Assembly (NCBI GenBank): GCA_964514135.1
Contig: CAZEPL010000003.1
Location: 6,549 to 70,548, forward strand
Direction of reading: 5' to 3'
Length of the DNA: 64,000 bases
Origin: an uncultured Spirochaetaceae bacterium
GTDB taxonomy: Bacteria > Spirochaetota > Spirochaetia > SZUA-6 > RPPD01
A program made the position numbers and the translations under genes. The number at the start of each line of letters is the position of its first letter. Positions within the stretch are counted from its first letter, which is position 1. Of this stretch, positions 1 to 64,000 are shown in pieces. The notes beneath the pieces were generated by a model that saw nothing but the letters and a program-made list of their open reading frames with translations, did no database searches and was not told where the DNA came from.

Positions 1-4
1 TAAC

Positions 5-1147
5 TTGCGGACTATGGCAGTCGAAACGCTTTGGAAAACAGAGCATAAGATTGAGGCTGAATACATCATAAAAGCCAACCGCCTATTCAGAGAGGTCAGC
101 TGGATTGGCCAAGACCTTATTACCTCGTTTGATATAGGCAAATTGAAGCAGGTTTTAATTGCATCCCTTCCCAGTTTGGGGATTAAGCGCTTTTATGTAA
201 CCGGATTCACCCGCCAGGATAATGACACGGCATTCAGCCGTTTCATAGAGGCCTTCGAATGGGGAAAAATCCGTCATGATCTTCTACGTAAAGAGGAAAT
301 GGAAACCAAGTTTATTATACCTCTCTGCTTCAAAGTACAAGAAAATAAAGAATGCCTTATTATTATGCCCCTGTTTGTTCAAACTGAAAAACTGGGTTTT
401 CTTATACTGGAACACAGCAGTATCGAAGGCCCAATTTATGAAAATCTGGCCATTCAGGTGAGCAACGCATTAAAAGGCGTAAAACTTGTGGAAAAGCTTT
501 CCCAACAAGCTGAATCTCTATCCGCGTCCAATAAGGAAAAGGAGCTTCTTCTTAAGGAAGTACACCATAGAGTAAAAAATAATATGCAGGTAATAAATAG
601 TCTTTTGAATCTGCAAAGCCGCCAGTCCCACAATAAGGATACGGCTCATCACTTCAAAGCCATTCAAAATAGAATAAAGTCCATGTCTATAATTCATGAA
701 CACCTCTATAAAAGCAAGGATTTGACAAGACTCAATCTCAGACATTATTTACAAGAACTTGTAGAAAGTCTTAAAATGTCTTATTCAATTAATAACACTG
801 TAATTACAAAGGTAGATTCGGAGGAAATTTATATACCACTTGAAAAGGCCATTCCACTCGGGCTTGTGGTAAACGAACTTGTATCGAATTCTTTAAAGCA
901 TGCCTTTCCTCCGGAATATAAAAATAAATCTGCCAAAATAGAAGTTATATGCTGCCGTGCTAAAGACAATAAATTGTTCTTAAGTGTACAGGACAACGGT
1001 ATAGGCTTGGGCAAAGGATTTGACATGCGCAATACCGCATCTCTGGGCATGCAAATCGTATATAGCATAATAGAAAACCAATTGGATGGAAACCTCGACC
1101 TTGTACATGATCAGGGCCCTCATTTTAAGATGCTTATACCCCTTTAA
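5..1147 (+). CDS. Sensor histidine kinase, HisKA_2/HWE-type, with a GAF-like N-terminal sensor; N-terminus cut by the window edge
   Basis: The motif HHRVKNNMQVINSLLNLQSRQS (H-box of HisKA_2) precedes an HATPase_c-like C-terminus (NELVSNSLKHAF...DNGIGL). The ORF runs from the window edge. Confidence 0.7.
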   Translation: MRTMAVETLWKTEHKIEAEYIIKANRLFREVSWIGQDLITSFDIGKLKQVLIASLPSLGIKRFYVTGFTRQDNDTAFSRFIEAFEWGKIRHDLLRKEEMETKFIIPLCFKVQENKECLIIMPLFVQTEKLGFLILEHSSIEGPIYENLAIQVSNALKGVKLVEKLSQQAESLSASNKEKELLLKEVHHRVKNNMQVINSLLNLQSRQSHNKDTAHHFKAIQNRIKSMSIIHEHLYKSKDLTRLNLRHYLQELVESLKMSYSINNTVITKVDSEEIYIPLEKAIPLGLVVNELVSNSLKHAFPPEYKNKSAKIEVICCRAKDNKLFLSVQDNGIGLGKGFDMRNTASLGMQIVYSIIENQLDGNLDLVHDQGPHFKMLIPL

Positions 1148-1444
1148 GCTTCAGTAGTATTTCAACACTTATGTTTTTCAGATTATACACCCGTACGTTT
1201 TTAATCATTTAAGTAGTTTTTTAATATACCTATAATTAAGTACTGGACGCTTTAATGTAAAATATATATGCTTTTTTTAATTAATGGAATACCTCCCATT
1301 AGGGCGAACAGGATTACAAGTATCTCAGCTTTGTCTCGGGACGATGTCGTTTGCTAAAGAAGCATGAGAAAACATATTATGAGATTACTGGCCGTTTAGA
1401 AGAAAGAAGCGGTATTGAATATTAAGGTGAAAAATAGATAAAAA

Positions 1445-2464
1445 ATGCTCAGCCATAAAACTCAAATTTATCTCCTCATCTGTATTTCTACAATACTTGT
1501 AAGTCTATATGGTTCCAATAATGATGCATTAGATAACGAACCGATGCATGATTCAGTTTTAGCAAAAACTCTCTATTTAAACGCTGTAGGAACAGTTGCC
1601 GATATGCGTTTCAAAAGTTCTTATATTGACTCTAACGGTGCTGTGGGAACGAATCAAGTTAGCTGGTCCAATCTCGCCATTCAAGTAGAGGCAGCATATT
1701 TGGGCTCTATTGTTGCCATAAGAAATAATGATTATGATCTGGCCAATAGATGTTTAAAGACTGTAGAATTTGCTTTGAGCCATCAAAACAACAACGGAAC
1801 TTTTACAGGTAGCAGCGCAAAAGATAAAGCACGCTTTATTGTACTCAGCTGTGCTGCACTTACCTTTTTAGAAAAAAGTATGTGGACAGACAAATTTGTA
1901 GATAGAATTAATTATGTTGTCAGCAAGTTTCATAAGATAGCATTGTGGGTAAAGGATCACTCTGCTAGTGAGCCAGCGATTCATAATACAAATATCAAAG
2001 CAGCAGTAGCATTGGTTTTACTAAAAGTTGGCTTTAAAGTGGATAATGATGAATTGTTTAAAGAGGGCGAAAGCTATTTAAAACAAGTTTTTGTCAATCA
2101 AGACAATTGTGGTTTTTATCTAGAAGAAGGCGGTTGGGATTCAAGTTACCAAATGGTCACCTGCTTTTTATTATATTCTATATATATCGCCGTTTTTTTT
2201 GAGGTCGAAAGGCAAACACAAATTATAAAATCATTAGAGTTAGCCTATGAATGGGAAAAGCAAAGAATAGATAAAAACAGCGGAAAAATCGATGGCACAG
2301 GCAACACCAGAACTGCGAATGAAATTGCAAAATCGCCGGAAAGCAAGTCAATTAATTATTTTGAAGCAACTTTGTCACTGGCCTATTTATATTCCCTTGG
2401 TTTTGAACAAGCAGATATCTATGCAGATTCCGTTGCTCGGTATTTAGTGGAAAATGTAAACTAA
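1445..2464 (+). CDS. Hypothetical exported protein with an N-terminal signal/TM segment
   Basis: The ORF is 339 aa with a hydrophobic N-terminus (IYLLICISTILVSLYG). No family is recognisable by eye. Confidence 0.35.
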   Translation: MLSHKTQIYLLICISTILVSLYGSNNDALDNEPMHDSVLAKTLYLNAVGTVADMRFKSSYIDSNGAVGTNQVSWSNLAIQVEAAYLGSIVAIRNNDYDLANRCLKTVEFALSHQNNNGTFTGSSAKDKARFIVLSCAALTFLEKSMWTDKFVDRINYVVSKFHKIALWVKDHSASEPAIHNTNIKAAVALVLLKVGFKVDNDELFKEGESYLKQVFVNQDNCGFYLEEGGWDSSYQMVTCFLLYSIYIAVFFEVERQTQIIKSLELAYEWEKQRIDKNSGKIDGTGNTRTANEIAKSPESKSINYFEATLSLAYLYSLGFEQADIYADSVARYLVENVN

Positions 2465-2633
2465 TTATTCTAAAATCAGAGGTCAAATAAAAAATAATCT
2501 TTCAATCTTTCTGTTAGCTCACATTAATATTATTAGCTTTATCGAATTTTAATATTGAACATGATTTTTTTATCAACACTTGACAATATTCCCCTTGTCG
2601 AATAGGGTATGGAGAAATTTAGTGGAGGAAACT

Positions 2634-3524
2634 ATGCATTTACTAAAGACTATTGCTTTTCTTTCTATATTTTTACTATTAATTACACTCTCCTGCGGCG
2701 GAGAAGGTTCGGAGTATAAAAAGATGGAACAAGACAAAGAAAAAAGCGACAGCTCTTATTCACCGCAAGAAAAAGGCCTGTACGCCTTTTTTTATACAAG
2801 TAAAGGAGAATTTGTAGTAAAGCTGTTCGACAAAAAGACACCCAAAACAGTTGAAAATTTTACAGGATTGGCAATGGGCACAAAAGAGTGGATAGAGCCT
2901 TCTACCGGGCAAAAGCTTAAAAAGCCCTTCTATAACGGTCTCATATTTCATAGAGTGATCAAAGACTTTATGATTCAAGGCGGATGTCCTTTAGGCAGCG
3001 GAACAGGCGGACCAGGTTACAAATTCGAAGACGAATGCTTTACGCAGGGATCAGAACTAAAGGGTAAAATTGGGGATGAAACCACAGCCATACAGGTCTG
3101 GAACTTTATAATTGTACCTTATGCTCAGGCCCATAACGGTGATGTACCCGATAAGGATATTAAAGCTGTAATCAAGCGCGTTGTTAACGAACAGAGTGTA
3201 CGACCCCTCATAGATAAGACCGTAGAATATTTCAAAGACAAAATCGGCATAACGGAAAAGGGGTACGGCATGGAGCTTGTTCATCCCGTAGATTATGCTA
3301 CGCTCTGTATGGCCAATTCCGGTCCGAATACAAACGGATCCCAGTTTTTTATTGTAACAAAGAAAGAAGGCTGTTCCTGGCTCAACGGTAAACATACGGT
3401 ATTCGGAAAAGTTGTCCATGGTAGGGAAACAGTGCATGCCATAGAAAATGCAGCCACAGGGAACCAGGATAAGCCTCTGGAGGATGTGGTTATACTACGG
3501 ATTGAGATTAAAAGAGTGGAATAG
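2634..3524 (+). CDS. Peptidyl-prolyl cis-trans isomerase, cyclophilin type, probable lipoprotein
   Basis: Cyclophilin motifs are present: FHRVIKDFMIQGGCP and GKHTVFGKVVHG. GGAGG lies 6 nt upstream of the ATG at 2634. The signal peptide ends in LSCGG. An upstream -35 TTGACA sits at 2579. Confidence 0.85.
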   Translation: MHLLKTIAFLSIFLLLITLSCGGEGSEYKKMEQDKEKSDSSYSPQEKGLYAFFYTSKGEFVVKLFDKKTPKTVENFTGLAMGTKEWIEPSTGQKLKKPFYNGLIFHRVIKDFMIQGGCPLGSGTGGPGYKFEDECFTQGSELKGKIGDETTAIQVWNFIIVPYAQAHNGDVPDKDIKAVIKRVVNEQSVRPLIDKTVEYFKDKIGITEKGYGMELVHPVDYATLCMANSGPNTNGSQFFIVTKKEGCSWLNGKHTVFGKVVHGRETVHAIENAATGNQDKPLEDVVILRIEIKRVE

Positions 3525-3600
3525 CCAAAGGAGCATAGGATTTTTATACAACAGCCAGTTCTTAAAAAAGCTGTGCATACACCGCGGATTATTTCTCTCT

Positions 3601-4914
3601 TCACTCATGTTCGGGAGCGGTCTTAAGCCTTTGGTAATTGGTGGCTTTTTCCAGGCCCTCAACACGATATTTTGACCTGCCGTTTATAATCTCGGCCAGC
3701 TTAATTTCCGGAATCAGATTAAAAAAAACAGGATAGAGAAACTCATCATATGATTTAAAATTGATAAGATGTTGTTTCAGGGCATGGTTTTTGCGGACTG
3801 TTTCAAACAGCGGAGTGCCCGGGTAAATTCTATAATAAGAGTTCACACCAACGGTAGCAACAGGCTGGTCATCAAGGAAATCAATGACAGCTTTGGCCTG
3901 GGCAGGGTCTTCTCCCGGAGCACCTACAGAAAGGTCTACGGCTACCTTGATGTGATACAGGGAAGCCAGCCGGAAAAACTGCTCAAGTCGTGACAGTGAA
4001 CCTGTCCTCATACAGGGAGTATCCAGGCTTAAAGTAAGAGACTTGGCCCCTGATTCTTTTAAACGGCTAAAAAGCTCTTCGGAAAACGGTTCGGGCTTCA
4101 TGTAAAGAGACCAGTTGATGCTGCCCGCCTGCTCCACTATAGCTTTACACACAGCAATACAGTGCTCAAGCTGTTGATTGAACTCACTGTCACACAAATG
4201 AAAATCATTAAAGCCCATAGCCTTTAATTCAGCGAGCTCTTTTCCCGTGGCCTCCGGCGGATGAAAAACCAGCCGCTTTCTAGCTTCAACACAGAAGAAA
4301 CAGTTTTCCGTACATCCCATCTGTGTACGAAAGCCTACAATACCCTCTTTTTCAAGGTACGGCGTATAATCCACTGCTTTTTTTCTGGGAAAGGAAAATC
4401 CATCCGGGATGTCAAATCCGTTCCATATACTGTCCACAGGCTTCTCTTTCTCTACAGCATCCAATAGACGGGGCAGGGCTTTCTCTCCAGGACCGACAAC
4501 TCCCCAATCCGCTCCAGTATACTGCAAAACGGCTTCCGGCATTATGGAGAATCCCGAGCCGCCCAGAATAACTTTGAGTCCGTGTTTCTTACAGCAGCTG
4601 ACATAATCTCTTATCTGATCCAGAAAAAACTCGTTGTTCTGATAGAGTACCGTATCTATCTGGCGGATAGTAAGCCCTGCGACACCGGGATTGCTTTTCA
4701 TAATCGCAGCATCAATCTCGCTCTGCGGATCGGAAGAAAAACAGAGGTCAAGCACAGTGCAGTCATGCCCGGACTGTTCCATGGCCCCGGCCAGATATTC
4801 AAGACCAAGCGGAATAACAGGAGGAAAATGATAGCGATTAGGGTTTATTAATAAAAGATGCATGTTCAATACTACCCTATAAAAAGTATCAAGACCATAG
4901 ACAATCAACTTCAA
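3601..4914 (-). CDS. B12-binding-domain radical SAM protein
   Basis: A cobalamin-binding-like N-terminal domain is followed by a CxxxCxxC cluster (GCTENCFFC) typical of the radical SAM superfamily. The true start may be the internal Met (MHLLLINP). Confidence 0.75.
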   Translation of the reverse strand: MKLIVYGLDTFYRVVLNMHLLLINPNRYHFPPVIPLGLEYLAGAMEQSGHDCTVLDLCFSSDPQSEIDAAIMKSNPGVAGLTIRQIDTVLYQNNEFFLDQIRDYVSCCKKHGLKVILGGSGFSIMPEAVLQYTGADWGVVGPGEKALPRLLDAVEKEKPVDSIWNGFDIPDGFSFPRKKAVDYTPYLEKEGIVGFRTQMGCTENCFFCVEARKRLVFHPPEATGKELAELKAMGFNDFHLCDSEFNQQLEHCIAVCKAIVEQAGSINWSLYMKPEPFSEELFSRLKESGAKSLTLSLDTPCMRTGSLSRLEQFFRLASLYHIKVAVDLSVGAPGEDPAQAKAVIDFLDDQPVATVGVNSYYRIYPGTPLFETVRKNHALKQHLINFKSYDEFLYPVFFNLIPEIKLAEIINGRSKYRVEGLEKATNYQRLKTAPEHE

Positions 4915-5045
4915 TGGAGGTATGTTTTTAGGATCTTAATTCTAGATCGCTTATAAAACAGGTAAAAGACTGTGGGGGTTTTTGTAGGGCTTAAGGTGCC
5001 GCTTCGCGTCCGGCACAGTGTTACTTTTATCAACATGTCTGCAAT

Positions 5046-5444
5046 TTAATACACATCACTTCCCTGTGGTCCCAGACCCGATTCAATAAAATATTCCCCA
5101 AGAATAAAATTAATACACGTATTTTTATAAGCCGTTCCTTTATATATATCGCTTATTTTAATTTTGATATTTTCTACTTCCTGATTAAATTCAATAACCT
5201 GTATCCCTGCCGTATCACTTAATTCAAATTCTACTAATTTATCATTTGTATCAGCATCAAAGATTATAATTGACTTTAGCCGAGAATTTTTTAAAAAAAG
5301 ATCCGGTTTATTGTAACAAATATAGCCATTTGAAATAATTAATCTATTAATAGCGGCCTCAAATTTTATGTATATATATTCATTAATCGCATAGCGAGCG
5401 CCGGCGTTTGCCCACGATTTTTTTAACTCCATGTAAATACCCAT
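5046..5444 (-). CDS. Hypothetical protein
   Basis: The ORF is 132 aa. The in-frame upstream stretch reaches about 5580 without a canonical start codon. Confidence 0.3.
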   Translation of the reverse strand: MGIYMELKKSWANAGARYAINEYIYIKFEAAINRLIISNGYICYNKPDLFLKNSRLKSIIIFDADTNDKLVEFELSDTAGIQVIEFNQEVENIKIKISDIYKGTAYKNTCINFILGEYFIESGLGPQGSDVY

Positions 5445-5600
5445 ATTCGCAGGAGAATAATGTATGCTGCCTTCTACTAAATAAGAAGTTGCAGAGTATT
5501 GGCCGTTTACGAATTGAAATGAATTATCGGGCGTTGGGAAATATCCTTCATATAAAAGGCTGTCGTCATCTCCATATATGAATCACCACTTGCTTTCTAT

Positions 5601-6341
5601 TTAATCCAACTCAAAACTTACGGACACAGTCTCTTTTATGGAAATCTGGCCCAGTGCAATGGTTGCCATATCCACTGTATCTTGGGTGTTTGTGTTTACC
5701 GCAACATTAGTTAATAAATAACTATCCCGGTGCAGCCAATTTCTTTCGGGCTGCCATTCACTTATAACGTGAGGACGGCCTGCTCTTTGTCCGAGTCCCT
5801 GCGCCATTGTAAGTGCTTTTTGTTGTGCCGCATTTAATGCCAAGGAGCGAGCCTGTTCCCTGAATTCGCTTAATTTTGTGGTGCGGAACTGGATATGATA
5901 GACATAATTGATCCCTGTTTTCAGCAGTTCGCATAATAATTCTTCAAACTGATCGATCTTTGTCAGGGTAATTGAAATTCTTTTATATACATTATATCCC
6001 TCAATATTCCTTGTGCCATGACTGTAGCTGTCGGCATAATCGGGTACCACATTCAAGTAATCCGTCATTATGTGTTTGGGTTCAATATTAAATTGTTTAG
6101 CTACCTGTTTAACCTTTTTTACAATGCTGTCATTTTCCTCTCTGGCTTTTTGTACCGACTTGTGCCATGTGCCTGCTCCCACACAAAAGATAATCTGGTC
6201 GGGCACTACCTTTACCTCGGCTTCTCCTACCACGGAAATGAGCCGCGGCTCGTCTGATTGATTACCTTTGGATGAAACGGTGAAAATAAATCCCAATAAA
6301 ACCATACCTGCGATTATTATCTTGGATGTATTGTCTTTCAT
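5601..6341 (-). CDS. SIMPL/DUF541-like periplasmic protein (BP26/OMP28 family)
   Basis: A signal peptide is followed by ISVVGEAEVKVVPDQIIFCVGAGT, which matches the DUF541 N-terminal pattern. Confidence 0.5.
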   Translation of the reverse strand: MKDNTSKIIIAGMVLLGFIFTVSSKGNQSDEPRLISVVGEAEVKVVPDQIIFCVGAGTWHKSVQKAREENDSIVKKVKQVAKQFNIEPKHIMTDYLNVVPDYADSYSHGTRNIEGYNVYKRISITLTKIDQFEELLCELLKTGINYVYHIQFRTTKLSEFREQARSLALNAAQQKALTMAQGLGQRAGRPHVISEWQPERNWLHRDSYLLTNVAVNTNTQDTVDMATIALGQISIKETVSVSFELD

Positions 6342-6489
6342 ATATACCTCCTAAAGTAGAATGAATTATCTATTTAAGGATTATGATATGAATTGAAACT
6401 AGAGTTGTTATAAAAAGGTAAAAAAATGTAAAAAGGTGTAAATAGCTACATGATTGGATTATTTTACATATTATCTACTCATTTGCTTT

Positions 6490-6760
6490 GTATTGGATAT
6501 TGGCAGATAAATAAAGCTGCCTTCTTCATCATACCCGCCTTCTAATAGTATTCCATGCCAGTGAGGATGAAATCGAGCGAAGTCACCTGCTGTATGATAG
6601 GACAGGATCAAACCAGTTTTGATATTAAGCACAGAATATCATAGCTAAATAGATTCTGTCCGGTGAGATAAAGGAAGGCAATACCGTGGTTATAGAGAGA
6701 GTAAAAGATAATTTCGCCGTGAAAAAGGGGTAGTACATGATTTCACCCTTGGTATATATA
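6490..6760 (-). mobile_element. Degenerate IS91-family (Y2 HUH rolling-circle transposase) gene remnant
   Basis: The minus-strand translation LSYHTAGDFARFHPHWHGILLEGGYDEEGSF matches the IS91 HUH motif region (HTWG..L..HPHxHxLV.GGG). The reading is broken by a frameshift and there is no intact ORF. Confidence 0.45.
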
Positions 6761-6767
6761 CTAATTA

Positions 6768-7677
6768 TTACTTTAATCTTATCAAATCGTTTTTGGATAC
6801 TCTAAAAAGGTCTCCCTGTTCATTAGAAATGAGTAGTTCTTGATCGTTTAAAAAGCAGATCGCTTCGCATTGTTTGGCATCTATGGGTAACCACAGAACT
6901 GTACCATAAAAAAAATTATCTTCTGTATAATCCTCAAATACCCAAATGGCAGTATAAGTAAGAATTGCCAAGGCTTGGCCTGATAATAGAGCATCAGCTG
7001 ACGTTACTTGTTCATCGCTATTAAACAAAGCTATTAACTCGGGAATATTACACTCATTTTGTTTTGCTGTTAAAGCGGTAGAGTTTAGTATATTTATCGC
7101 CCAGGTGTTTCGTGAGTAGATAGAGTTTGCCTTGTGTAAAAAAGATTGCTTCGCAATCAAAGTTTCTCTTGTTAAGAGGGGGAGGAAACTCATTTTGGTC
7201 TGGATATTTAAAATTATACTTAAAAATCTCTTCTACTACTGTGATCTGATCTGGATCAACTTCCGGTACAACATATATGCAGAGATCCTGACGACTATTG
7301 TCGTTATTTCCACAGTCACCAATTATCAGATTATTGTTACCATCAATTGAAATATCTTCCCAGTCTATGTTAACTGCATGGTCAATCTTTATACCCTGGT
7401 TTATATCGGTGCCAGGTGGGTATTTATCGCTACCATCAAGCTGCACGGCAAATATTCTGGCAATGTCTCCGGAGTCATTATGGGTCCAGATAACATTACT
7501 ATATTGGCGGCTCTTAATAAGTCCTGAGGATTCACTAATGAGATCATTGGCGAATTGGGCAATTGGTTCTAATATAACAGATGTCTCCGCTGGAATATCT
7601 ACACTTTTTAAAGGGGGCAGTGAAACACAACTCTGGAATAAAAAAAATAATAAAGCATATATGTAATATTTTTTCAT
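6768..7677 (-). pseudogene. Lipoprotein, beta-propeller-like, split across two overlapping frames (frameshift)
   Basis: ORFs 7054..7677 and 6768..7193 overlap by 140 nt in different frames. The upstream one has the lipoprotein signal peptide (LFFLFQSCVS), and the downstream one has no credible independent start. Confidence 0.45.
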
Positions 7678-8004
7678 AAATCTATTCGCATCCGATAATA
7701 GATAAAATATAGCCTTAAGTCAAGGAATATTCTTAAGCTACCTATTAAATGATAGCTAAATTTATAATTTCGCTTAAGGAATTTTTTGGAAAAAAGTGGG
7801 AAAATCGAAAAAATTGTGCAAGCATTAGCAAACTAAAAGTAAAAAATCTCTCTTTTAAAAGTCATCAATTTAGACTTTCCAGATCAAAGGTTGGAGGCGA
7901 GCGCCCGTTTTTAACTAAATGACACAATATTCAGGATCTTAAATCTACCTTGTGTAATGTTCTGTTTTTCACTATCATATCCCCGTGTCTAGTGCGCATT
8001 ATTA

Positions 8005-9042
8005 ATGAATATTAACAACAAAAAATTACTATTAATTTTATTTATTACATCTCTTTTATTATCCACATGCGGTAAACACAGACAAACACATGTTTGCTTT
8101 TTTTACTGGCAGCAGAACTTTACTCTCTCCTCCAAGCAGCTTAAGTACCTTGAAAAATTAAATACAGATAAATTATACCTTAAATTCTTTGATGTGGATT
8201 GGGATGAAACTGTGAAAGATGCGGTCCCGCTTGCCAAGATTCACTTTAAGACGGGAGTACCTGCTGACATTGATATTATACCCTGTGTTTTTATAACCAA
8301 TAGAGCTTTGGAAAAGATAACCTCTCATGACATCCCACTCATGGCTCAGAGGATTGTCACTCTTTTAAAAACACTTCAAAACACATATAACATTAATCAC
8401 TTGAGCAAACTGCAGGTCGACTGCGACTGGACACTAAGCACAAAGCAAAAATATTTCGCTCTTTTAAAGCAGATAAAAAGTCTCGAAGGACAATTAACAC
8501 TCTCGGCCACCATTCGACTGCACCAGGTTAAATATTCCGACACAACCGGAATACCCCCTGTTGATAAAGGAGTGTTGATGTTTTACAACATGGCGGATCT
8601 TGACGACATCCAAACCGATAACTCAATTATCGATCTCAGTGCGGGAAGGGATTACCTAGATGATTTGCCCGATTATCCATTGCAGATCGATATCGCCTTA
8701 CCCGCATTTTCCTGGGCTGTTTTGCTGCGGTTCGATAAAGTGACAAAACTAATCCACAATGTAACACTCGATATGCTTGAAAAAATGACACAGTTTGAAC
8801 AAATAGCAAAAAAGCGCTTTAAGGTAAAGCAAAGTTGTTATTTTAACGGGTATTATCTATACAAAGATGATATATTACGCTATGAGGACGTTGAGATGCC
8901 TGTATTACGAGAGGCGGCCGGAATGCTTGCCTCAAAAATTCGTAATCAGGATCTTAATATCATTTTTTTTCATTTAAACACATACTTAATAGAGGAGTAT
9001 TCGTATGAAGAACTGGAAAGTATTATCAATCGTTTTCATTAG
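8005..9042 (+). CDS. Hypothetical lipoprotein
   Basis: The signal peptide carries a lipobox (LLLSTCGK). The 3' end overlaps the next gene by 38 nt. Confidence 0.5.
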   Translation: MNINNKKLLLILFITSLLLSTCGKHRQTHVCFFYWQQNFTLSSKQLKYLEKLNTDKLYLKFFDVDWDETVKDAVPLAKIHFKTGVPADIDIIPCVFITNRALEKITSHDIPLMAQRIVTLLKTLQNTYNINHLSKLQVDCDWTLSTKQKYFALLKQIKSLEGQLTLSATIRLHQVKYSDTTGIPPVDKGVLMFYNMADLDDIQTDNSIIDLSAGRDYLDDLPDYPLQIDIALPAFSWAVLLRFDKVTKLIHNVTLDMLEKMTQFEQIAKKRFKVKQSCYFNGYYLYKDDILRYEDVEMPVLREAAGMLASKIRNQDLNIIFFHLNTYLIEEYSYEELESIINRFH

Positions 9043-11293
9043 TTATTTACTTATACTGCCTGTTTATAACACATACGCCTGCGGCTGGGTGGATTTCACC
9101 ATGTACTATAACCTCTTTGATCCCACTCTCTTGCTGACAGATGAGTACTCTCCTCTCTTTTATACTACGCCGTTGTATTCCAACCATTGGATACACGGGA
9201 GTTCGGCGCAGGATGATAATGTGGCCGAGTGGGCGCGTTTTTTGCTAATTAACTCACCTGATAACAATATTCACGCCATGATATACGATACCACGCTTGA
9301 AGAGTTGGAAGCAGCCTATAACGGAAACTACAGAGGTAGTAATAAACTGCTTCATTATCTAATAAAAAACAATCGTAAAGAAGTCTTACACTATATACTT
9401 TTCGCAAAGCAATGCGAAAAATACTGCAACATACGTGATTACTGGGATGAAAAACCCAGTGACAACGGGGAAGTTGAACTTATTGAACTGGGGAAAACAG
9501 GAAGTACTGAAAGTAAATCTCGCTTTATCAGGCTGCGTTATGCTTTTCAGACCGTTAAGTTATTGCACCATTATGACAGGCTTAGGGAGTGTATTTTGCT
9601 TTATGACGAGGTTATTGCTCCATCCGGCGAAGACAGTATTATCAAATACTGGGCGCTGGATCACAAAGCCGGTGCACTGCTTAAGCTGAATAAAAGAGCA
9701 GAGGGCTTATATCTTTTCTCCAGGGTGTTCGCCGCATGTCCGAGTAGAAGATACAGCTCATTTTATAGCTTTGATGTGGCCACACAGCAAGAGTGGGAGC
9801 AGTGCCTTGCCTATTGTAAAAATAATGATGAAAAAGCCACCCTCTACTTTTTAAGGGCCATGGACCCCAGCAGCGTGGCACTGGAAGAGATTAAGAGCAT
9901 TTACCGGCTAAATCCGGCAGCGGAATATTTGAATTTATTAACCGTGCGGGAAATAAACAAACTGGAAAATGAGCTTCTAAAAGATGAGCTAAAAGATAAC
10001 TATATTATTATAAGAAAAAGCGGCGGAACTCATAACTATCACAAGCTCCTGAATTACCTTAAAGAACTGAAAGATTTCGTGAACATGGTTATCAAAGAAA
10101 AACCAATACAGCAAAAAGCGTTCTGGCAGATATGTTCTGCGTACCTTGATTTTTTGAGCTATAATCTGAAGACAGCTAGAAGTACACTGAACAGTATTTC
10201 AACCGTGAACAGCAGTTACAGGAGACAGATCAACATCATACACACGGCAATTGCCGCAAGCGGGCTTAACACCATAGATAAGAAAGCTGAAAATGAAATC
10301 ATGACGATGTTATTAAATGCCTACCCTGAAAATATTGCTAATCGTGAAATTACCCGATACGTGCTTGATTCAATGCGTGCTCTCTATACTAAAAAAAAGC
10401 CGTTCACATATTATTACACCGGTATATACGATTTACGCTGTAATCCCGACCAGGCGACCATACAGCAGTTGTTTGATCTGGCAAGCCAAACGCAGCATAC
10501 GCTTTTTGAAAAATTCCTCCTGCTAAGAATGAACGCCTATTTCAGCGGTGAATATGTATTTTCGGCAGAGGTGCTTATGAATAAAACGGATTACATGGAA
10601 CTGAAAAATTCACTGCTTGAGATGAAAGCTATGCTCCTGTTACTTGCTGATGAAATCCAGGAGGCTATTGCCATCTATGCTTCTTTACCCGAAAAAGTGA
10701 GGAGTGAACGCAGATTCATCGATCCGTTTACCACAAGTATACACGATATTATTTGGGATGATTATTATGACGGGAAATTGATATCAAGATTCGAGTTCGC
10801 CAAAAAACTGCTGGAATTAAAAACCAGTATAAAAAAGAATCCCCAAAACGCCCACGCCTATTACCTGCTGGGCAATGCCTATTACAACATAACCTATTTC
10901 GGGAAGTCCTGGGATCTGGTGGGTTATTTCAGAAGCGGGTCTTATTATTCGGGCTTCACCGATTGCTCCAGGGCTTTGAACTATTATAAAAAGGCCTTTG
11001 AGCTTTCCAAAGACAGGGAGCTGAAAGCGGAATGCTGTTTTTTAATGGCAAAGTGCCGACAGAACATGTTCGATCTGGAGTATAATACGGAAGATTATGG
11101 GTATGGATATGGGTCCGATAAATGGAAAAGGTATATACGTGAAAATGAATATTGGAAAGCCGAAGAATTAAAACACGATAAAGGATACAGGGAATATTTT
11201 AAGATATTAAAAGGCGCCTATAGCGATACTGATTATTACAGAAAAGTAATAAAAGGGTGCAAGTATTTTAAGTTTTATGCGTCGCGTTTTTAA
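9005..11293 (+). CDS. Large hypothetical secreted protein with a TPR-like C-terminal region
   Basis: The ORF is 762 aa with an N-terminal signal sequence. Tyr-rich helical repeats near the C-terminus include AHAYYLLGNAYYNITYFG. It overlaps, and is probably co-transcribed with, the upstream lipoprotein gene. Confidence 0.5.
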   Translation: MKNWKVLSIVFISYLLILPVYNTYACGWVDFTMYYNLFDPTLLLTDEYSPLFYTTPLYSNHWIHGSSAQDDNVAEWARFLLINSPDNNIHAMIYDTTLEELEAAYNGNYRGSNKLLHYLIKNNRKEVLHYILFAKQCEKYCNIRDYWDEKPSDNGEVELIELGKTGSTESKSRFIRLRYAFQTVKLLHHYDRLRECILLYDEVIAPSGEDSIIKYWALDHKAGALLKLNKRAEGLYLFSRVFAACPSRRYSSFYSFDVATQQEWEQCLAYCKNNDEKATLYFLRAMDPSSVALEEIKSIYRLNPAAEYLNLLTVREINKLENELLKDELKDNYIIIRKSGGTHNYHKLLNYLKELKDFVNMVIKEKPIQQKAFWQICSAYLDFLSYNLKTARSTLNSISTVNSSYRRQINIIHTAIAASGLNTIDKKAENEIMTMLLNAYPENIANREITRYVLDSMRALYTKKKPFTYYYTGIYDLRCNPDQATIQQLFDLASQTQHTLFEKFLLLRMNAYFSGEYVFSAEVLMNKTDYMELKNSLLEMKAMLLLLADEIQEAIAIYASLPEKVRSERRFIDPFTTSIHDIIWDDYYDGKLISRFEFAKKLLELKTSIKKNPQNAHAYYLLGNAYYNITYFGKSWDLVGYFRSGSYYSGFTDCSRALNYYKKAFELSKDRELKAECCFLMAKCRQNMFDLEYNTEDYGYGYGSDKWKRYIRENEYWKAEELKHDKGYREYFKILKGAYSDTDYYRKVIKGCKYFKFYASRF

Positions 11294-11322
11294 GGATGTG
11301 ATAGCATTAACTTCATTTCAAT

Positions 11323-11781
11323 TTAATACATCATATTGATTACAATATGCTGCTCTAATTCCGAAACCACAATTGAGGCATCTTTAAAGGAGGGGGCACT
11401 CATAAAGCCCATGGCGTCATTGGAAAAACCATATCCTTCGAGTGGTATTCCAAAAAGGCCTTTGTCCATAGAGCCGTTGCTGTTTTCATCATGTAATAAA
11501 CACACGGCATAGGTGCCTGACTGGGCAAGATTAAAAACAGCCTGCGCTTTTCCATTCTTGATGGAGACTGCCGCTTTATCAATGGCTTTTTCGGCGTCTT
11601 CCGGGAAACCCGCTTCGCTGTTATACAGGGCAAGCAATACTTTTCCCTTGTCATTTCGCAGCCCCTTTATGGTTACATGCAGAGTGCTTGCTTCCTGCTC
11701 AGCCCAAAGCGTAACTAAAAAACATATGGTTATCAGTAAAATTATTATTCGTTTCACTATTACTCCTATCAGCGGTTTCAT
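11323..11781 (-). CDS. DUF2141 family protein (copy A)
   Basis: A signal peptide is followed by LHVTIKGLRNDKGKVLLALYNSEAGFPED...GIPLEGYGFSN, which is the DUF2141 signature. Confidence 0.7.
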   Translation of the reverse strand: MKPLIGVIVKRIIILLITICFLVTLWAEQEASTLHVTIKGLRNDKGKVLLALYNSEAGFPEDAEKAIDKAAVSIKNGKAQAVFNLAQSGTYAVCLLHDENSNGSMDKGLFGIPLEGYGFSNDAMGFMSAPSFKDASIVVSELEQHIVINMMY

Positions 11782-12160
11782 TTATTATTAAACACCGCTC
11801 TCTTTCTAAAATGTCACCTGTGCTCTTTTTTTTATTATACTTCATAATTATAACACTAGTTTACTTTGAATTCTTTCTTATCTTTACAGCACAGTATCTG
11901 AATAAGATCTCTGCTGCACTTGGTAACCGCCGGTACTGCTCCGCCGGGCTGCACCCATTGGCCGGTCATATAAAAACCTTTTAGCCCCGGCAGGGTCCTC
12001 TCATACTGCTTGCCGAAGTTTTCCGGTGTAAACAACCAACCCTCAAATGATCCCTGCCGGTTACCTGTATACTTATAGGTGGTCATGGGAGTTGCGATAT
12101 CTACCACTTCAATTTTAGCTTTAATCCCCGGATAACGCGTTTCCAGATAATCCACAATAT
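11323..12160 (-). repeat. Direct repeat copy A (~830 bp; DUF2141 gene plus oxidoreductase 3' fragment)
   Basis: This segment aligns base-for-base with 14789-15540 at roughly 90% identity by eye. Confidence 0.8.
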
Positions 12161-12700
12161 CTCTTTTTATACTCTCTTTTTCCTTATTATACGCAATGCG
12201 GTTTTTTGATAATTTTTACCAAAAAGAAAATGAAGTCGGGAATAACACAGTAACTAAACTCTTGCTACCGGTTTGTAAAGAAGCATAAAAAGCATAGTTC
12301 TTTACCCACAATCCATCAACATTAAAACTGCCGATTTTAATTGACTTAACAAGGAGGTGAATATCCGTATGCGTAACGGCCTTATATTCAGATCTCAGCC
12401 CCAAAGAAATCATCATCAAGGATCACCACAACTTTGCATTTTTGTAACGCTTGTTTATTTTTTTATTTATAAACTTCCCATCCAGCATATTATAAATAGT
12501 TGCATAACCGTCCGCAGCGCTTATTATAAGGTCCGCATGAGCCTGTATTCCGTTCTCCAGCTCAATTCCCACTGCCCGCCTTTTCTTGAGTAATATCTTA
12601 TTTACTTTACAGTTATAGTTAATTTTTGCTCCCATAGCTTTACATTTCGACTCTAATACCCTGGCAAGAAGTCTCGCCCAAGCCTTGCGGCTTGCCCGTT
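11856..12700 (-). pseudogene. Decayed phytoene-desaturase-family (CrtI-like) FAD oxidoreductase
   Basis: Three consecutive minus-strand ORF pieces are frameshifted: 12423-12700 (AMGAKINYNCKVNKILLKKRRAVGIELENG...ADLIISAADG), 12216-12419 and 11856-12155 (C-terminal YTGN...PGGAVP). The N-terminal Rossmann part is missing. Confidence 0.55.
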
Positions 12701-13016
12701 GTGTCACTATAACGGATTCACCCCCTGCTTCCGCCTGAGCGCGCGCGGCGCTACCGCCCCATCCGTACCACTTCTCCGCAGCTCTCAACTTGAGTGCCGG
12801 ACGCTTCTTCCACGTGCAGCGGCTTCTTGAGGAATAGACGCCATACCGCCGCACCACGTGCTTGCCCTTTGGCGGAATATGCAGCGTAAGCTGCGCGATG
12901 AAATCCAAGCCGTAAAAGTACCTGTCCTCGCCCCGAAGAAGTAGCAAATCACTTTTAAAGGATACCGTAAAACTGTCAAGGGCAAAAAATGAGGGTGAAG
13001 CTTTAAGGCAAATCAC
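12700..13016 (-). mobile_element. IS91-family transposase C-terminal remnant fused in-frame to the oxidoreductase fragment
   Basis: HIPPKGKHVVRRYGVYSSRSRC matches the IS91 C-terminal motif (HVLPKGFHRIRHYG). The DNA is locally GC-rich, around 60%, against an AT-rich background. Confidence 0.55.
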
Positions 13017-13063
13017 GAACTATTAACTGTGCGATAAAAGCACTAATTTTATTTTTTAGAAGT

Positions 13064-14698
13064 TTAAAATAATTTTCTATTTAATTTTTCCGCTATGGTT
13101 TTTCCTGTTAAGAATGCATTCGGCATACCTCCGCCGTATACAGTCTGATGACCTATGAAATAAAGACTTTTTATTTTATCATAATAATCAAAATATTTAC
13201 CAGGTAAAGTACCTTTTACAAAAGTTTTTTCTTTGTCCCATGTGAATCCGCAAGACGAACCGTCTGTATTCCCTGTATATTTTTCAATTGTAAATGGAGT
13301 GCCTAATTCGCATACTTCTATCTTTGATCTATTTTTGATTTCCGGAATTAATTTTTCCAGCACATCTAAAACTTGTTTTGTTATCATTTTTTTTATTTTT
13401 TCATACTCTTCGGTTTTATTTCCATTTTTAATTCCCCAGTTGTTATTCCAACCTTTTGGAGGAGAAGGCATTAGGATTAAAATATTGCTTTTATTTTCTG
13501 GAGCATGCCCGGGATTAATAAGGCATGAAGAAAACAATCCTAAACCTATATTTTTAAAATAATTTTTATCATTCAGCCTACTGGAATTTTTTATCATATA
13601 TTGAGAATAATATAAATGCTTGGCACCGTTAAAATATTTTCTAATTTTAATTCTTGAAACATTTAATCCTAAGTATAACGGAATATATGTTTCAGACATT
13701 TCCTGATTTTTTATTTTATCTAAAAATACTTCATCAATATATTCATCTCCTATAAGATTTAAAAAAACTTTTTTTAAATCCATAGCAGTTATTATATTTT
13801 TACCGTACAATTTTTTTATATTTGCTTTCTTAATTAATTCAACTCCAACAGCTTTATCATTTTCAATAATAATTTTTTTAACTTTCACAGAAGTTAATAA
13901 TTCTCCGCCAAAAGATAAATATTTTTCCTTCAATTTATTTGCTAATCCCTGGAATCCATTATATGGGTAATTTTCCATTTCAATTAAGCTTACCCATTCT
14001 GCAATAAAATAAAATAGATCAACGCCCTTATACCCCCAGTTTGAAAAAAAATCATAAGCTTCTCCATTTTCGTCCAGGTATTTTTTTAATACATCGACTG
14101 CTTTATATTTCTTGAGTTCCTTCATGACTTTCATACAGTTTTTCGGCATGATTTTTCCATAATCCATGAATTTCCTTATTTTTTTTAAACCTTTATATGA
14201 AAAAGGATTGGGGATTTTTGAAATCGCTGAATAAACATTTATTCCTTCTTCTATATGCTTATAAAAAGCAAGTATCTGATTTTTTTCTCTAACAAATAAA
14301 TCCGAAATATCTTCAAAGAATTCTTTTACAGTTCGTGGAGAAAAGTTAAAATCCTTAAAACTGAATGAACTCGAGTATTGCTTAAAATTAACTTCAGCAA
14401 TTAAATCCAATTCTTCCATAAAACCCTGGATAAAAGGAACCCCGACACTTATGACTCCGGAATCAAAAAAATAACCTTTCCTGGTGAACCCGCTTGCATG
14501 ACCACCTACTACATTGTGTTGTTCTAATATTATTACTTTTTTCTTTTTTTTAGCTAGAATGATAGCAGCGGTCAGTCCGCTTATCCCTCCGCCAATAATT
14601 AATGCTTCATATGACATATTTATCTCCTTTATAATAATTAAGATAGTTCCAGAATCACTTAGCTGTGTGATTCTTCCAAATAAACAATGCTCAATCAA
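13064..14698 (-). CDS. NAD(P)/FAD-dependent oxidoreductase, phytoene desaturase (CrtI/CrtD)-like family
   Basis: The N-terminal Rossmann motif is IIGGGISGLTAAIIL...ILEQHNVVGGHA. The C-terminus resembles the CrtI family. The DNA is very AT-rich. Confidence 0.75.
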   Translation of the reverse strand: MIEHCLFGRITQLSDSGTILIIIKEINMSYEALIIGGGISGLTAAIILAKKKKKVIILEQHNVVGGHASGFTRKGYFFDSGVISVGVPFIQGFMEELDLIAEVNFKQYSSSFSFKDFNFSPRTVKEFFEDISDLFVREKNQILAFYKHIEEGINVYSAISKIPNPFSYKGLKKIRKFMDYGKIMPKNCMKVMKELKKYKAVDVLKKYLDENGEAYDFFSNWGYKGVDLFYFIAEWVSLIEMENYPYNGFQGLANKLKEKYLSFGGELLTSVKVKKIIIENDKAVGVELIKKANIKKLYGKNIITAMDLKKVFLNLIGDEYIDEVFLDKIKNQEMSETYIPLYLGLNVSRIKIRKYFNGAKHLYYSQYMIKNSSRLNDKNYFKNIGLGLFSSCLINPGHAPENKSNILILMPSPPKGWNNNWGIKNGNKTEEYEKIKKMITKQVLDVLEKLIPEIKNRSKIEVCELGTPFTIEKYTGNTDGSSCGFTWDKEKTFVKGTLPGKYFDYYDKIKSLYFIGHQTVYGGGMPNAFLTGKTIAEKLNRKLF

Positions 14699-14788
14699 TA
14701 TTTTAACATTTTTATATAATGCATTATATGCTCAACACCTTTTTTATATACACCCGCATCTTAAGAGAGCGTGTTTAAAAATATTTTT

Positions 14789-15247
14789 TCAATATACTAT
14801 ATTAATTGTGATATAATAATCTGATCCTATAACCTCTATCGAGGCATCTTTAAAGGGGGGGGCGCTCATAAATCCTTTGGCATCATTAGAGAACCCATAC
14901 CCTTCCAGTGGAATACCAAAAAGGCCTTTATCCATGGAGCCGTTATTGTTTTCATCGTGTACTAAACACACCGCATAGGTACTGGAATGGTCAAGATTAA
15001 AAACAGCCTGCGCTTTGCCATTCTTGATGGACACTACCGCCGTATCAACGGCTTTTTCGGCGTCTTCCGGGAAACCCGCTTCACTGTTATACAGGGCAAG
15101 CAGTACTTTTCCCTTATCATTTCGCAGCCCCTCTATGGCTACATGTAGAGTGCATTCTTGTTTCTCAGCCCAAAGCGAGACTAAAAAACATATGGTTATC
15201 AGTAAAATTATTATTCGTTTCATTATTACTCCTTTTTGCGGTTTCAT
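14789..15247 (-). CDS. DUF2141 family protein (copy B, paralog)
   Basis: It is about 85% identical to copy A at protein level by eye. A C8/G8 homopolymer lies in the codons for APPF. Confidence 0.7.
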   Translation of the reverse strand: MKPQKGVIMKRIIILLITICFLVSLWAEKQECTLHVAIEGLRNDKGKVLLALYNSEAGFPEDAEKAVDTAVVSIKNGKAQAVFNLDHSSTYAVCLVHDENNNGSMDKGLFGIPLEGYGFSNDAKGFMSAPPFKDASIEVIGSDYYITINIVY

Positions 15248-15360
15248 TTATAAATAAAGCACCGCCTTATTTTCTAAAATGTCACCCGTTTTAATTTTTT
15301 TTATTATCCCTCATAATCATAATACTATTTTATTCTGAATTCTTTTTTATCTTTATGGCA

Positions 15361-15540
15361 CAGTAATTGAATAAGATCTCTGCTGCACTTGGCAACCGCC
15401 GGCACACCTCCCCCCGGCTGCACCCACTGTCCGGTCATATAAAAATCTTTTAGTCCCGGCAATCTTTTTTCATACTGCTTACCAAAGTTTTCCGGTGTAA
15501 ACAGCCAGCCCTCAAACGATCCCTGCCGGTTCTTTTATTA
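15361..15540 (-). pseudogene. CrtI-like oxidoreductase C-terminal remnant (second copy)
   Basis: The DNA is near-identical to 11880-12060 and encodes the ...PGGVPAVA...ILFNYCAIK-like C-terminal end. It is truncated upstream. Confidence 0.5.
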
Positions 15541-15544
15541 ATAA

Positions 15545-17344
15545 TTAATCTATTATACATATATCTGGTATTTTTTTTTCAATAAAGAATTTATAATTCG
15601 ATTGCGGATAGCCTAAGGCAAGAGCACCATGCACTTTATATTTTTTTTGAATCTGTAATAATTTTCGTAGCTTCTGTGATCTCTGGATTGCCGTTACAAT
15701 ATAGCCAGCATAACAAGTTCCAATACCCAGTGAGTGGGCAGCAAGCATGGCATTGGAAAGAGCAAGTTGCGCGTTTATTTCCGGAAGTCGAAGAGTTGGC
15801 CCGGAATAAAAAAGCAACAAACATCTGGCATTGTGCAGGAATGGATCACTGTGGTTGTTAAAATTAGATATAATAATTTCTAGTTCTTTTATAATCTTAC
15901 GCATCTCATTACCATATAAAAATACTGCAAAAAATTTATTTATTGGATTTTTTAATCCGGTATATAATTTTTTATAGTATGAAAAGATATTTTCTTTAAT
16001 GGCATTTAATACTTCGGGTTTTTGTATAACTATGTATTTTGTACTCTGTATATTATGTGCGCTGGGAGCAAGTTGAGCAGCACTGATTATATTATTAATA
16101 TCATTCTCTGAAAGGCTTTCTCCATTAAAACTACGAATAGATCGTCTGCTTTTTAAGAACTCAATAAAAATCTTGTATGAAAATAATACATTATTATGAA
16201 TAGGATGCATTTTCTTTTCTTTAAAAAAACTGTGGCTGATAGCATTTTTTGAGCAGAGAATCACGCAATGTCCACAGGAAATACATAGGTCTGTGTTTTT
16301 TAAAGAGGGTACTATACTATCATTATGTTTTTGAAAAACAGAAGCAGGACAATTGTTAAGGCAATTCATACAGGAATTACAGAGGTTTAGATTAATGGTA
16401 ATGGATAGATCATTCCTTGACTTTTTATACTTCGACTTCAGGGCCTGTAAGGAGGTATACTTTGGTTTAAAACCAAAATCTCTTTTTAATTTCTCATTGG
16501 AAGCAGTCCATCGATATTGCCAGTAGGAAAAGGATGAAACCGGAGTCTTGAATAAATTTAGCTTATAGAACAAATCACAGATTTTCATTAAAAAAGGAGT
16601 GAGTTTACTCCATTTGACTCTTCCTCCCGCAACTTGAGCCGCTTCACTTAAGTTTATCACATCATCAGGAACAAGGTTAAAAACACCTTTTATCTTATTC
16701 TTTTTTACGGCTGTATAATAGCACTCTATCATATCCTCTTCATGAAGAAACTGGTAAGCAGGATCAAATCCCTCAAACAGATAAACATTTTTCTTTTCTA
16801 AAACCCTTGAATAGTCCATGTCTACTTCCGGTCCATATAACTCACACATTCTAAAGATAATATAATCCATCTCAGGGTGAGATCTGAAAAAGGAAAGACA
16901 CAATTTCTCTACCTCAACTTTATCATGATAATAATAGTACTCTGGATTGCCCCTGTAAGGAGAGCTTTCCTTTAGAAAAAGTGGGTTATCAGGATTTGCC
17001 CCATACACAACAGTGCTGCTTGGAATAATTATCTTTTTAATTCCTGTATGTGACGAGGCATTTAAAATATTCTTTGTTCCTTCCACATTGATACTATAAG
17101 CCAATTTTTTATTCTTAAACGGCGGCATTAAAAAAGCCAGGTGAATAATTGTTTCAATATTCTCTTCTTTCAAAATTTCTTTAATCTTAAGGTTTCTAAC
17201 ATCAAATTGATAGAATTGATGGCCTAAAGGAAGAAGGACCTTTTTCATATCTATCCCTGTTATCTTTATATCAGGATCCTGTAATAATCGTGATAATAGC
17301 TTTTGGCCCATATACCCTGAAATACCCGTAATGGCCACATTCAT
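15545..17344 (-). CDS. Three-domain fusion: NAD-dependent epimerase/dehydratase-like + 2x[4Fe-4S] ferredoxin + nitroreductase
   Basis: The N-terminal Rossmann motif is VAITGISGYMGQ. The middle region has CNSCMNCLNNCP...CISCGHCVILC. The C-terminal nitroreductase-like region is RRSIRSF...APSAHNIQ. An AGGAGG RBS is present. Confidence 0.65.
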   Translation of the reverse strand: MNVAITGISGYMGQKLLSRLLQDPDIKITGIDMKKVLLPLGHQFYQFDVRNLKIKEILKEENIETIIHLAFLMPPFKNKKLAYSINVEGTKNILNASSHTGIKKIIIPSSTVVYGANPDNPLFLKESSPYRGNPEYYYYHDKVEVEKLCLSFFRSHPEMDYIIFRMCELYGPEVDMDYSRVLEKKNVYLFEGFDPAYQFLHEEDMIECYYTAVKKNKIKGVFNLVPDDVINLSEAAQVAGGRVKWSKLTPFLMKICDLFYKLNLFKTPVSSFSYWQYRWTASNEKLKRDFGFKPKYTSLQALKSKYKKSRNDLSITINLNLCNSCMNCLNNCPASVFQKHNDSIVPSLKNTDLCISCGHCVILCSKNAISHSFFKEKKMHPIHNNVLFSYKIFIEFLKSRRSIRSFNGESLSENDINNIISAAQLAPSAHNIQSTKYIVIQKPEVLNAIKENIFSYYKKLYTGLKNPINKFFAVFLYGNEMRKIIKELEIIISNFNNHSDPFLHNARCLLLFYSGPTLRLPEINAQLALSNAMLAAHSLGIGTCYAGYIVTAIQRSQKLRKLLQIQKKYKVHGALALGYPQSNYKFFIEKKIPDICIID

Positions 17345-17463
17345 ATAGATTCCTCCTTTTTGTGGAATAAAAACTGTTCTACATAACAGTTCTTTTGCGC
17401 ATAATAGGCGGCGGTTAATCCCGCAATACCTGCTCCGATTATGATAATCTTCTTTTCTTTCAC
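17341..17463 (-). pseudogene. Mini-ORF encoding only an FAD-binding Rossmann N-terminus (VKEKKIIIIGAGIAGLTAAYYA...), with its stop overlapping the start of the 599-aa gene (ATGA)
   Basis: I translated the minus strand by hand. A GTG start is followed by 38 codons. The GxGxxG fold N-terminus has no remaining body. This is either a gene remnant or a leader ORF. Confidence 0.4.
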
Positions 17464-17695
17464 AGCAGCCCCTCTCCTTATCAATAGTTTTGCTTTTTCA
17501 GCCGCATGCACTCTTTACACTTATCACATTATTACCCGGCGCATTTTGGCGGAATAGATTATTCATATTGAAATATAGTGTTAAAACTGCGCAATGTCGT
17601 CTTAAATATTATTTGAGACTTATTTTTTTGTTTATAAAAAAAAGATTTTAATTATTAATCATTATCCGGCTGCTGCTCTCTGGGGCTTAGTCGTT

Positions 17696-18775
17696 TTAAG
17701 AACTCTGCCGGCGGAATTCTTTGGGAACCATACCGGTTTTTTCTTTAAACACCCTGTTAAAAGTGGCTTTGGAATTAAAACCGGCAGCAAAAGCCAGTTC
17801 CAATATTGATTTTTTATTGTTTGCGAGATTTTGCAGCAATTTTTTTACCTCATTTAAGCGGTAGGTGTTTAAGAATTCGTTAAAGTTAATTTCTTCATGC
17901 TTACGAATGATCTGCGATAATCTTACCGGAGGGATAATACGAGTCAAAGCTGAGAGATCACCCAAGGTAAGTTCTATATCTATATATGCTTTTTGTTGTT
18001 CCATCACGGATTTGAGCCTTTTATATTCTTGATCCGTATCTTCATCGGTTAAAAACTGTTTAACCGGATATTTCTTATCGTAATCGATTTCATCAACAAA
18101 AATGACAGGATGTAATAATGAAAAGTAACCCAACAAATATATTACAAAGGCTACATTTAAGGCTATCATAGCATGCATGAGTTCTTTGAATGCAGCTGAG
18201 TCCACCAAGCTGTAAGCAAATATTATTAAGAGAACAGAAGCTATCCATGATAAAATCGATATAATAATAAGAGAAAAAATCCATATTTTACGCTCAAGTG
18301 TTATCATCCAATTATAAAATCCGTATCGCTTTTTAAAAAGGATAATGATGTTTGCCAGAGAAAATACTGAGGCCCAAACAAATGATGTTAATGCATAGTT
18401 ATAATACTGTGTAAATAGAGCGGCATCTGTTGTTAAGTATATTATAAAGGCAAAGAAAGAAATGGCGGCCGGGGAGAGATAAAATAAATATATTTTTTTA
18501 AATTCAAAATTGATATCGGTTAAAGACTTAATATAAAAATACGAGAGCGGTCCCAGCAAAAACAAATCAAACTCAATGGAAAAAAAGAAACAAATGTGTG
18601 TTGGAATAATTCCTGCTAAATAAAGGTATGTGTTGAGCAGCAAATAGACAAGTGCATAAATCCATAAGCTTAAAAATAAATTTGATTGGCTTTTTTTTCT
18701 TTTATTAAAGACGGCAATTCCAAGGAAAGTTCCATGTAAAGCTCCCAGCAGAATTAATATTCTTAAAATAAACAT
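17696..18775 (-). CDS. AraC-family transcriptional regulator with a multi-pass membrane N-terminal domain
   Basis: About six hydrophobic helices at the N-terminus are followed by a C-terminal AraC helix-turn-helix (LAFAAGFNSKATFNRVFKEKTGMVPKEFRR). Confidence 0.75.
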   Translation of the reverse strand: MFILRILILLGALHGTFLGIAVFNKRKKSQSNLFLSLWIYALVYLLLNTYLYLAGIIPTHICFFFSIEFDLFLLGPLSYFYIKSLTDINFEFKKIYLFYLSPAAISFFAFIIYLTTDAALFTQYYNYALTSFVWASVFSLANIIILFKKRYGFYNWMITLERKIWIFSLIIISILSWIASVLLIIFAYSLVDSAAFKELMHAMIALNVAFVIYLLGYFSLLHPVIFVDEIDYDKKYPVKQFLTDEDTDQEYKRLKSVMEQQKAYIDIELTLGDLSALTRIIPPVRLSQIIRKHEEINFNEFLNTYRLNEVKKLLQNLANNKKSILELAFAAGFNSKATFNRVFKEKTGMVPKEFRRQSS

Positions 18776-18939
18776 AGCTTAACCACCATTACATCTCTAT
18801 GCAGTATTCTTTTCCTTTTAAAACGGTTATAATAAAAATAGGATATATGGCCTGCCCTGTCAATTATGAGAGTTAATCAGACAGCTCAAAAGCTATTTTA
18901 TAATAAGAAAAAACAGTATATAATGGATCCGGTTTTGCT

Positions 18940-20775
18940 ATGAAGATATTCAGAACGCTTTTTATTGCCATTCTCATTATTATTATTGGTTTTTTCGGGG
19001 CATTCCTGCTCCTTTACTCAATAAACACGGTTACACATAACATAAATGAGATCTCAAAGCAGGCCTCAATTACCCTTTCCAACATCAATGAACTCAATTA
19101 TAAATTAAAAGTAATCCTCGGGCAGAAAGACGACATTCGTATTGTCCAACATGAATATCAAACTCTGATTGAGGAGTGCAACCATAATATGGAGCTGATC
19201 ACGGAAATCAGTGCCGCCTTAACTGCTGAGACTAAAACCATAGCTCTTAATGTAGGCCGGTTATGGAATATTATTTATCCCAGCCTGCAGGAAGGCAACA
19301 GCAACCTCATTGCTTTAATTCAAGCAAGGAAGTATTCAGAGATCGGGGATAAAAGTATAGAGGGCTTCTTACAGGAGCTTTCACGGTTTGAAAACAGAGA
19401 TAAGGTCCCTGAGTACAGACCTCTGTTTTGGTTTAAAAAAAGCATACAAATTGTAGAATATTCTACTAAGGGTTTTACCAAGAATTTAAAACAACTGAGT
19501 CAACTTCTCAATGAACAAAGCGGTGTAATTACTTCCGTAAACACAATTGTGTCATGGATTATCGCTGCTGCTGAAGTGATTTTTGCCATTGCTTTTGTGT
19601 TGATTTTTTCAAAAAACCTTACCCAGCGTTTTATAAAATTAAACAATTACCTTAACAACATCTTAAACTCAATGCCTTCCATTATAATTACCATAGATAG
19701 TATGGGTAAAGTTACTCAATGGAACTATAAAGCAAAAGAAGCTACGGGTCTGAGTTCGGAACAGGCCAAGGGTAACCTTTTCTCCAAGGTCTTCCCTCTT
19801 TTAGAACTGGAGCGGGAGAAGATTCAAAGAGCAATTAAAAACCAAATCGTAGTACATGATTACAAAATTGTTGATGAAAAACAGGGTGTCATACGCTATT
19901 CGGATTTGACAATATATCCTCTTGTAGCCAATGGCGTGGATGGCGCGGTTATCCGTATTGATGATGTAACCGAAAAGGTAAAACTGGAAGAGATCATGAT
20001 CCAATCCGAAAAAATGCTCTCGATCGGAGGTTTAGCCGCAGGTATTGCTCATGAGCTCAACAATCCTTTGGCAGGTATTATTCAGAATATAGAAGTCGCC
20101 TTAAACCGCTTCAATAAAGAAATACCAGCTAATGTAAAAATGGCGAAAGAAATCGGAATTAATATGGACATGCTTATGACATATATAAAAAAGAGAATGA
20201 TTCAGGATACCCTGGAAGACGCTCATAAAGAGGCAAGGCGCGCGGCTGAACTAGTGGAAAATATGCTCAGATTTTGCCGCAAAACAGATTCAAAGAAAGA
20301 GAAACAAAACCTAAGTGAACTTCTTGAACAGACCATCGACATGGCTTCCAATGATTATGATCTTAAGAAAAAATATGATTTTAGGAAGATTAAAATAAAC
20401 CGCAATTATAAAAGTGTTCCGGATGTTTTGTGTTCTAAATCGGAGATTCAACAGGTATTCTTAAATCTTTTAAAAAATGCTGCGCAAGCCATGCATGATG
20501 CCGAAACTTCCGATCCGCAGATCCACGTAAGTATCTCAACAAAGAAAAACAAAGTAACTGTTGAAATAGAAAATAACGGCCCCGGTATTCCCGAAAATAT
20601 CAGAAAGCGTATTTTTGAACCGTTTTTTACAACCAAAACCGCGCATAAGGGTACGGGTCTGGGTTTATACATATCCTATTTTATAATTGTGGAAAATCAT
20701 CAGGGTGAAATCAACGTACATCGCTCAAAAAAGGGCGAAACCCGATTTGTCATCCAGCTTCCGCTAGAGGTATGA
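18940..20775 (+). CDS. Sensor histidine kinase with TM/HAMP-like, PAS, HisKA and HATPase_c regions
   Basis: The H-box is [16 protein letters not shown]. The N, G1 and G2 boxes are [10 protein letters not shown]...GTGLGL. Confidence 0.8.
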
Positions 20776-20790
20776 TGATATATACAAAAA

Positions 20791-22329
20791 CTATTCAGTC
20801 CAATTTTCCACACGGAAATCAATAACTTCCTGATAGTACTCTTCAACCGAATCTCTGTTGGGTATTTTTTCCAACGCAGCAAGATACTCCTTCCATACAG
20901 CATCGTATTTTCCCGCAGGTGCGGAGATTAAGAGTGGCGTATACTTCTCACGTAAATTCATAACCGCTTCTTCGGCAGTCTTTTCCGGACTGTCTTGTTC
21001 CATGGCAGCGGAAGCCGTCCATAAGGGAAAATACACAGCCCGCCGCATATCCGGTGGTTTAAACATTTCATACCAGGTTTTTACACCATACATGTTTAAT
21101 ACCTCTTTTTCGGAATCGTTTAAGCGGGCATAAAAGATAAGATGATTGTATTTCGGGTTAACACTATTACCGTCCGAATACACGGAATAATCGCTAAATC
21201 CGCAGAACTGACTCCAATAAATAGCACCATAGGTTTTTATTCTCCAGGTCTCATCCGTCCATTTGTCTATCTGTTCGGAAGTTCTATAGAAAATACCGTC
21301 TTCATTCACCAGATAATCTTCACCCTCAAATCCCCATTTTCTGATTTTCATCACCTCTTCCCGACAGAGAAAATCAAAATACTTAATTATTAAGACAGGA
21401 TCTTCACATGCGATAGTGATCCCGATTCCTTGATCGGTCTGCGGTTCAATAGGCCCTTCATACTCTTCTTCATATCCTTTCATAACCAATGGAAGCGGAA
21501 CAAACCACCTGTCCTGATCCTGTTCCAAAAGATAGGTCTGGGCAGGGTTAATATGCCAGCGGTGGTCATAGAATCCGAGAATCCTTCCGGATTTTAACTT
21601 TTCCAGATATTTTTCGTAGTCCATGATAAAGGATTCGGCATCGTATAATCCCTTTAAATACATCTGGTTATAAAGCTTATATAGTTTGTAACTTTCTTCC
21701 CCATCATAATAGCGTTTAGCCACCCATCCACCCTTTTCATATTCCACATTAGCCGAAGAGTCATTGGGATGCCCGCTTAAAACCGAAGGGGCGTTTAAAA
21801 GCGAGAACTTGCGCCATCCCGTAGCCATGGCGGTAAAACCAAGTGTTTTCTCTCCGTTTATTGAGGGGTATTTCCGCGCGTACTTTTCCAAGAGTTCGAT
21901 AAACCCTTCAAAGTACTTGATTTTTGGATAACCAAACTCTTTCAATACCGCTTTTTGGATCCAGACAGCATGATGAACATTTGTTCTGGCTACTCTGTCT
22001 TCATAAGGCCAGAAGGGCGGCAGATAATAGATGTGGCCGTCCTCATGTCTGAACCGTCCCATATATTTTCCGTACAGCTTCTTGATATTGGGACCGTACT
22101 TTTCAATTAAATCGTCCAAAGGAATGAGTACACCGGCTTCCACTAGCTTGATTGTTTGATTGCGTGCTTGAATAATATCCGGGTACTGCTTGCCGGCAAT
22201 CATGATTTCTATTTGAGTTTCCTGCTCGCCTTCTAGGAACTGAAAAGTTTGCCGTACTCTTGTTTCCTTTTCAAGCCAATCACCGAATATAGTGCCATCC
22301 ACCGGATAATCTTCCTGGGCAAAAGCCAC
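20791..22329 (-). CDS. Putative large extracellular solute-binding protein (ABC-transporter substrate-binding-protein-like)
   Basis: The mature protein is about 510 aa. The frame continues upstream to about 22433 and encodes a signal-peptide-like stretch (KKLLSFIVLILPVLFLTFC), but has no ATG, GTG or TTG start. Confidence 0.4.
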   Translation of the reverse strand: MAFAQEDYPVDGTIFGDWLEKETRVRQTFQFLEGEQETQIEIMIAGKQYPDIIQARNQTIKLVEAGVLIPLDDLIEKYGPNIKKLYGKYMGRFRHEDGHIYYLPPFWPYEDRVARTNVHHAVWIQKAVLKEFGYPKIKYFEGFIELLEKYARKYPSINGEKTLGFTAMATGWRKFSLLNAPSVLSGHPNDSSANVEYEKGGWVAKRYYDGEESYKLYKLYNQMYLKGLYDAESFIMDYEKYLEKLKSGRILGFYDHRWHINPAQTYLLEQDQDRWFVPLPLVMKGYEEEYEGPIEPQTDQGIGITIACEDPVLIIKYFDFLCREEVMKIRKWGFEGEDYLVNEDGIFYRTSEQIDKWTDETWRIKTYGAIYWSQFCGFSDYSVYSDGNSVNPKYNHLIFYARLNDSEKEVLNMYGVKTWYEMFKPPDMRRAVYFPLWTASAAMEQDSPEKTAEEAVMNLREKYTPLLISAPAGKYDAVWKEYLAALEKIPNRDSVEEYYQEVIDFRVENWTE

Positions 22330-22631
22330 AAAAACACTAAATTCCTTTATTTCTTTTGGCCATGAATCCCCATCTTGGGTACAAAATGTCAGAAATAATA
22401 CAGGTAAAATTAATACTATAAAAGATAATAATTTTTTCGTAACAACCTCCTTCCTTTTTATATATTAATTAATTCTTATTGATATCTCCTTGTTTTGCAA
22501 GTATGATCTTAAAGTTTATCTAGGTCAAAAGAGGAACAAATTTAAAATTGCTCTATGCTCTTTTTTTTGCATAACACTCGTACATATAGTATACTATAAA
22601 TATTAATACTTGATAGTAGCAGAGTGTAACC

Positions 22632-23009
22632 GTGAAAAACAAGAAATATAATATATTAGTTGTAGATGATGAGCCTTCCATATATAAAAGTATTGCCCGC
22701 TATCTGGAAGATTTCAATTTTCATGTAGATACTGCCGCAGATGGCAAAAGCGGACTTCAATGTATAGAAGAAAGAGATTTTGATTTAATGATCGCAGACC
22801 TCAGACTCCCGGACATGTTGGGGGAAGAATTTATTAAAAATGTGCATAGTATCAAGCCGCATATCAAGATTTTTATATTTACGGGTTCGCTGGATTATGT
22901 GTTAACCAAGGATATGCTTGACATCGGTTTAAAACAGGAAGATATACTTTACAAAACTTTTATAAACTTTGATCAACTTTTGGAAAAAATAAATACAGTT
23001 TTAAAATAA
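22632..23009 (+). CDS. Single-domain response regulator (CheY-like receiver)
   Basis: The receiver motifs are ILVVDDEPSI...MIADLRLPDM. The start codon is GTG. Confidence 0.7.
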   Translation: MKNKKYNILVVDDEPSIYKSIARYLEDFNFHVDTAADGKSGLQCIEERDFDLMIADLRLPDMLGEEFIKNVHSIKPHIKIFIFTGSLDYVLTKDMLDIGLKQEDILYKTFINFDQLLEKINTVLK

Positions 23010-23025
23010 ATAACGGAGGGAAGAT

Positions 23026-23607
23026 ATGAAACTCAAGCCTATCGCATATATAGGTATAGTTTTTTTACTGCTTGCTTTACCGTTATCTGCCCAGCGCGCA
23101 CCGGATATAGATTCCTTTAAAGAGGGATTTGCCCGCTATACCGTAAACGGGAAATACGGCTTCATCGACAAAACCGGAAAGCTAGCCATAGCTGCTGTGT
23201 ACGAGAACGCCATTTACTTTAAAAACGGAGTTGCCGCCGTAAAGAAAAACAGGAAGTGGGGTTATATTAACGCCGATGGGGTATTAATAATTCAGCCGCA
23301 ATTTGAAGATGCTGACAGTTTCAGCGAGGGTTATGCCTGTGTCCGAAAAAACGGTAACTACGGCTTTATTAATAAAAGCGGGACATTTGTCATTCAGCCC
23401 CAGTTTGATTATGCATTTTCATTTACGGAGGGTTTGGCAGCGGTTAAAAAAGATAAAAAATGGGGATTCATAACCCCGACCGGTTCATATGCCATACTCT
23501 TGCAGTTTGAAAGCGTGATGTCATTTAGTGAAGGACTTGCTGTAATCCGGATAAATGAAAAGCATGGATATATCGATAAAACAGGGGAGATTAAAATCGC
23601 AGCTTAA
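23026..23607 (+). CDS. WG-repeat (WG_beta_rep) lipoprotein, N-terminal part ending at an in-frame TAA
   Basis: It has a signal peptide and repeated KWGYI(N/D)..G motifs. Confidence 0.6.
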   Translation: MKLKPIAYIGIVFLLLALPLSAQRAPDIDSFKEGFARYTVNGKYGFIDKTGKLAIAAVYENAIYFKNGVAAVKKNRKWGYINADGVLIIQPQFEDADSFSEGYACVRKNGNYGFINKSGTFVIQPQFDYAFSFTEGLAAVKKDKKWGFITPTGSYAILLQFESVMSFSEGLAVIRINEKHGYIDKTGEIKIAA

Positions 23608-23646
23608 TATAAGGATGCAACTAGTTTTAAAAACGGGCGCGCGTCC

Positions 23647-23937
23647 GTGGAGGATGAACAGGGTCTTGCCATTATCGATAAAACCGGCACGATTATTTTT
23701 CGAGTAGATTACGACACCTACTTTAATTACTTCTTCGACGGACTGCTCCTCTCTAATAAACAGGGTAAATACGGTTATATCAATAAAAAAGGTGAAGTGG
23801 TCATATCACCTCAATTCGAAGATGCCTGCAGTTTTTCGGACGGAGCCGCCGCAGTACTTAAAGACGGTAAATGGGGCTATATTGATACCAGCGGAAATTT
23901 TATAATCCCTCCCCGGTTCGATCCCATTCATTGGTAG
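23647..23937 (+). CDS. WG-repeat protein, continuation in the same frame after the TAA at 23605-23607
   Basis: It is in the same frame as 23026..23607. The repeat register continues uninterrupted across the stop. Confidence 0.55.
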   Translation: MEDEQGLAIIDKTGTIIFRVDYDTYFNYFFDGLLLSNKQGKYGYINKKGEVVISPQFEDACSFSDGAAAVLKDGKWGYIDTSGNFIIPPRFDPIHW

Positions 23938-23947
23938 CGGTATCTTG

Positions 23948-24097
23948 CTAGATAAAGCGTTCGAAACGCTCCTTTTTTGCCTTACAAACCGGGCAGACCT
24001 CCAGCGGATTATTTCTGGCACAGAGATATCCGCAGACCTTACAGCGCCATACGGGGTAGGAAAGATTGTTAACCTCACCTGAGTTGCTCGGCTGCAT
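23948..24097 (-). CDS. Rubredoxin-like zinc-ribbon protein
   Basis: There are two CxxC pairs, WRCKVCGY...CPVCKAKK. Confidence 0.5.
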   Translation of the reverse strand: MQPSNSGEVNNLSYPVWRCKVCGYLCARNNPLEVCPVCKAKKERFERFI

Positions 24098-24308
24098 AAA
24101 TTGTCTCCTTTTATGTTTTTGCGGTCTCCTCTCGGGGATCGGTTTGACAGGAATTTCCCCTTTTACCGCCTGCACGGATACATACAGAGCACAATAATCA
24201 GGAAATCAATTTTTATCACTTGTTAAAATATGCTGCCCGTAACCAACATCCCGCCAGAGGTGGTTTTTAAAAGGAGTAACATCTGCGAACTGTGTTATAA
24301 AATAGCGC

Positions 24309-26612
24309 TTACTTTATGACTTTACTCACTAAGAGTATCTCGCCCTGGTCAGTCGCCAGAATGAGCTGTTTATCTCCGACAAGCGGGCGGCAGCCGATCC
24401 GGGCATCGATTTTAATCAATCTCTGCACATTGCCTGTCATAGCGTCTGCAATGACCAAGGTTCCGTCATTCCTGCTGTAGTATAGTCTTCCGTTCAGATA
24501 AAGCGGAGGAGCCGTTACATGAGGAAGCGGTCTAAATAATGCCCTGCCGTTTGCAGCAGAGAATGCGTAAATCTTATCGGCAGCATATATGTATACTGCT
24601 TTTTCAAGCGCAATTATTTCTTGATGCGGGTAGATATTTGAATTAGGATCAAGTTTTTTCTGCCAGACTATGCTTTTGCTATTCAGATCAACACATACCA
24701 GCATACCTTTTCTTCCACAGAAATAAGCCCTGCCCTGGGAAACACTGATTGGAATAGCTATCGGACCGAAAGCTTGGGTTTTCAGCGGCTGAGGATCAGG
24801 CGCTCCGCTCTGTACGTCCATACTAACAAGCTCTCCCGTTAGGTTAACTATATATATTTTACCTTTATACACCACTGGTGTCATTAGTGAACCGCCGGGT
24901 ATCTGATACTCTTTTTGGGTGGTGCCATTCTGTAAATCGATAATTTGGATAGCGGAATCAGTAGCAAAAAGCCCGTTATTGCCTAATACCACTATACGCC
25001 TTCCGAACATTTGATTTTCCACGGTAGTCAATGCTCTGCGCTTAAGCACCTTACCCGAAGCGACCTGTATGATAACCAGCTCTCTGGAACCCGCGAAGTA
25101 GAGATTACTGCCGATAACTTTAGGCCAGGAATTATGATTGGGATTGTTCGACGTTTCTTGCGACCATACAATACTGCCATTGCTGTCAAAGGCATAAACT
25201 TTTCCCTGGTTACTGGCTGCTACGATCAGCTCACCTGCCGGCAGCATTTCTCCCACAAAACGAGCGTCAGCCAGCTTAACTTTCTTAATCGGAACTACTT
25301 CTCTTGTTATCCCGGCCGGTTTCTTCTCTTTGCCTGTATCTATTAATCCCACTGCCTTATTCAGCTCATCCTTTGCTTTGACTTCGCTTTTAGGCTCCTT
25401 TTCTTCCTGCTCCTTTTCCGCCTTTGAAAGCTCCTGTAATACAATAGTGTAGTCCTTTTGGGTTGCTATATTGGTTTCTACTGTTACACTTTGCTTATTA
25501 AATCCGGATTTCTTTACCGTAAATTCAAGCGTTTTACCTTCTTCATATAGTTTTTGAAATCTTCCTTTGCCAACAGATACACCGTCAAGATATATATCCG
25601 CATCTTTTGGTTCGGTTGCGATTTTAATCTTAATTAATACGGGGACCGTTTTTGTTAATTGAATTTTATCTTTATCTTCGGAAGACTTTTCCGCTGCCAT
25701 ACTGACTTCTTTAATCTCTACCTGATCCAGCTTTTTAAGTTCATCCTCTTTTTCAGCTGAGATCTCTTGCGGCGGTTTAATTACCTTATTAATCTTATCA
25801 TTCGTTTCTGTAACCAGAGCAGAAACTGTTTCCAACTCCGCTTCTGTGAGCTCTTCAGCCTGATCGGCCTTTTTTACTTCATCTACCATAACCTTGACTA
25901 TCTGCTCGGTTTCTTTCGCGGCTTCTTCATCTATGGTCACTTCCTGACGCGCTGTAACAACCAACGCCATACCCTCCATTTTTTTAACCAACGCTTTAAG
26001 CTTGGTATTGTCAAGTTGAGTCTGCTCCTGTATCTTATCCGATTCCGCGCTCTCAGGGACTATTGTTACCGCTCCCTCTTTTACAGCTAATACGGTTTCT
26101 TTAGACTCCGTTACCCGTACTGAAAATTCAGTTCCGCGGATACCGCATACTGCCGTGCGAGTACGGACTTTAAAAGACTCTTTACCGGATAATTTGGAAA
26201 CTTTGCACAGAACCGATCCCACAGCCAGATCAATGTCTACTGCTGTCTGTTCCGGTTCCAACCAAAATTCCTTTAGGGAAATTTCCGTATTCTCCTGAAC
26301 TCTTACCACAGATTTCTGTCCAAACTGCAGCTCGCAAAGTGAATCAGCTCCGACCTTCACAACTTCATCGGGATGCACGATATTGCCAATTTCTAAATAC
26401 TCCCATTCAGCTGTCCCTTTAACATACACCTCGCCGGATACGAAGATTACCAAAGCCTCTTCATAGGTCAAAGTTGCTTTTCCCGATTCAAGGTCTTGAT
26501 CCGATAAAGATTCAGTTCGAGTAACCATCTGTGCAGGCTGGGGACATGAATAGAAAAAAGCACATACTCCTATCATGAAAATTATGAGGATTAACTTTGT
26601 CGGTTTAAGCAT
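24309..26612 (-). CDS. Exported multi-domain protein: FecR-like + coiled-coil + PEGA + PQQ-like beta-propeller repeats
   Basis: After the signal peptide, the FecR-like region is VVRVQENTEISL...GIRGTEFSV. The PEGA domain is IATEPKDADIYLDGVSVGKG. Propeller repeats near the C-terminus include GKVYAFDSNGSIVWSQ. Confidence 0.55.
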   Translation of the reverse strand: MLKPTKLILIIFMIGVCAFFYSCPQPAQMVTRTESLSDQDLESGKATLTYEEALVIFVSGEVYVKGTAEWEYLEIGNIVHPDEVVKVGADSLCELQFGQKSVVRVQENTEISLKEFWLEPEQTAVDIDLAVGSVLCKVSKLSGKESFKVRTRTAVCGIRGTEFSVRVTESKETVLAVKEGAVTIVPESAESDKIQEQTQLDNTKLKALVKKMEGMALVVTARQEVTIDEEAAKETEQIVKVMVDEVKKADQAEELTEAELETVSALVTETNDKINKVIKPPQEISAEKEDELKKLDQVEIKEVSMAAEKSSEDKDKIQLTKTVPVLIKIKIATEPKDADIYLDGVSVGKGRFQKLYEEGKTLEFTVKKSGFNKQSVTVETNIATQKDYTIVLQELSKAEKEQEEKEPKSEVKAKDELNKAVGLIDTGKEKKPAGITREVVPIKKVKLADARFVGEMLPAGELIVAASNQGKVYAFDSNGSIVWSQETSNNPNHNSWPKVIGSNLYFAGSRELVIIQVASGKVLKRRALTTVENQMFGRRIVVLGNNGLFATDSAIQIIDLQNGTTQKEYQIPGGSLMTPVVYKGKIYIVNLTGELVSMDVQSGAPDPQPLKTQAFGPIAIPISVSQGRAYFCGRKGMLVCVDLNSKSIVWQKKLDPNSNIYPHQEIIALEKAVYIYAADKIYAFSAANGRALFRPLPHVTAPPLYLNGRLYYSRNDGTLVIADAMTGNVQRLIKIDARIGCRPLVGDKQLILATDQGEILLVSKVIK

Positions 26613-26808
26613 TCTACCCCCCCCCTCTAGTCATTATTTCTGTAACTTTCTACCATATGCTTTCTTAGATCGAAGTAAAAAACAGAAAAAATTGATTCCA
26701 TTTCAAATTTTACACCTTATCTCAGGCATTTTCAATTATTATGGAAAAAAACTACGTTATGTAAAAAAGTGATCGTCGAATCCGGTGTTTTCTAACCCGA
26801 TAAAAGCG

Positions 26809-27921
26809 CTAAAAACGATAAGCCGCACCCAAAGATATGAACTGTATCTGTACTGCAGAACCCTGACCTTCATAAGGAAGCTCAAGGCCGGCAATCAGTC
26901 CGAATAAAATATGCGGATTGAACACAAATGAAAAATTTGTTTGTACTGCTATATTCGGACTTATATTATAGATAAAGCTGATGCGTAAGGGTATTTGAGC
27001 AAAAAAGAGCCAGGCTGATTCTCCTGCCGCGAGAGAGAGCTGCTCCGGATTTTTATTGTCTAAATCCTGCTTGGCGGTTACCTGCACCGCTCCCGCGAGT
27101 AATGAAATGGAATAGCTGGAGGAAAACACACCGAGTGTGCGAAACACATAACCGGCACCTGCTAAAAATATCAGATTATCGGAAGCAGCCGGCAAGTCAT
27201 CCGGACTGACCGCATCGAATCCGAAGAACATATAATCGTTATAATCAAAATATACTGAAATCAGCAGACCCTGCTGCCGTTCAAAATACCAGACAAAATC
27301 CAATTCCAAAGGAAAGGGAAATTGAATTCTTGGCCTGAGCGTGAATTTGGCCTCGTCAATATCCGAAGTATTGGCTTTTAAAATCGATCCCACCCATATG
27401 CTGAGTTCAAACGGTCTGGCCATAGCCTCTGCAAACTGAACGGCCTGTATAGTGTCTTTTGTCTCAACATCTTTGATAAGGGAAGTTATCTTTACTTCAG
27501 GCTCTACTTCTCCCAGATGAGAGCTGAACTTGCGGGCCGTGGTTTCGATAAAGCCCTTAAAAGCAGCGTAATTAAGCTTATCGGCAGGGTAGCTAAACTC
27601 AGCGCTGGTAATATTCTCTTTACCCCGTTTAAGTTCAACCAGAACCGTAATCTGATTTGATCCGCCTTTTGTCACAGTAGTTGTGACAACCGATTTGGCC
27701 GCTTCCTTATATTCGGTATTAATTATAGGCTGGATAACCGTAATTAGCGAAGAGAGCATATCAGGTATTGTGGATAACAGCTCTTTGTCCGACTGTGTTT
27801 TATGATTTACCGGTTCAAAATACACACGGTGCAGTACCAATTCCTTATCCTGGGCGCAGAGTGAAAATAAAAGACAAAGCATCAGAAAAAAACTGCACAG
27901 CACTTGTTTCATAAATGCCAC
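26809..27921 (-). CDS. Hypothetical outer-membrane beta-barrel-like protein
   Basis: It has a signal peptide, C-terminal alternating hydrophobic strands and a terminal Phe (LGAAYRF). Confidence 0.4.
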   Translation of the reverse strand: MAFMKQVLCSFFLMLCLLFSLCAQDKELVLHRVYFEPVNHKTQSDKELLSTIPDMLSSLITVIQPIINTEYKEAAKSVVTTTVTKGGSNQITVLVELKRGKENITSAEFSYPADKLNYAAFKGFIETTARKFSSHLGEVEPEVKITSLIKDVETKDTIQAVQFAEAMARPFELSIWVGSILKANTSDIDEAKFTLRPRIQFPFPLELDFVWYFERQQGLLISVYFDYNDYMFFGFDAVSPDDLPAASDNLIFLAGAGYVFRTLGVFSSSYSISLLAGAVQVTAKQDLDNKNPEQLSLAAGESAWLFFAQIPLRISFIYNISPNIAVQTNFSFVFNPHILFGLIAGLELPYEGQGSAVQIQFISLGAAYRF

Positions 27922-29750
27922 CCCAGTCCTACATAGAGCATCATATGCAGAGGCACATAAGAAATACCATCGGGTTCGTCTAAACGCAAGGTTACGGCGT
28001 CAAAGAGAATACCGGTATCAAGATAAAAAGGCATATCACTCATACGGTTGGTAAAATAAAATTTCATACCCGCATTAATCATGGCCCCAAAATAGAGATA
28101 AGGTCCGAAATTATAATCAACACCCATATCAGTTATGGTTATTGCAGGGGTGTACGATGCCGAAACCAGGAGACCGACATAGATATCGCTTTTACTGGAA
28201 CGGAAATAAAATTTTGGTCCCAGAGAAGCATGAAAGTCTATGGCCATCACATCTTCGTCACCCAAAGAGCACGCACCTGCATGTGCACCCACGGCAGCCG
28301 AAAGCGAAATAATAGGATCAAAGATATATTCATATTCGATTCTTAAGGCATTTAAGGGAGTTCGCGGTGTGTTTCTCAACTCCTGCTCCGTAGAACTCGG
28401 TGAGAGGACCTGGTCGCCCAGCATCTGAAGACCCCCCAGCACTGTGAGCACATGCGGCCAGGAACACCTCTTGGCTATAATCCGGTTTTTATAGACCTGC
28501 TTTTCATACGCTGCCAGCTCGGCGGAAACATCACCCTCCTGCTCAAAAATCGGATTACCCGGTTTGGGCAGTACGCGTGAGACCGCTTTACTAAAATTGA
28601 GTGATATATCATCGATGGAATCAAATACGGAAAACCCCGCTTCGCTTATATAGAGTACAGCGTATTTTACGCGCTCTGACTGCACGTCGTACAGGAGCGC
28701 ATGTACAAAAAGTTTTCCCTGGTTTTCCTGATATCTGCCGGCCACAACCAGCTCGGCACCGTTTTTCGCAGCCAGACCGAGATCCGGATAATCGCTTCGA
28801 CCGGGATTGCTGTTCTGTCCGGCGATCCGGATAACCTTTAAATCCTTATCTTTAATGAAGTTAACGTTAAAGGTACTTAAAAATATATTTCCGTAGGGAT
28901 TGTAGTTCTCATCCTGAATATTTAAAAAGGGAAATACCATAATGCTGAAGGTATCTTTTTTAGGTACTGTCGTGTCTTTACCCAGAGCTTCAAGCGTATA
29001 GTACTCCTCCTTATTTATTTCAACGGAAATGATTCTCTTAAGTGGTTTATAACCTTCTTTTTCCAAACGCAGCAGATATTTACCCGTCGAAAGCTCTACT
29101 GCTTTGGGTGTGGTACCCCATTCGATATTATCTATAAAGACACGCGCCCCCGCGGGATTACTATTGATGGTAATGCTCCGGCTGCTTTGGGAAAGATACA
29201 TTTTGGGACGGGCTTTGCCGAAGCCAATATAACCGCTGCCTACCCACGGTTCAAAATCTATATAACCTAAAAGCAACTGAACCGCCTTCTGCTGTTCATC
29301 GGGAGTCACCGGAAGATAAGAAAGCTTTCCGTTTTCCGCTATGTCAAAAGAGTAGGGGAACAGAATAACGGCCTGCGGCTTAATCTCATATTGTTTAATA
29401 AGGGGAGCCCCGTTATTCCCTGCCAAACGTACCTGGTAAGATCCTGCCGTAAGCTTTACAGTCTTTATTCCCCATTCACTACATTGCAGCTCTACCGCAG
29501 CAGTCGTGGGACCGCTGAACTCGAGACTTCCGGCATTATCGATTTGTTTTCCTCTTGAATTCTGCACAGATTTTTGGCAAATGATCACAACAAGGGACTC
29601 GTTTGAATTTGAGGGAGCAGGAAATGTACTACAATTACTGAGAATTAAAAGAATAGCAGTTACTACAAATCCTAATTCTTTTTTCATTATATTAAAAATC
29701 AGATGTTTGTCTATAATTATGACATAGTGTGGGTAAATTGTCAAACACAT
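27909..29750 (-). CDS. Exported PEGA-domain protein
   Basis: The PEGA-like segment is ITINSNPAGARVFIDNIEWGTTPKAVELSTGKYLLRLEKEGYKP. The 3' end overlaps the next gene by 13 nt. Confidence 0.45.
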   Translation of the reverse strand: MCLTIYPHYVIIIDKHLIFNIMKKELGFVVTAILLILSNCSTFPAPSNSNESLVVIICQKSVQNSRGKQIDNAGSLEFSGPTTAAVELQCSEWGIKTVKLTAGSYQVRLAGNNGAPLIKQYEIKPQAVILFPYSFDIAENGKLSYLPVTPDEQQKAVQLLLGYIDFEPWVGSGYIGFGKARPKMYLSQSSRSITINSNPAGARVFIDNIEWGTTPKAVELSTGKYLLRLEKEGYKPLKRIISVEINKEEYYTLEALGKDTTVPKKDTFSIMVFPFLNIQDENYNPYGNIFLSTFNVNFIKDKDLKVIRIAGQNSNPGRSDYPDLGLAAKNGAELVVAGRYQENQGKLFVHALLYDVQSERVKYAVLYISEAGFSVFDSIDDISLNFSKAVSRVLPKPGNPIFEQEGDVSAELAAYEKQVYKNRIIAKRCSWPHVLTVLGGLQMLGDQVLSPSSTEQELRNTPRTPLNALRIEYEYIFDPIISLSAAVGAHAGACSLGDEDVMAIDFHASLGPKFYFRSSKSDIYVGLLVSASYTPAITITDMGVDYNFGPYLYFGAMINAGMKFYFTNRMSDMPFYLDTGILFDAVTLRLDEPDGISYVPLHMMLYVGLGWHL

Positions 29751-29906
29751 GAATGGACGACCTTAAGATACTTTGCTGTTATTTTTAGCGTTTCCAGTAG
29801 CATTATTTATTTTGCTACTATTTTTGCCAATAAATACTTATATTTTTCATAATTGGGATTAAAATTCAATCGACCTCAAACCTGTTCCAAAGAGAAGGGA
29901 TACTGA

Positions 29907-31106
29907 ATGAATAAAGAAAAAGCACAGATTCCGGAATGTACAACCGGTACGCACAAGCTGCTGCCCTGGCTGCAGACAGGATCGCTCTACCTTGTTTACC
30001 TGCTTTTAGGAATGAATTTGGTTTCCGTTGGTCCGTGTATCAACGATCTTTCCGCCCAGAACGGTGTTGATGTGGAACAGTTCAGTCTTATTTTTATTAT
30101 CCGCACCATAGGAGCACTGGTGGGTTCTTTGTTTGGGGTCAGGCTCTATGACCGCCTTTCAGCAAAAACAATTCTGCTTTTTATCCTTGTTTCCTCGGGA
30201 GTTTTTTTTGCGGGCATTCCTCTATTCACGACCTTTTTTGTTACAGCTTCATTGTTCTTTTTAATAGGAATTTCCTACAGTCTGTGCACCGCAGGCGGCA
30301 ATATAATAATCACTCGGCTTCACGGTAAGCGCTCCGCGTCTTTCCTTAGCGGTCTGCACTTTTCTTTTGGAATCGGCGCTTTTTTAATTCCGCTGGTCAT
30401 CTCTCAAATTCGTCTGCACACAGGTACAGCAGTCTATACCTACTGGTTTATTGCAGCATCTGCTTTACTTGTTGCTCTCATTGTCGCCGTGCTTCCCCCT
30501 CTTCCGGCCGGTAAAAAGCCGGCCGCACACATTAATCAAGACATTAAGCAGGCATTTATTATATTTTCCGTAGTTTTCTTTTTCTTCTTTGTGGGCGTTG
30601 AGCTTGCTTTCGGAGTGTGGATCTATAACTATTCACTTGTAAGGGAAGTCGCCGATGATCAATCCGCCGCCTACCTTACCTCTCTTTTTTACGGGGTGTA
30701 TACGGCAACCCGCTTTGTGATCATTCCGTTTGCAGCACGGTTCGATAATAGAAAAATCTTTATTCTCTTTCTTACGGGAGGACTGGCAAGCTTTATCGTG
30801 ATGTTAGTGTCTCCGGCTGTTCCGTGGCTTATTTTTGCTATTACAGCAGTTATTGGTTTTTTCCTGGCGCCGATCGTTCCCCTTACTATTTCGCTGATAG
30901 AAAAGAAGTCGGGTTTAACAGGCAGAATTGCAGGATTACTGCAGGTGGGAATGGTAACAGGAGGGATGGTCTTCCCCTGGATAATCGGACAGCTGCTTAA
31001 ACCGGCAGGTCATTTTTTCTTACCCCTGATTCTGAGCTTGAGCATGGCCATGGCATTGGGTTTGGGAATCGTACTTGTATCCATAAAGACCGATAAAAAT
31101 AAATGA
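29907..31106 (+). CDS. MFS transporter
   Basis: About 12 TM helices are present, with an RLYDRLSAK-type loop. Confidence 0.7.
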   Translation: MNKEKAQIPECTTGTHKLLPWLQTGSLYLVYLLLGMNLVSVGPCINDLSAQNGVDVEQFSLIFIIRTIGALVGSLFGVRLYDRLSAKTILLFILVSSGVFFAGIPLFTTFFVTASLFFLIGISYSLCTAGGNIIITRLHGKRSASFLSGLHFSFGIGAFLIPLVISQIRLHTGTAVYTYWFIAASALLVALIVAVLPPLPAGKKPAAHINQDIKQAFIIFSVVFFFFFVGVELAFGVWIYNYSLVREVADDQSAAYLTSLFYGVYTATRFVIIPFAARFDNRKIFILFLTGGLASFIVMLVSPAVPWLIFAITAVIGFFLAPIVPLTISLIEKKSGLTGRIAGLLQVGMVTGGMVFPWIIGQLLKPAGHFFLPLILSLSMAMALGLGIVLVSIKTDKNK

Positions 31107-31192
31107 CAACCATATATTATTCTTGCAGTAAACTTTTTTTTAGATTACCATAGGCTTGGATATTATAGAAAAAAGCGATTTATGGAGGTGGT

Positions 31193-31807
31193 ATGCGGGA
31201 AAAAATTATGATTATCGCTGCCAGAAGCGTATTTATTCTCGGTATATTATTGTTCGCCACAGCCATGTTTCTGCTCAATCACAACGAGTTTGCGCAGAGC
31301 TCGTTGAAAGCGGAAAGAGCTCTGCTTGATTTGGAGTTGGAACAAAAATACAAGGTTACGCCGGCGCAAAAACCCTTTGATTTTTCCGCATTATTACCTG
31401 AACCTGTAATGCCGCCTGAAACTGCCGAAGCCGCAGAAAATGAGGCCTATGAGCAGCGGCTAAAAGAGTATGAAGAATTGAAAAAGCAGGAAGAGGAATA
31501 TTTTTCAGCCGCACAAAAAGAATATGATCAATTAATGCGGCAGCAGGACTATAAGATAAAACTCAATAATTATTATAAAAGTAAAGAATCATACGCTTTT
31601 TATGAGAAAAAACGCGAGCTTGATACGAAGATTGTAGTACAGGAAGCAGCCACCGCTCTGGTTTCCCATAAATATGTGTTGCAGTATATCGGTATAATCC
31701 TTATCTTGATAGGCGCGGCAGGAATACTGATTCTCGGTGAAAATTGGGAAAGAGCCGCCCTGCTTGTGTTTCTTGGATTTGCCTTCAGGACAATAGTAGG
31801 ATTATAG
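31193..31807 (+). CDS. Hypothetical membrane-anchored coiled-coil protein
   Basis: An N-terminal TM segment, a charged coiled-coil region and a C-terminal TM segment are present. Confidence 0.4.
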   Translation: MREKIMIIAARSVFILGILLFATAMFLLNHNEFAQSSLKAERALLDLELEQKYKVTPAQKPFDFSALLPEPVMPPETAEAAENEAYEQRLKEYEELKKQEEEYFSAAQKEYDQLMRQQDYKIKLNNYYKSKESYAFYEKKRELDTKIVVQEAATALVSHKYVLQYIGIILILIGAAGILILGENWERAALLVFLGFAFRTIVGL

Positions 31808-31858
31808 CGTACAATATCCAAATAATTTGACAAAATATATTTCAGGAGGTATTTAAAG

Positions 31859-32467
31859 ATGTCTAAAATAAAACTAAAACTGATTTTTTTCTTAAGTATT
31901 ATTGCTGTAAGCATATTTTGTACGACATGCAAGTCCGCACCGGCCGCCAGCCTTGCACACGAAGATAATATAAAAAAATCCATGACCATAGCCGGTTACA
32001 CTTACGAGCTTCCGACATGGTGGGATTCCGTACAAGTAACCGTGCCCCAGACTTTGAAGAATGAAAATGATGTAAGGGATTTCGTGGGACAGAATTACGG
32101 AGCGGACACGGGCACAAAGAAGACCTGGAAACAGGCCCTTAAAACATGGGCCCTGGCCTGCCAGCGGTTCAATATATTCCCTATTTACCTCGGGCACTGC
32201 CATCGGGTAGGCGAAGAATTTGAACGCGCTGCCCAAATATTCGCGGATCTCTATCAGCTTGCCGATACTCAGAAGCAAAACAGGGATTGGTATAGGGTAT
32301 ACCTTGCCTACAATGCGGGAGAACTCTACGCTCAACTGGGAAATAAGGATAAAGCCAAACTATGGTTTTCACGGGCCGCGGAGTACGTCGGTTATTCCGA
32401 TTCTTCGATTAAATACTACGCGGGAGTGGCTGCCAACCGCCTTAAGGCACTGGAAAAGAATAAATAA
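31859..32467 (+). CDS. Hypothetical lipoprotein with a TPR-like C-terminus
   Basis: The lipobox is SIFCTTC. The RBS is AGGAGG. Confidence 0.45.
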   Translation: MSKIKLKLIFFLSIIAVSIFCTTCKSAPAASLAHEDNIKKSMTIAGYTYELPTWWDSVQVTVPQTLKNENDVRDFVGQNYGADTGTKKTWKQALKTWALACQRFNIFPIYLGHCHRVGEEFERAAQIFADLYQLADTQKQNRDWYRVYLAYNAGELYAQLGNKDKAKLWFSRAAEYVGYSDSSIKYYAGVAANRLKALEKNK

Positions 32468-32478
32468 CGTCGCCCTCA

Positions 32479-33609
32479 TTATTCAAGCACATGAATGTTC
32501 TTTTTTCTACACATGTCTTTTAATATCTTAGGCCATACGGAAACAGTGACCTCTCCGAGGTGCGCGGCTCGTAAAAGATACATAAAGGTCCGGGCCTGAC
32601 CGATACCCCCTCCTATGCTTAAGGGAATCTGATCATTCATAATCATGTTATGATATGGAAGTTTGAGAAAATCCGTCTGACCTGTTATTTCCAACTGTTT
32701 CTTAAGCGTATCTTTGGTTACGCGAATGCCCATAGAGGTGAGCTCATGGCGGCGCTTTGTTACCGGATTCCATACAAGGATATCCCCGTTTAGTCCGTGC
32801 ATCGGCCTTCCATTTTCCGATACGGTTTCCGTAACCCAATCATCATAATCAGCGGCTCTCATTTCGTGCGGATAGCCGTCTTTTAGTATCCAGCCTATTC
32901 CTATAATAAAAACAGCCGGATATTCCTGCAATATTTTTTCTTCCCGCGCTTTTCGCGGCAGATCGGGAAATTTTTCAAGTATTTCTTCCGCATGCAGAAA
33001 AGTCAGCTCTTCGGGAATTTCAGAATACTTGGGGGTGGAAAGCTGTGGAAAAAGCTTTCTTGCATGCTGCCCCGCCCCCCGAATCACCTTCCATATTTTC
33101 CTCACTATTTCTTTAAGCAAGTCCGGATTACGCTGGTCGGCTGTAATTACTCTTTCCCAGTCCCACTGATCCACATAACATGAATGATCATGGTCCAAAA
33201 AATAATCCTTTCTTACGGCCCTCATATCCGTGCAGATGCCCTCCCCCGGTTTGCAGTCAAACTGCTTCAGGGCAAACCTTTTCCACTTGGTAGCCGCCTG
33301 GACTACTTGCGCATCAATGGGATTCTTATCATAATCATTGGAGATGTGGAAACCGATAGGGGTGCGGGATCCGTCCCGGTCAAGCAGATCGTTCATACCG
33401 CTGTCACGGTCTACAATTAAGGGAACCTGCACCATCTGCAGGTTTAGTTCTTTACACAGATTCTCTTCAATATAATTTTTTACTGCAAAAACCGCCTTCA
33501 TTCTTTCCATGGGGGATAGTAACGGTTTATAATCATCGGGCAGTATTTTCTCAAGTTCAGCATAATCACCGATGCCCGGTCCCGCTAAATCCGCTTTTTT
33601 ATCTGACAT
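32479..33609 (-). CDS. asnA: Aspartate--ammonia ligase (asparagine synthetase A)
   Basis: VDQWDWERV, GDILVWNPV, SSMGIRV and IGGGIGQAR match the E. coli AsnA signature blocks. Confidence 0.85.
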   Translation of the reverse strand: MSDKKADLAGPGIGDYAELEKILPDDYKPLLSPMERMKAVFAVKNYIEENLCKELNLQMVQVPLIVDRDSGMNDLLDRDGSRTPIGFHISNDYDKNPIDAQVVQAATKWKRFALKQFDCKPGEGICTDMRAVRKDYFLDHDHSCYVDQWDWERVITADQRNPDLLKEIVRKIWKVIRGAGQHARKLFPQLSTPKYSEIPEELTFLHAEEILEKFPDLPRKAREEKILQEYPAVFIIGIGWILKDGYPHEMRAADYDDWVTETVSENGRPMHGLNGDILVWNPVTKRRHELTSMGIRVTKDTLKKQLEITGQTDFLKLPYHNMIMNDQIPLSIGGGIGQARTFMYLLRAAHLGEVTVSVWPKILKDMCRKKNIHVLE

Positions 33610-33711
33610 AACAAATACTCCTTTACATGTATATTATTTATTCCTGCCGGAGCAAGAATTATAGGTACAAATAAAATATTATTTTTTGAGGGTGTGTTCA
33701 ATACTGCCTTC

Positions 33712-34521
33712 TCAATACAAAGGCTCATAATAGCCGCGGCATTCCAAAACCAGATCCCCTGCCGTATTTTCCGGTATGCTGAATTTAAGCTCAACAGCAT
33801 CTCCCTTTTTCAACACCAGGTATGAATCGTTGATATTTATAAGCTCGGCCGGACACTCAAGCGGCTGCAAAGAAGTCTGGCCTACCTTTAAGTTTATATA
33901 GTTTAAATACGTTATTTCATAGAGACTTTCTTCTATTCTGATAACAAGCTCATTGTTATGAATAAAAGAAGCAGAAATGCTTCTGCTATCGGTTTTTTCG
34001 TTATCCTTATTAATATTCTTGCCTATGATCTCACCCAGTTTTATAAACTCCGAAACGTTATACGCAAATATGTGGGGACAGGCCATGCCTATGGATTCCA
34101 TATATCCTGTCTGTTTTGATAGATTGACGATGGTTTTGGAATCAACATCAGCTTTATAGATATTCCCCTCATAATTCTCATCATATTCCGTAAAAATAAA
34201 ACCCTTACCCCGATTTATCCAACCATAACAGTGAATCTCACCGGACGAAAGAGATATGATTTTTTCATAAACAAATGTCACGATATCCATTACATACAAA
34301 TCCGTGTTTTCATTCTTCGTAGCGCAAAACATGATTTTTTTACTGTCCGGTGACCATCTATATTGGTTGTTCTGCTCCCCTTTAAAACCCAAAAAAGCAA
34401 ATCCCCTTTCCACTCTTTGGCCGCTCTCATCGACCTGAGATGAAGTTACATACATAAACACAAATAAAAACAGCAGAATAAGAAAAACATATCTTCCGCG
34501 TAATGACCTTTTATACAGCAT
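33712..34521 (-). CDS. Secreted TolB-like (PD40 beta-propeller repeat) protein
   Basis: After the signal peptide, a PD40-like repeat WSPDSKKIMFCATKNENTDLYVMD is present. Confidence 0.4.
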   Translation of the reverse strand: MLYKRSLRGRYVFLILLFLFVFMYVTSSQVDESGQRVERGFAFLGFKGEQNNQYRWSPDSKKIMFCATKNENTDLYVMDIVTFVYEKIISLSSGEIHCYGWINRGKGFIFTEYDENYEGNIYKADVDSKTIVNLSKQTGYMESIGMACPHIFAYNVSEFIKLGEIIGKNINKDNEKTDSRSISASFIHNNELVIRIEESLYEITYLNYINLKVGQTSLQPLECPAELININDSYLVLKKGDAVELKFSIPENTAGDLVLECRGYYEPLY

Positions 34522-34549
34522 ATGACCTTCCTTAATAAAAGCAGGCAGC

Positions 34550-34741
34550 TTACCTTCCCCTGTCCGCGATTAAACTACCGCCCGAGCCTACATTTTCCGG
34601 CGGATTTTCTTTTATTATTACCGTAAATACGGTACGCGGTAGCTTGTAGGCTTTTTCTAACGCATCCGTTACATCTTTTACTAAAATCCTCTTAATATTG
34701 ATATCCCGGATTTTGGGTCCCTCGATGGTTGCATTAGGCAT
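34550..34741 (-). CDS. Tautomerase (4-oxalocrotonate tautomerase family)
   Basis: A Pro1 N-terminus follows the internal Met (MPNATIEGP...). The length is about 63 aa. Confidence 0.55.
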   Translation of the reverse strand: MPNATIEGPKIRDINIKRILVKDVTDALEKAYKLPRTVFTVIIKENPPENVGSGGSLIADRGR

Positions 34742-34992
34742 AAACCGCTCCTTTCGTAAAAATTCTAAAACAATGGAGTGAAAATAGATTATCACTCGAG
34801 CTGTTATTTCCCGCCGCAGAGATCGTCCTCTTCACCGAAGCAGACAACAGCATCCTGAGTCTTAATTGTATTATCCATTATAAACAAATCAGGGCCGATT
34901 TAAAAGAATTTTTACCAGTATCAATTATTCTTTACAATTCGGAATATTATCTGTACAATCGACACAAAGAAATAATAAGGAGGAACTACTGT

Positions 34993-35424
34993 ATGAAAAA
35001 AAAGACTGCATCGCGAAAGGTCACCCTCACTCCTGTCACTTTATTGATGCTTAGTCTGGGTGTTTTCTTTATCCTGCTCGGTCTGATGGGTGTGCTGCCC
35101 ACTGTTCAGGAAAGTGTTTTTTCATTGACAGATACATACCTGTATATTGAAGTGCTATTTGGCATCGTGGAGATTGCTTTCGGTGTATTTCTGATTAGCA
35201 GTCTGTTCACTTTCTTCACCAAGAAAATCAAGTATACGATGAGTTTTCTTATATTCGTTTTCTGGGCTGCGCGGATCATTTTTTCGAAAGTTATCTGGGG
35301 ATTTGCCATCACCAGCAGCGGTATCCGGTTTACACCCGACTTCGGCACATGGCTGCTTATATTAAGTTGCGAGCTGATTATTGCCGCTTGCCTTTGGATT
35401 AATGTGAAAGCAAACCAAACGTAG
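34993..35424 (+). CDS. Hypothetical membrane protein
   Basis: Four predicted TM helices are present. Confidence 0.4.
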   Translation: MKKKTASRKVTLTPVTLLMLSLGVFFILLGLMGVLPTVQESVFSLTDTYLYIEVLFGIVEIAFGVFLISSLFTFFTKKIKYTMSFLIFVFWAARIIFSKVIWGFAITSSGIRFTPDFGTWLLILSCELIIAACLWINVKANQT

Positions 35425-35427
35425 GTC

Positions 35428-35964
35428 TTGAAGTATTTTATAAAAAACCTATATACTCTTTTTCTTCTTGTGTGCGTGCTTTTTTTTGCCATGTGCAGTG
35501 GAAATACAGATCCTTCTGAGATTAAAATTGAGTCAGTTCGAACCTCGAGCACCCTCTATTCCGACGATGACAGGTACGTGGCGGACAATTTAATTGACAG
35601 AACCTTAAAAGCATGGAGTGAGGGAGAAGCAGGAAGCGGAATCGGTGAAATTATTAATATATTTTTCAGTAATGAGGTTACCATATCATCTTTCTATATA
35701 TATAACGCTATACCGAAAGATTTCTACGAGAATAACAGGGTAAAAACGCTTTCCGTAAACAATCAAAAGGTGCGGGTGGAGGACCGGAACGGATTGCAGC
35801 AGGTCACTCTTCCCCAACCTATCACAGATAGTGAGCCGGGGTTAGTTATCGAGGCTGTGTATCCCGGCGACATGTGGGACGATACCTGCATAACCGAAAT
35901 CTGTTTTGAAAACAAAGAGCTGTTCGCTACTAACGATCAAAGATATAAAAATATTTCTTTCTAA
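35428..35964 (+). CDS. Hypothetical lipoprotein
   Basis: The lipobox is FFAMCSGN. Confidence 0.4.
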   Translation: MKYFIKNLYTLFLLVCVLFFAMCSGNTDPSEIKIESVRTSSTLYSDDDRYVADNLIDRTLKAWSEGEAGSGIGEIINIFFSNEVTISSFYIYNAIPKDFYENNRVKTLSVNNQKVRVEDRNGLQQVTLPQPITDSEPGLVIEAVYPGDMWDDTCITEICFENKELFATNDQRYKNISF

Positions 35965-36028
35965 GAATGATTACAGTGATCAACCGTGTATAGTGTATTT
36001 CGGTGAACTATCCCAAGATATATTAAGT

Positions 36029-36150
36029 GAGGAAATTGCAAAACTCAAAATATATTAACTTAGTAAAATACTTATTCTCTATACCATAATAAGTTAGCAA
36101 TTTCCATTTTAGGAGCTTCTTGCAAAAATAACATTTTTGCAAGAAGCTCA
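36029..36150 (+). repeat. MITE-like element copy A: 9-bp TIRs (GGAAATTGC...GCAATTTCC) plus an adjacent 16-bp stem hairpin
   Basis: It aligns with 39764-39840 and with the reverse complement of 61095-61214. Confidence 0.75.
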
Positions 36151-36186
36151 GAGAATAAGAAATAAACACTCACTTAAACCGGCGAA

Positions 36187-36915
36187 TTATTCAAGAGTAA
36201 GAAGTTCCTGATACGTGTAATCCGGAATATATGAAATCTCCCCGGAAATTAACAATTTTATGTTCGTTAAGTAGTAGGTTGTGTGTTTAAATACCTCGAA
36301 GAGCACGTCGATTTTCATCATATTGTATTCGGGCATAATACGAACAAGATCATCAAAGGTAAGATCCTTAAAATACTTATCCACTCGAACACGGATGTCA
36401 TAAAAATAATTTGAAAAAGCCACTTTTGATCTTGAGCTTACGGAAAAAACATGATCGACAAATTGATTGGGATTAAAGACCCATTTATCGATATATTTTA
36501 ATATCTTCCCAACATAAATCCAAAGTGGTATGCCCGCATATTCTTTAAACAAGAGCACAGGATCCAACTCACGCAGAAAATCTTCAATATCCCAAAGGAA
36601 CATATTAAGCTGGTTATAAACGGTTTGAATGATATTCTCACGTTCCGGGACGGCGGTTGTTGTTTTTTTTCCATGCTGTTTATCTAGGCCGCGGCGGGCT
36701 TTTAAAAATAAATCATATTGCTTTCGCCGTTCTTCATCGCTTAATATCGAATAGGCATTGAGCAGTACCTTAAAGTAACCTGCGGATTCGGGTGAATTTT
36801 TATGCTTATCCGGGTGATACGCTTGAGCAAGTTTTCGAAAAGCTCTCTTAATCTCCTGCGGGTCGGCGTCTTCATTCACACACAGTAATTGATAATAATT
36901 TTGCACAACTTGCAT
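36187..36915 (-). CDS. J-domain (DnaJ N-terminal domain) protein with a non-DnaJ C-terminus
   Basis: The J-domain sequence YYQLLCVNEDADPQEIKRAFRKLAQAYHPDK contains the HPD motif. Confidence 0.7.
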   Translation of the reverse strand: MQVVQNYYQLLCVNEDADPQEIKRAFRKLAQAYHPDKHKNSPESAGYFKVLLNAYSILSDEERRKQYDLFLKARRGLDKQHGKKTTTAVPERENIIQTVYNQLNMFLWDIEDFLRELDPVLLFKEYAGIPLWIYVGKILKYIDKWVFNPNQFVDHVFSVSSRSKVAFSNYFYDIRVRVDKYFKDLTFDDLVRIMPEYNMMKIDVLFEVFKHTTYYLTNIKLLISGEISYIPDYTYQELLTLE

Positions 36916-36985
36916 AAGTACTAGATTATATCTTTTGTATCTGTCAGTCCATTATATACCAAGCTGCTTTCGTATAAAAGTATGC

Positions 36986-37250
36986 TTATATAATATAATG
37001 CGGACCGGTATTTGAAGCATGATAGCTGGGCGCTTCAGCTGATATCAACGCATCGGCCAAACTGGAAAGACCGATCAAATGTCCTCCGCCTCGTTTAATC
37101 ATATAAGGGATTACCAAAGCTGCGGTCTTTACCATACCCAGAAGGTTTACATTTATAATATCAACCTCACGGTCCATAGCAGAAAAATCAAGCAGCTCAC
37201 CTATCCCCACACAGTAAACGCATGAAGCACCTGAACCGGAAATTATTACG
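36986..37250 (-). pseudogene. Short-chain dehydrogenase/reductase (SDR) internal fragment
   Basis: The fragment is ...IISGSGASCVY...VNLLGMVKTAALVIPYMIKRGGGHLIGLSS...YHASN. It lacks the N-terminal Rossmann part, and the catalytic YxxxK is degenerate. Confidence 0.45.
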
Positions 37251-37368
37251 AAATTAATAAATCAGATATGAGCGGCAAACTCTTTGTTAAAGTGAGCGAT
37301 TGTATGGGCTGTTATCATAACAATTCGGGGTCTCTAACAATTAAAATAATTATCTCCGAAAAAGATAA

Positions 37369-37620
37369 CTAATCTATTATTTCTAAGATAACCCTCTTTT
37401 TCGATTTGGCGGCAGCGGCACTTAAGATAGTCCTTAATGCCATTGCTATTCTTCCGTGCTTGCCGACAACCTTTCCGATATCACTCTCCGCTACCTTAAG
37501 TTCAAGTATTGTTGATCTCTCCCCCTCTATGCAATTAACCGAAACACTGTCCGGATCATCCACCAATGTTTTCACTATGTATTCAAGAAAATCTTTTTCC
37601 ACAACTTCCTCCTGGTTCAT
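37369..37620 (-). CDS. KH-domain RNA-binding protein (KhpA/YlqC-like)
   Basis: The KH motif is ...IGKVVGKHGRIAMALRTIL..., and the length is 83 aa. Confidence 0.65.
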   Translation of the reverse strand: MNQEEVVEKDFLEYIVKTLVDDPDSVSVNCIEGERSTILELKVAESDIGKVVGKHGRIAMALRTILSAAAAKSKKRVILEIID

Positions 37621-38007
37621 GTAGTTCCTCTTTACTTAACAAATCTGCAAGAGCTACGCTACTGTTAAATTTTTTAAAACCCAATCAATTCTTAAAATCT
37701 GTCTTTTTTTAAACTGGCAGTGTTAAGAACTTGCTTTTTAGTAACTATGGATCATTATTCCAATAAATTCAATGCCTTTTTGTGAAGAATTGATAGATTG
37801 CGATGTTTTTTTAAACTGCTTGTTTGCCATAAACAGCGCATACAATATAAAAATAAAACGCAAGGACGCATAGAGGTTGCTGCGGGCTTTTTATAACTGC
37901 GCTCTGGTATAATTATCCTTACAGGTATACAATTATAGTACAAGGCCTTGGCCACGAATTGTTTTAATTAAAATAAGGAGGCCAACCGCTATGAAAAAAG
38001 AATCCTT

Positions 38008-39624
38008 GTGTTTGAAACAAAGGCCATGCAGGATTATGCCTTTAATATTAAGATTACCTGTGTGGAAACAATTTTGGGAGCTTATACTTCAAAATATTAT
38101 GGCCCGGAAACATTTGGGAAAATATCTCCTTCCTTTATTACGACAATCGAAGAAGCGCTCACCTCTCTGTTTTTAAGTAAATCGGTAACTGATCTTATTA
38201 ATGACCTTAATCCTAACAGCATGAGTTTTGAACAAAAAGAAGAGTTTATATTCGGAAGTGACGATGCGGGAATGACACCCTTGTTTAAAGCGGCAAAATA
38301 TGGAAACAGTGATGCTATAACCTTTCTGTTAAATAACTGCGCTTTTATAAACCAGGTCTCACCCAAAGGCAAATCCGCCTTGATGTATGCGGCCGAATAC
38401 GGCCGCGACGATATTATCAACCTTCTCATTGAACTTGGGGCCGATACCGGTCTTATAAGCGACGAAAACAAGACCGCCCGTCAGTATGCCGAACAAAACA
38501 AGCATCACAAAATCGCTTCCATGCTTAACAAAATAAATATACCCTCTCCCGGGTACGCACCGGGGGAGCTGGTCGGCGATTGGTCCGGAGCATATAAAGT
38601 CCATAATACGACAGTTTATATGGATCTTAAGATACGCCTGCAGCATAACCGCTTAAAGGCCAACGGAACAATCTATAAAGGTCTTGCCAAAGAGGATCGT
38701 GAGAAAGCATTTAAGGGAAAGCTGACTCCTAAGAATAACAGAAGCTATAGCGATGATTTTATTGCAGAAGCATGGTTTGACATTTATATAAGAGGTAAGG
38801 ATATAATTATTAATGGTAGATATTTTAAAAAAATCGGACCTACCGGGGAATTACACGGAGTGAGAACCTCCTTTACTTCCAATAATGAAAAAGTATGCTG
38901 GCATATGATTTTATTTACACTTCAGGGCAAACGAAACAATCATGGAGTTATTACAGGCCATGCCCATAACGCCACAGACGAAACAATCTTTTATCTGGTT
39001 CCCAAACATGCATTGAATACTCTGCCGCCACTGACTCTACCAAAAGCGGAAACCGTAACTGTTGCCTGTCTGGATTTTCCACAATACAAATACAACTGTT
39101 ATATTCCGTCCGGATATAATCAAAAAAATGCCATGCCGGTTATCCTTTTTGATAACGCCGGCAAAAATGCCAAACCGCTTAACATCCGGACAGCCGAAGA
39201 GATGGGTTGTATTTCAGTGGGTATAATCGAACCTGATACTATTAAAAATATTAATTACTTTTGGACCTTTGCCACAATACTGGATATAAAACGTAGATTT
39301 AATATTCTTCCTGGGAAAATTATTATGGCAGGATTCTCAGGCGGAGCTCAGTTTTTTCAACAGTTTATAAGTTCTTATCTTGATGACTGCTGCGGTGTGA
39401 TTGATATAGGAATCGGAGATACTATGGCATTAGAGCACGGAATTCCGGTTTTTTACATAATGGGAGAAAAGGATGTGCGTTACAAATCACTAAAAAGCAA
39501 GTTCCCGGATTTAGAAAAAAAATATGGAGAAAAAGTAAACATGGCAACGCATGCGGGCGGGCACATGTGGGGAGTGCCCGATTTATTGGACCAGGCAATA
39601 CGATGGATGTTTAAGTTTCCTTAA
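38008..39624 (+). CDS. Ankyrin-repeat protein fused to an alpha/beta-hydrolase (esterase/PHB-depolymerase-like) domain
   Basis: The ankyrin repeats are GMTPLFKAAKYGNSDAITFLL...GKSALMYAAEYGRDDIINLL. The C-terminal nucleophile elbow is GFSGG. Confidence 0.55.
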   Translation: MFETKAMQDYAFNIKITCVETILGAYTSKYYGPETFGKISPSFITTIEEALTSLFLSKSVTDLINDLNPNSMSFEQKEEFIFGSDDAGMTPLFKAAKYGNSDAITFLLNNCAFINQVSPKGKSALMYAAEYGRDDIINLLIELGADTGLISDENKTARQYAEQNKHHKIASMLNKINIPSPGYAPGELVGDWSGAYKVHNTTVYMDLKIRLQHNRLKANGTIYKGLAKEDREKAFKGKLTPKNNRSYSDDFIAEAWFDIYIRGKDIIINGRYFKKIGPTGELHGVRTSFTSNNEKVCWHMILFTLQGKRNNHGVITGHAHNATDETIFYLVPKHALNTLPPLTLPKAETVTVACLDFPQYKYNCYIPSGYNQKNAMPVILFDNAGKNAKPLNIRTAEEMGCISVGIIEPDTIKNINYFWTFATILDIKRRFNILPGKIIMAGFSGGAQFFQQFISSYLDDCCGVIDIGIGDTMALEHGIPVFYIMGEKDVRYKSLKSKFPDLEKKYGEKVNMATHAGGHMWGVPDLLDQAIRWMFKFP

Positions 39625-39763
39625 TTTTTTGGTAGCACATTAAGATTTTTCTTGATCTTTCTTATTCATGTATTGACTAGGATTTTAAGTCTATCTATCA
39701 TTTTAAATATAATGGAGGTGTTATAATGAAAAACCCTGAAAAAAAATGTATTCTTATTTTAGC

Positions 39764-39840
39764 GAGGAAATTGCAAAACTCAAAATATATTAAGTTAGTA
39801 AAATACTTATTCTTTATACCATAATAATTTAGCAATTTCC
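39764..39840 (+). repeat. MITE-like element copy B (core with both TIRs, no hairpin)
   Basis: It aligns with the 36029-36105 core. Confidence 0.7.
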
Positions 39841-39930
39841 TCTACTGTTAATTAAATTATACAATTGCTCAATATTATAATTTCTTCTATTATATCCTCT
39901 AACGCTACGTAAAGAGGAGGAACAAACAAG

Positions 39931-40143
39931 ATGGCGGGATTCTTTAAAATATGTGCAATACTGTTAATCATAGCCCCCTTTGCCTTTATCGTATCGCTCT
40001 TTTCTCCACATGTGAATATTTATGAGGTTCACAATAATGGGGCATGGTATAATCTGGGCTTTATAATCGGGCTGATCATTATCCTCGGCGGAGGAAGCGG
40101 CGGTGCGGTAAGGGTTAAAACCGTAAAAAGAAAAAATGATTAA
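39931..40143 (+). CDS. Small membrane protein
   Basis: The ORF is 70 aa with two TM helices. The RBS is AGGAGG. Confidence 0.35.
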   Translation: MAGFFKICAILLIIAPFAFIVSLFSPHVNIYEVHNNGAWYNLGFIIGLIIILGGGSGGAVRVKTVKRKND

Positions 40144-40170
40144 TGAGATAATTTTATAGGGCTTATAACA

Positions 40171-40209
40171 AAAAAAGAGCCAGGCTTTTAACACCTGGCT
40201 CTTTTTTTG
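40171..40209. terminator. Bidirectional rho-independent terminator
   Basis: The sequence is AAAAAAGAGCCAGGC-loop-GCCTGGCTCTTTTTTT, lying between two convergent genes. Confidence 0.7.
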
Positions 40210-40221
40210 ATTTAAGACATA

Positions 40222-40497
40222 TTAATAACTATAGCTATTCTGTCTCGGTTTTTTTGCGTGCGCTTCATTCACCCGTAGTGCACGTCCGTCTAATTCGGTA
40301 TTATTTAAAGCGGAAATAGCTGCGTTTGCCTCTTCCTCTTTTTCCATCTCAACAAAGGCAAAACCTTTTGGTCTGTTGGTATAGCGATCTTTCACTATAT
40401 TAACTTCCAACACCGTTCCGTGCTGCGCGAACAATTCTTGAAGCTGATTTTCGCTGGTGTCGTAACTCATGTTACCGACATAAATTTTCTTTGACAT
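40222..40497 (-). CDS. RRM-type RNA-binding protein
   Basis: The RNP2 motif is IYVGNMSY and the RNP1 motif is KGFAFVEM. Confidence 0.85.
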   Translation of the reverse strand: MSKKIYVGNMSYDTSENQLQELFAQHGTVLEVNIVKDRYTNRPKGFAFVEMEKEEEANAAISALNNTELDGRALRVNEAHAKKPRQNSYSY

Positions 40498-40805
40498 AAA
40501 AATACATCCTTAAAAAAATCATTATTTAGTTTATCAACGATAAACTTAGGTATCAATTTAATCTTATACTTTGGAATTACTCTATGTTAAAAGAATACCA
40601 AAATGATTTTATTGTATTTACAGAAATGCAATCCAAGAATGAAAATCATAAAACACAAATAGCAGATTAAAAAGACCATGCTGTATTTCGGAATACAACG
40701 CTTATAATATATCATTATATTTTCTGTTAGTCAACTATTTATTGCTATTTATTGCTAAAAGATAAACTGTTATGCTACTATAAAAAACAGACAGAGGAGA
40801 TCCTG

Positions 40806-41486
40806 ATGGATTTAAATTATCAAGACATCGCCAAGATGATCGACCATTCTCTTCTTAATCCCACGTTAAGCGATAAAGAACTGGAACAGGGATGCCGAAT
40901 CGCCGTGCAGTATGATGTGGCCAGCGTGTGCACAATGCCTTTTTATTTAAGGCATTGTGCGGATATTTTGGCAGGCAGCAGCGTACAAGCCAGCACCACA
41001 ATCGGCTTTCCCCACGGCGGTCATACCACAGCCGTTAAAATAATTGAGGCCGAACAGGCACTCAAAGACGGCGGCCAGGAACTGGATATGGTCGTCAACA
41101 TCAGCAAGGTCCTAAGCGGCGATTGGGGATATGTTTATAATGATATTAAGGCCGTGCTGACTGCAACTCACACAGCAGGGCAAAAATTAAAAGTAATTTT
41201 CGAAAACTGTTATTTAACAGACGAGCAAAAAATCCAATTATGTCAAATTTGCGGTGAGATAGGTGCAGACTGGGTCAAAACCTCCACGGGCTACGGTTCC
41301 GGCGGTGCCACCCTTCATGATGTCAAACTCATGCGGGCTCATTCACCCGCGCATGTACAGATAAAAGCAGCAGGGGGCGTAAGAACCTTAGATCGGCTGC
41401 TGGACATGCATGCTGCCGGAGTAACGAGAATCGGAGCCAGCCGGACGGTCGAAATACTTGAGCAAGCCAACCAATGCTTAAAATAA
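40806..41486 (+). CDS. deoC: Deoxyribose-phosphate aldolase
   Basis: The DeoC active-site region DWVKTSTGY is present, and the 5' region is DeoC-like (MIDHSLLNPT). A GGAG RBS lies before the ATG at 40806. Confidence 0.8.
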   Translation: MDLNYQDIAKMIDHSLLNPTLSDKELEQGCRIAVQYDVASVCTMPFYLRHCADILAGSSVQASTTIGFPHGGHTTAVKIIEAEQALKDGGQELDMVVNISKVLSGDWGYVYNDIKAVLTATHTAGQKLKVIFENCYLTDEQKIQLCQICGEIGADWVKTSTGYGSGGATLHDVKLMRAHSPAHVQIKAAGGVRTLDRLLDMHAAGVTRIGASRTVEILEQANQCLK

Positions 41487-41494
41487 GTAAATAA

Positions 41495-42382
41495 TTATTG
41501 AGAATAATCTTCATATATCTCTATTCTATTTCTACCTTTTTTCTTAGCCAGATAGAGCAGGGCATCGGTTTTTTTAATAAAGGAAGCGAAACTTTCTCCG
41601 GCATACTGCTTAACACCCGCACTGATTGTTACTTTAAGCCCTTCCTGCTCCCACTTCTGACTCTGGGTCCGTTTGCGTAAGCGTTCCAGGGCAATAAAGG
41701 CTTGCACGCTGTCTGTTTCCGGCATAACAATCAAAAACTCTTCCCCTCCGTACCTGCCGGCACTGTCTGTTTCCCGGATTTCTTCTTTGATCACCTGGGC
41801 AATTGTCACAAGCACAATATCGCCTGTCTGATGTCCATAGGTATCATTAACCTTTTTAAAATGATCCAAATCAATCATGGCAAGCGTAAGCGGCTGTTTC
41901 ACTGCGGCGGCATGCGCTACATGTTTTTTAAGAATATCAATAATCGAATTGTGATTGTTAAGCCCGGTGAGCCCATCGGTATAAGCCTTCTTCTCAACCT
42001 GCTTTATATACTCGTACTTTGCTATACCCTCGGTTATTACGGCCCGAAGATCCTGTTTCAAACATGGTTTTTCCAAAAAACGAAAGATGTTACCCTTATT
42101 CACCGCCTCAACAGCGGTCTGCATATCGGCATAGCCGGTAAGCATGATGCGTATGGTATCGGGAGCAATTCTTTTAATCTTATGCAGAAATTCTACTCCG
42201 TTCATATCAGCCATTCTCATATCAGCCACAATAACCGCATACTCACAATCGCTGTGGATTTTTATCAGCGCTTGTTCAGCGTTTACTGCAGTCTCTACTT
42301 CAAATTCAGTTTTAAAAGCATGCTCCAATCTTTTAAGGGTTTTAATATCATCGTCAACAAACAGTATTTTACTCTTGGCCAT
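41495..42382 (-). CDS. Response regulator with a GGDEF output (diguanylate cyclase)
   Basis: The REC domain is ILFVDDD...VADMRMADM. The GGDEF domain is RYGGEEF. Confidence 0.85.
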   Translation of the reverse strand: MAKSKILFVDDDIKTLKRLEHAFKTEFEVETAVNAEQALIKIHSDCEYAVIVADMRMADMNGVEFLHKIKRIAPDTIRIMLTGYADMQTAVEAVNKGNIFRFLEKPCLKQDLRAVITEGIAKYEYIKQVEKKAYTDGLTGLNNHNSIIDILKKHVAHAAAVKQPLTLAMIDLDHFKKVNDTYGHQTGDIVLVTIAQVIKEEIRETDSAGRYGGEEFLIVMPETDSVQAFIALERLRKRTQSQKWEQEGLKVTISAGVKQYAGESFASFIKKTDALLYLAKKKGRNRIEIYEDYSQ

Positions 42383-42448
42383 ACATTATAATTATTGTAT
42401 ACAATACGGCAAACCGCAATTTTTTTTGGATATAATCGCTGCACTGCT

Positions 42449-43819
42449 TTATTTTGTATCTATACCTGAAAAGCGGGGGTCCTTTACCACAAATAAAAAA
42501 CAGAAAAGAGCCAGACCTGCAAACAGAGCACCTATGGTAAAAAGTGAGTTATATGTTAACAGCTTTGTTGACAGCAGAATACCCCCCGCAAGGGGTGTAA
42601 GCCCGAATAAGGTGGCGGAGATGGTGGTCGACAAAGCCGAATAGCGAATTCTATCCTTATCGTTTCCGAACTCGGTAATAAATACCTGAAAACTGTTGAG
42701 CCGCGCATTTACAGTTATTCCCACCATGATAAAGATTATATAGAAAATAAAATGAGTAGGCCAGAATATTACCAAAACCAGCGCTGCCAGTGTGGTAAAA
42801 GCTCCGATCTGCAGTACTCGCAAGTTCCCGGTTTTATCGCCGATAAAGCCGAGCAGTACACCAAATATGAGAAAACTAAGGTTTAACAGAAATGTATAAA
42901 ACACAACCGTACTTTCATTAATTTTTAGAAGGTCAATAGCATAATAGGTTAAAAAGGCCGAGCCGCATTCCGAGACACTTAAGATCGCCTGGGTGCAGAG
43001 GAAGCGTACGAAATTTTTATCTCTCTTTAGAATCTTTACCAGTGAGGAAAAGTACTGTCCAAATGGTTTTTTGCGAACAGCAGGCGATGCTTCCGTTTCT
43101 TTTATGGAAAGAAAACAGATAAATGAGACGGAGAGCAGTAAAAAACCCGCGAGAAAATTCAACCTGTAATTCTCCGGAAACTCATAGCTCGTGAGGAAAT
43201 AATTTATCAGCAGCGGCAGAAGAATACCTCCTGCGCCGGCAATAACAGCGCGCAGGGAATTTGTTCTGGCCCTGTAGCGCACGGGGATGGTTTTGGCACT
43301 GAAATCCAGCCAGGCAGGCGTACCGATTCCTCCGAAAAAAGAAAAGCCGAAATAGAAAAACAGCACAAAGGCCACGGTAACGTAAGGGCCGAACGGCTCC
43401 AGCAAAAAGGTGCTTAAGGCCATTAAAAGAATACAAATCCGCTGGATAAAGCCGAATACTCCGATATATTTCTTTCGTATGGCGTGCCTTTCCGCCATGC
43501 GGGTTGTGAAAAGCCCGGGAAGGTTAAAACCGATAAGCAGTAGCGCCGGGATCAGACTAATTACAAGGGGTGAATCATACAGACGCTTTACAAAGGCCAC
43601 CATAATGGTCATCTGGTGAAAAAATACCATAGCCATCACAAAAATACCGCTGTCCAAAGATTGAAAGAGAATGTTTCTTCGTATGAGCTTTTTATTTTCT
43701 ATTCCCATAAAGCACAATTCCTGCCATATTGTATACTGTGCCTTATGATCTTTAAGAACAGTTAAAAAGTCAATATATGAAATCAAGAATAAACGAAGGG
43801 AGGTAAAGCATGCGGACAT
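42449..43819 (-). CDS. MFS transporter
   Basis: It has 12 or more TM helices. Confidence 0.7.
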   Translation of the reverse strand: MSACFTSLRLFLISYIDFLTVLKDHKAQYTIWQELCFMGIENKKLIRRNILFQSLDSGIFVMAMVFFHQMTIMVAFVKRLYDSPLVISLIPALLLIGFNLPGLFTTRMAERHAIRKKYIGVFGFIQRICILLMALSTFLLEPFGPYVTVAFVLFFYFGFSFFGGIGTPAWLDFSAKTIPVRYRARTNSLRAVIAGAGGILLPLLINYFLTSYEFPENYRLNFLAGFLLLSVSFICFLSIKETEASPAVRKKPFGQYFSSLVKILKRDKNFVRFLCTQAILSVSECGSAFLTYYAIDLLKINESTVVFYTFLLNLSFLIFGVLLGFIGDKTGNLRVLQIGAFTTLAALVLVIFWPTHFIFYIIFIMVGITVNARLNSFQVFITEFGNDKDRIRYSALSTTISATLFGLTPLAGGILLSTKLLTYNSLFTIGALFAGLALFCFLFVVKDPRFSGIDTK

Positions 43820-44525
43820 TATCTGTTTTTATCGTAACGGCATTACTCATTTTTAGCCAATCCTGTCTGCATAATAAGTTCAAGGATTCCATATCCAAGC
43901 TCCACGTGGAGAAACTTGTGGTTATCGAGCAAAAGGAGCTTTACTTTAAAGACAGCGCTATCATAGGGCTTTCCCCCGACGGATGTAAACTGGCGGTTTA
44001 TAATTCTAATAACAGGCGTCTGAGCGTGCATGATGCTGATACTCAGGAAGAAATTACGGGTATGAATATGAAAAGCAGCTTATGGGAAACGATGAGAAGC
44101 TTTCATATCCCATGCTTATGGATGTGTCTGCCGACGGCTCCAAAGCCGTTATCTGCTATCGCCAGCTGATAAGCCGTCACCTCTTTGACCAAAAGAGAGC
44201 GCATCTGAAAAGCTATCATTATCTACCGGATGTGCGCAGGCTTGAAACAAGAGAAATCATCTCGCTTAACCATATGCAGTCTGTATCCTTTTTAATCCGC
44301 AATGCGGTATTTTCCCCGGACGGCTCAAAATTACTGCTATCCTTTCGTGAATCGGATGGTAAATACCACGTCGCTGTGCAGAATATTGAAGGCACACAGG
44401 AAAAGATCCTCTTTTCGCACCATCAGCCGATCGGCGTCTCAGGAAAATATCTTGGCATCGGTCTTAACTGGGCGGCTAACGGCAAAATTTTTATTCGTGA
44501 AGGCCCGGTCGGAAGCCGGGGCTGA
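43810..44525 (+). pseudogene. PD40/TolB-like repeat lipoprotein split by a frameshift near 44060-44100
   Basis: ORFs 43810..44169 (frame 1) and 44082..44525 (frame 3) overlap. The same SPDG/SADG/SPDG repeat motif appears on both sides. Confidence 0.45.
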
Positions 44526-44629
44526 CTGCTTACCTTAGGCCCGGAATAGATGGAAATAAATTATTAATTGACAGCCCCGATAATTACACTTATGATATGG
44601 ATCATTAATTAAGGAATAAGATTATAAGG

Positions 44630-47596
44630 ATGAATATTCAACGTATTACAGCCAGAAACTGTTCAAAAAATCCATTGGCATCGGCTCATGAGCTTTATGC
44701 AGAGCTGCTAAAAGACAATAAAGTAAACGATGCTCTCTTTGTTGACGGTTCTTTTAGCAATCTGATTGCCGTAGCCGGTTTACCAATCCGCATACCCTGT
44801 GTTGTGGATCTGTTTAAACATCATGTAGTTGAAAAATACTTGCGCGCTCTTACCCAATCCGGGAAGTCAATATTATTATTATACCAGGAAAACTCCTTTT
44901 TTTTATATAAAAAAGACGATCAAGCGGCAATTACCCAGGTCGCGCTCACCGATTCCCTGCAACAGGCGATTTTAGATTCCATTCACTATATCAATACGGG
45001 CGCCGGTTATTTAAATGAAGCCGGCGAGCACTCCATAGATCTCACGGCACCTAATCCCGGGCCTCATTTCTCCGTAAACTTATTACTGGGGAACCGTTTG
45101 GACTTTAATTACCCCATCCAAACAACACCAAAGAGTGTGGTAGACAGACTGGGAGGAGGCAGCTTTCGCTCTCATGCCTTTACTCAGGTGCTGGCTATCC
45201 GCTGGGATTTGCGTCAGGAAGAAAACGGATTTCCCGCCAACAGACAGTTTTATCTGGTTGAAGAGGGAGAGCTGATCTTTTATTCCCGCGAACCGGAAGG
45301 GCCCAATATCCAATCTGCCTGGTGCCGTCATTCTCAAAATTATACGGAGATAACATATAAAACAAAATGTGGTTTAGAGATAATTCGAAACATTATGTTG
45401 TTACAGCACAAAAAGGGTTTTCCTATTGCAAGCGAAGTCCAAAATATAACAATAAAAAACAACAGTACAAAAAAAAGATCTTTAAGGGTGGTTTATACGG
45501 GAATGTTCGGCACCGAAGTTCCTCATGCCATGATGGAGGATGTGCTGTATTCCAATATCATTATGCAGGCCGGGATACTCAAGAACAATGACGGAACTAT
45601 CCTGGCATTAACTCATGATTATCATCCTCTTAACCGACAATCTGATCTACGTTTTAACAGCATGATTGCTTACACCGGGTCGGGATTGTGTTTTTCTAAG
45701 GAGTTCTGTACGGATTATAATGATTTTGTGGGTAACGGCTCTTTGAGTATGCCGGATGCTCTGAACTATTTACCTAACCGTATTGCCCGTAAAGGGCCCG
45801 GATTCTTTGCCTACGCCCTGCCCGTAACGGTTGCATCTCATCACACCGCTCACATGGTAAATTTTACGGGTTTGGTATCTTCCGTGGATAATCCGGAATT
45901 TTCAAGAAATACATTGACAAAAGAAATTAATGCACTGGTAGCAGAGTTCGCTCCCGAAAGCTCATTTAGCACGCATCTTGAAAAAAATAACGATTTTCTA
46001 AAAGCATATACAAGTTATCTGCAAGTTAGATCGAGTGATAATAATCTACAGTCCTTTATCAATAAAAACATGCCTTTTCAAATTCTGTATCAGACCTTTG
46101 TGTCGAGGTCGTTTTCTCAAACCCAAAAGGGTTATAGGGAACTGGGCTTTCGTGAAATCCAGGATCTGTTCGCTTCCATGTACTACTTTGTGGCAATGGG
46201 AAAAGCGCAGTTCGTGCGCCGGGCTATCCTTACCTGGTGTGAAAATGTGTATGATTTCGGTTATACGAACCACAATTTTTTCTGGAAAGGCAAAGAACCC
46301 GGTCACTGGAGCGACGACGGGCTGTGGCTGGTTCAGGCTGTCTACCGCTATATTGAGCTTACGGGGGATATCGCTTTTATCGATACACCCTGTAAAATTG
46401 CCGGTGCCAAAAAAAGCCGACCTATTTACCCCACCCTCAAAAGAATTATTTTCTATTCCTCCGAAGTTTCCGTGGGCGCGCACGGTATGCCCCTTATAGA
46501 TAAGGCCGACTGGAACGACTGCCTGAAGGTGGACACTGATTATCTAAGCGGTGCGGATAAAGAAAAATTTTATAATCAAAACCCTGAGAAGGTAAAAACA
46601 GTACTGGCTGAGTACAGCGAAAGTGTCATGAATGCGTTTCTCCTAAAACTGGCTCTTGATCATATGCAAAACCTTGCGGAGCAAAAGGGCAATCACGATG
46701 ATTTACAGCTGTTTAAAGAGCAGTCAGCGGAGTTAAAGCAAAAAATAAATAAGCATGCTTGGAAAAAGGATTTTTATGCCAGACTGCTTTTCAACCGCCA
46801 TAAAGATAACGGTTACTTGTTTCTGGGGGCGGAAGGAGACAACCTGTCTTTGAATCCTGAAATAAACGGGTCGTACTATCTTAATTCTTTCAGCTGGGCA
46901 ATTCTCTCAGGTTGTGCGGATGACAGCCAAATTAAAATCATGCTGGAACGCCTCGACAAATATCTAAAAACCCCGCTCGGTTACAAACTGTGCACTGAGG
47001 TTGATTTAAACAAAATATCACCACGTACCGCGGCAAATGACTATTTCCCCGGCGATAGAGAAAACGCGGCTATTTTCAAACACGCGTCCATGATGGCTGT
47101 GAGCGCAATGTTCAAAGCAGCTAAACAAGTAAAGGATGTAAATTTAGCCAGACGCTTGGCGGACAATGCCTACTGGATGCTTGAAAAAGTATTACCCTAC
47201 AAAACCATGGAAGATCCTTATGCGCTTAAGGGGAATCCGCGTTTCTGCACTCAGTATATAAACAGTAATACGGGAGAGCATATCGGCCCTATGCTCAGCG
47301 GAACAGCCTCATGGTTAGCACTGGCTTTTTTTGAAAGTCTGGGTCTTGAATACAAGCAGCAAGGCATTATATGTGATCCTATGCTAAAAAAAGATGTGGA
47401 GTCGGTCTCGTACGAGTTAAAAACAGAAAAAGCTGTCTATCAGATTTCCATAAAGAAACCAAAGGGATTCTTTCGCTGCAAAGACAATAAAGTGCATTTT
47501 GTTTTGGACGGAAAGCGGATCGAAGGTAATATAATTCCTCTTTTTGTTGACACTAAAAAACATACGCTGCTCATTGATTTTTGTGAAAAATCTTAA
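44630..47596 (+). CDS. Large (alpha/alpha)6-barrel glycoside hydrolase/phosphorylase-like protein (GH94/GH65-like)
   Basis: The motifs DKADWNDCL and RENAAIFKHA resemble conserved blocks of glycoside phosphorylases. The ORF is 988 aa. Confidence 0.4.
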   Translation: MNIQRITARNCSKNPLASAHELYAELLKDNKVNDALFVDGSFSNLIAVAGLPIRIPCVVDLFKHHVVEKYLRALTQSGKSILLLYQENSFFLYKKDDQAAITQVALTDSLQQAILDSIHYINTGAGYLNEAGEHSIDLTAPNPGPHFSVNLLLGNRLDFNYPIQTTPKSVVDRLGGGSFRSHAFTQVLAIRWDLRQEENGFPANRQFYLVEEGELIFYSREPEGPNIQSAWCRHSQNYTEITYKTKCGLEIIRNIMLLQHKKGFPIASEVQNITIKNNSTKKRSLRVVYTGMFGTEVPHAMMEDVLYSNIIMQAGILKNNDGTILALTHDYHPLNRQSDLRFNSMIAYTGSGLCFSKEFCTDYNDFVGNGSLSMPDALNYLPNRIARKGPGFFAYALPVTVASHHTAHMVNFTGLVSSVDNPEFSRNTLTKEINALVAEFAPESSFSTHLEKNNDFLKAYTSYLQVRSSDNNLQSFINKNMPFQILYQTFVSRSFSQTQKGYRELGFREIQDLFASMYYFVAMGKAQFVRRAILTWCENVYDFGYTNHNFFWKGKEPGHWSDDGLWLVQAVYRYIELTGDIAFIDTPCKIAGAKKSRPIYPTLKRIIFYSSEVSVGAHGMPLIDKADWNDCLKVDTDYLSGADKEKFYNQNPEKVKTVLAEYSESVMNAFLLKLALDHMQNLAEQKGNHDDLQLFKEQSAELKQKINKHAWKKDFYARLLFNRHKDNGYLFLGAEGDNLSLNPEINGSYYLNSFSWAILSGCADDSQIKIMLERLDKYLKTPLGYKLCTEVDLNKISPRTAANDYFPGDRENAAIFKHASMMAVSAMFKAAKQVKDVNLARRLADNAYWMLEKVLPYKTMEDPYALKGNPRFCTQYINSNTGEHIGPMLSGTASWLALAFFESLGLEYKQQGIICDPMLKKDVESVSYELKTEKAVYQISIKKPKGFFRCKDNKVHFVLDGKRIEGNIIPLFVDTKKHTLLIDFCEKS

Positions 47597-47642
47597 CAAA
47601 TTGAATCCACTCAATCGCTCGCTGCAATTCTATTACAGTATT

Positions 47643-47680
47643 ATTAAAAAATACCGGCGCCCGTAAAGAACGCCGGCCAG
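47643..47680 (-). terminator. Rho-independent terminator after the htrA pair
   Basis: On the minus strand, GGCCGGCG-loop-CGCCGGT is followed by ATTTTTTAAT. Confidence 0.6.
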
Positions 47681-47706
47681 TAGAATAGGAGGAGTGTATA
47701 CGAGTA

Positions 47707-49164
47707 TTACCGGACTAAACCGATAATCAGTTCCGTTTTTTCTCTGAGAATCCTAAAACGAATATCCTGATTTTTTTCCTGACTTAAATAGCGATAAAAA
47801 TCACGCGTATTCTCGATTTTCTTCTCATTTATTCTGGTTATCACATCACCCTGCTTAAGACCCACAGTAAAAGCGGCGCTTCCGTTAGCTACATGTAAGA
47901 TAACCACACCGCTGGTTTCCGTTTTTAGCTTCAACTCACTGCTGGTCTCCGGGGTAATAGGAAGTACAGAAAATCCCGGCCAGATTTTATCAGCCTGATT
48001 TGCTATTGTTTTTTCATCACCTCGCGACCCGAGTTTCACATTTATGTCCATTTCTTTACCGTCACGAATGAGGTTTAAAAGGGTGGCGGCGCCCGGTGAC
48101 AGGTTGCCTATTATGTGTAAAAGATGAGATGAATCTCTCAGCTCTTTACCGTTCACCGCCGTTATAAAATCGCCTGGGAGAACTCCTGCCTTAAAAGCCG
48201 GTGAATTTTTAAACAAACCATATACAAGAGCGCCACTTTTACCCTCTATTTTCAAATCCACGGCTAGCTCCGGAGGAATCCCTCCCATGGTAATACCCAG
48301 CCAGCCGTATTCCACTTTTCCTTTGGTAAGAAAATCTTCGATGTCTTTTTTTGCATTATTAATGGGAATGGCAAAGCCCAAACCGACACTGCCGCCGGTA
48401 GGTGATGCGATCCAGGTATTAATTCCTATCACTTTCCCTTCTATATTTACTAGTGCGCCACCCGAATTACCCTGGTTGATGGCCGCATCAGTCTGTATGT
48501 ATTCGGTAAAATTACCTCTTCCTGCTTCAAGAGCACTTTCACGGCCGACGGCGCTAATAATGCCTGAGGTAATGCTCGAAGAAAAACCGAATGGATTGCC
48601 GACAGCCAATACCCAGTCGCCCACCTGAATATCATCCGAATCACCCAGTTCTGCAATGGGTGTCTGTTCCTGGGTTTCGAAAACCAGGAAAGCCAGGTCC
48701 TTTTTATCGTCCACGCCAACCAATGAAGCATTAAACTCACGCTTGTCGGAGAGGGTAATATTTATTTCTTCGGCTTCTCCGGCCACATGGTAATTGGTAA
48801 GTACATACACCTTATTACCGATTCTCTTCACTATAATACCGGAGCCCAAACCATACTGCCTGTACTCCCTCTGCTCAGGTTTACTGTTGTTATCCGGATT
48901 ATCAAAAAAGAAATCAAATGGTGATGTAAAAGCAGGAGCTTTCACCACATCTGCTATTTTCACTTCCACTACCACAGGTATCACCTTCCCGGCCACAAGA
49001 TGAAAGGCATTCTGAATATTCTCTAATGTGGCAATACCCTGATTAATCTGCTCCGCTTTATCGTCACTATCAGCTCCTATAAAAAGAGTGGAAAATAATA
49101 AAAGTATTGCAAAAACTATTACCGTGCCGAGCGGTTTTTTTATAAATCTTATTTTATTTTTCAT
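47707..49164 (-). CDS. htrA: HtrA/DegP-family serine protease (trypsin domain + 2 PDZ)
   Basis: Motifs are HVAGEAEEI, DKKDLAFL and GNSGGALVN. Confidence 0.9.
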   Translation of the reverse strand: MKNKIRFIKKPLGTVIVFAILLLFSTLFIGADSDDKAEQINQGIATLENIQNAFHLVAGKVIPVVVEVKIADVVKAPAFTSPFDFFFDNPDNNSKPEQREYRQYGLGSGIIVKRIGNKVYVLTNYHVAGEAEEINITLSDKREFNASLVGVDDKKDLAFLVFETQEQTPIAELGDSDDIQVGDWVLAVGNPFGFSSSITSGIISAVGRESALEAGRGNFTEYIQTDAAINQGNSGGALVNIEGKVIGINTWIASPTGGSVGLGFAIPINNAKKDIEDFLTKGKVEYGWLGITMGGIPPELAVDLKIEGKSGALVYGLFKNSPAFKAGVLPGDFITAVNGKELRDSSHLLHIIGNLSPGAATLLNLIRDGKEMDINVKLGSRGDEKTIANQADKIWPGFSVLPITPETSSELKLKTETSGVVILHVANGSAAFTVGLKQGDVITRINEKKIENTRDFYRYLSQEKNQDIRFRILREKTELIIGLVR

Positions 49165-49181
49165 AATTTTTCTCCTTATAA

Positions 49182-50759
49182 CTAGTTAACCAGTCCCAGC
49201 AACAACTCTTTGTTGTCGCGGCTGAGTTTAAATATTATTTCAGACTGCCCGGATTCATTTATTGCTTTATAGAAATCCGTCACGTTATAAATTGGTCTAT
49301 TGTTTATTGAGCGTATGATATCGCCTGACTGAAAACCGGCTACTCCTGCAGCGCTGTGCTGCTCAACTCTACTGATAATCACATTACCGATGGTGTTTGC
49401 CAGATTAAGACGAGTACGAATATCATCCGTGATACTTATGGCAACCAATCCCGGCCAGAGCAGGGCGGCCTGGTCTGCTTCCTGCTCTGAGGCAGGTCTT
49501 TCCTTTACGTGCAATGTAAGATTCATCTTTTTCGCATAACGGATTAACTCCACCACTGCCTGCTCGCCAGGCTTTAGACTGCCTGCAGTAAGCAGCAGCT
49601 GCATCATATCGCTTATCTCTTCTCCATTAACACGGGTTATATAATCGCCGGGAAGTATCCCCGCTTTATAAGCGGGTGAATTCTTATACACACCGTACAC
49701 AAATGAACCCTTTGTATCAGCCAGATTGAGATCTTTCTGCAATGCAGCCGGAAGATCGCCGCTCTCTACCCCTATCCAGCCGTAGGACACTTTACCTTTG
49801 GTAATAAACTCCTCAATCGCGGTTTTCGCGTTATTTGTGGGAATGGCAAATCCTATACCCACATTTCCGCCGGAGGGTGATGCGATCCAGGTGTTTATGC
49901 CTATAACCTCACCACGAATGTTTACCAGTGCACCGCCGGAGTTTCCCTGATTGATAGCAGCGTCTGTCTGAAAATAATCGGTATATACCGCAATCTCGGA
50001 ATGAGGTAACGACCTCCTTCCTATGGCGCTAATAATGCCCTGTGTTACTGTGGAATCAAATCCCAGCGGATTCCCCACTGCAAGCACCCAGTCACCGACC
50101 TGAACAGAACTTGAGTCTCCGAGTACGGCTACGGGAATGTGTGCTTTAGCTTCAAACATCACCAAAGCCAGGTCTTTTTTATCATCTTTGCCCACCAGCG
50201 CGGCTTTGTACTCTTTATTATCTGCGAATTTAACGGTTATCTCATCAGCATCACGCACCACATGATTGTTGGTGAGTACATATACATTTCCGTCCACCTG
50301 ACGCACAACAATACCGGAACCTAATCCCTGGCGCCGAAATTCTCTTTGCTGGGGCGCGGAGTTATTTTCATCGGGACCAAAAAAGAATTCAAAAGGTGAA
50401 AAATCAGACGGCGCATCCTGTTTTACTACATCGACAACCGCAATCTCCACAACAGCGGGAAGAACCTTGCCTGAAATATCCTGCAGGGCCGTTTGAATGT
50501 TCGACATTGAAGCAAATCCCTCGTTAGCATTATGCGGAAGCTCCAGATTAAAGGAGCTCCCTGTTATAAATCCGTCCGGATGTGTCGAAATAATATAAGG
50601 GGACACTAACATCCCTGAGATAAAGAAGATGAGCGCTGCAACGGGCAGCTGAACAAATCTATGTTTAATTATTTGCTTTATGGTCATAACAACCTCCTCG
50701 TTTATAATGTTACGCTTTAAACATAACGGAGCAAGCTTACGGTAATATGACCGCAACAT
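49182..50759 (-). CDS. htrA: HtrA/DegP-family serine protease (tandem paralog)
   Basis: Motifs are HVVRDADEI and GNSGGALVNIRGEVIGINT. Confidence 0.9.
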   Translation of the reverse strand: MLRSYYRKLAPLCLKRNIINEEVVMTIKQIIKHRFVQLPVAALIFFISGMLVSPYIISTHPDGFITGSSFNLELPHNANEGFASMSNIQTALQDISGKVLPAVVEIAVVDVVKQDAPSDFSPFEFFFGPDENNSAPQQREFRRQGLGSGIVVRQVDGNVYVLTNNHVVRDADEITVKFADNKEYKAALVGKDDKKDLALVMFEAKAHIPVAVLGDSSSVQVGDWVLAVGNPLGFDSTVTQGIISAIGRRSLPHSEIAVYTDYFQTDAAINQGNSGGALVNIRGEVIGINTWIASPSGGNVGIGFAIPTNNAKTAIEEFITKGKVSYGWIGVESGDLPAALQKDLNLADTKGSFVYGVYKNSPAYKAGILPGDYITRVNGEEISDMMQLLLTAGSLKPGEQAVVELIRYAKKMNLTLHVKERPASEQEADQAALLWPGLVAISITDDIRTRLNLANTIGNVIISRVEQHSAAGVAGFQSGDIIRSINNRPIYNVTDFYKAINESGQSEIIFKLSRDNKELLLGLVN

Positions 50760-50782
50760 TACAGTTTTGAAAGCTTTCTTTA

Positions 50783-52162
50783 TTACACCGAAGGAAGTCT
50801 TACTTGAAAGGCGGTGTATTCCCCGACTACGCTTTGTGCGCTGATCTGTCCTCCGTGGGCTTCAACGACTGCTTTGGCCAGGCTTAAACCCAATCCTGCG
50901 CCCTTCTGCTGCTTGGCTTCTTTACTGCGGTAAAAGCGGTTCCAAATCTGCTTGATGTCATCATCCGCAATGCCCGAACCGGTATTCTTTACCTGAATAA
51001 CAACTTGTTCATTCTCAGACCAGGTAGTGACTTCTATTTTCCCCTCCGGAGGTGTGTATTTAAAGGCGTTTTCCAATAAATTGGATAATATTTGACGAAT
51101 ACGGTTGATATCGGCAAAGACGAAAAGACCGTGTACAAACTGGTTATTTAAGGTAATTTTTTTTTCTTCAGCAAGATAATGATAAAAATCGCTCAGATCC
51201 AGAATGAGTTCAGAAAGATCAATCTTTTTTTTATTAAGATTAATAACACCAGATTCAGCTTCCGAAATATCAAGCAATGTGTTCAGAAGATGTAATATAT
51301 GCTCGGATTCACTAATACCTTCGCTGAGTGCTTTTCCCATGGTTTTTTTATCACGGGGCGAGTTTAAAGCCATATCCGCTATGCCGCGCAGACGGGTCAG
51401 AGGAGTGCGTATTTCATGTGCGACATTATCCAAAGTATGGTGCAGGTTTCTCATAAGGTTATCGATTTTTTCGAGCATTTGGTTAAAAAGTACAATCACC
51501 TCATCCAGCTCATCTTTGTTCTTTGGCAAAGGAATTCGCATGTTCATTTGGCCTGTTTTAATAATCTCTTTAGTTACGTTTACAAGGCTCTTTACAGGTG
51601 ACAGGAAGCGGGATGAAAAGAAGAGGCCCCCCAAGAAACTTAATACAATCAAAGGAATAATGACCAGAAAAAAGGCCTGACGAAACTGAGCTAATGTTTT
51701 TTCCCGCTGCGTGTTTGATATGCCTATCTGCAGGATATTCTGATCCGGCAGGTAGACTGAAGATATATCCAATTCTTGCGAAGTTTCATGCGAAGCCAGT
51801 TTTATTATTTCTCCTTCTTTAATAAAGCGGAATTTTTCCAGCTCATAAAAATGGAATCCACGCCAATGATCCGGAACAAAGAGGTAGAGCGTGTTATTGT
51901 ATCTTCCCGCAATCCGGACCATGTATAATTTCTCCTCTTTTAAAAAGCGCTGTAGAGATATTTCTTTTATAAGCAGATCCAGGCTGCCTGTTTGATAAAT
52001 GGCCCAGTATTCAAGCAGCTTTGATTCCAGAAAAGCATATTCTTCGCTTATTATCGATGAAGAAATGATAAAATAAGAAGCAACATAGAGTATTAACGAG
52101 CACAATAAAAATATAATCGTGAAGAGCAGGGTAATGCGAAATCTAAACGACCTTAAGTACAT
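50783..52162 (-). CDS. Sensor histidine kinase (TM-HAMP-HisKA-HATPase)
   Basis: Motifs are HEIRTPLTRLRG and GAGLGLSLAK. The start overlaps the response regulator by 20 nt. Confidence 0.85.
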   Translation of the reverse strand: MYLRSFRFRITLLFTIIFLLCSLILYVASYFIISSSIISEEYAFLESKLLEYWAIYQTGSLDLLIKEISLQRFLKEEKLYMVRIAGRYNNTLYLFVPDHWRGFHFYELEKFRFIKEGEIIKLASHETSQELDISSVYLPDQNILQIGISNTQREKTLAQFRQAFFLVIIPLIVLSFLGGLFFSSRFLSPVKSLVNVTKEIIKTGQMNMRIPLPKNKDELDEVIVLFNQMLEKIDNLMRNLHHTLDNVAHEIRTPLTRLRGIADMALNSPRDKKTMGKALSEGISESEHILHLLNTLLDISEAESGVINLNKKKIDLSELILDLSDFYHYLAEEKKITLNNQFVHGLFVFADINRIRQILSNLLENAFKYTPPEGKIEVTTWSENEQVVIQVKNTGSGIADDDIKQIWNRFYRSKEAKQQKGAGLGLSLAKAVVEAHGGQISAQSVVGEYTAFQVRLPSV

Positions 52163-52817
52163 ACCCCACGCCCCTTACCGTGTGCAGCAGCTTTTTCTCA
52201 AATCCTTTATCTATTTTATTACGCAGCCTGTGAACAAGCACATCCACAACATTAGTTTCGGGATCGAAATGATAATCCCATACATGCTCCATAATCATGG
52301 TTTTGGACACCACGTTGCCGCTGTTGCGCATCAGATATTCTAACAGTGAATATTCCCTTGGTTGAAGCTCAATTACTTTAGAACCTCTTTCAACACGGCG
52401 CGTAAAAAGATCCATGCACAAATCACCAACAGTGAGTGTTGTAGTCTGCTGCTGCCGGGATGATCTTCGCAAAAGCGCCTGCAGCCGTGCCAAGAGTTCG
52501 GAAAAAGAGAACGGTTTGGTAAGATAATCATCCGTACCCGCCCGAAATCCTTTCAGTTTATCGTCAAGACCGCTTTTGGCACTTAGAATTAAGCACGGGG
52601 TAAATTTCTTTTTAGCTCTCAGTCGCTCAATAAGCGTAAACCCGTCAAGCTGCGGAAGCATAATATCAATAATCAGAGCATCGTAATCAACGCTTTGAGC
52701 CTGAATAAGGCCGCTTTGACCGTCGCTCATATGATCCGCTGCATAACCGGCCTGCTTTAGACCCTTTATAATAAAAGAGGCGATCTTTTTATCATCTTCA
52801 ACCACAAGAATTCGCAT
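52143..52817 (-). CDS. OmpR-family response regulator
   Basis: MRILVVEDD is followed by a winged-helix C-terminus. Confidence 0.9.
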   Translation of the reverse strand: MRILVVEDDKKIASFIIKGLKQAGYAADHMSDGQSGLIQAQSVDYDALIIDIMLPQLDGFTLIERLRAKKKFTPCLILSAKSGLDDKLKGFRAGTDDYLTKPFSFSELLARLQALLRRSSRQQQTTTLTVGDLCMDLFTRRVERGSKVIELQPREYSLLEYLMRNSGNVVSKTMIMEHVWDYHFDPETNVVDVLVHRLRNKIDKGFEKKLLHTVRGVGYVLKVV

Positions 52818-53052
52818 AAAAACCTATATTTTAACAATAATTCCAACTAAAAAAAGCATAGTGGATAAACAGCAGCCGCGTCAAGATCCAGGCTCCTTCT
52901 CATCTACAGCATGCCGGCTTTCAGAGCCTATGCTGCAGGAGGATTTATCTCTCACAATATTGACAAATCCAAGTTTTTGTTTTTATGATAACAGATTGCG
53001 GGTAATAACTAGTTTTCCTGCCGTTAGCGGGAGGAGGTAAGGCAGGCAGAAC

Positions 53053-54894
53053 ATGATGGGCACATATCTTACCATAGCTACTATAATCTGCATATACTTT
53101 TTACTGCTTTCTCTAAAAAACAAAGAAACCCTGAAGACTCTTACCTATTTACCGGATATAAAAGCGACACCTAAAGTCTCCGTACTTATCCCGGCGCGTG
53201 ATGAAGAGATAAATATTAACGAATGCCTTGATTCTCTGCTTGATCAGGACTACCCCAATTATGAAATTCTTGTAATCGATGATAATTCCGGCGACCGCAC
53301 CTGGGAGATACTCAAACAGTATGCAAAGAAAAATAAGAAGATTAAAGTATATAAGGGCAAACCGCTGCCGGAGGGCTGGGTGGGAAAACAATACGCCTGC
53401 CAGCAGTTAATAGAATCGGCAGACGGCGAATATCTGATGTTTACCGATGCGGATACCATTCATACTTCAAAAAGCATATCCTGGGCCATAACCAATATAT
53501 TACATCATAAAGCGGACTTTATGTCGGCCTTTTTGCACCACCTTATCGTTTCACTGGGTGAAGCGCTTATCGTTCCGGCGATATATATTATGACCACCAT
53601 CCTTATGCCGCTATGGAAAATTCCGCAGCAAGGAAATCCCTTTTTTTCCTTTGCCATCGGTCAGTTTATGATCTGCCGTAAAGAACCTCTCCTGGCCATC
53701 GGTGGTTATAATTCATTCAAAGACTCTCTGGTAGAAGATATGTCTCTGGCCAGGGCCATGAAAGAACACGGTTACAAAACAATCTTTATTGACGGTAAAA
53801 ATTACATTCACTGCAGAATGTATCATTCTTTTAAAAGTGCCTTTAAAGGACTTGTCAAAAACATGTTCGGAGCCCTGCATCAGAGCATTCTGTTTCTGGC
53901 AGTGCTCTTCCTGGTGGTTGCCGCGGTGATCGAAATTCCCGTGCTCAACCTTATCCAGCAGTGTTATTCGGGGGGCGAAAACCTTGTTTTGTCCATAATA
54001 CCCGTTAGTATGTTCAGCGGTATCTGGTTTATCGTATTGCGCGACAGAAAGGTATCACTTTCCATAACCCTGTCGTATCCCATACTCTTTTTTATGGTAA
54101 TGGTCATAGCCGTTACCTCCACCATAAAAACCGGATTCCTGGGGGGAGTGGAGTGGAAAGGGCGTCTGGTTCGTTGTAATTTTAGGAATATTAACCGGTC
54201 CACTCAGTTTAAGCCCAAGATCACTCGAATCAACGGCAGATACCTCTACCCGCTTTGCAGTGGGTATGCCAAATTTATTTACTGGCTCACCTTCTTACCG
54301 GTAATTCTCTTTAACATTCTCATCTTCCGGCTGCGTATAAAGGGGCGTAAGCACTTGAGGGGTATGGATCAAGGCGGGTTCTATATCTCAAACCACACTC
54401 TCTATCTGGACCCGGGGATTATTGCCAATACAATCGCACCGCACTGTACCTACTTTACCGCCATGGAACAGACCTTCGATATGCCCTTCGTGGGATATTA
54501 TATCAGACTGCTGGGTGCTTTTCCCGTCTCAGAAAAACTGCCCTTTGCCAGTCTTGTCAGGGTAGTGAAAAAAATTACCGCTGAAAAGAAATTTATCCAC
54601 TTTTTTCCCGAGGGAGATTTAATCCGTATGAGTCATACTATGGCCCCCTTCAGACAGGGTGTTTTTTATTTGGCTTATCTGCTTGATAAACCCATTATCC
54701 CGATTGTGATTAATCCCATACGAAAAAAAATATTCGGTAAAACGATCAATAAATTTTTTATGCGGGTGGAAGCCACCATATGCAAACCCATCTATCCTCA
54801 CTCCTTTAAAAACAAGGAAAAAAAGAAAGCGGAGATTATTCAAGAAATGACTCAGCATACCCATGCGCTCATGTCGGCTGTATTAAAACGTTAA
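53053..54894 (+). CDS. Fusion: GT2 glycosyltransferase (N-terminus) + PlsC-like lysophospholipid acyltransferase (C-terminus), with TM segments between
   Basis: The N-terminal region SVLIPARDEE...ILVIDDNSGDRT carries a DxD. The C-terminal region NHTLYLD (HX4D) is followed by FPEG. Confidence 0.65.
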   Translation: MMGTYLTIATIICIYFLLLSLKNKETLKTLTYLPDIKATPKVSVLIPARDEEININECLDSLLDQDYPNYEILVIDDNSGDRTWEILKQYAKKNKKIKVYKGKPLPEGWVGKQYACQQLIESADGEYLMFTDADTIHTSKSISWAITNILHHKADFMSAFLHHLIVSLGEALIVPAIYIMTTILMPLWKIPQQGNPFFSFAIGQFMICRKEPLLAIGGYNSFKDSLVEDMSLARAMKEHGYKTIFIDGKNYIHCRMYHSFKSAFKGLVKNMFGALHQSILFLAVLFLVVAAVIEIPVLNLIQQCYSGGENLVLSIIPVSMFSGIWFIVLRDRKVSLSITLSYPILFFMVMVIAVTSTIKTGFLGGVEWKGRLVRCNFRNINRSTQFKPKITRINGRYLYPLCSGYAKFIYWLTFLPVILFNILIFRLRIKGRKHLRGMDQGGFYISNHTLYLDPGIIANTIAPHCTYFTAMEQTFDMPFVGYYIRLLGAFPVSEKLPFASLVRVVKKITAEKKFIHFFPEGDLIRMSHTMAPFRQGVFYLAYLLDKPIIPIVINPIRKKIFGKTINKFFMRVEATICKPIYPHSFKNKEKKKAEIIQEMTQHTHALMSAVLKR

Positions 54895-54974
54895 ATAGTG
54901 CTACGAAGCTTGTTTTTATGTATTGTATATTTTCTTCGAATATATACACTTATCTCAAAATAGATTTATAAAGC

Positions 54975-55200
54975 GTAAAAATCTTTAGCTCAATATATAG
55001 CAAGGTGTCCCATATCTCAGGAGAAAATTGGATATGAACCCTTTCATGGAAAGGATTTTGGAGCACTCCCCACATGCTGTTAGGTTAGCATCTTCCGGAT
55101 GGGAAAATAAGCTAAAAGCAACCTGTGCTCGATTAATCAAGAAGGTCTATGGCACTGATCATTTGGTTTGACCAAGCTGTGGCTCTGAATTGAAGAATAA
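54975..55200 (+). mobile_element. IS91-family remnant fragment, sharing ~90 bp with 59130-59215
   Basis: The direct repeat is ATCTTTAGCTCAATATATAGCAA...ATGAACCCTTTCATGGAAAGGATTTT. Copy 2 is contiguous with a HUH transposase fragment. Confidence 0.35.
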
Positions 55201-55264
55201 TTCCTCCGCAAGTTGTTATCTTTCCTTCATATAATAATACTCAATAAAAATCATGGATTTACTA

Positions 55265-57418
55265 TTACCCCAAACCTAATAAGCTTCCTCCCTGATAAAC
55301 AATTAAAGCCATAATATATGCTAATGCAGTTGTATATATCATTTGGAACAGAACTTCTTTTAAACTTTTTGTCTCTTTATAAAACACTACCATTGCTGCA
55401 ATACAGGGAAAGTAAAGCAGAACAAAAATCATTAAAGAAAATGCTATTAAAGGAGAATATGCTATATCATTTCGTAATTTATCCCTTAATGTTTCTGATT
55501 CTTCATCAGCTTCTCCTACACTATAAACTGTGCCAAGTGTTGAAACTATTACTTCTTTGGCTGCAAATCCGGCAAATAGGCCTATCCCTAATCTCCAGTC
55601 AAACCCAAGAGGTTTAATTACAGGCTCTATTGCTTTTCCAATCCTTCCTGCAAAACTATATGACAAATCTTCTGTTGCCCTTTCATTTTCAAAATCTTCA
55701 ATCTTATTTTCTTTAATTTCTTCTATTTGATTACTTGTCTCTATTCCATTTATAAGCTTATAATAATCTTTTGAATATGAAGTAACTTTTGGAAAACTCA
55801 TTAATACCCACATAATAATTGAAACTGCAAGTATTATTGTACCGGCCTTTTTTAAATATAACTTTCCCTTTTCCCACATATGAATTAGAATACCTTTAAT
55901 AGTAGGAAGATGATAAGGCGGTAGTTCCATTACAAAAGGAGCAGACTCACCACGAAATCTAACCTTTGAAAATATTTTTGCCATAGCAACTGCAATAACT
56001 ATCCCTAAGATATATATTATAAATATAATATTCCCTGCAGCTTCTTTAGGAAAGAAAGCACCGGCAAAAAGTACATATACAGGCAATCTTGCTCCACAGC
56101 TCATAAATGTATTCACATGCATTGTAACCAGACGATCTCTTTTGCTTTCAAGTATTCGGCATCCCATGTATGCAGGTATTGTACAACCAAATCCTATAAG
56201 CATTGGAATAAATGATTTACCATGCAGTCCAAATTTATGCATGATCCTGTCCATAATAAACGCTGCTCTCGACATATATCCTGAATCTTCTAAGATAGCA
56301 ATTGCAATAAATAAAATTAGTATATTGGGAAGAAATACTAATACACCACCAACACCTCCTATTATCCCATCAACAATTAATGAATTGATTATGCCTTCAG
56401 GTATTACATTTCCTATAAGTTCTCCAAACCATCCAAAAAAGCTTTCTATCCACTCCATCGGTTTTTCTGCTAAAGTAAAAGTCATTTTAAATATAAGCCA
56501 CATGAAAAAAGCAAAGATGGGTAGTCCTAATATTCTATTGGTTAATATCTTATCTATTTTATCTGAAACATCTAATTTATGTCTTTCAAGCTGCCTGGCA
56601 GATTCTTTTACTACTCCTTTAATAAATCCATATCTCATGTCAACAATACGGCCTTCTACATCCTCACCAAAAATCATCTCCAAATGTTTTGTGCTTTCTT
56701 CGATTTGATATATTGCTTCTTGTTCAATAGAAGAGCCTTTGATATGCTCTAATTCTTCTTTGTCGTTTTCTAATAGCTTTATGCTAATATATCTGGCAGA
56801 TACTTTTTGCGTAAGACTTTTATCTTTTTTAATTATTTCTAACAATTTTTCTAATTCATTCTCTATTTCCTTTCCAAAATTTACTTGCACAGGCTTTATC
56901 TTTGACTCCCCTGTAGCAACCGTTATTATTTTCTCAAATAAAGCTTCAATTCCCTCTTTTTTATGGCCTACCGTAAAAACTATTTCACAGCCTATTAATC
57001 TAGAGAACAGATTTTCATCCAATCTTAAACCTTTTTTCTTGGCAATATCACTCATATTAAGACATAATATGAATGGTATACCCAATTCTGCCAATTGAGT
57101 AGCCAAATATAGATTTCTTTGAAGATTTGAAGAATCAATTATATCAACAACAACATCTGGTCTTTCTTCTATGAGAAATTTTCTTGCTACTACTTCATCA
57201 AGAGAATATGCTGTAAGGCTGTAAGTACCCGGAAGATCTACCACCTTTATTTTGTAATCCTTATAATTACATTTTCCTTCTTTTTTCTCCACAGTTACAC
57301 CTGGATAATTTCCTACATGCTGTCTCGCTCCGGTAAGAGCATTAAAAATAGTTGTTTTCCCTGAATTGGGATTACCAGCCAACGCTATTGTAATCTCGTT
57401 TTTATTGTTCTGACCCAA
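55265..57418 (-). CDS. feoB: Ferrous iron transporter B
   Basis: The G-domain is IALAGNPNSGKTTIFNALTG, followed by a polytopic membrane domain. The DNA is very AT-rich. Confidence 0.9.
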   Translation of the reverse strand: MGQNNKNEITIALAGNPNSGKTTIFNALTGARQHVGNYPGVTVEKKEGKCNYKDYKIKVVDLPGTYSLTAYSLDEVVARKFLIEERPDVVVDIIDSSNLQRNLYLATQLAELGIPFILCLNMSDIAKKKGLRLDENLFSRLIGCEIVFTVGHKKEGIEALFEKIITVATGESKIKPVQVNFGKEIENELEKLLEIIKKDKSLTQKVSARYISIKLLENDKEELEHIKGSSIEQEAIYQIEESTKHLEMIFGEDVEGRIVDMRYGFIKGVVKESARQLERHKLDVSDKIDKILTNRILGLPIFAFFMWLIFKMTFTLAEKPMEWIESFFGWFGELIGNVIPEGIINSLIVDGIIGGVGGVLVFLPNILILFIAIAILEDSGYMSRAAFIMDRIMHKFGLHGKSFIPMLIGFGCTIPAYMGCRILESKRDRLVTMHVNTFMSCGARLPVYVLFAGAFFPKEAAGNIIFIIYILGIVIAVAMAKIFSKVRFRGESAPFVMELPPYHLPTIKGILIHMWEKGKLYLKKAGTIILAVSIIMWVLMSFPKVTSYSKDYYKLINGIETSNQIEEIKENKIEDFENERATEDLSYSFAGRIGKAIEPVIKPLGFDWRLGIGLFAGFAAKEVIVSTLGTVYSVGEADEESETLRDKLRNDIAYSPLIAFSLMIFVLLYFPCIAAMVVFYKETKSLKEVLFQMIYTTALAYIMALIVYQGGSLLGLG

Positions 57419-57429
57419 AATGTCCTCCT

Positions 57430-57663
57430 TTAAATAACAATTATTTTGTGAGCCATACCATGACCAATGGCAATTTTAGAACCCTTTATTTTTATCATTA
57501 CTGGTCCCGGATGGCCCGAACTTATAAGTTCAATTTTTTCTCCTGGAATAAAACCCATCTCTTTCATCCTGTTGACAAACCCATACCCTCCATGTATTTC
57601 AACAATAGTTAGATTTTGCCCTTGGTGCATCATATATAGAGGGGCACTGTGTTTTTCTGTCAA
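57430..57663 (-). CDS. feoA: FeoA-family protein
   Basis: It is a small SH3-like FeoA protein (GEKIELIS...PVMIKIKGSKIAI). Confidence 0.7.
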   Translation of the reverse strand: MTEKHSAPLYMMHQGQNLTIVEIHGGYGFVNRMKEMGFIPGEKIELISSGHPGPVMIKIKGSKIAIGHGMAHKIIVI

Positions 57664-57896
57664 TCTTTAACCTCCACTATAATATTGATTGCTTCTTCTT
57701 TTCTTAATGAGAGATGATAGTCCTGGATAAGTAAATCAATCGGATCGCCTAATGGTGCTTTCTTCTTAACTTCAATCTCTGAACCAGCAATTACACCCAT
57801 ATCCATAATTCTTCTCTTTAAAATTGGCTTTCCCATAATGCTTTTAACCCTTCCTTTTTCACCTGGCTTAAGCTGGCTTAATTTCTTTTCTATCAT
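57660..57896 (-). CDS. feoA: FeoA-family protein
   Basis: LKPGEKGRVKSI...GDPIDLLIQDYHLSLRKEEA is FeoA-like. It overlaps its neighbour by 4 nt. Confidence 0.7.
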   Translation of the reverse strand: MIEKKLSQLKPGEKGRVKSIMGKPILKRRIMDMGVIAGSEIEVKKKAPLGDPIDLLIQDYHLSLRKEEAINIIVEVKD

Positions 57897-57941
57897 AATT
57901 ATCTACCTCCGGTATTATTAATGACTATTTGCAATTCTTAG

Positions 57942-58673
57942 CTAATTCACAACTTCAATAATTATTAATTCAGCTTCCTTTTTTCTTAAAGAAAGATGGT
58001 AGCCTTTAATATAAATATCAATTGGATCTCCAAGAGGGGCTACCTTTTCTACCATAATAACTTCATTAGGAATTAACCCCATACTTAAAAGCCTTCGCTT
58101 TATTTCTCTATCTCCTTCAATTCTTTTGATAATTCCTTTTTCGTTTTTTTCTAAGTTTGATAATTTTTTAATATTAGTTACTTCTAATTTCTTATCTATA
58201 TTTTCTTTTAAATATTTTGAAAAATTATCTATAAACTTACTATCAGCATCTATCTGCTTAATATATTTCATAAAACATACAATATTATTATATGTTTCTT
58301 CATGAATATAATGTTCTATATTACATGCGTCTTTCTTAGATATTTCTTCATCCGTTAGTAATATTTTTGAAAAAAAAGTAACAAGATTTTGGTGCTTTTC
58401 ATATATTCTTCTTGCTACGATTGTACCGGTTTTGGTTAATTCAATATGTTCAAATTTTTCATGTACAATTAGGTTCTTTTTTAATAAAACTTTTATTGCA
58501 TTGTTTATTGACGACACCTTATAGTTAAAAAATTCCATTAAATCTTTTACCCTAACGATTTTTTTCTTTAAGCTAATTATCCAGATAGCTTCCAGATAAT
58601 CTTCCATACTTTGTGATAATTCATACATATAGTCTCTCCTATAAAATATAGACTTACCTATATTTAATAGCAA
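57942..58673 (-). CDS. DtxR/MntR-family metal-dependent regulator with a C-terminal FeoA domain
   Basis: The N-terminal DtxR HTH is SQSMEDYLEAIW. The C-terminal FeoA-like domain is GLIPNEVIMVEKVAPLGDPIDIYIKGYHLSLRKKEA. Confidence 0.7.
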   Translation of the reverse strand: MLLNIGKSIFYRRDYMYELSQSMEDYLEAIWIISLKKKIVRVKDLMEFFNYKVSSINNAIKVLLKKNLIVHEKFEHIELTKTGTIVARRIYEKHQNLVTFFSKILLTDEEISKKDACNIEHYIHEETYNNIVCFMKYIKQIDADSKFIDNFSKYLKENIDKKLEVTNIKKLSNLEKNEKGIIKRIEGDREIKRRLLSMGLIPNEVIMVEKVAPLGDPIDIYIKGYHLSLRKKEAELIIIEVVN

Positions 58674-58899
58674 TTTCTATATTAGTCAAGTTAAATGCAC
58701 ACTTTTTTCTGCACCTGAAAGAATAAAATCTTTTCCATAGACTTCCTTAAACTTTTTTCTAGCAAGATTACCTGAACAATGATAAGGAGACACTTTCTCA
58801 ACACCCTAATCCTTTAATACATTGACAATTTCCATTATTTAACCTATATTCATCCAGCACAAATGAAAGCCTCCTAATATTAAATAAACATCTTTATAT

Positions 58900-59250
58900 T
58901 TTTATAGAATTTTTAACGATGTTTTTCGCATGAAAATAGTTACAGGTCTTGTACTCTCCTATCAGACAGCAGGAGATTTCGCCAGGTGGAATCCACATTA
59001 TCATTGACTTCTTCTAGAAGGTAGTTTTGATGCGGAAGGCAATTTTGAAGAACTGATAAATGAGAATTTTGCTAATAAATTACTATCCTGGAAGAATTCA
59101 GGATTTTCAATTGATAACTCTGTAAGAATCTTTAGCTCAATATATAGCAATGCGTCCCATATCTCTGGAGAAGATTAGATATGAACCCTTTCATGGAAAG
59201 GATTTTAGAGCACTCACCTTTGGGAACTATGCGCAATTAACTCTAAGGAG
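58900..59250 (+). mobile_element. IS91-family transposase remnant (HUH region) with an in-frame stop
   Basis: The sequence LSYQTAGDFARWNPHYH*LLLEGSFDAEGNF matches the IS91 HUH block. It is followed by the ~90-bp segment shared with 54975-55065. Confidence 0.5.
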
Positions 59251-59378
59251 AGATGATTCCTTATATTTTTTCTACCGTTTATAGACGTTCTGGAATTTTT
59301 GCCGTATATTTCTATTTTTCTTTGTAAAAATCCTTACATAAAATTATAAGTTTAGCTATCATTGCATTGTAGTACTAC

Positions 59379-60035
59379 TTAATCGGTACACAGGGATATA
59401 AGCTCTTTAATCGTGGGCGGCGTCCCCGGACCGCCGTGGACCGCTTGATAACGAATATATCTGCCGTCTGCCAGCGCAAACCAGTAATCCGCATGCCAGA
59501 AGTTACCGGCAAATCCCAACGCCTTTATTCTTATTCGTACCGCCTTGATTGAACGGCCTGAAATCTTTACTTTTTCTATGTTCATTTTAAGCGCTTCAAA
59601 CTCAAACAGAGCCAGGTCGTTGGGAGAGATTATCCAAAACTCCACCCGCTGTTTCATAGAAAGAGCAAACTTCTGTAAAGTAACCTCCGGGTACTGATAC
59701 CAGGGTCGGGAGTCTATAGTATATTCTTTGCTCACCGGCTGGCGCTTGAATGTACCTTGGAGCTTAATCGTATTTCCGTTGCGCTGCGCTTTAAAACTGT
59801 TGCCCTCCGCTGCCTGGGTGACTTCCCACACAAGCTGATTAGAGCTGCTGTCATAACTGTTCAGGCTGATTGGCGTTTTCAACACAAATCCCGCAGAGGT
59901 ATGTTCAAAAACAAGCACTTCGTATGCTATATTTTGGCCGGTGCTTACTTTGAATGTATACGATTCCTGGGCAGATACGGTATTGGCCATGGCTATTAAT
60001 ATAAGTAAAAGTGTAAATAACTCAAGATATTTCAT
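59379..60035 (-). CDS. Hypothetical secreted protein
   Basis: It has a signal peptide. The 5' end overlaps the upstream gene by 4 nt. Confidence 0.4.
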   Translation of the reverse strand: MKYLELFTLLLILIAMANTVSAQESYTFKVSTGQNIAYEVLVFEHTSAGFVLKTPISLNSYDSSSNQLVWEVTQAAEGNSFKAQRNGNTIKLQGTFKRQPVSKEYTIDSRPWYQYPEVTLQKFALSMKQRVEFWIISPNDLALFEFEALKMNIEKVKISGRSIKAVRIRIKALGFAGNFWHADYWFALADGRYIRYQAVHGGPGTPPTIKELISLCTD

Positions 60036-61045
60036 TTTTGTATCGGGTAATCCGGATTGGAAAGGTCATACTCGAAATTACCAAAATCAAGAGCATAGCC
60101 TGACAGTGTTTTACCATCAGCCGTAAGCTTAAATTTGCTCAAACTTCCCGATTGGCTATCTGCATGTTCGGCTGATGCGAATTTTGGAATAAGCTTTTCA
60201 GAGAGCTTATTATTGGAGACATTATATATATGAAAATGATAATAGCCTTTAATAACAACATATTTTAAATTTCTTTCATTATGGTGTAATACAATCTCAT
60301 ATGGAAAATCGGAAGAAACATTAACGGGAAGGAGTATTTTATTTATTACAGAAAAACCATTGCCATATTCTATTGTGACAAGCTGCCTTAAGCAAGGTAG
60401 ATTATTTTCATTATAGGCAGCAGAATCGGCTGCTATGCGAATGATAGTTTTTATTTCAGGAAAGACAACTTCCGAGCCAAGCCTGTACTTTGCTATTTTA
60501 AATCCTTTCTCAATAACAGGTAATACTATTGTTTGACCGGGCTTCAAAGGAACAGCAGGATTATGGTTATTAAGTTTTTGGATAATATCAATATACTCGT
60601 CTATTAAATAAGGATCAAAATCCGAAAAGGAAGCGGACATTAATTCCTGTACGATTTCGTGTAATGATGGGATACTCTTTCCCGTCGCATTCCGGGGCAC
60701 CGTATATTCCTGTGTTTTAATAATAACAGTGCATTCACCGCTTAAATCATACCTGTACCAACCTTCATCAGTTTTTACACCGCCTGTAATACCTCCTTTA
60801 AAGTCTACTTTTATTCCTACAGGAAAAATATGCAGAGCATAGGTTGAAAGCATTTCTCCATAAAACACACGAAAATTACCATAAACCGGCACAAAACGCA
60901 TAATACCTTGATCATTCCCTAAAATGCCTTTCTCACCGTTATCCGTTAATACAATTGTTCCTTGAAAAGCGACTGCCCCGCCGCTAAAGGCGTGTAAAGT
61001 GCTTAATGTAATAAAAATGACCACAGCAATAATTTTTTTAATCAT
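60032..61045 (-). CDS. Hypothetical secreted protein
   Basis: It has a signal peptide. No family is recognised. Confidence 0.4.
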   Translation of the reverse strand: MIKKIIAVVIFITLSTLHAFSGGAVAFQGTIVLTDNGEKGILGNDQGIMRFVPVYGNFRVFYGEMLSTYALHIFPVGIKVDFKGGITGGVKTDEGWYRYDLSGECTVIIKTQEYTVPRNATGKSIPSLHEIVQELMSASFSDFDPYLIDEYIDIIQKLNNHNPAVPLKPGQTIVLPVIEKGFKIAKYRLGSEVVFPEIKTIIRIAADSAAYNENNLPCLRQLVTIEYGNGFSVINKILLPVNVSSDFPYEIVLHHNERNLKYVVIKGYYHFHIYNVSNNKLSEKLIPKFASAEHADSQSGSLSKFKLTADGKTLSGYALDFGNFEYDLSNPDYPIQK

Positions 61046-61094
61046 TTCGGACTCCCTCTTTGTTTTACTTTAATACATACGATTTTTAACCGGT

Positions 61095-61214
61095 ATATTA
61101 AATGAGTTTCTTGCAAAAATAACATTTTTGCAAGAAACTCCTAAAATGGAAATTGCTAAATTATTATGGTATAAAGAATTAGTATTTTACTAACTTAATA
61201 TATTTTGAGTTTTG
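61095..61214 (-). repeat. MITE-like element copy C (inverted orientation; core plus hairpin)
   Basis: Its reverse complement matches 36029-36150 at about 90% by eye. Confidence 0.75.
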
Positions 61215-61326
61215 CAATTTCCTCAAATAATAAGAATTTACCATTTACTCCCGGGCTGCTCATGATTTGGCCGAATCCGCCACAATCCATTTTATCGCAA
61301 ATATAAAAATATTCCGGTCTTTTTCT

Positions 61327-62847
61327 TTAATTATTGATATGTTCTTTTATATATTTACCTCTTGTTAATCCTTTTTTTACCCTTTTTATTCCCTCTCGGA
61401 TTTGTTCAAGGCTAAGATTCCCATAACCTAAAATAAGTTTATTGTTGTTCCGGTTCTTTACGATTGCATGATCCTCTACTCTATAAACACGTACACCTTG
61501 GTCAAGGAGTGTGTTTACAAGCTTGTCCGTAAAAACAATATCTTTAAACCCGGCAACAATATACAAACCCGTAGAATCACCGCTTATAGTTACATTATCA
61601 TTAAACTCCTCATGCAATATATTGATTATCCATTTTCTTTTTTCTTTATACAGTCTTTTCATTTTGTTGACATGTCGATCAAAATGTCCCTGTAATATAA
61701 AATCGGATAAGGCAACCTGGGGCAGGGAAGATGTAATAAGGCCACATTCCTGTTTTACTCTCACACACGGCTTTACCAGTTGTTCCGGAAGAACCATATA
61801 ACCAAGACGAAGCGAAGGATAGATTGATTCACTGAAGGTCCCAATATGGATAACTATTTCGGGATCAAGCAGATGCAGGGAGCTGATGGGAGAACCGGTA
61901 TGTCTGAACTCGCTGTCATAATCATTTTCTACTATAAAGGTTTTAAGTTTCCGTGCTATTTCTATAAGCCTTACCCTACGCTGAATGGACAGCACACTTC
62001 CGGTGGGAAACTGATGCGAAGGTGTTACCATAATAAAATGATCTTTGACAGCTTCCGGAATAAGCTTTACCCGCATACCTTTTTCATCAACGGGAATTGG
62101 ATGGTATTGAATGGCAAGACTTGAAAATATTTTTTGGATTCCGTCATACACGGGATCCTCGATTATTACACCGCTGAAATCCGTTTTAAACAGCCTGCCT
62201 ATAATCAAGAATCCTTCCAGCGATCCGGACAAGACAATAATCTGATCGGGATGACAACTTATGCCTTTTTTTTTAAACAGAAAATCCGCCAATGTTGCCC
62301 TGAAGGCAAAAACTCCCTGTGCGTTACCGTAATCCAATAGATGATCGGGCATATCAAGAAATGAGTACTTTAAGAATTTTGACCATAGCTTCCTGGGTAC
62401 TCTTTTGAAATCAGGAAGACCGCTGTTAAAATCTATGATATGGGTCTGGCTTTTTCTCTCAATACTGTATGTATTTGCCTTTTTTATGGCCGTTTTATAA
62501 TCAACAAGATGAGTGTCATCCGCCACATATGTACCCGATCCCCTGCTGCTTGAAAGATAACCTTCAGCAGTTAGCTGTTCAAATACTTCAATTATTATAT
62601 TTCTGGATACTTCTAATTCTAGTGCCATAGTTCTGGTCGATGGCAGTTTTTCTCCGCTTTTTAATTCATTCTTTAATATTTTATCCCTAACTTGAGTAAA
62701 TATCTGCTCAGTCAATGTAGTCTTTTTAGATCTGTCTATATGAATCCAAAACATTGAAGACACCTCAAAAGTGGTACTATAAAAAAAGTTGAAATGTGGC
62801 TCTTTTCCATACCTCTTTTTATTACTATATATAACATTAAAAATCAA
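61327..62847 (-). CDS. MocR/GabR-family regulator (GntR HTH + class I/II aminotransferase domain)
   Basis: The HTH is LPSTRTMALELEVSRNIIIEVFEQL. The body is PLP-aminotransferase-like. The true start may be an internal Met. Confidence 0.75.
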   Translation of the reverse strand: MIFNVIYSNKKRYGKEPHFNFFYSTTFEVSSMFWIHIDRSKKTTLTEQIFTQVRDKILKNELKSGEKLPSTRTMALELEVSRNIIIEVFEQLTAEGYLSSSRGSGTYVADDTHLVDYKTAIKKANTYSIERKSQTHIIDFNSGLPDFKRVPRKLWSKFLKYSFLDMPDHLLDYGNAQGVFAFRATLADFLFKKKGISCHPDQIIVLSGSLEGFLIIGRLFKTDFSGVIIEDPVYDGIQKIFSSLAIQYHPIPVDEKGMRVKLIPEAVKDHFIMVTPSHQFPTGSVLSIQRRVRLIEIARKLKTFIVENDYDSEFRHTGSPISSLHLLDPEIVIHIGTFSESIYPSLRLGYMVLPEQLVKPCVRVKQECGLITSSLPQVALSDFILQGHFDRHVNKMKRLYKEKRKWIINILHEEFNDNVTISGDSTGLYIVAGFKDIVFTDKLVNTLLDQGVRVYRVEDHAIVKNRNNNKLILGYGNLSLEQIREGIKRVKKGLTRGKYIKEHINN

Positions 62848-62887
62848 GTTATGCGTAATACAATCTTTGTGTATTTAGGAGCAGACA

Positions 62888-63400
62888 ATGAAAATCGAAA
62901 ATATACATTATTCTGATCACGCAAAGGAATTAATTAATTCTTTTCCTAAAGGTATTTTATTACTAACAAAATATAAAGAAAACATTAATATAATGACAAT
63001 TGGATGGTGTCTCTTAGGTTATATGTGGAACAGACCAATCTTTCAAACTATCATTCGTACCTCACGGTTTACTTTTAATCTTATAGGAAAAAGTAAAAAT
63101 TTTTCTGTTAATGTCCCTTTAAAAGATAAAATGAAAGAAGAAATATTATTTTGTGGTACAAATTCAGGAATAGATATTAACAAAATTAAGAAATGCCGTT
63201 TTACTATCTCTAATTCACAATTAATTGATTCTCCTATCATATCAAATTGCGATTTATTTTTAGAATGTAAAGTAATAGCAAAATTACCAATTGAGAATAT
63301 TAATGGAGATAATTCACATGAAAATCTTAGCGATAATCATTTCCATATGATGTATTATGGAGAAATAGTATTAAGTTACATTAAAGGAGGAAACAGATGA
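62888..63400 (+). CDS. Flavin reductase-like (FMN-binding split-barrel) protein
   Basis: LLLTKYKENINIMTIGWCLLG is flavin-reductase-like. It lies divergent from the MocR regulator. Confidence 0.5.
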   Translation: MKIENIHYSDHAKELINSFPKGILLLTKYKENINIMTIGWCLLGYMWNRPIFQTIIRTSRFTFNLIGKSKNFSVNVPLKDKMKEEILFCGTNSGIDINKIKKCRFTISNSQLIDSPIISNCDLFLECKVIAKLPIENINGDNSHENLSDNHFHMMYYGEIVLSYIKGGNR

Positions 63401-64000
63401 ATAACAGTTTTAAAAGAACATTGGGGAAATCAGGGATACAGGTAAGCGCCCTTGGTCTGGGATGCTGGGCTATCGGAGGCCCGTGGAATTTCCTGGGCAG
63501 TCCGGCAGGCTGGAGCACTGTGGATGACGCGGAATCAATAAAAGCGATTCATAAAGCCATGGAATTAGGTGTCAACTTCTTTGATACGGCCGCTAACTAC
63601 GGCTGCGGGCATAGCGAACGCATACTGGGACAAGCAATCAAAGGAAAACGGCAGCAGGTCGTGATCGCCACCAAATTCGGTTACCTTGTGGATGAGGCTA
63701 CCAAGAACGTCTACCCATACGGAGAAACTGAAGAGCAGAGTGATGTTGCCGGTCATGTACGGGCAGAGTTGGAAAAAAGTCTCCAACGTCTGCAAACCGA
63801 TTACATAGATGTTTACCAGCTGCATGTATGGGGTCTTACGATTGAGCGCGCTTTGGAAGTGCGAGAGGTGCTGGAAGTTTTGGTAGAAGAAGGCAAGATC
63901 CGCACTTATGGCTGGAGTACGGATCGTACCGATGCGGTTAAGGCCTTTTCAACCTCACCTAACTGCGGTGTTGTGCAGCAGCAGTTAAACATATTTGACG
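63397..64000 (+). CDS. Aldo/keto reductase (partial, runs off the window end)
   Basis: The AKR N-terminus is GLGCWAIGG...FFDTAANYGCGHSE. A GGAGG RBS is present. Confidence 0.85.
   Translation, partial: MNNSFKRTLGKSGIQVSALGLGCWAIGGPWNFLGSPAGWSTVDDAESIKAIHKAMELGVNFFDTAANYGCGHSERILGQAIKGKRQQVVIATKFGYLVDEATKNVYPYGETEEQSDVAGHVRAELEKSLQRLQTDYIDVYQLHVWGLTIERALEVREVLEVLVEEGKIRTYGWSTDRTDAVKAFSTSPNCGVVQQQLNIFD

Follow-up and report, generated by a model that had tools for sequence, protein, structure and literature searches.

The window analysed here, 64,000 nucleotides of DNA from an uncultured Spirochaetaceae bacterium, contains three closely similar intergenic stretches, which raises the question of whether these are copies of a mobile element or parts of a module that serves the neighbouring genes. 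A sequence-only reading had left both answers open, proposing a miniature transposable element with inverted repeats (MITE) or a REP-like regulatory or terminator module on the basis of a 75-bp core followed by a hairpin. Our analysis makes it very probable that the stretches are copies of a non-autonomous DNA transposon of 121 bp, a MITE that inserts precisely into AT-rich intergenic DNA, duplicates 4 bp of its target and is presumably moved in trans by a transposase.

A search of the window with a 28-mer from the core revealed exact matches at 36031 (+), 39766 (+) and 61195 (-), with none expected in shuffled sequence, and so confirmed the three copies. A repeat search of the window paired positions 36021-36157 with 61096-61232 (137 nt, 90% identity) and positions 39764-39840 with 61148-61224 (77 nt, 99% identity). 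The 75-nt core is limited by GGAAATTGC and GCAATTTCC. Copies A and C run on past the core via ATTTTAG to a palindrome with 17-bp arms, which forms a hairpin in these two copies and is absent from copy B. The features of the three copies are as follows.

36029-36149, + strand: copy A, full-length 121-bp MITE, 95% identical to the family consensus
36029-36044, + strand: left terminal repeat of copy A, GAGGAAATTGCAAAAC
36097-36105, + strand: internal inverted copy of the left end in copy A, GCAATTTCC, which pairs with 36031-36039
36113-36149, + strand: terminal palindrome of copy A with 17-bp arms and loop AAC (36130-36132); the element ends on the right with the outer arm
39764-39842, + strand: copy B, 79 nt, without the palindrome; consensus positions 1-77 are matched at 100%
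61104-61224, - strand: copy C, full-length 121-bp MITE with loop GTT (61121-61123) and the compensated stem variant GAGTTTC...GAAACTC
61225-61228, - strand: left target-site duplication of copy C, ATTT in element orientation
61100-61103, - strand: right target-site duplication of copy C, ATTT in element orientation

These limits differ from those first proposed. Copy C, originally placed at 61095-61214, occupies 61104-61224, and the unit defined by the flanking duplications is not the 75-bp core but a stretch of 121 bp (36029-36149 and 61104-61224). The 9-bp sequences GGAAATTGC and GCAATTTCC, previously taken for terminal inverted repeats, are the left end and its internal inverted copy, and the hairpin, previously thought to follow the element, is the element's own right terminus. 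Its stem is perfect, as described, but comprises 17 rather than 16 bp (GAGCTTCTTGCAAAAAT / ATTTTTGCAAGAAGCTC; arms at 36113-36129/36133-36149 and 61104-61120/61124-61140), and the loop AAC given for both hairpins holds for copy A, whereas copy C has GTT.

The 121-bp unit is composed of GAGGAAATTGC, 57 nt, GCAATTTCC, ATTTTAG and the 17-bp-stem palindrome as its right terminus, with the tips 5'-GAGGAAATTGCAAAAC ... ATTTTTGCAAGAAGCTC-3'. Similarity between copies begins with GAGG and halts directly past the outer arm of the palindrome (...GAAGCTC). The family consensus is GAGGAAATTGCAAAACTCAAAATATATTAAGTTAGTAAAATACTTATTCTTTATACCATAATAAGTTAGCAATTTCCATTTTAGGAGCTTCTTGCAAAAATGTTATTTTTGCAAGAAGCTC. An alignment of the left tip GAGGAAATTGCAAAAC with the reverse-complemented right tip (GAGCTTCTTGCAAAAA) showed 12 of 16 matching positions, with GAG and TTGCAAAA common to both; the terminal repeats are thus imperfect, and many MITEs have longer ones. 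At each end TTGCAA is found 7 nt from the tip. The end motif GAG-N4-TTGCAAAA is found four times per element: two motifs sit at the tips and point outward, and the internal ones are formed by the inverted GCAATTTCC and by the palindrome's inner arm. The 121 bp contain no conserved ORF, and reading frames vary among copies.

Copy A lies between the convergent 3' ends of a gene of 164/178 aa (stop 35964) and a DnaJ-domain gene (stop 36187), and the same filled site is also present in five independent metagenome contigs. Its flanks, AAGT (36025-36028) and AGAG (36150-36153), form no intact duplication. In one short contig (L091, 1211-1331) the right flank of copy A is joined to another left flank, which could be due to recombination between copies or to chimeric assembly. 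Copy C is located downstream of a GntR/aminotransferase regulator gene (distance 102 nt) and upstream of a gene of 337 aa (distance 58 nt). Copy B has no flanking duplication and ends at GCAATTTCCTC; it shares this end, or a close variant of it, with a copy in contig L124, and has either arisen by 3' truncation or represents a left-end/left-end variant. The Logan contigs L001 and L006 both terminate at window position 39811, within copy B. An ORF of 32 aa (MKNPEKKCILILARKLQNSKYIKLVKYLFFIP; window 39727-39825 and L002 4236-4334) with a good ribosome-binding site enters copy B, and metagenome annotations list it as a gene; the MITE encodes the last 20 residues at its C terminus, and the ORF is probably spurious or very young. 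The element itself was rejected as a coding sequence, since the frame of this ORF differs in other copies.

To determine the size of the family, metagenomes were scanned with an exact 20-mer from the left end, which matched at least 118 stretches; copies were extracted and then de-duplicated by their flanks. Among the matches listed, full-length copies occupy 93 distinct sites, or 90 once near-identical flanks are merged. Their mean identity to the consensus is 97.4% among the matches listed. In this set the conservation of the left end is inflated because the copies were gathered by an exact left-end 20-mer. The family therefore comprises at least 90 distinct insertion sites rather than three, which, together with the conserved ends and flanking duplications, bears out the MITE proposal. 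Similarity through a duplicated gene UTR had been named as a possible objection and is contradicted by the unrelated gene contexts of the copies; a lack of conserved terminal repeats had been named as another, and the ends are kept across subfamilies with different interiors (L060, L129).

A scan of a genome collection for pairs of the 9-mers (one genome per species), in which the matches listed were mostly chance matches, detected at least six copies and a fragment in the MAG 'Spirochaetales bacterium Zod_Metabat.1377'. Diagnostic substitutions that are specific to the MAG (ACTAATT, CATATTAAT) suggest that the element was amplified separately in different host lineages. Contigs identical to the window were present in several JGI and Logan samples, and some of them stop within the element, as is to be expected of repeats. 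Viral contigs scanned with both end motifs showed nothing beyond chance matches on single strands, a blastn search of a plasmid collection detected no match to the family, and an exact string search of the literature returned only unrelated primers and no record of the family.

The flanks of the copies revealed how the element inserts. A perfect 4-bp direct repeat flanks 72 of the 93 full-length copies among the matches listed, and three of four positions match in 9 more. When left flanks were paired with the right flanks of other copies, perfect 4-bp matches occurred in 2.3% (binomial P ~1e-98). Duplication lengths of 2, 3, 5 and 6 fail and only 4 works; copy A and about 13% of the copies among the matches listed have no recognisable duplication. 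The duplicated tetramers vary (AATA, AATT, TATT, ATTA, TATA, AGCT and others) and consequently represent target sequence, not part of the element. A target-site duplication had been anticipated with TA as an example: the duplication is there, but it is a variable, AT-rich stretch of 4 bp and not TA. Reconstruction of the target from the sites among the matches listed gave the symmetric consensus T-AATT-A, with the central tetramer duplicated. The flanks contain 78% A+T compared to 60% overall, and all 93 sites among the matches listed are intergenic; genic insertions have presumably been removed by selection.

Direct comparison of filled and empty sites was possible for two loci, the first of which lies in the window.

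22463-22466, no strand assigned: empty target site with a single TATT; the orthologous position in contig L097 (8636-8756) holds a 121-bp copy with TATT on both sides

At this locus the filled contig L097 reads ...ATATATT-(121 bp)-TATTAATT... and the empty window ...ATATATTAATT... at 22463-22466. The longer alignment compares ...TTTTATATATT-(121 bp)-TATTAATTAATTC... in L097 with ...TTTTATATATTAATTAATTC... in the window, and the flanks are about 96% identical. In the second pair, the copy is present in L206, and L168 has the empty site with one AACT. Both pairs show precise insertion with a 4-bp duplication. Close relatives thus differ in filled and empty sites, and the family has been recently active. 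A third candidate empty site, also between L168 and L206, lies in a diverged stretch and was left out of the evidence. The alignment of the window with L097 revealed a further difference: window segments 11322-12062 and 14788-15531 are paralogous (83-86% identical, 3.47 kb apart), and L097 is missing about 4 kb there (window 12646-17382 vs L097 3167-3783), which indicates a lineage-specific duplication or indel at the paralogous segments.

The variation of the element's right end was analysed across the copies. The stem of copy C differs from that of copy A by one compensated C-G to T-A change. Among the matches listed, changes on both sides were found in 7 of the 17 hairpin pairs (12 cells), compared to 0.7 in shuffles, and none of 500 shuffles reached that number. 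All compensated changes are in the outer 8 bp, and changes within the inner TTGCAAAAAT are rare and uncompensated. The helix formed by GCAATTTCC with the left end (helix 1) is 99.5% paired and shows no covariation. The loop reads GTT in 56, AAC in 16, ATT in 9 and AAT in 6 of the copies among the matches listed. Short-read assemblies can swap internal variants between copies of a multi-copy repeat, a risk that is limited for the loop because it lies within 20 nt of unique flank. Both loop orientations are found on every subfamily background and even at the same orthologous site, where the loop is GTT in L207 and AAC in L189, L203 and L211.

Since a flipped palindrome is its own reverse complement, the loop flips are explained most simply by inversion or a switch of template between the two 17-bp arms, along with correction templated by the hairpin. 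This process is quasipalindrome mutagenesis as known from E. coli. Selection for a foldable end in transposing copies is a possible alternative. The palindrome is presumably needed for mobility or kept symmetric by hairpin-templated copying, and either would explain the compensated stem changes. A bolder proposal, which we hold to be rather improbable, is that the right end is a self-templating terminal palindrome and that the element moves or is copied through a hairpin step (single-stranded, cruciform or by hairpin-primed synthesis). Such a step would restore perfect symmetry of the arms and flip the loop between GTT and AAC, resembling the flip/flop of parvovirus terminal repeats. If true, hairpin-using transposition would be a chemistry not described for MITEs that make target duplications in bacteria. 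The loop flips and compensated arms also constitute a natural data set on the upkeep of short perfect palindromes in bacterial genomes.

A terminal hairpin that is conserved and perfectly paired and whose changes are compensated would also be expected of a REP/BIME-like or IS200/IS605-type element, moved as single-stranded DNA by a hairpin-recognising HUH transposase (Y1 or RAYT). No DDE-type transposase was seen nearby, and decayed fragments of an IS91-family (HUH, Y2) transposase occur in the same genomes, both of which would suit such an origin. REP/BIME and IS200/IS605-type elements, however, insert beside a fixed target of 4-5 nt without duplicating it, whereas a variable 4-bp duplication flanks 77% of the copies among the matches listed and the empty sites carry it as a single copy. 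In addition, the hairpin is terminal rather than subterminal, and it is AT-rich, unlike REP sequences. The probability of this origin is therefore close to negligible.

The IS91-like fragments were found in the window as a 97-nt direct repeat (58930-59218 and 54975-55071, 92% identical) that flanks a dtxR-feoA-feoA-feoB operon (55265-58673, -). Judging by eye from their motifs, these repeats are putative remnants of an IS91-family (Y2, rolling-circle) transposase gene; they read ...LSYQTAGDFARWNPHYH-stop-LLLEGSFDAEGNF...LLSWKNSGFSIDNSVRIF... and contain in-frame stops. L101 (6969-7662) has a longer copy that is likewise broken, and further fragments were detected in L129, L115 and L141.

The hairpins could instead belong to a cis-acting RNA module (a 3'-UTR stabiliser or terminator, or a small RNA gene) that is kept for its two stem-loops and was spread by duplication rather than as a transposon. 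The predicted fold is strong (-37 to -38 kcal/mol, z ~-7.3), the compensatory double changes fit this view, and all three window copies sit downstream of a co-oriented gene. The hairpin of copy C also passes a lax terminator scan, albeit only because of its flank, and copy A has a hairpin without a T tail. Across the 93 sites among the matches listed, the neighbouring genes show no orientation bias (co-oriented 18, anti-oriented 17, divergent 30, convergent 15), and a T-rich tail follows the hairpin in 25 of 93 copies, compared to 20 of 93 for the control, the equally AT-rich left flank read outward. Just 5 of the 17 stem pairs are G-C, so that with no excess of T tails and no orientation bias the hairpin fails as an intrinsic terminator. 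Both strands fold equally. Rfam gave no hits for the window at gathering thresholds; below threshold, only miRNA-type hairpin matches were returned (at most 29 bits against thresholds of 40-160), which amounts to generic hairpin noise. Finally, an RNA module leaves the flanking duplications and the empty sites unexplained. We consider such a module very unlikely, and the regulatory or terminator module of the sequence-only reading is likewise not supported, given the missing inherent T-tract and the balance of co-oriented and anti-oriented neighbours.

A third possibility is that the MITE has been exapted by its host as a portable promoter part, with TTGCAA, 7 nt from the tips, as a candidate outward -35 box. 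The inverted repeats of IS26 and IS257 (IS6 family) begin GGCACTGTTGCAAA..., and their TTGCAA hexamer acts as an outward -35 box; TTGCAAA lies at positions 8-14 from their tip, as it does in GAGCTTCTTGCAAA of the 121-bp family. The hexamer is equidistant from both tips here, divergent genes are the commonest setting (30 of 80 two-neighbour sites among the matches listed), and the median distance to neighbouring ORFs is about 70-80 nt (matches listed). Nevertheless, flank positions at the distance required for a 16-18-nt spacer show no enrichment of TANNNT hexamers, and the choice of AT-rich targets alone would yield an excess of divergent regions. Exaptation as a promoter part thus seems unlikely. 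Membership of the IS6 family is not supported either: IS6 elements make 8-bp duplications and move through cointegrates, and the duplication here is 4 bp. Built-in roles as terminator, promoter or RNA gene are not supported, and we infer that the element has no inherent function for the host as terminator or promoter, although individual copies may affect neighbouring genes.

The 121-bp family, a transposon by this evidence, was compared to known elements. MITEs are defined as small, non-coding, multi-copy elements with terminal inverted repeats and a 2-10-bp target duplication, overwhelmingly intergenic and dependent on an external transposase, and they are reported to be numerous in Spirochaetes (Leptospira, Sediminispirochaeta, Treponema), with an average of about 145 per genome (PMC11602168). 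The family falls within the usual length range of about 50-800 bp and is non-coding, has imperfect terminal inverted repeats and a duplication fixed at 4 bp, and occurs as dispersed polymorphic copies; size class, terminal repeats, duplication and intergenic siting are those of bacterial MITEs. In contrast to these, which carry two end motifs, it has four, owing to its perfect 17-bp palindromic right end. It is a new MITE family, ordinary in kind but with a right end that is unusual in being self-complementary.

Among well-known families, Correia elements (CREE) of Neisseria are high-copy intergenic MITEs of about 100-150 bp for which no active parent has been identified; once transcribed they can fold into hairpins, and promoter or terminator activity can come from them. 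Their terminal repeats are 26 bp long and they duplicate TA, whereas the family described here has imperfect 16-bp repeats, a 4-bp AT-rich duplication and no sequence similarity to them. Membership was rejected on duplication length and the different terminal repeats. Elements of the IS5 family (IS5 and IS427 groups) have ends that begin with GA or GG, make a 4-bp (or 2-4-bp) duplication and use short symmetric targets containing AT. The GAG start, the 4-bp duplication and the type of target are similar in the 121-bp family, but no IS5-type transposase was found here. In the ISfinder family table, GAG/GA ends with a 4-bp duplication presumably fit the IS5 family best; IS701, IS1380 and ISAzo13 also make duplications of about 4 bp. 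Assignment to IS5 is accordingly a lead, not a result.

The transposase acting in trans would be predicted to bind the GAG-N4-TTGCAAAA ends and to make 4-bp staggered cuts in the target. Among the matches listed, four types of search across about 1 Mb of related contigs detected no autonomous parent or transposase with the ends of the family, and none was seen in viral contigs; this negative is weak, because IS copies usually break short-read assemblies. Neither sharp-ended repeats of 0.3-4 kb nor GAG...CTC pairs with a 4-bp duplication in the related contigs yielded a candidate parent IS, and six-frame translations of these contigs contained no candidate with IS4/IS5-type Y-R-E-K motifs. TTGCAA-anchored inverted-repeat pairs 0.4-3.5 kb apart were merely adjacent MITEs with ordinary genes between them. 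Because the transposase was not found, we infer both mobilisation in trans and the transposase family. An 826-bp presence/absence difference between L202 (5300-6126) and L196 (1072), without recognisable end repeats, was rejected as a transposase since it holds a pair of nucleotidyltransferase and HEPN-like genes instead, by eye a toxin-antitoxin-type cassette.

The family reveals no new kind of system. The description covers the ends, duplication, target and empty sites of a transposon that is young, present in high copy number and hosted by an uncultured spirochaete lineage. It accounts for contig breaks in assemblies and offers insertion markers at strain level. The GAG-N4-TTGCAAAA ends and the 4-bp duplication can serve as bait for the responsible transposase, with the bounds GAGGAAATTGCAAAA...TTTTTGCAAGAAGCTC or close variants of them.

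Several derivatives are what in-place decay of a transposon would leave. One form of 37 nt, GAGGAAATTGTAAAAAT-GTT-ATTTTCGCAAGAAGCTC, flanked by TATT on both sides (L098/L190/L195), consists of the two ends joined and is explained by deletion between two direct TTGCAAAA repeats. One MITE is inserted within another (L104/L113), and further copies break off at various positions. The subfamilies L060 and L129 1154-1279, of which L129 carries the duplication AAGA/AAGA, have unrelated interiors and have kept the ends, the internal 9-mer and the palindrome, which marks these as the constrained parts of the element.

Two additional sequences share end motifs with the family. In L033 (2956-2991, -) a solo left end of 30 nt (AAGGAAATTGCAAAACTCAAAATATATTAA) is followed by unrelated sequence; it lies 178 nt from a full copy (L033 2657-2777), inverted relative to it, and is either a truncated copy or, possibly, the end of a longer relative. 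The Clostridia MAG RGIG3846 contains an unrelated G+C-rich repeat with the 9-mer ends GGAAATTGC...GCAATTTCC (two tandem units in L026 3939-4121; L073 1598-1673). At least three of these repeats, for which Rfam returned no match, occur in this one MAG. Each spans about 76 nt, a GCGGGCAACGCCCGC hairpin and then a T run come after it, and the repeat could represent a different MITE or RNA family with a common end motif.

Follow-up and report, generated by a model that had tools for sequence, protein, structure and literature searches.

The window analysed here, a 64,000-nucleotide stretch of the genome of an uncultured Spirochaetaceae bacterium, contained an intact, AT-rich operon with the gene order dtxR-feoA-feoA-feoB. 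The first-pass annotation had proposed these four genes, and Pfam supported all of them. All four were located on the minus strand, an orientation not given in that annotation. The feoB gene (55265–57418) was full length and encoded a protein of 717 amino acids with a G-domain, a cytosolic helical domain, two Gate domains and FeoB_C (Pfam), which matched the equivalog model TIGR00437 with 656 bits. The second feoA (57430–57663; PF04023, E = 2.8e-18) and the first feoA (57660–57896; PF04023, E = 7e-22) preceded it, and the first FeoA was 57% identical to the C-terminal domain of the regulator (BLASTP). With a FeoB that combines an N-terminal G-domain with Gate/FeoB_C membrane domains, and with two FeoA genes, the locus resembled known Feo systems. 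It differed from them in lacking FeoC and in having a regulator of the DtxR family, not of the Fur type, ahead of it; in the closest related feo loci the regulator was either DtxR (L034) or Fur (L035, L036).

The nearest FeoB (L033; 87% amino acid identity, GC 32%) adjoined an MFS gene and had no IS beside it, and all further matches were at 70% or lower. No spirochaete was named among the top 120 FeoB matches. In a search for the donor, the FeoB neighbours with a taxon name, among them Zixibacteria, Omnitrophica and Syntrophaceae, all fell at 56–60% identity. A search for a plasmid-borne relative of the island gave only short feoB stretches at 65–73% identity.

The feo genes had a GC content of 0.25–0.37 and a GC3 of 0.20–0.30, compared with 0.403 ± 0.050 and 0.406 ± 0.076 for the other 44 ORFs of the window. 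Their GC3 was thus about 1.3–2.7 SD below that of the other ORFs, and lower still relative to both neighbouring genes (GC 0.43–0.46). The proposal that the island had far lower GC and a different codon usage than its flanks held for GC and GC3, but the composition was not unique in the window: the ORFs at 62888–63400, 13064–14698 and 5046–5444 were as AT-rich as the feo genes or more so.

The regulator gene (57942–58628, minus strand) encoded a DtxR/MntR-family metal-dependent repressor of 228 amino acids when read from its ATG. The reading frame extends to a TTG at 58673 (57942–58673), but the ATG at 58628 is the likelier start, and gene calls in other assemblies were also 228 amino acids long. 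The protein consisted of a winged helix (PF01325), a metal-binding and dimerisation domain (PF02742) and a C-terminal FeoA/SH3-like domain (PF04023), with PDB matches to MntR (1on1, E = 1e-13) and FeoA (2k5l, E = 4e-12). It had previously been described as an unusual DtxR-FeoA fusion. This description was rejected: 119 of its 120 best homologues had the same Fe_dep_repress, Fe_dep_repr_C and FeoA architecture, and the classical DtxR layout has three domains (PMC4805248).

Specificity residues were compared as Met/Cys for iron (DtxR) and Asp/Glu for manganese (MntR). Aligned to Bacillus subtilis MntR, the regulator had Asp, Glu, His, Cys, Glu and His at the metal sites. Its primary site was an Asp/Cys/Glu/His hybrid, which combines the Asp of MntR with the Cys of DtxR. 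Porphyromonas gingivalis MntR has such a hybrid site and controls a FeoB-type Mn2+ transporter (PMC4805248). Likened by its published description rather than by direct sequence comparison, the P. gingivalis system shares with the window this site and a DtxR-family regulator with C-terminal FeoA domain in one operon with FeoB, whereas the window regulator has one FeoA domain and P. gingivalis MntR has two. Because of this metal site, the feo cargo may, by analogy, import Mn2+ rather than Fe2+. Iron as the transported metal, the earlier label, was an assumption.

An imperfect palindrome (58627–58682; 25-nt arms, 76% complementary) abutted the regulator start codon and overlapped a weak promoter-like site on the minus strand. 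Judged from its sequence, it is a candidate operator. Scans for sigma-70 promoters and terminators gave no more hits than shuffled sequences. With enough Fe2+ or Mn2+ present, the DtxR/MntR-type regulator encoded in the operon would repress it.

IS91-family transposase remnants and the direct repeat

The operon had been reported to be bracketed by a direct repeat of about 90 bp belonging to IS91 remnants, the second copy contiguous with an HUH transposase fragment; each of these points was borne out. The repeat was 97 nt long and 92% identical between copies (mismatches at 8 of 97 positions), with a start-to-start spacing of 4,147. Copy R1 (54975–55071, plus strand) encoded VKI / SLAQYIARCPISQEKIGYEPFHGK / EHSP, with two internal deletions, and copy R2 (59122–59218, plus strand) had the same two. 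Within the window, two stretches of the repeat, a 23-mer and a 29-mer, were each found exactly twice, with 0 occurrences expected (100 shuffles).

Both copies were parts of IS91-family transposase pseudogenes. On the left, R1 continued into a C-terminal remnant (55072–55200, plus strand; HAVRLASSGWENKLK..ATCARLIKKVYGTDHLV, a stop, then PSCGSELK), identified by tblastn with P0007, P0032 and P0040 and by alignments, which had an in-frame stop and was truncated at its end by ~40 codons, with the IS 3' end also missing. On the right, R2 was preceded directly by a middle remnant (58888–59121, plus strand; ...TGLVLSYQTAGDFARWNPHYH, a stop, then LLLEG...) with a 76-nt deletion of its own, from which the third with the Zn-finger is missing, as is the IS 5' end. 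Its HUH motif, NPHYH at about 58990, aligned with HPHWH and NPHFH of relatives and was followed directly by a stop codon. The left piece thus consists of repeat and C-terminus and the right piece of HUH region and repeat, and the 97-nt repeat is their overlap, the stretch kept by both truncated transposase copies. Relative to a near-intact copy in L045, R1 and R2 had in common a 29-nt and a ~225-nt deletion, which points to a common defective ancestor element.

Taken alone, the transposase fragment scored 18.3 bits against Pfam Y2_Tnp, under the 20.9-bit cut-off, and 11.7 bits against NF033538. It matched plasmid-borne genes with the annotation "IS91 family transposase" (tblastn, E = 3e-13, 33% identity), and most of its 112 homologues, several of them from Spirochaetales MAGs, carried PF04986. 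The Y2 motif with its two catalytic tyrosines, kept in L045 as YIRRYGLYASR, was missing from both window copies through the common ~225-nt deletion, so these are remnants and not functional members of the IS91 family. The N-terminal Zn-binding domain PF14319, present in L045–L048, was likewise absent from the window pieces, in which homology began at 58888.

L045 and L046 contained the same near-intact 1.8-kb IS copy (1,802 bp; PF14319 and PF04986) in different flanks, with the ends TTATTTTCCCCAAC... and ...TTTAACTATCAAC. In the two copies compared, neither terminal inverted repeats nor a target duplication was found. The 3'-terminal sequence of the copy, conserved in this IS family, was also found in the window at 59297–59364 (plus strand; ...AAATTATAAGTTTAGCTATCATT), ending 14 bp before the stop codon of orf218, and it aligned with 7748–7805 on the minus strand of the window and with two copies in L037. 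The right junction of the block is therefore an authentic IS terminus. The segment between R2 and this terminus (59219–59296) had no match in 92 loci of the IS family. Further remnants of the family were located in the window at 6453–6635, 7748–7930 and 12651–12962.

In the IS91 family a conserved tetranucleotide target, GTTC/CTTG, is expected next to oriIS, and in IS91 and IS801 oriIS, which lies downstream of tnpA, carries two palindromes (PMC13181058). Neither GTTC nor CTTG was present next to the 3' terminus in five copies, where the bases were GCAT, TAAT, AAAA, CATA and TATT. Two strong subterminal hairpins (−36 kcal/mol, z −13) were found in L045 at the tnp-upstream end, opposite to the IS91/IS801 layout; no strong hairpins were found at the 3' end of L045 or of the window element.

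The insertion site and its assembly support

The block lay between two converging host genes. On its left was a GT2 glycosyltransferase fused to an acyltransferase (53053–54894, plus strand; PF00535 and PF01553), and on its right orf218 (59379–60035, minus strand), to which no Pfam family was matched. Two related spirochaete MAGs (L003 and L004) encoded homologues of both genes, with amino acid identities of 79% and 74% for the GT2-acyltransferase, whose upstream synteny was conserved, and of 77% and 59% for orf218. In both MAGs the two genes adjoined directly, separated by only 13–17 bp, and both stop codons were conserved. Since the same interval measured 4,484 bp in the window (54895–59378), the feo block is an insertion, and the empty site that the idea of a mobilised insert called for was thus found in both relatives. 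With an empty site in relatives and an atypical composition, the block qualifies as a horizontally acquired genomic islet, although other AT-rich genes also exist in the window. Very probably, a foreign block was inserted here along with IS91-family remnants.

The alternative, an operon that was here from the beginning and that the relatives lost by a precise deletion, is very improbable. In its favour, the comparison had just two relatives, which might share a clade to which the lineage of the window does not belong. Against this explanation stand the tight spacer and intact stop codons in both of them, the IS terminus in which the block ends, the GC3 below that of the other window ORFs and the unrelated context of the closest FeoB.

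At the left junction, an AT-rich spacer with a weak 7-bp hairpin (54895–54974) separated the GT2-acyltransferase gene from R1. It matched none of the 92 IS loci, and its fold was no better than that of shuffled sequences. These 80 bp were rejected as an IS 5' terminus, as they were dissimilar to the 5' end of L045/L046 and to the 92 loci and lacked a strong hairpin.

Short-read contigs from several samples ended inside the repeats. Logan contig L002 ran from the GT2 gene through R1 and stopped at 55060, and Logan contig L001 comprised exactly 55031–59206, with the same 29-mer at its start and end. Because of these breaks at the 29-mer, we considered an assembly artefact, in which a low-GC contig of another organism or a free 4,147-bp circle was joined via the repeat. 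This is extremely improbable. Two independent JGI assemblies from other samples, L129 (99.98% identity) and L131 (99.64%), had the order orf337-orf218-R2-dtxR-feoA-feoA-feoB and so crossed the right junction from orf218 through R2 into feoB, which rules out a chimera. Moreover, the last base of L002 after the 29-mer was specific to R1 and continued into L001, and the transposase pieces are pseudogenes, leaving the unit without anything able to replicate it. The left junction was covered by the window and L002 only.

Route of acquisition and biological meaning

IS91 has terIS upstream and oriIS downstream of tnpA, and its termination fails in 1–14% of events, mobilising adjacent DNA (PMC13181058). 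We consider it fairly probable that, as a whole, a foreign feo cassette was brought in by defective IS91-family copies through one-ended capture. The dtxR-feoA-feoA-feoB cassette (about 55258–58880) would have entered the spirochaete lineage as a single 4,484-bp block, landing in the 13–17 bp spacer between the GT2-acyltransferase gene and orf218. Its companions would have been copies of a single element that was defective beforehand: internally deleted and without the Y2 catalytic motif, this element would have needed transposase in trans from intact copies, which are frequent in these spirochaetes. At the chromosomal junction the copy on the right still has its 3' terminus; its 5' third is lost, and the cargo lies on that upstream side. 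The block then continues into a second, partial copy and ends without an IS terminus. Such an arrangement would follow from rolling-circle transfer that started at one end, missed its termination and co-transferred adjacent DNA. The IS pieces are now dead, and the operon is intact.

An IS end at the right junction, none in the left 80 bp and cargo upstream of the right transposase remnant fit IS91-type one-ended capture, short of proof. We infer both the transposition mode and the end that served as origin, and give the one-ended route itself about an even chance. Several observations count against this best explanation: the R1–R2 differences (which mean either that the donor already held two diverged copies or that the event lies far back), the several extra deletions that must be assumed, low GC outside the feo block, the missing GTTC/CTTG and the inverted position of the L045 hairpins. 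In addition, a search for the same cassette beside other copies of the IS gave nothing: all 92 loci compared lacked feo genes.

The process behind the insertion may have been one-ended rolling-circle transposition, the movement of a composite with the cargo between two IS copies, or recombination between such copies. The first-pass annotation had named one-ended transposition or IS recombination; the insertion, the IS identity and the right terminus were upheld, and the process itself stays among these several. Recombination would have involved a feo operon between two direct defective IS copies, which either moved as a composite or as a circle that integrated by homologous recombination at a resident IS remnant, before later deletions trimmed both copies. 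The shared orientation and deletions of the two IS pieces agree with this, substrates exist in the IS remnants scattered through the window, the 8% divergence of R1 and R2 suits two older copies, and the contigs ending inside the repeats would suit alternative junctions. Nevertheless, we regard it as unlikely: integration requires a prior IS copy in the spacer, of which L003 and L004 have none, more deletion events are needed, and it leaves unexplained that, of the IS ends, just the outer right one is still intact at the junction. A more speculative and rather improbable idea is that the block is the footprint of an ISCR-like capture vehicle, a trans-mobilised deleted IS91 derivative that made more than one turn of a circular IS+feo donor and so gave the R1/R2 redundancy. 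The 4,147-bp unit might then still excise or duplicate via the repeats, as hinted by the short-read contigs that end exactly inside them.

One-ended capture, the preferred reading, places the block beside known IS91/ISCR elements. Intact relatives encode a transposase with Zn-finger, HUH and Y2 (PF14319 and PF04986), the L045/L046 copy lacks terminal inverted repeats and target duplication, the cargo lies on the upstream side of the transposase gene with only one authentic end at the junction, and the defective copies presumably rely on transposase in trans. Unlike those elements, the block has an uncultured spirochaete as its host and carries genes for metal uptake in place of resistance or virulence genes. 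Its transposase copies are without Y2 motif and Zn-finger, no GTTC/CTTG target was seen, and the two strong hairpins of L045 are tnp-upstream, whereas those at oriIS in IS91 and IS801 are downstream.

The feo block is a real but ordinary example of mobile-element gene acquisition of a known kind, and the current understanding of Feo systems and IS91 elements is unchanged. For genome annotation, the operon, for ferrous-iron and possibly manganese uptake, is flagged as accessory and recently acquired, with uncertain metal specificity. The spirochaete IS91-like family gains a 1.8-kb reference copy and terminal sequences. The locus indicates that IS91-type elements move ordinary metabolic cargo in uncultured sediment spirochaetes, beyond the resistance genes of clinical proteobacteria.

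The feo block and its insertion site

A direct repeat of 97 nt (54975-55071 and 59122-59218; same orientation, 92% identical, 4,147 bp apart) brackets four minus-strand genes. The first encodes a DtxR-family regulator (ORF 57942-58673; gene calls in other assemblies begin at the ATG at 58628), and it is followed by a pair of feoA genes (57660-57896, 57430-57663) and by feoB in full length (55265-57418). One 23-mer and one 29-mer from the repeat were each found at just two places in the 64-kb window and nowhere in shuffled sequences. The operon genes had a GC content of 0.25-0.37 and a GC3 of 0.20-0.30, against a GC content of 0.43-0.46 for the two genes flanking the block and a GC3 of 0.41 ± 0.08 for the window's remaining 44 ORFs, which confirmed the repeat-bracketed AT-rich island described in the first-pass annotation. 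The contrast is genuine, yet not unique within the window, since three further ORFs (62888-63400, 13064-14698 and 5046-5444) were equally AT-rich.

Species-representative genomes were scanned with the protein of the left flanking GT2-acyltransferase gene (53053-54894, plus strand), which yielded two relatives, a Spirochaetales MAG (L003, 79% amino acid identity) and a Spirochaetaceae MAG (L004, 74%). Both kept the upstream synteny DegP-DegP-HK-RR-GT2, and in both the homologue of the right flanking gene orf218 (59379-60035, minus strand) converged on GT2 with stop codons just 13-17 bp apart, so that the empty site sought in related genomes was found in each. The same spacer measured 4,484 bp in the window (54895-59378), with both stop codons unchanged. 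Judged by this comparison, the feo block is an insertion into the GT2/orf218 spacer; the reverse reading, in which it is ancestral and was lost in the relatives, is poorly supported and very improbable.

Beyond orf218, the genes at 60032-63400 (orf337, a GntR-aminotransferase fusion and a flavin reductase with a GC content of 0.255) were AT-richer than the syntenic genes, and neither L003 nor L004 had a counterpart of them in the first 10 kb downstream of its orf218 homologue. Synteny with the relatives stops at orf218, and the feo block therefore marks the margin of a larger variable region. One copy of a MITE-like, intergenic repeat of ~137 nt was located between orf337 and the GntR-aminotransferase gene. 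Its copies (36021-36157, 39758-39840 and, inverted, 61096-61232) were 90-99% identical and contained an internal perfect palindrome (TTCTTGCAAAAATAACATTTTTGCAAGAA).

The order orf337-orf218-R2-dtxR-feoA-feoA-feoB, where R2 is the right repeat copy, was continuous on JGI contigs from two other samples (L129 and L131, 99.98% and 99.64% identical to the window). Logan contig L002 ran from GT2 through the left copy, R1, to 55060, where its last base was R1-specific and continued into the feo contig L001. The passage of L129 and L131 through R2 and this base of L002 speak against an assembly artefact, and that poorly supported explanation is left with a next to negligible probability. Short-read contigs from four independent assemblies ended within the repeats (L001 at 55031 and 59206, L002 at 55060, L132 at 59177, L130 at 59131); the longest exact stretch shared by R1 and R2 was just 29 nt. 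These breaks could stem from further element copies in the community, or from junctions of another kind (circle, tandem or solo repeat). The feo block is a real, ordinary accessory islet.

Source of the cargo, regulator and metal

Identical FeoB proteins were found only in assemblies of the window's own organism. The next match (87% protein identity) was encoded on a 2.6-kb contig with a GC content of 32% (L033), where an MFS gene lay after feoB and converged on it, and similarity to the window at the DNA level ended 7 bp past the feoB stop. A FeoB with 70% identity lay on a GC-57% contig (L034) in the order DtxR (two-domain)-FeoA-FeoA-FeoB, those with 64-68% in Fur-FeoA-FeoB-OprB loci (L035, L036), and lower matches (56-60%) came from a mixed set including Zixibacteria, Omnitrophica and Syntrophaceae. 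No named spirochaetes were present among the best 120 FeoB matches, no feo genes occurred at 92 loci carrying the IS family described below, and a search of plasmids for relatives of the block returned only distant feoB. Taken together, these matches make it likely that the cargo was acquired from outside the host clade.

The regulator contained the Pfam domains Fe_dep_repress, Fe_dep_repr_C and FeoA. It had been described as an unusual DtxR-FeoA fusion, which was wrong, because this three-domain arrangement is the classical DtxR layout (PMC4805248) and was common to 119 of the 120 best regulator homologues. The two N-terminal domains were nearest to MntR structures and the C-terminal domain to FeoA structures. 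This FeoA-like domain (57942-58166) was 57% identical to the adjacent first FeoA (57660-57896) and was absent from the regulator of the nearest related operon (L034); the two FeoA proteins showed no detectable similarity to each other with BLASTP. The pattern suggests duplication of this domain from the adjacent feoA, or an exchange between the two.

In an alignment with B. subtilis MntR, the metal ligands of the regulator were Asp, Glu, His, Cys, Glu and His, the same Asp/Cys/Glu/His hybrid site as in PgMntR of P. gingivalis, whose operon partner FeoB2 is a manganese importer. A Feo operon is present, as first annotated, but given this PgMntR-like site its iron-uptake label is an inference and not secure; Mn2+ would be a live alternative substrate. 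An imperfect palindrome with 25-nt arms (58627-58682) abuts the regulator start codon and may be its operator.

IS91-family remnants and IS ends

Upon translation, each repeat copy proved to be part of a plus-strand pseudogene fragment, and both fragments come from one transposase. That on the left (54975-55200) reads VKI / SLAQYIARCPISQEKIGYEPFHGK.. / ..EHSPHAVRLASSGWENKLK..ATCARLIKKVYGTDHLV*PSCGSELK and the right piece (58888-59218) reads ...TGLVLSYQTAGDFARWNPHYH*LLLEGSFDAEGNF..NKLLSWKNSGFSIDNSVRI / ESLAQYIAMRPISLEKIRYEPFHGK... The right piece matched plasmid genes annotated as IS91 family transposase (E 3e-13), and the merged conceptual protein of both pieces had 112 homologues, mostly PF04986 (Y2_Tnp) and several from Spirochaetales or Spirochaetota MAGs, which bore out the earlier view of the repeats as part of IS91 remnants. 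A near-intact IS copy of 1,802 bp, encoding PF14319 (Zn_Tnp_IS91) and PF04986, was delimited by comparing two loci (L045 and L046; 99.8% identical inside, unrelated outside), and this comparison revealed no inverted repeats and no target duplication. Aligned to it, R1 and R2 shared two internal deletions, one of 29 nt right after VRI and one of ~225 nt that takes out the YIRRYGLY catalytic region; both pieces thus derive from one already defective element. The right copy had a private 76-nt deletion and lacked the Zn-finger third and the C-terminus, and the left copy lacked everything upstream of VRI as well as its final ~40 codons and 3' end. On this alignment, the 97-nt repeat is the portion kept by both truncated copies. 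Homologues P0028, P0055 and P0098, from Spirochaetales MAGs and metagenomes, carried other large internal deletions removing the HUH or Y2 regions, and the family there seems usually to decay by deletion.

The conserved 3' terminus of the IS family was found at 59297-59364 (...AAATTATAAGTTTAGCTATCATT), corresponding to the ...ATTATAAGTTTAACTATCAAC end of the L045/L046 copy. The same block followed another C-terminal remnant in the window (7748-7805, minus strand) and occurred twice in L037, another IS locus; in every case compared, IS similarity ended directly after CTATCA(T/A)(T/C). As this terminus ends 14 bp short of the orf218 stop codon, the insertion is bounded on the right by an authentic IS end. 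On the left, the outermost 80 bp (54895-54974) matched none of the 92 IS loci and formed no strong hairpin. In the intact relative, two very stable hairpins (-36 kcal/mol, z -13) were located at the tnp-upstream end, and no such hairpins at the 3' end. In L046 (1840-1866), the terminal 13 nt recur in the flank directly past the 3' end of the IS (TTTAACTATCAAC TATTTAACTATCAAC), a possible trace of initiation or termination there.

Other traces of the family were present on the minus strand, where a HUH piece (6453-6635), an extreme C-terminus (7868-7930) and the 3' terminus at 7748-7805 sit either side of unannotated minus-strand ORFs (7054-7677 and 6768-7193). A second AT-rich insertion (11322-15531) lies beside an IS91 remnant. 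There, 11322-11621 and 11826-12062 recur at 14788-15087 and 15295-15531, ~3,467 bp downstream (83-86% identical), each pair comprising a DUF2141 gene and the 3' end of a FAD oxidoreductase gene. The pairs bracket a chimeric ORF (12423-13016), which joins the C-terminal half of Y2_Tnp to oxidoreductase sequence, as well as an intact paralogue of the oxidoreductase (13064-14698, GC content 0.29).

Route of arrival

We are highly confident that a foreign block was inserted with IS91-family remnants, and to this extent the earlier interpretation stood, apart from its regulator fusion and iron label. IS91-family transposition initiates at oriIS, downstream of tnpA, and terminates at terIS, upstream; termination fails in 1-14% of events, co-mobilizing DNA adjacent to terIS (PMC13181058). 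The island fits such missed termination: its right junction is the authentic 3' end, next to a transposase remnant without its 5' third and upstream end, and the cargo is found to that upstream side. Beyond the cargo, part of a second IS copy is followed by the abrupt left edge without an IS terminus. The transposase must have been supplied in trans, since both copies lack the catalytic tyrosines. The one-ended pattern partly supports the proposed IS91-like mobilization. No GTTC/CTTG target adjoined the IS 3' terminus, and the double hairpin, at oriIS in IS91 and IS801, is at the opposite end in the intact relative; both points argue against a simple IS91 analogy. We consider the chances of one-ended capture about even.

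The main rival, in which an IS-cargo-IS composite or circle moved or recombined in, draws support from the 8% by which R1 and R2 diverge and from the many IS remnants in the genome. It needs either an IS already present in the spacer of 13-17 bp or additional deletions, and we regard it as rather unlikely. The feo block adds to a known class of cargo genes captured beside an IS91-family element, here in an unusual host.
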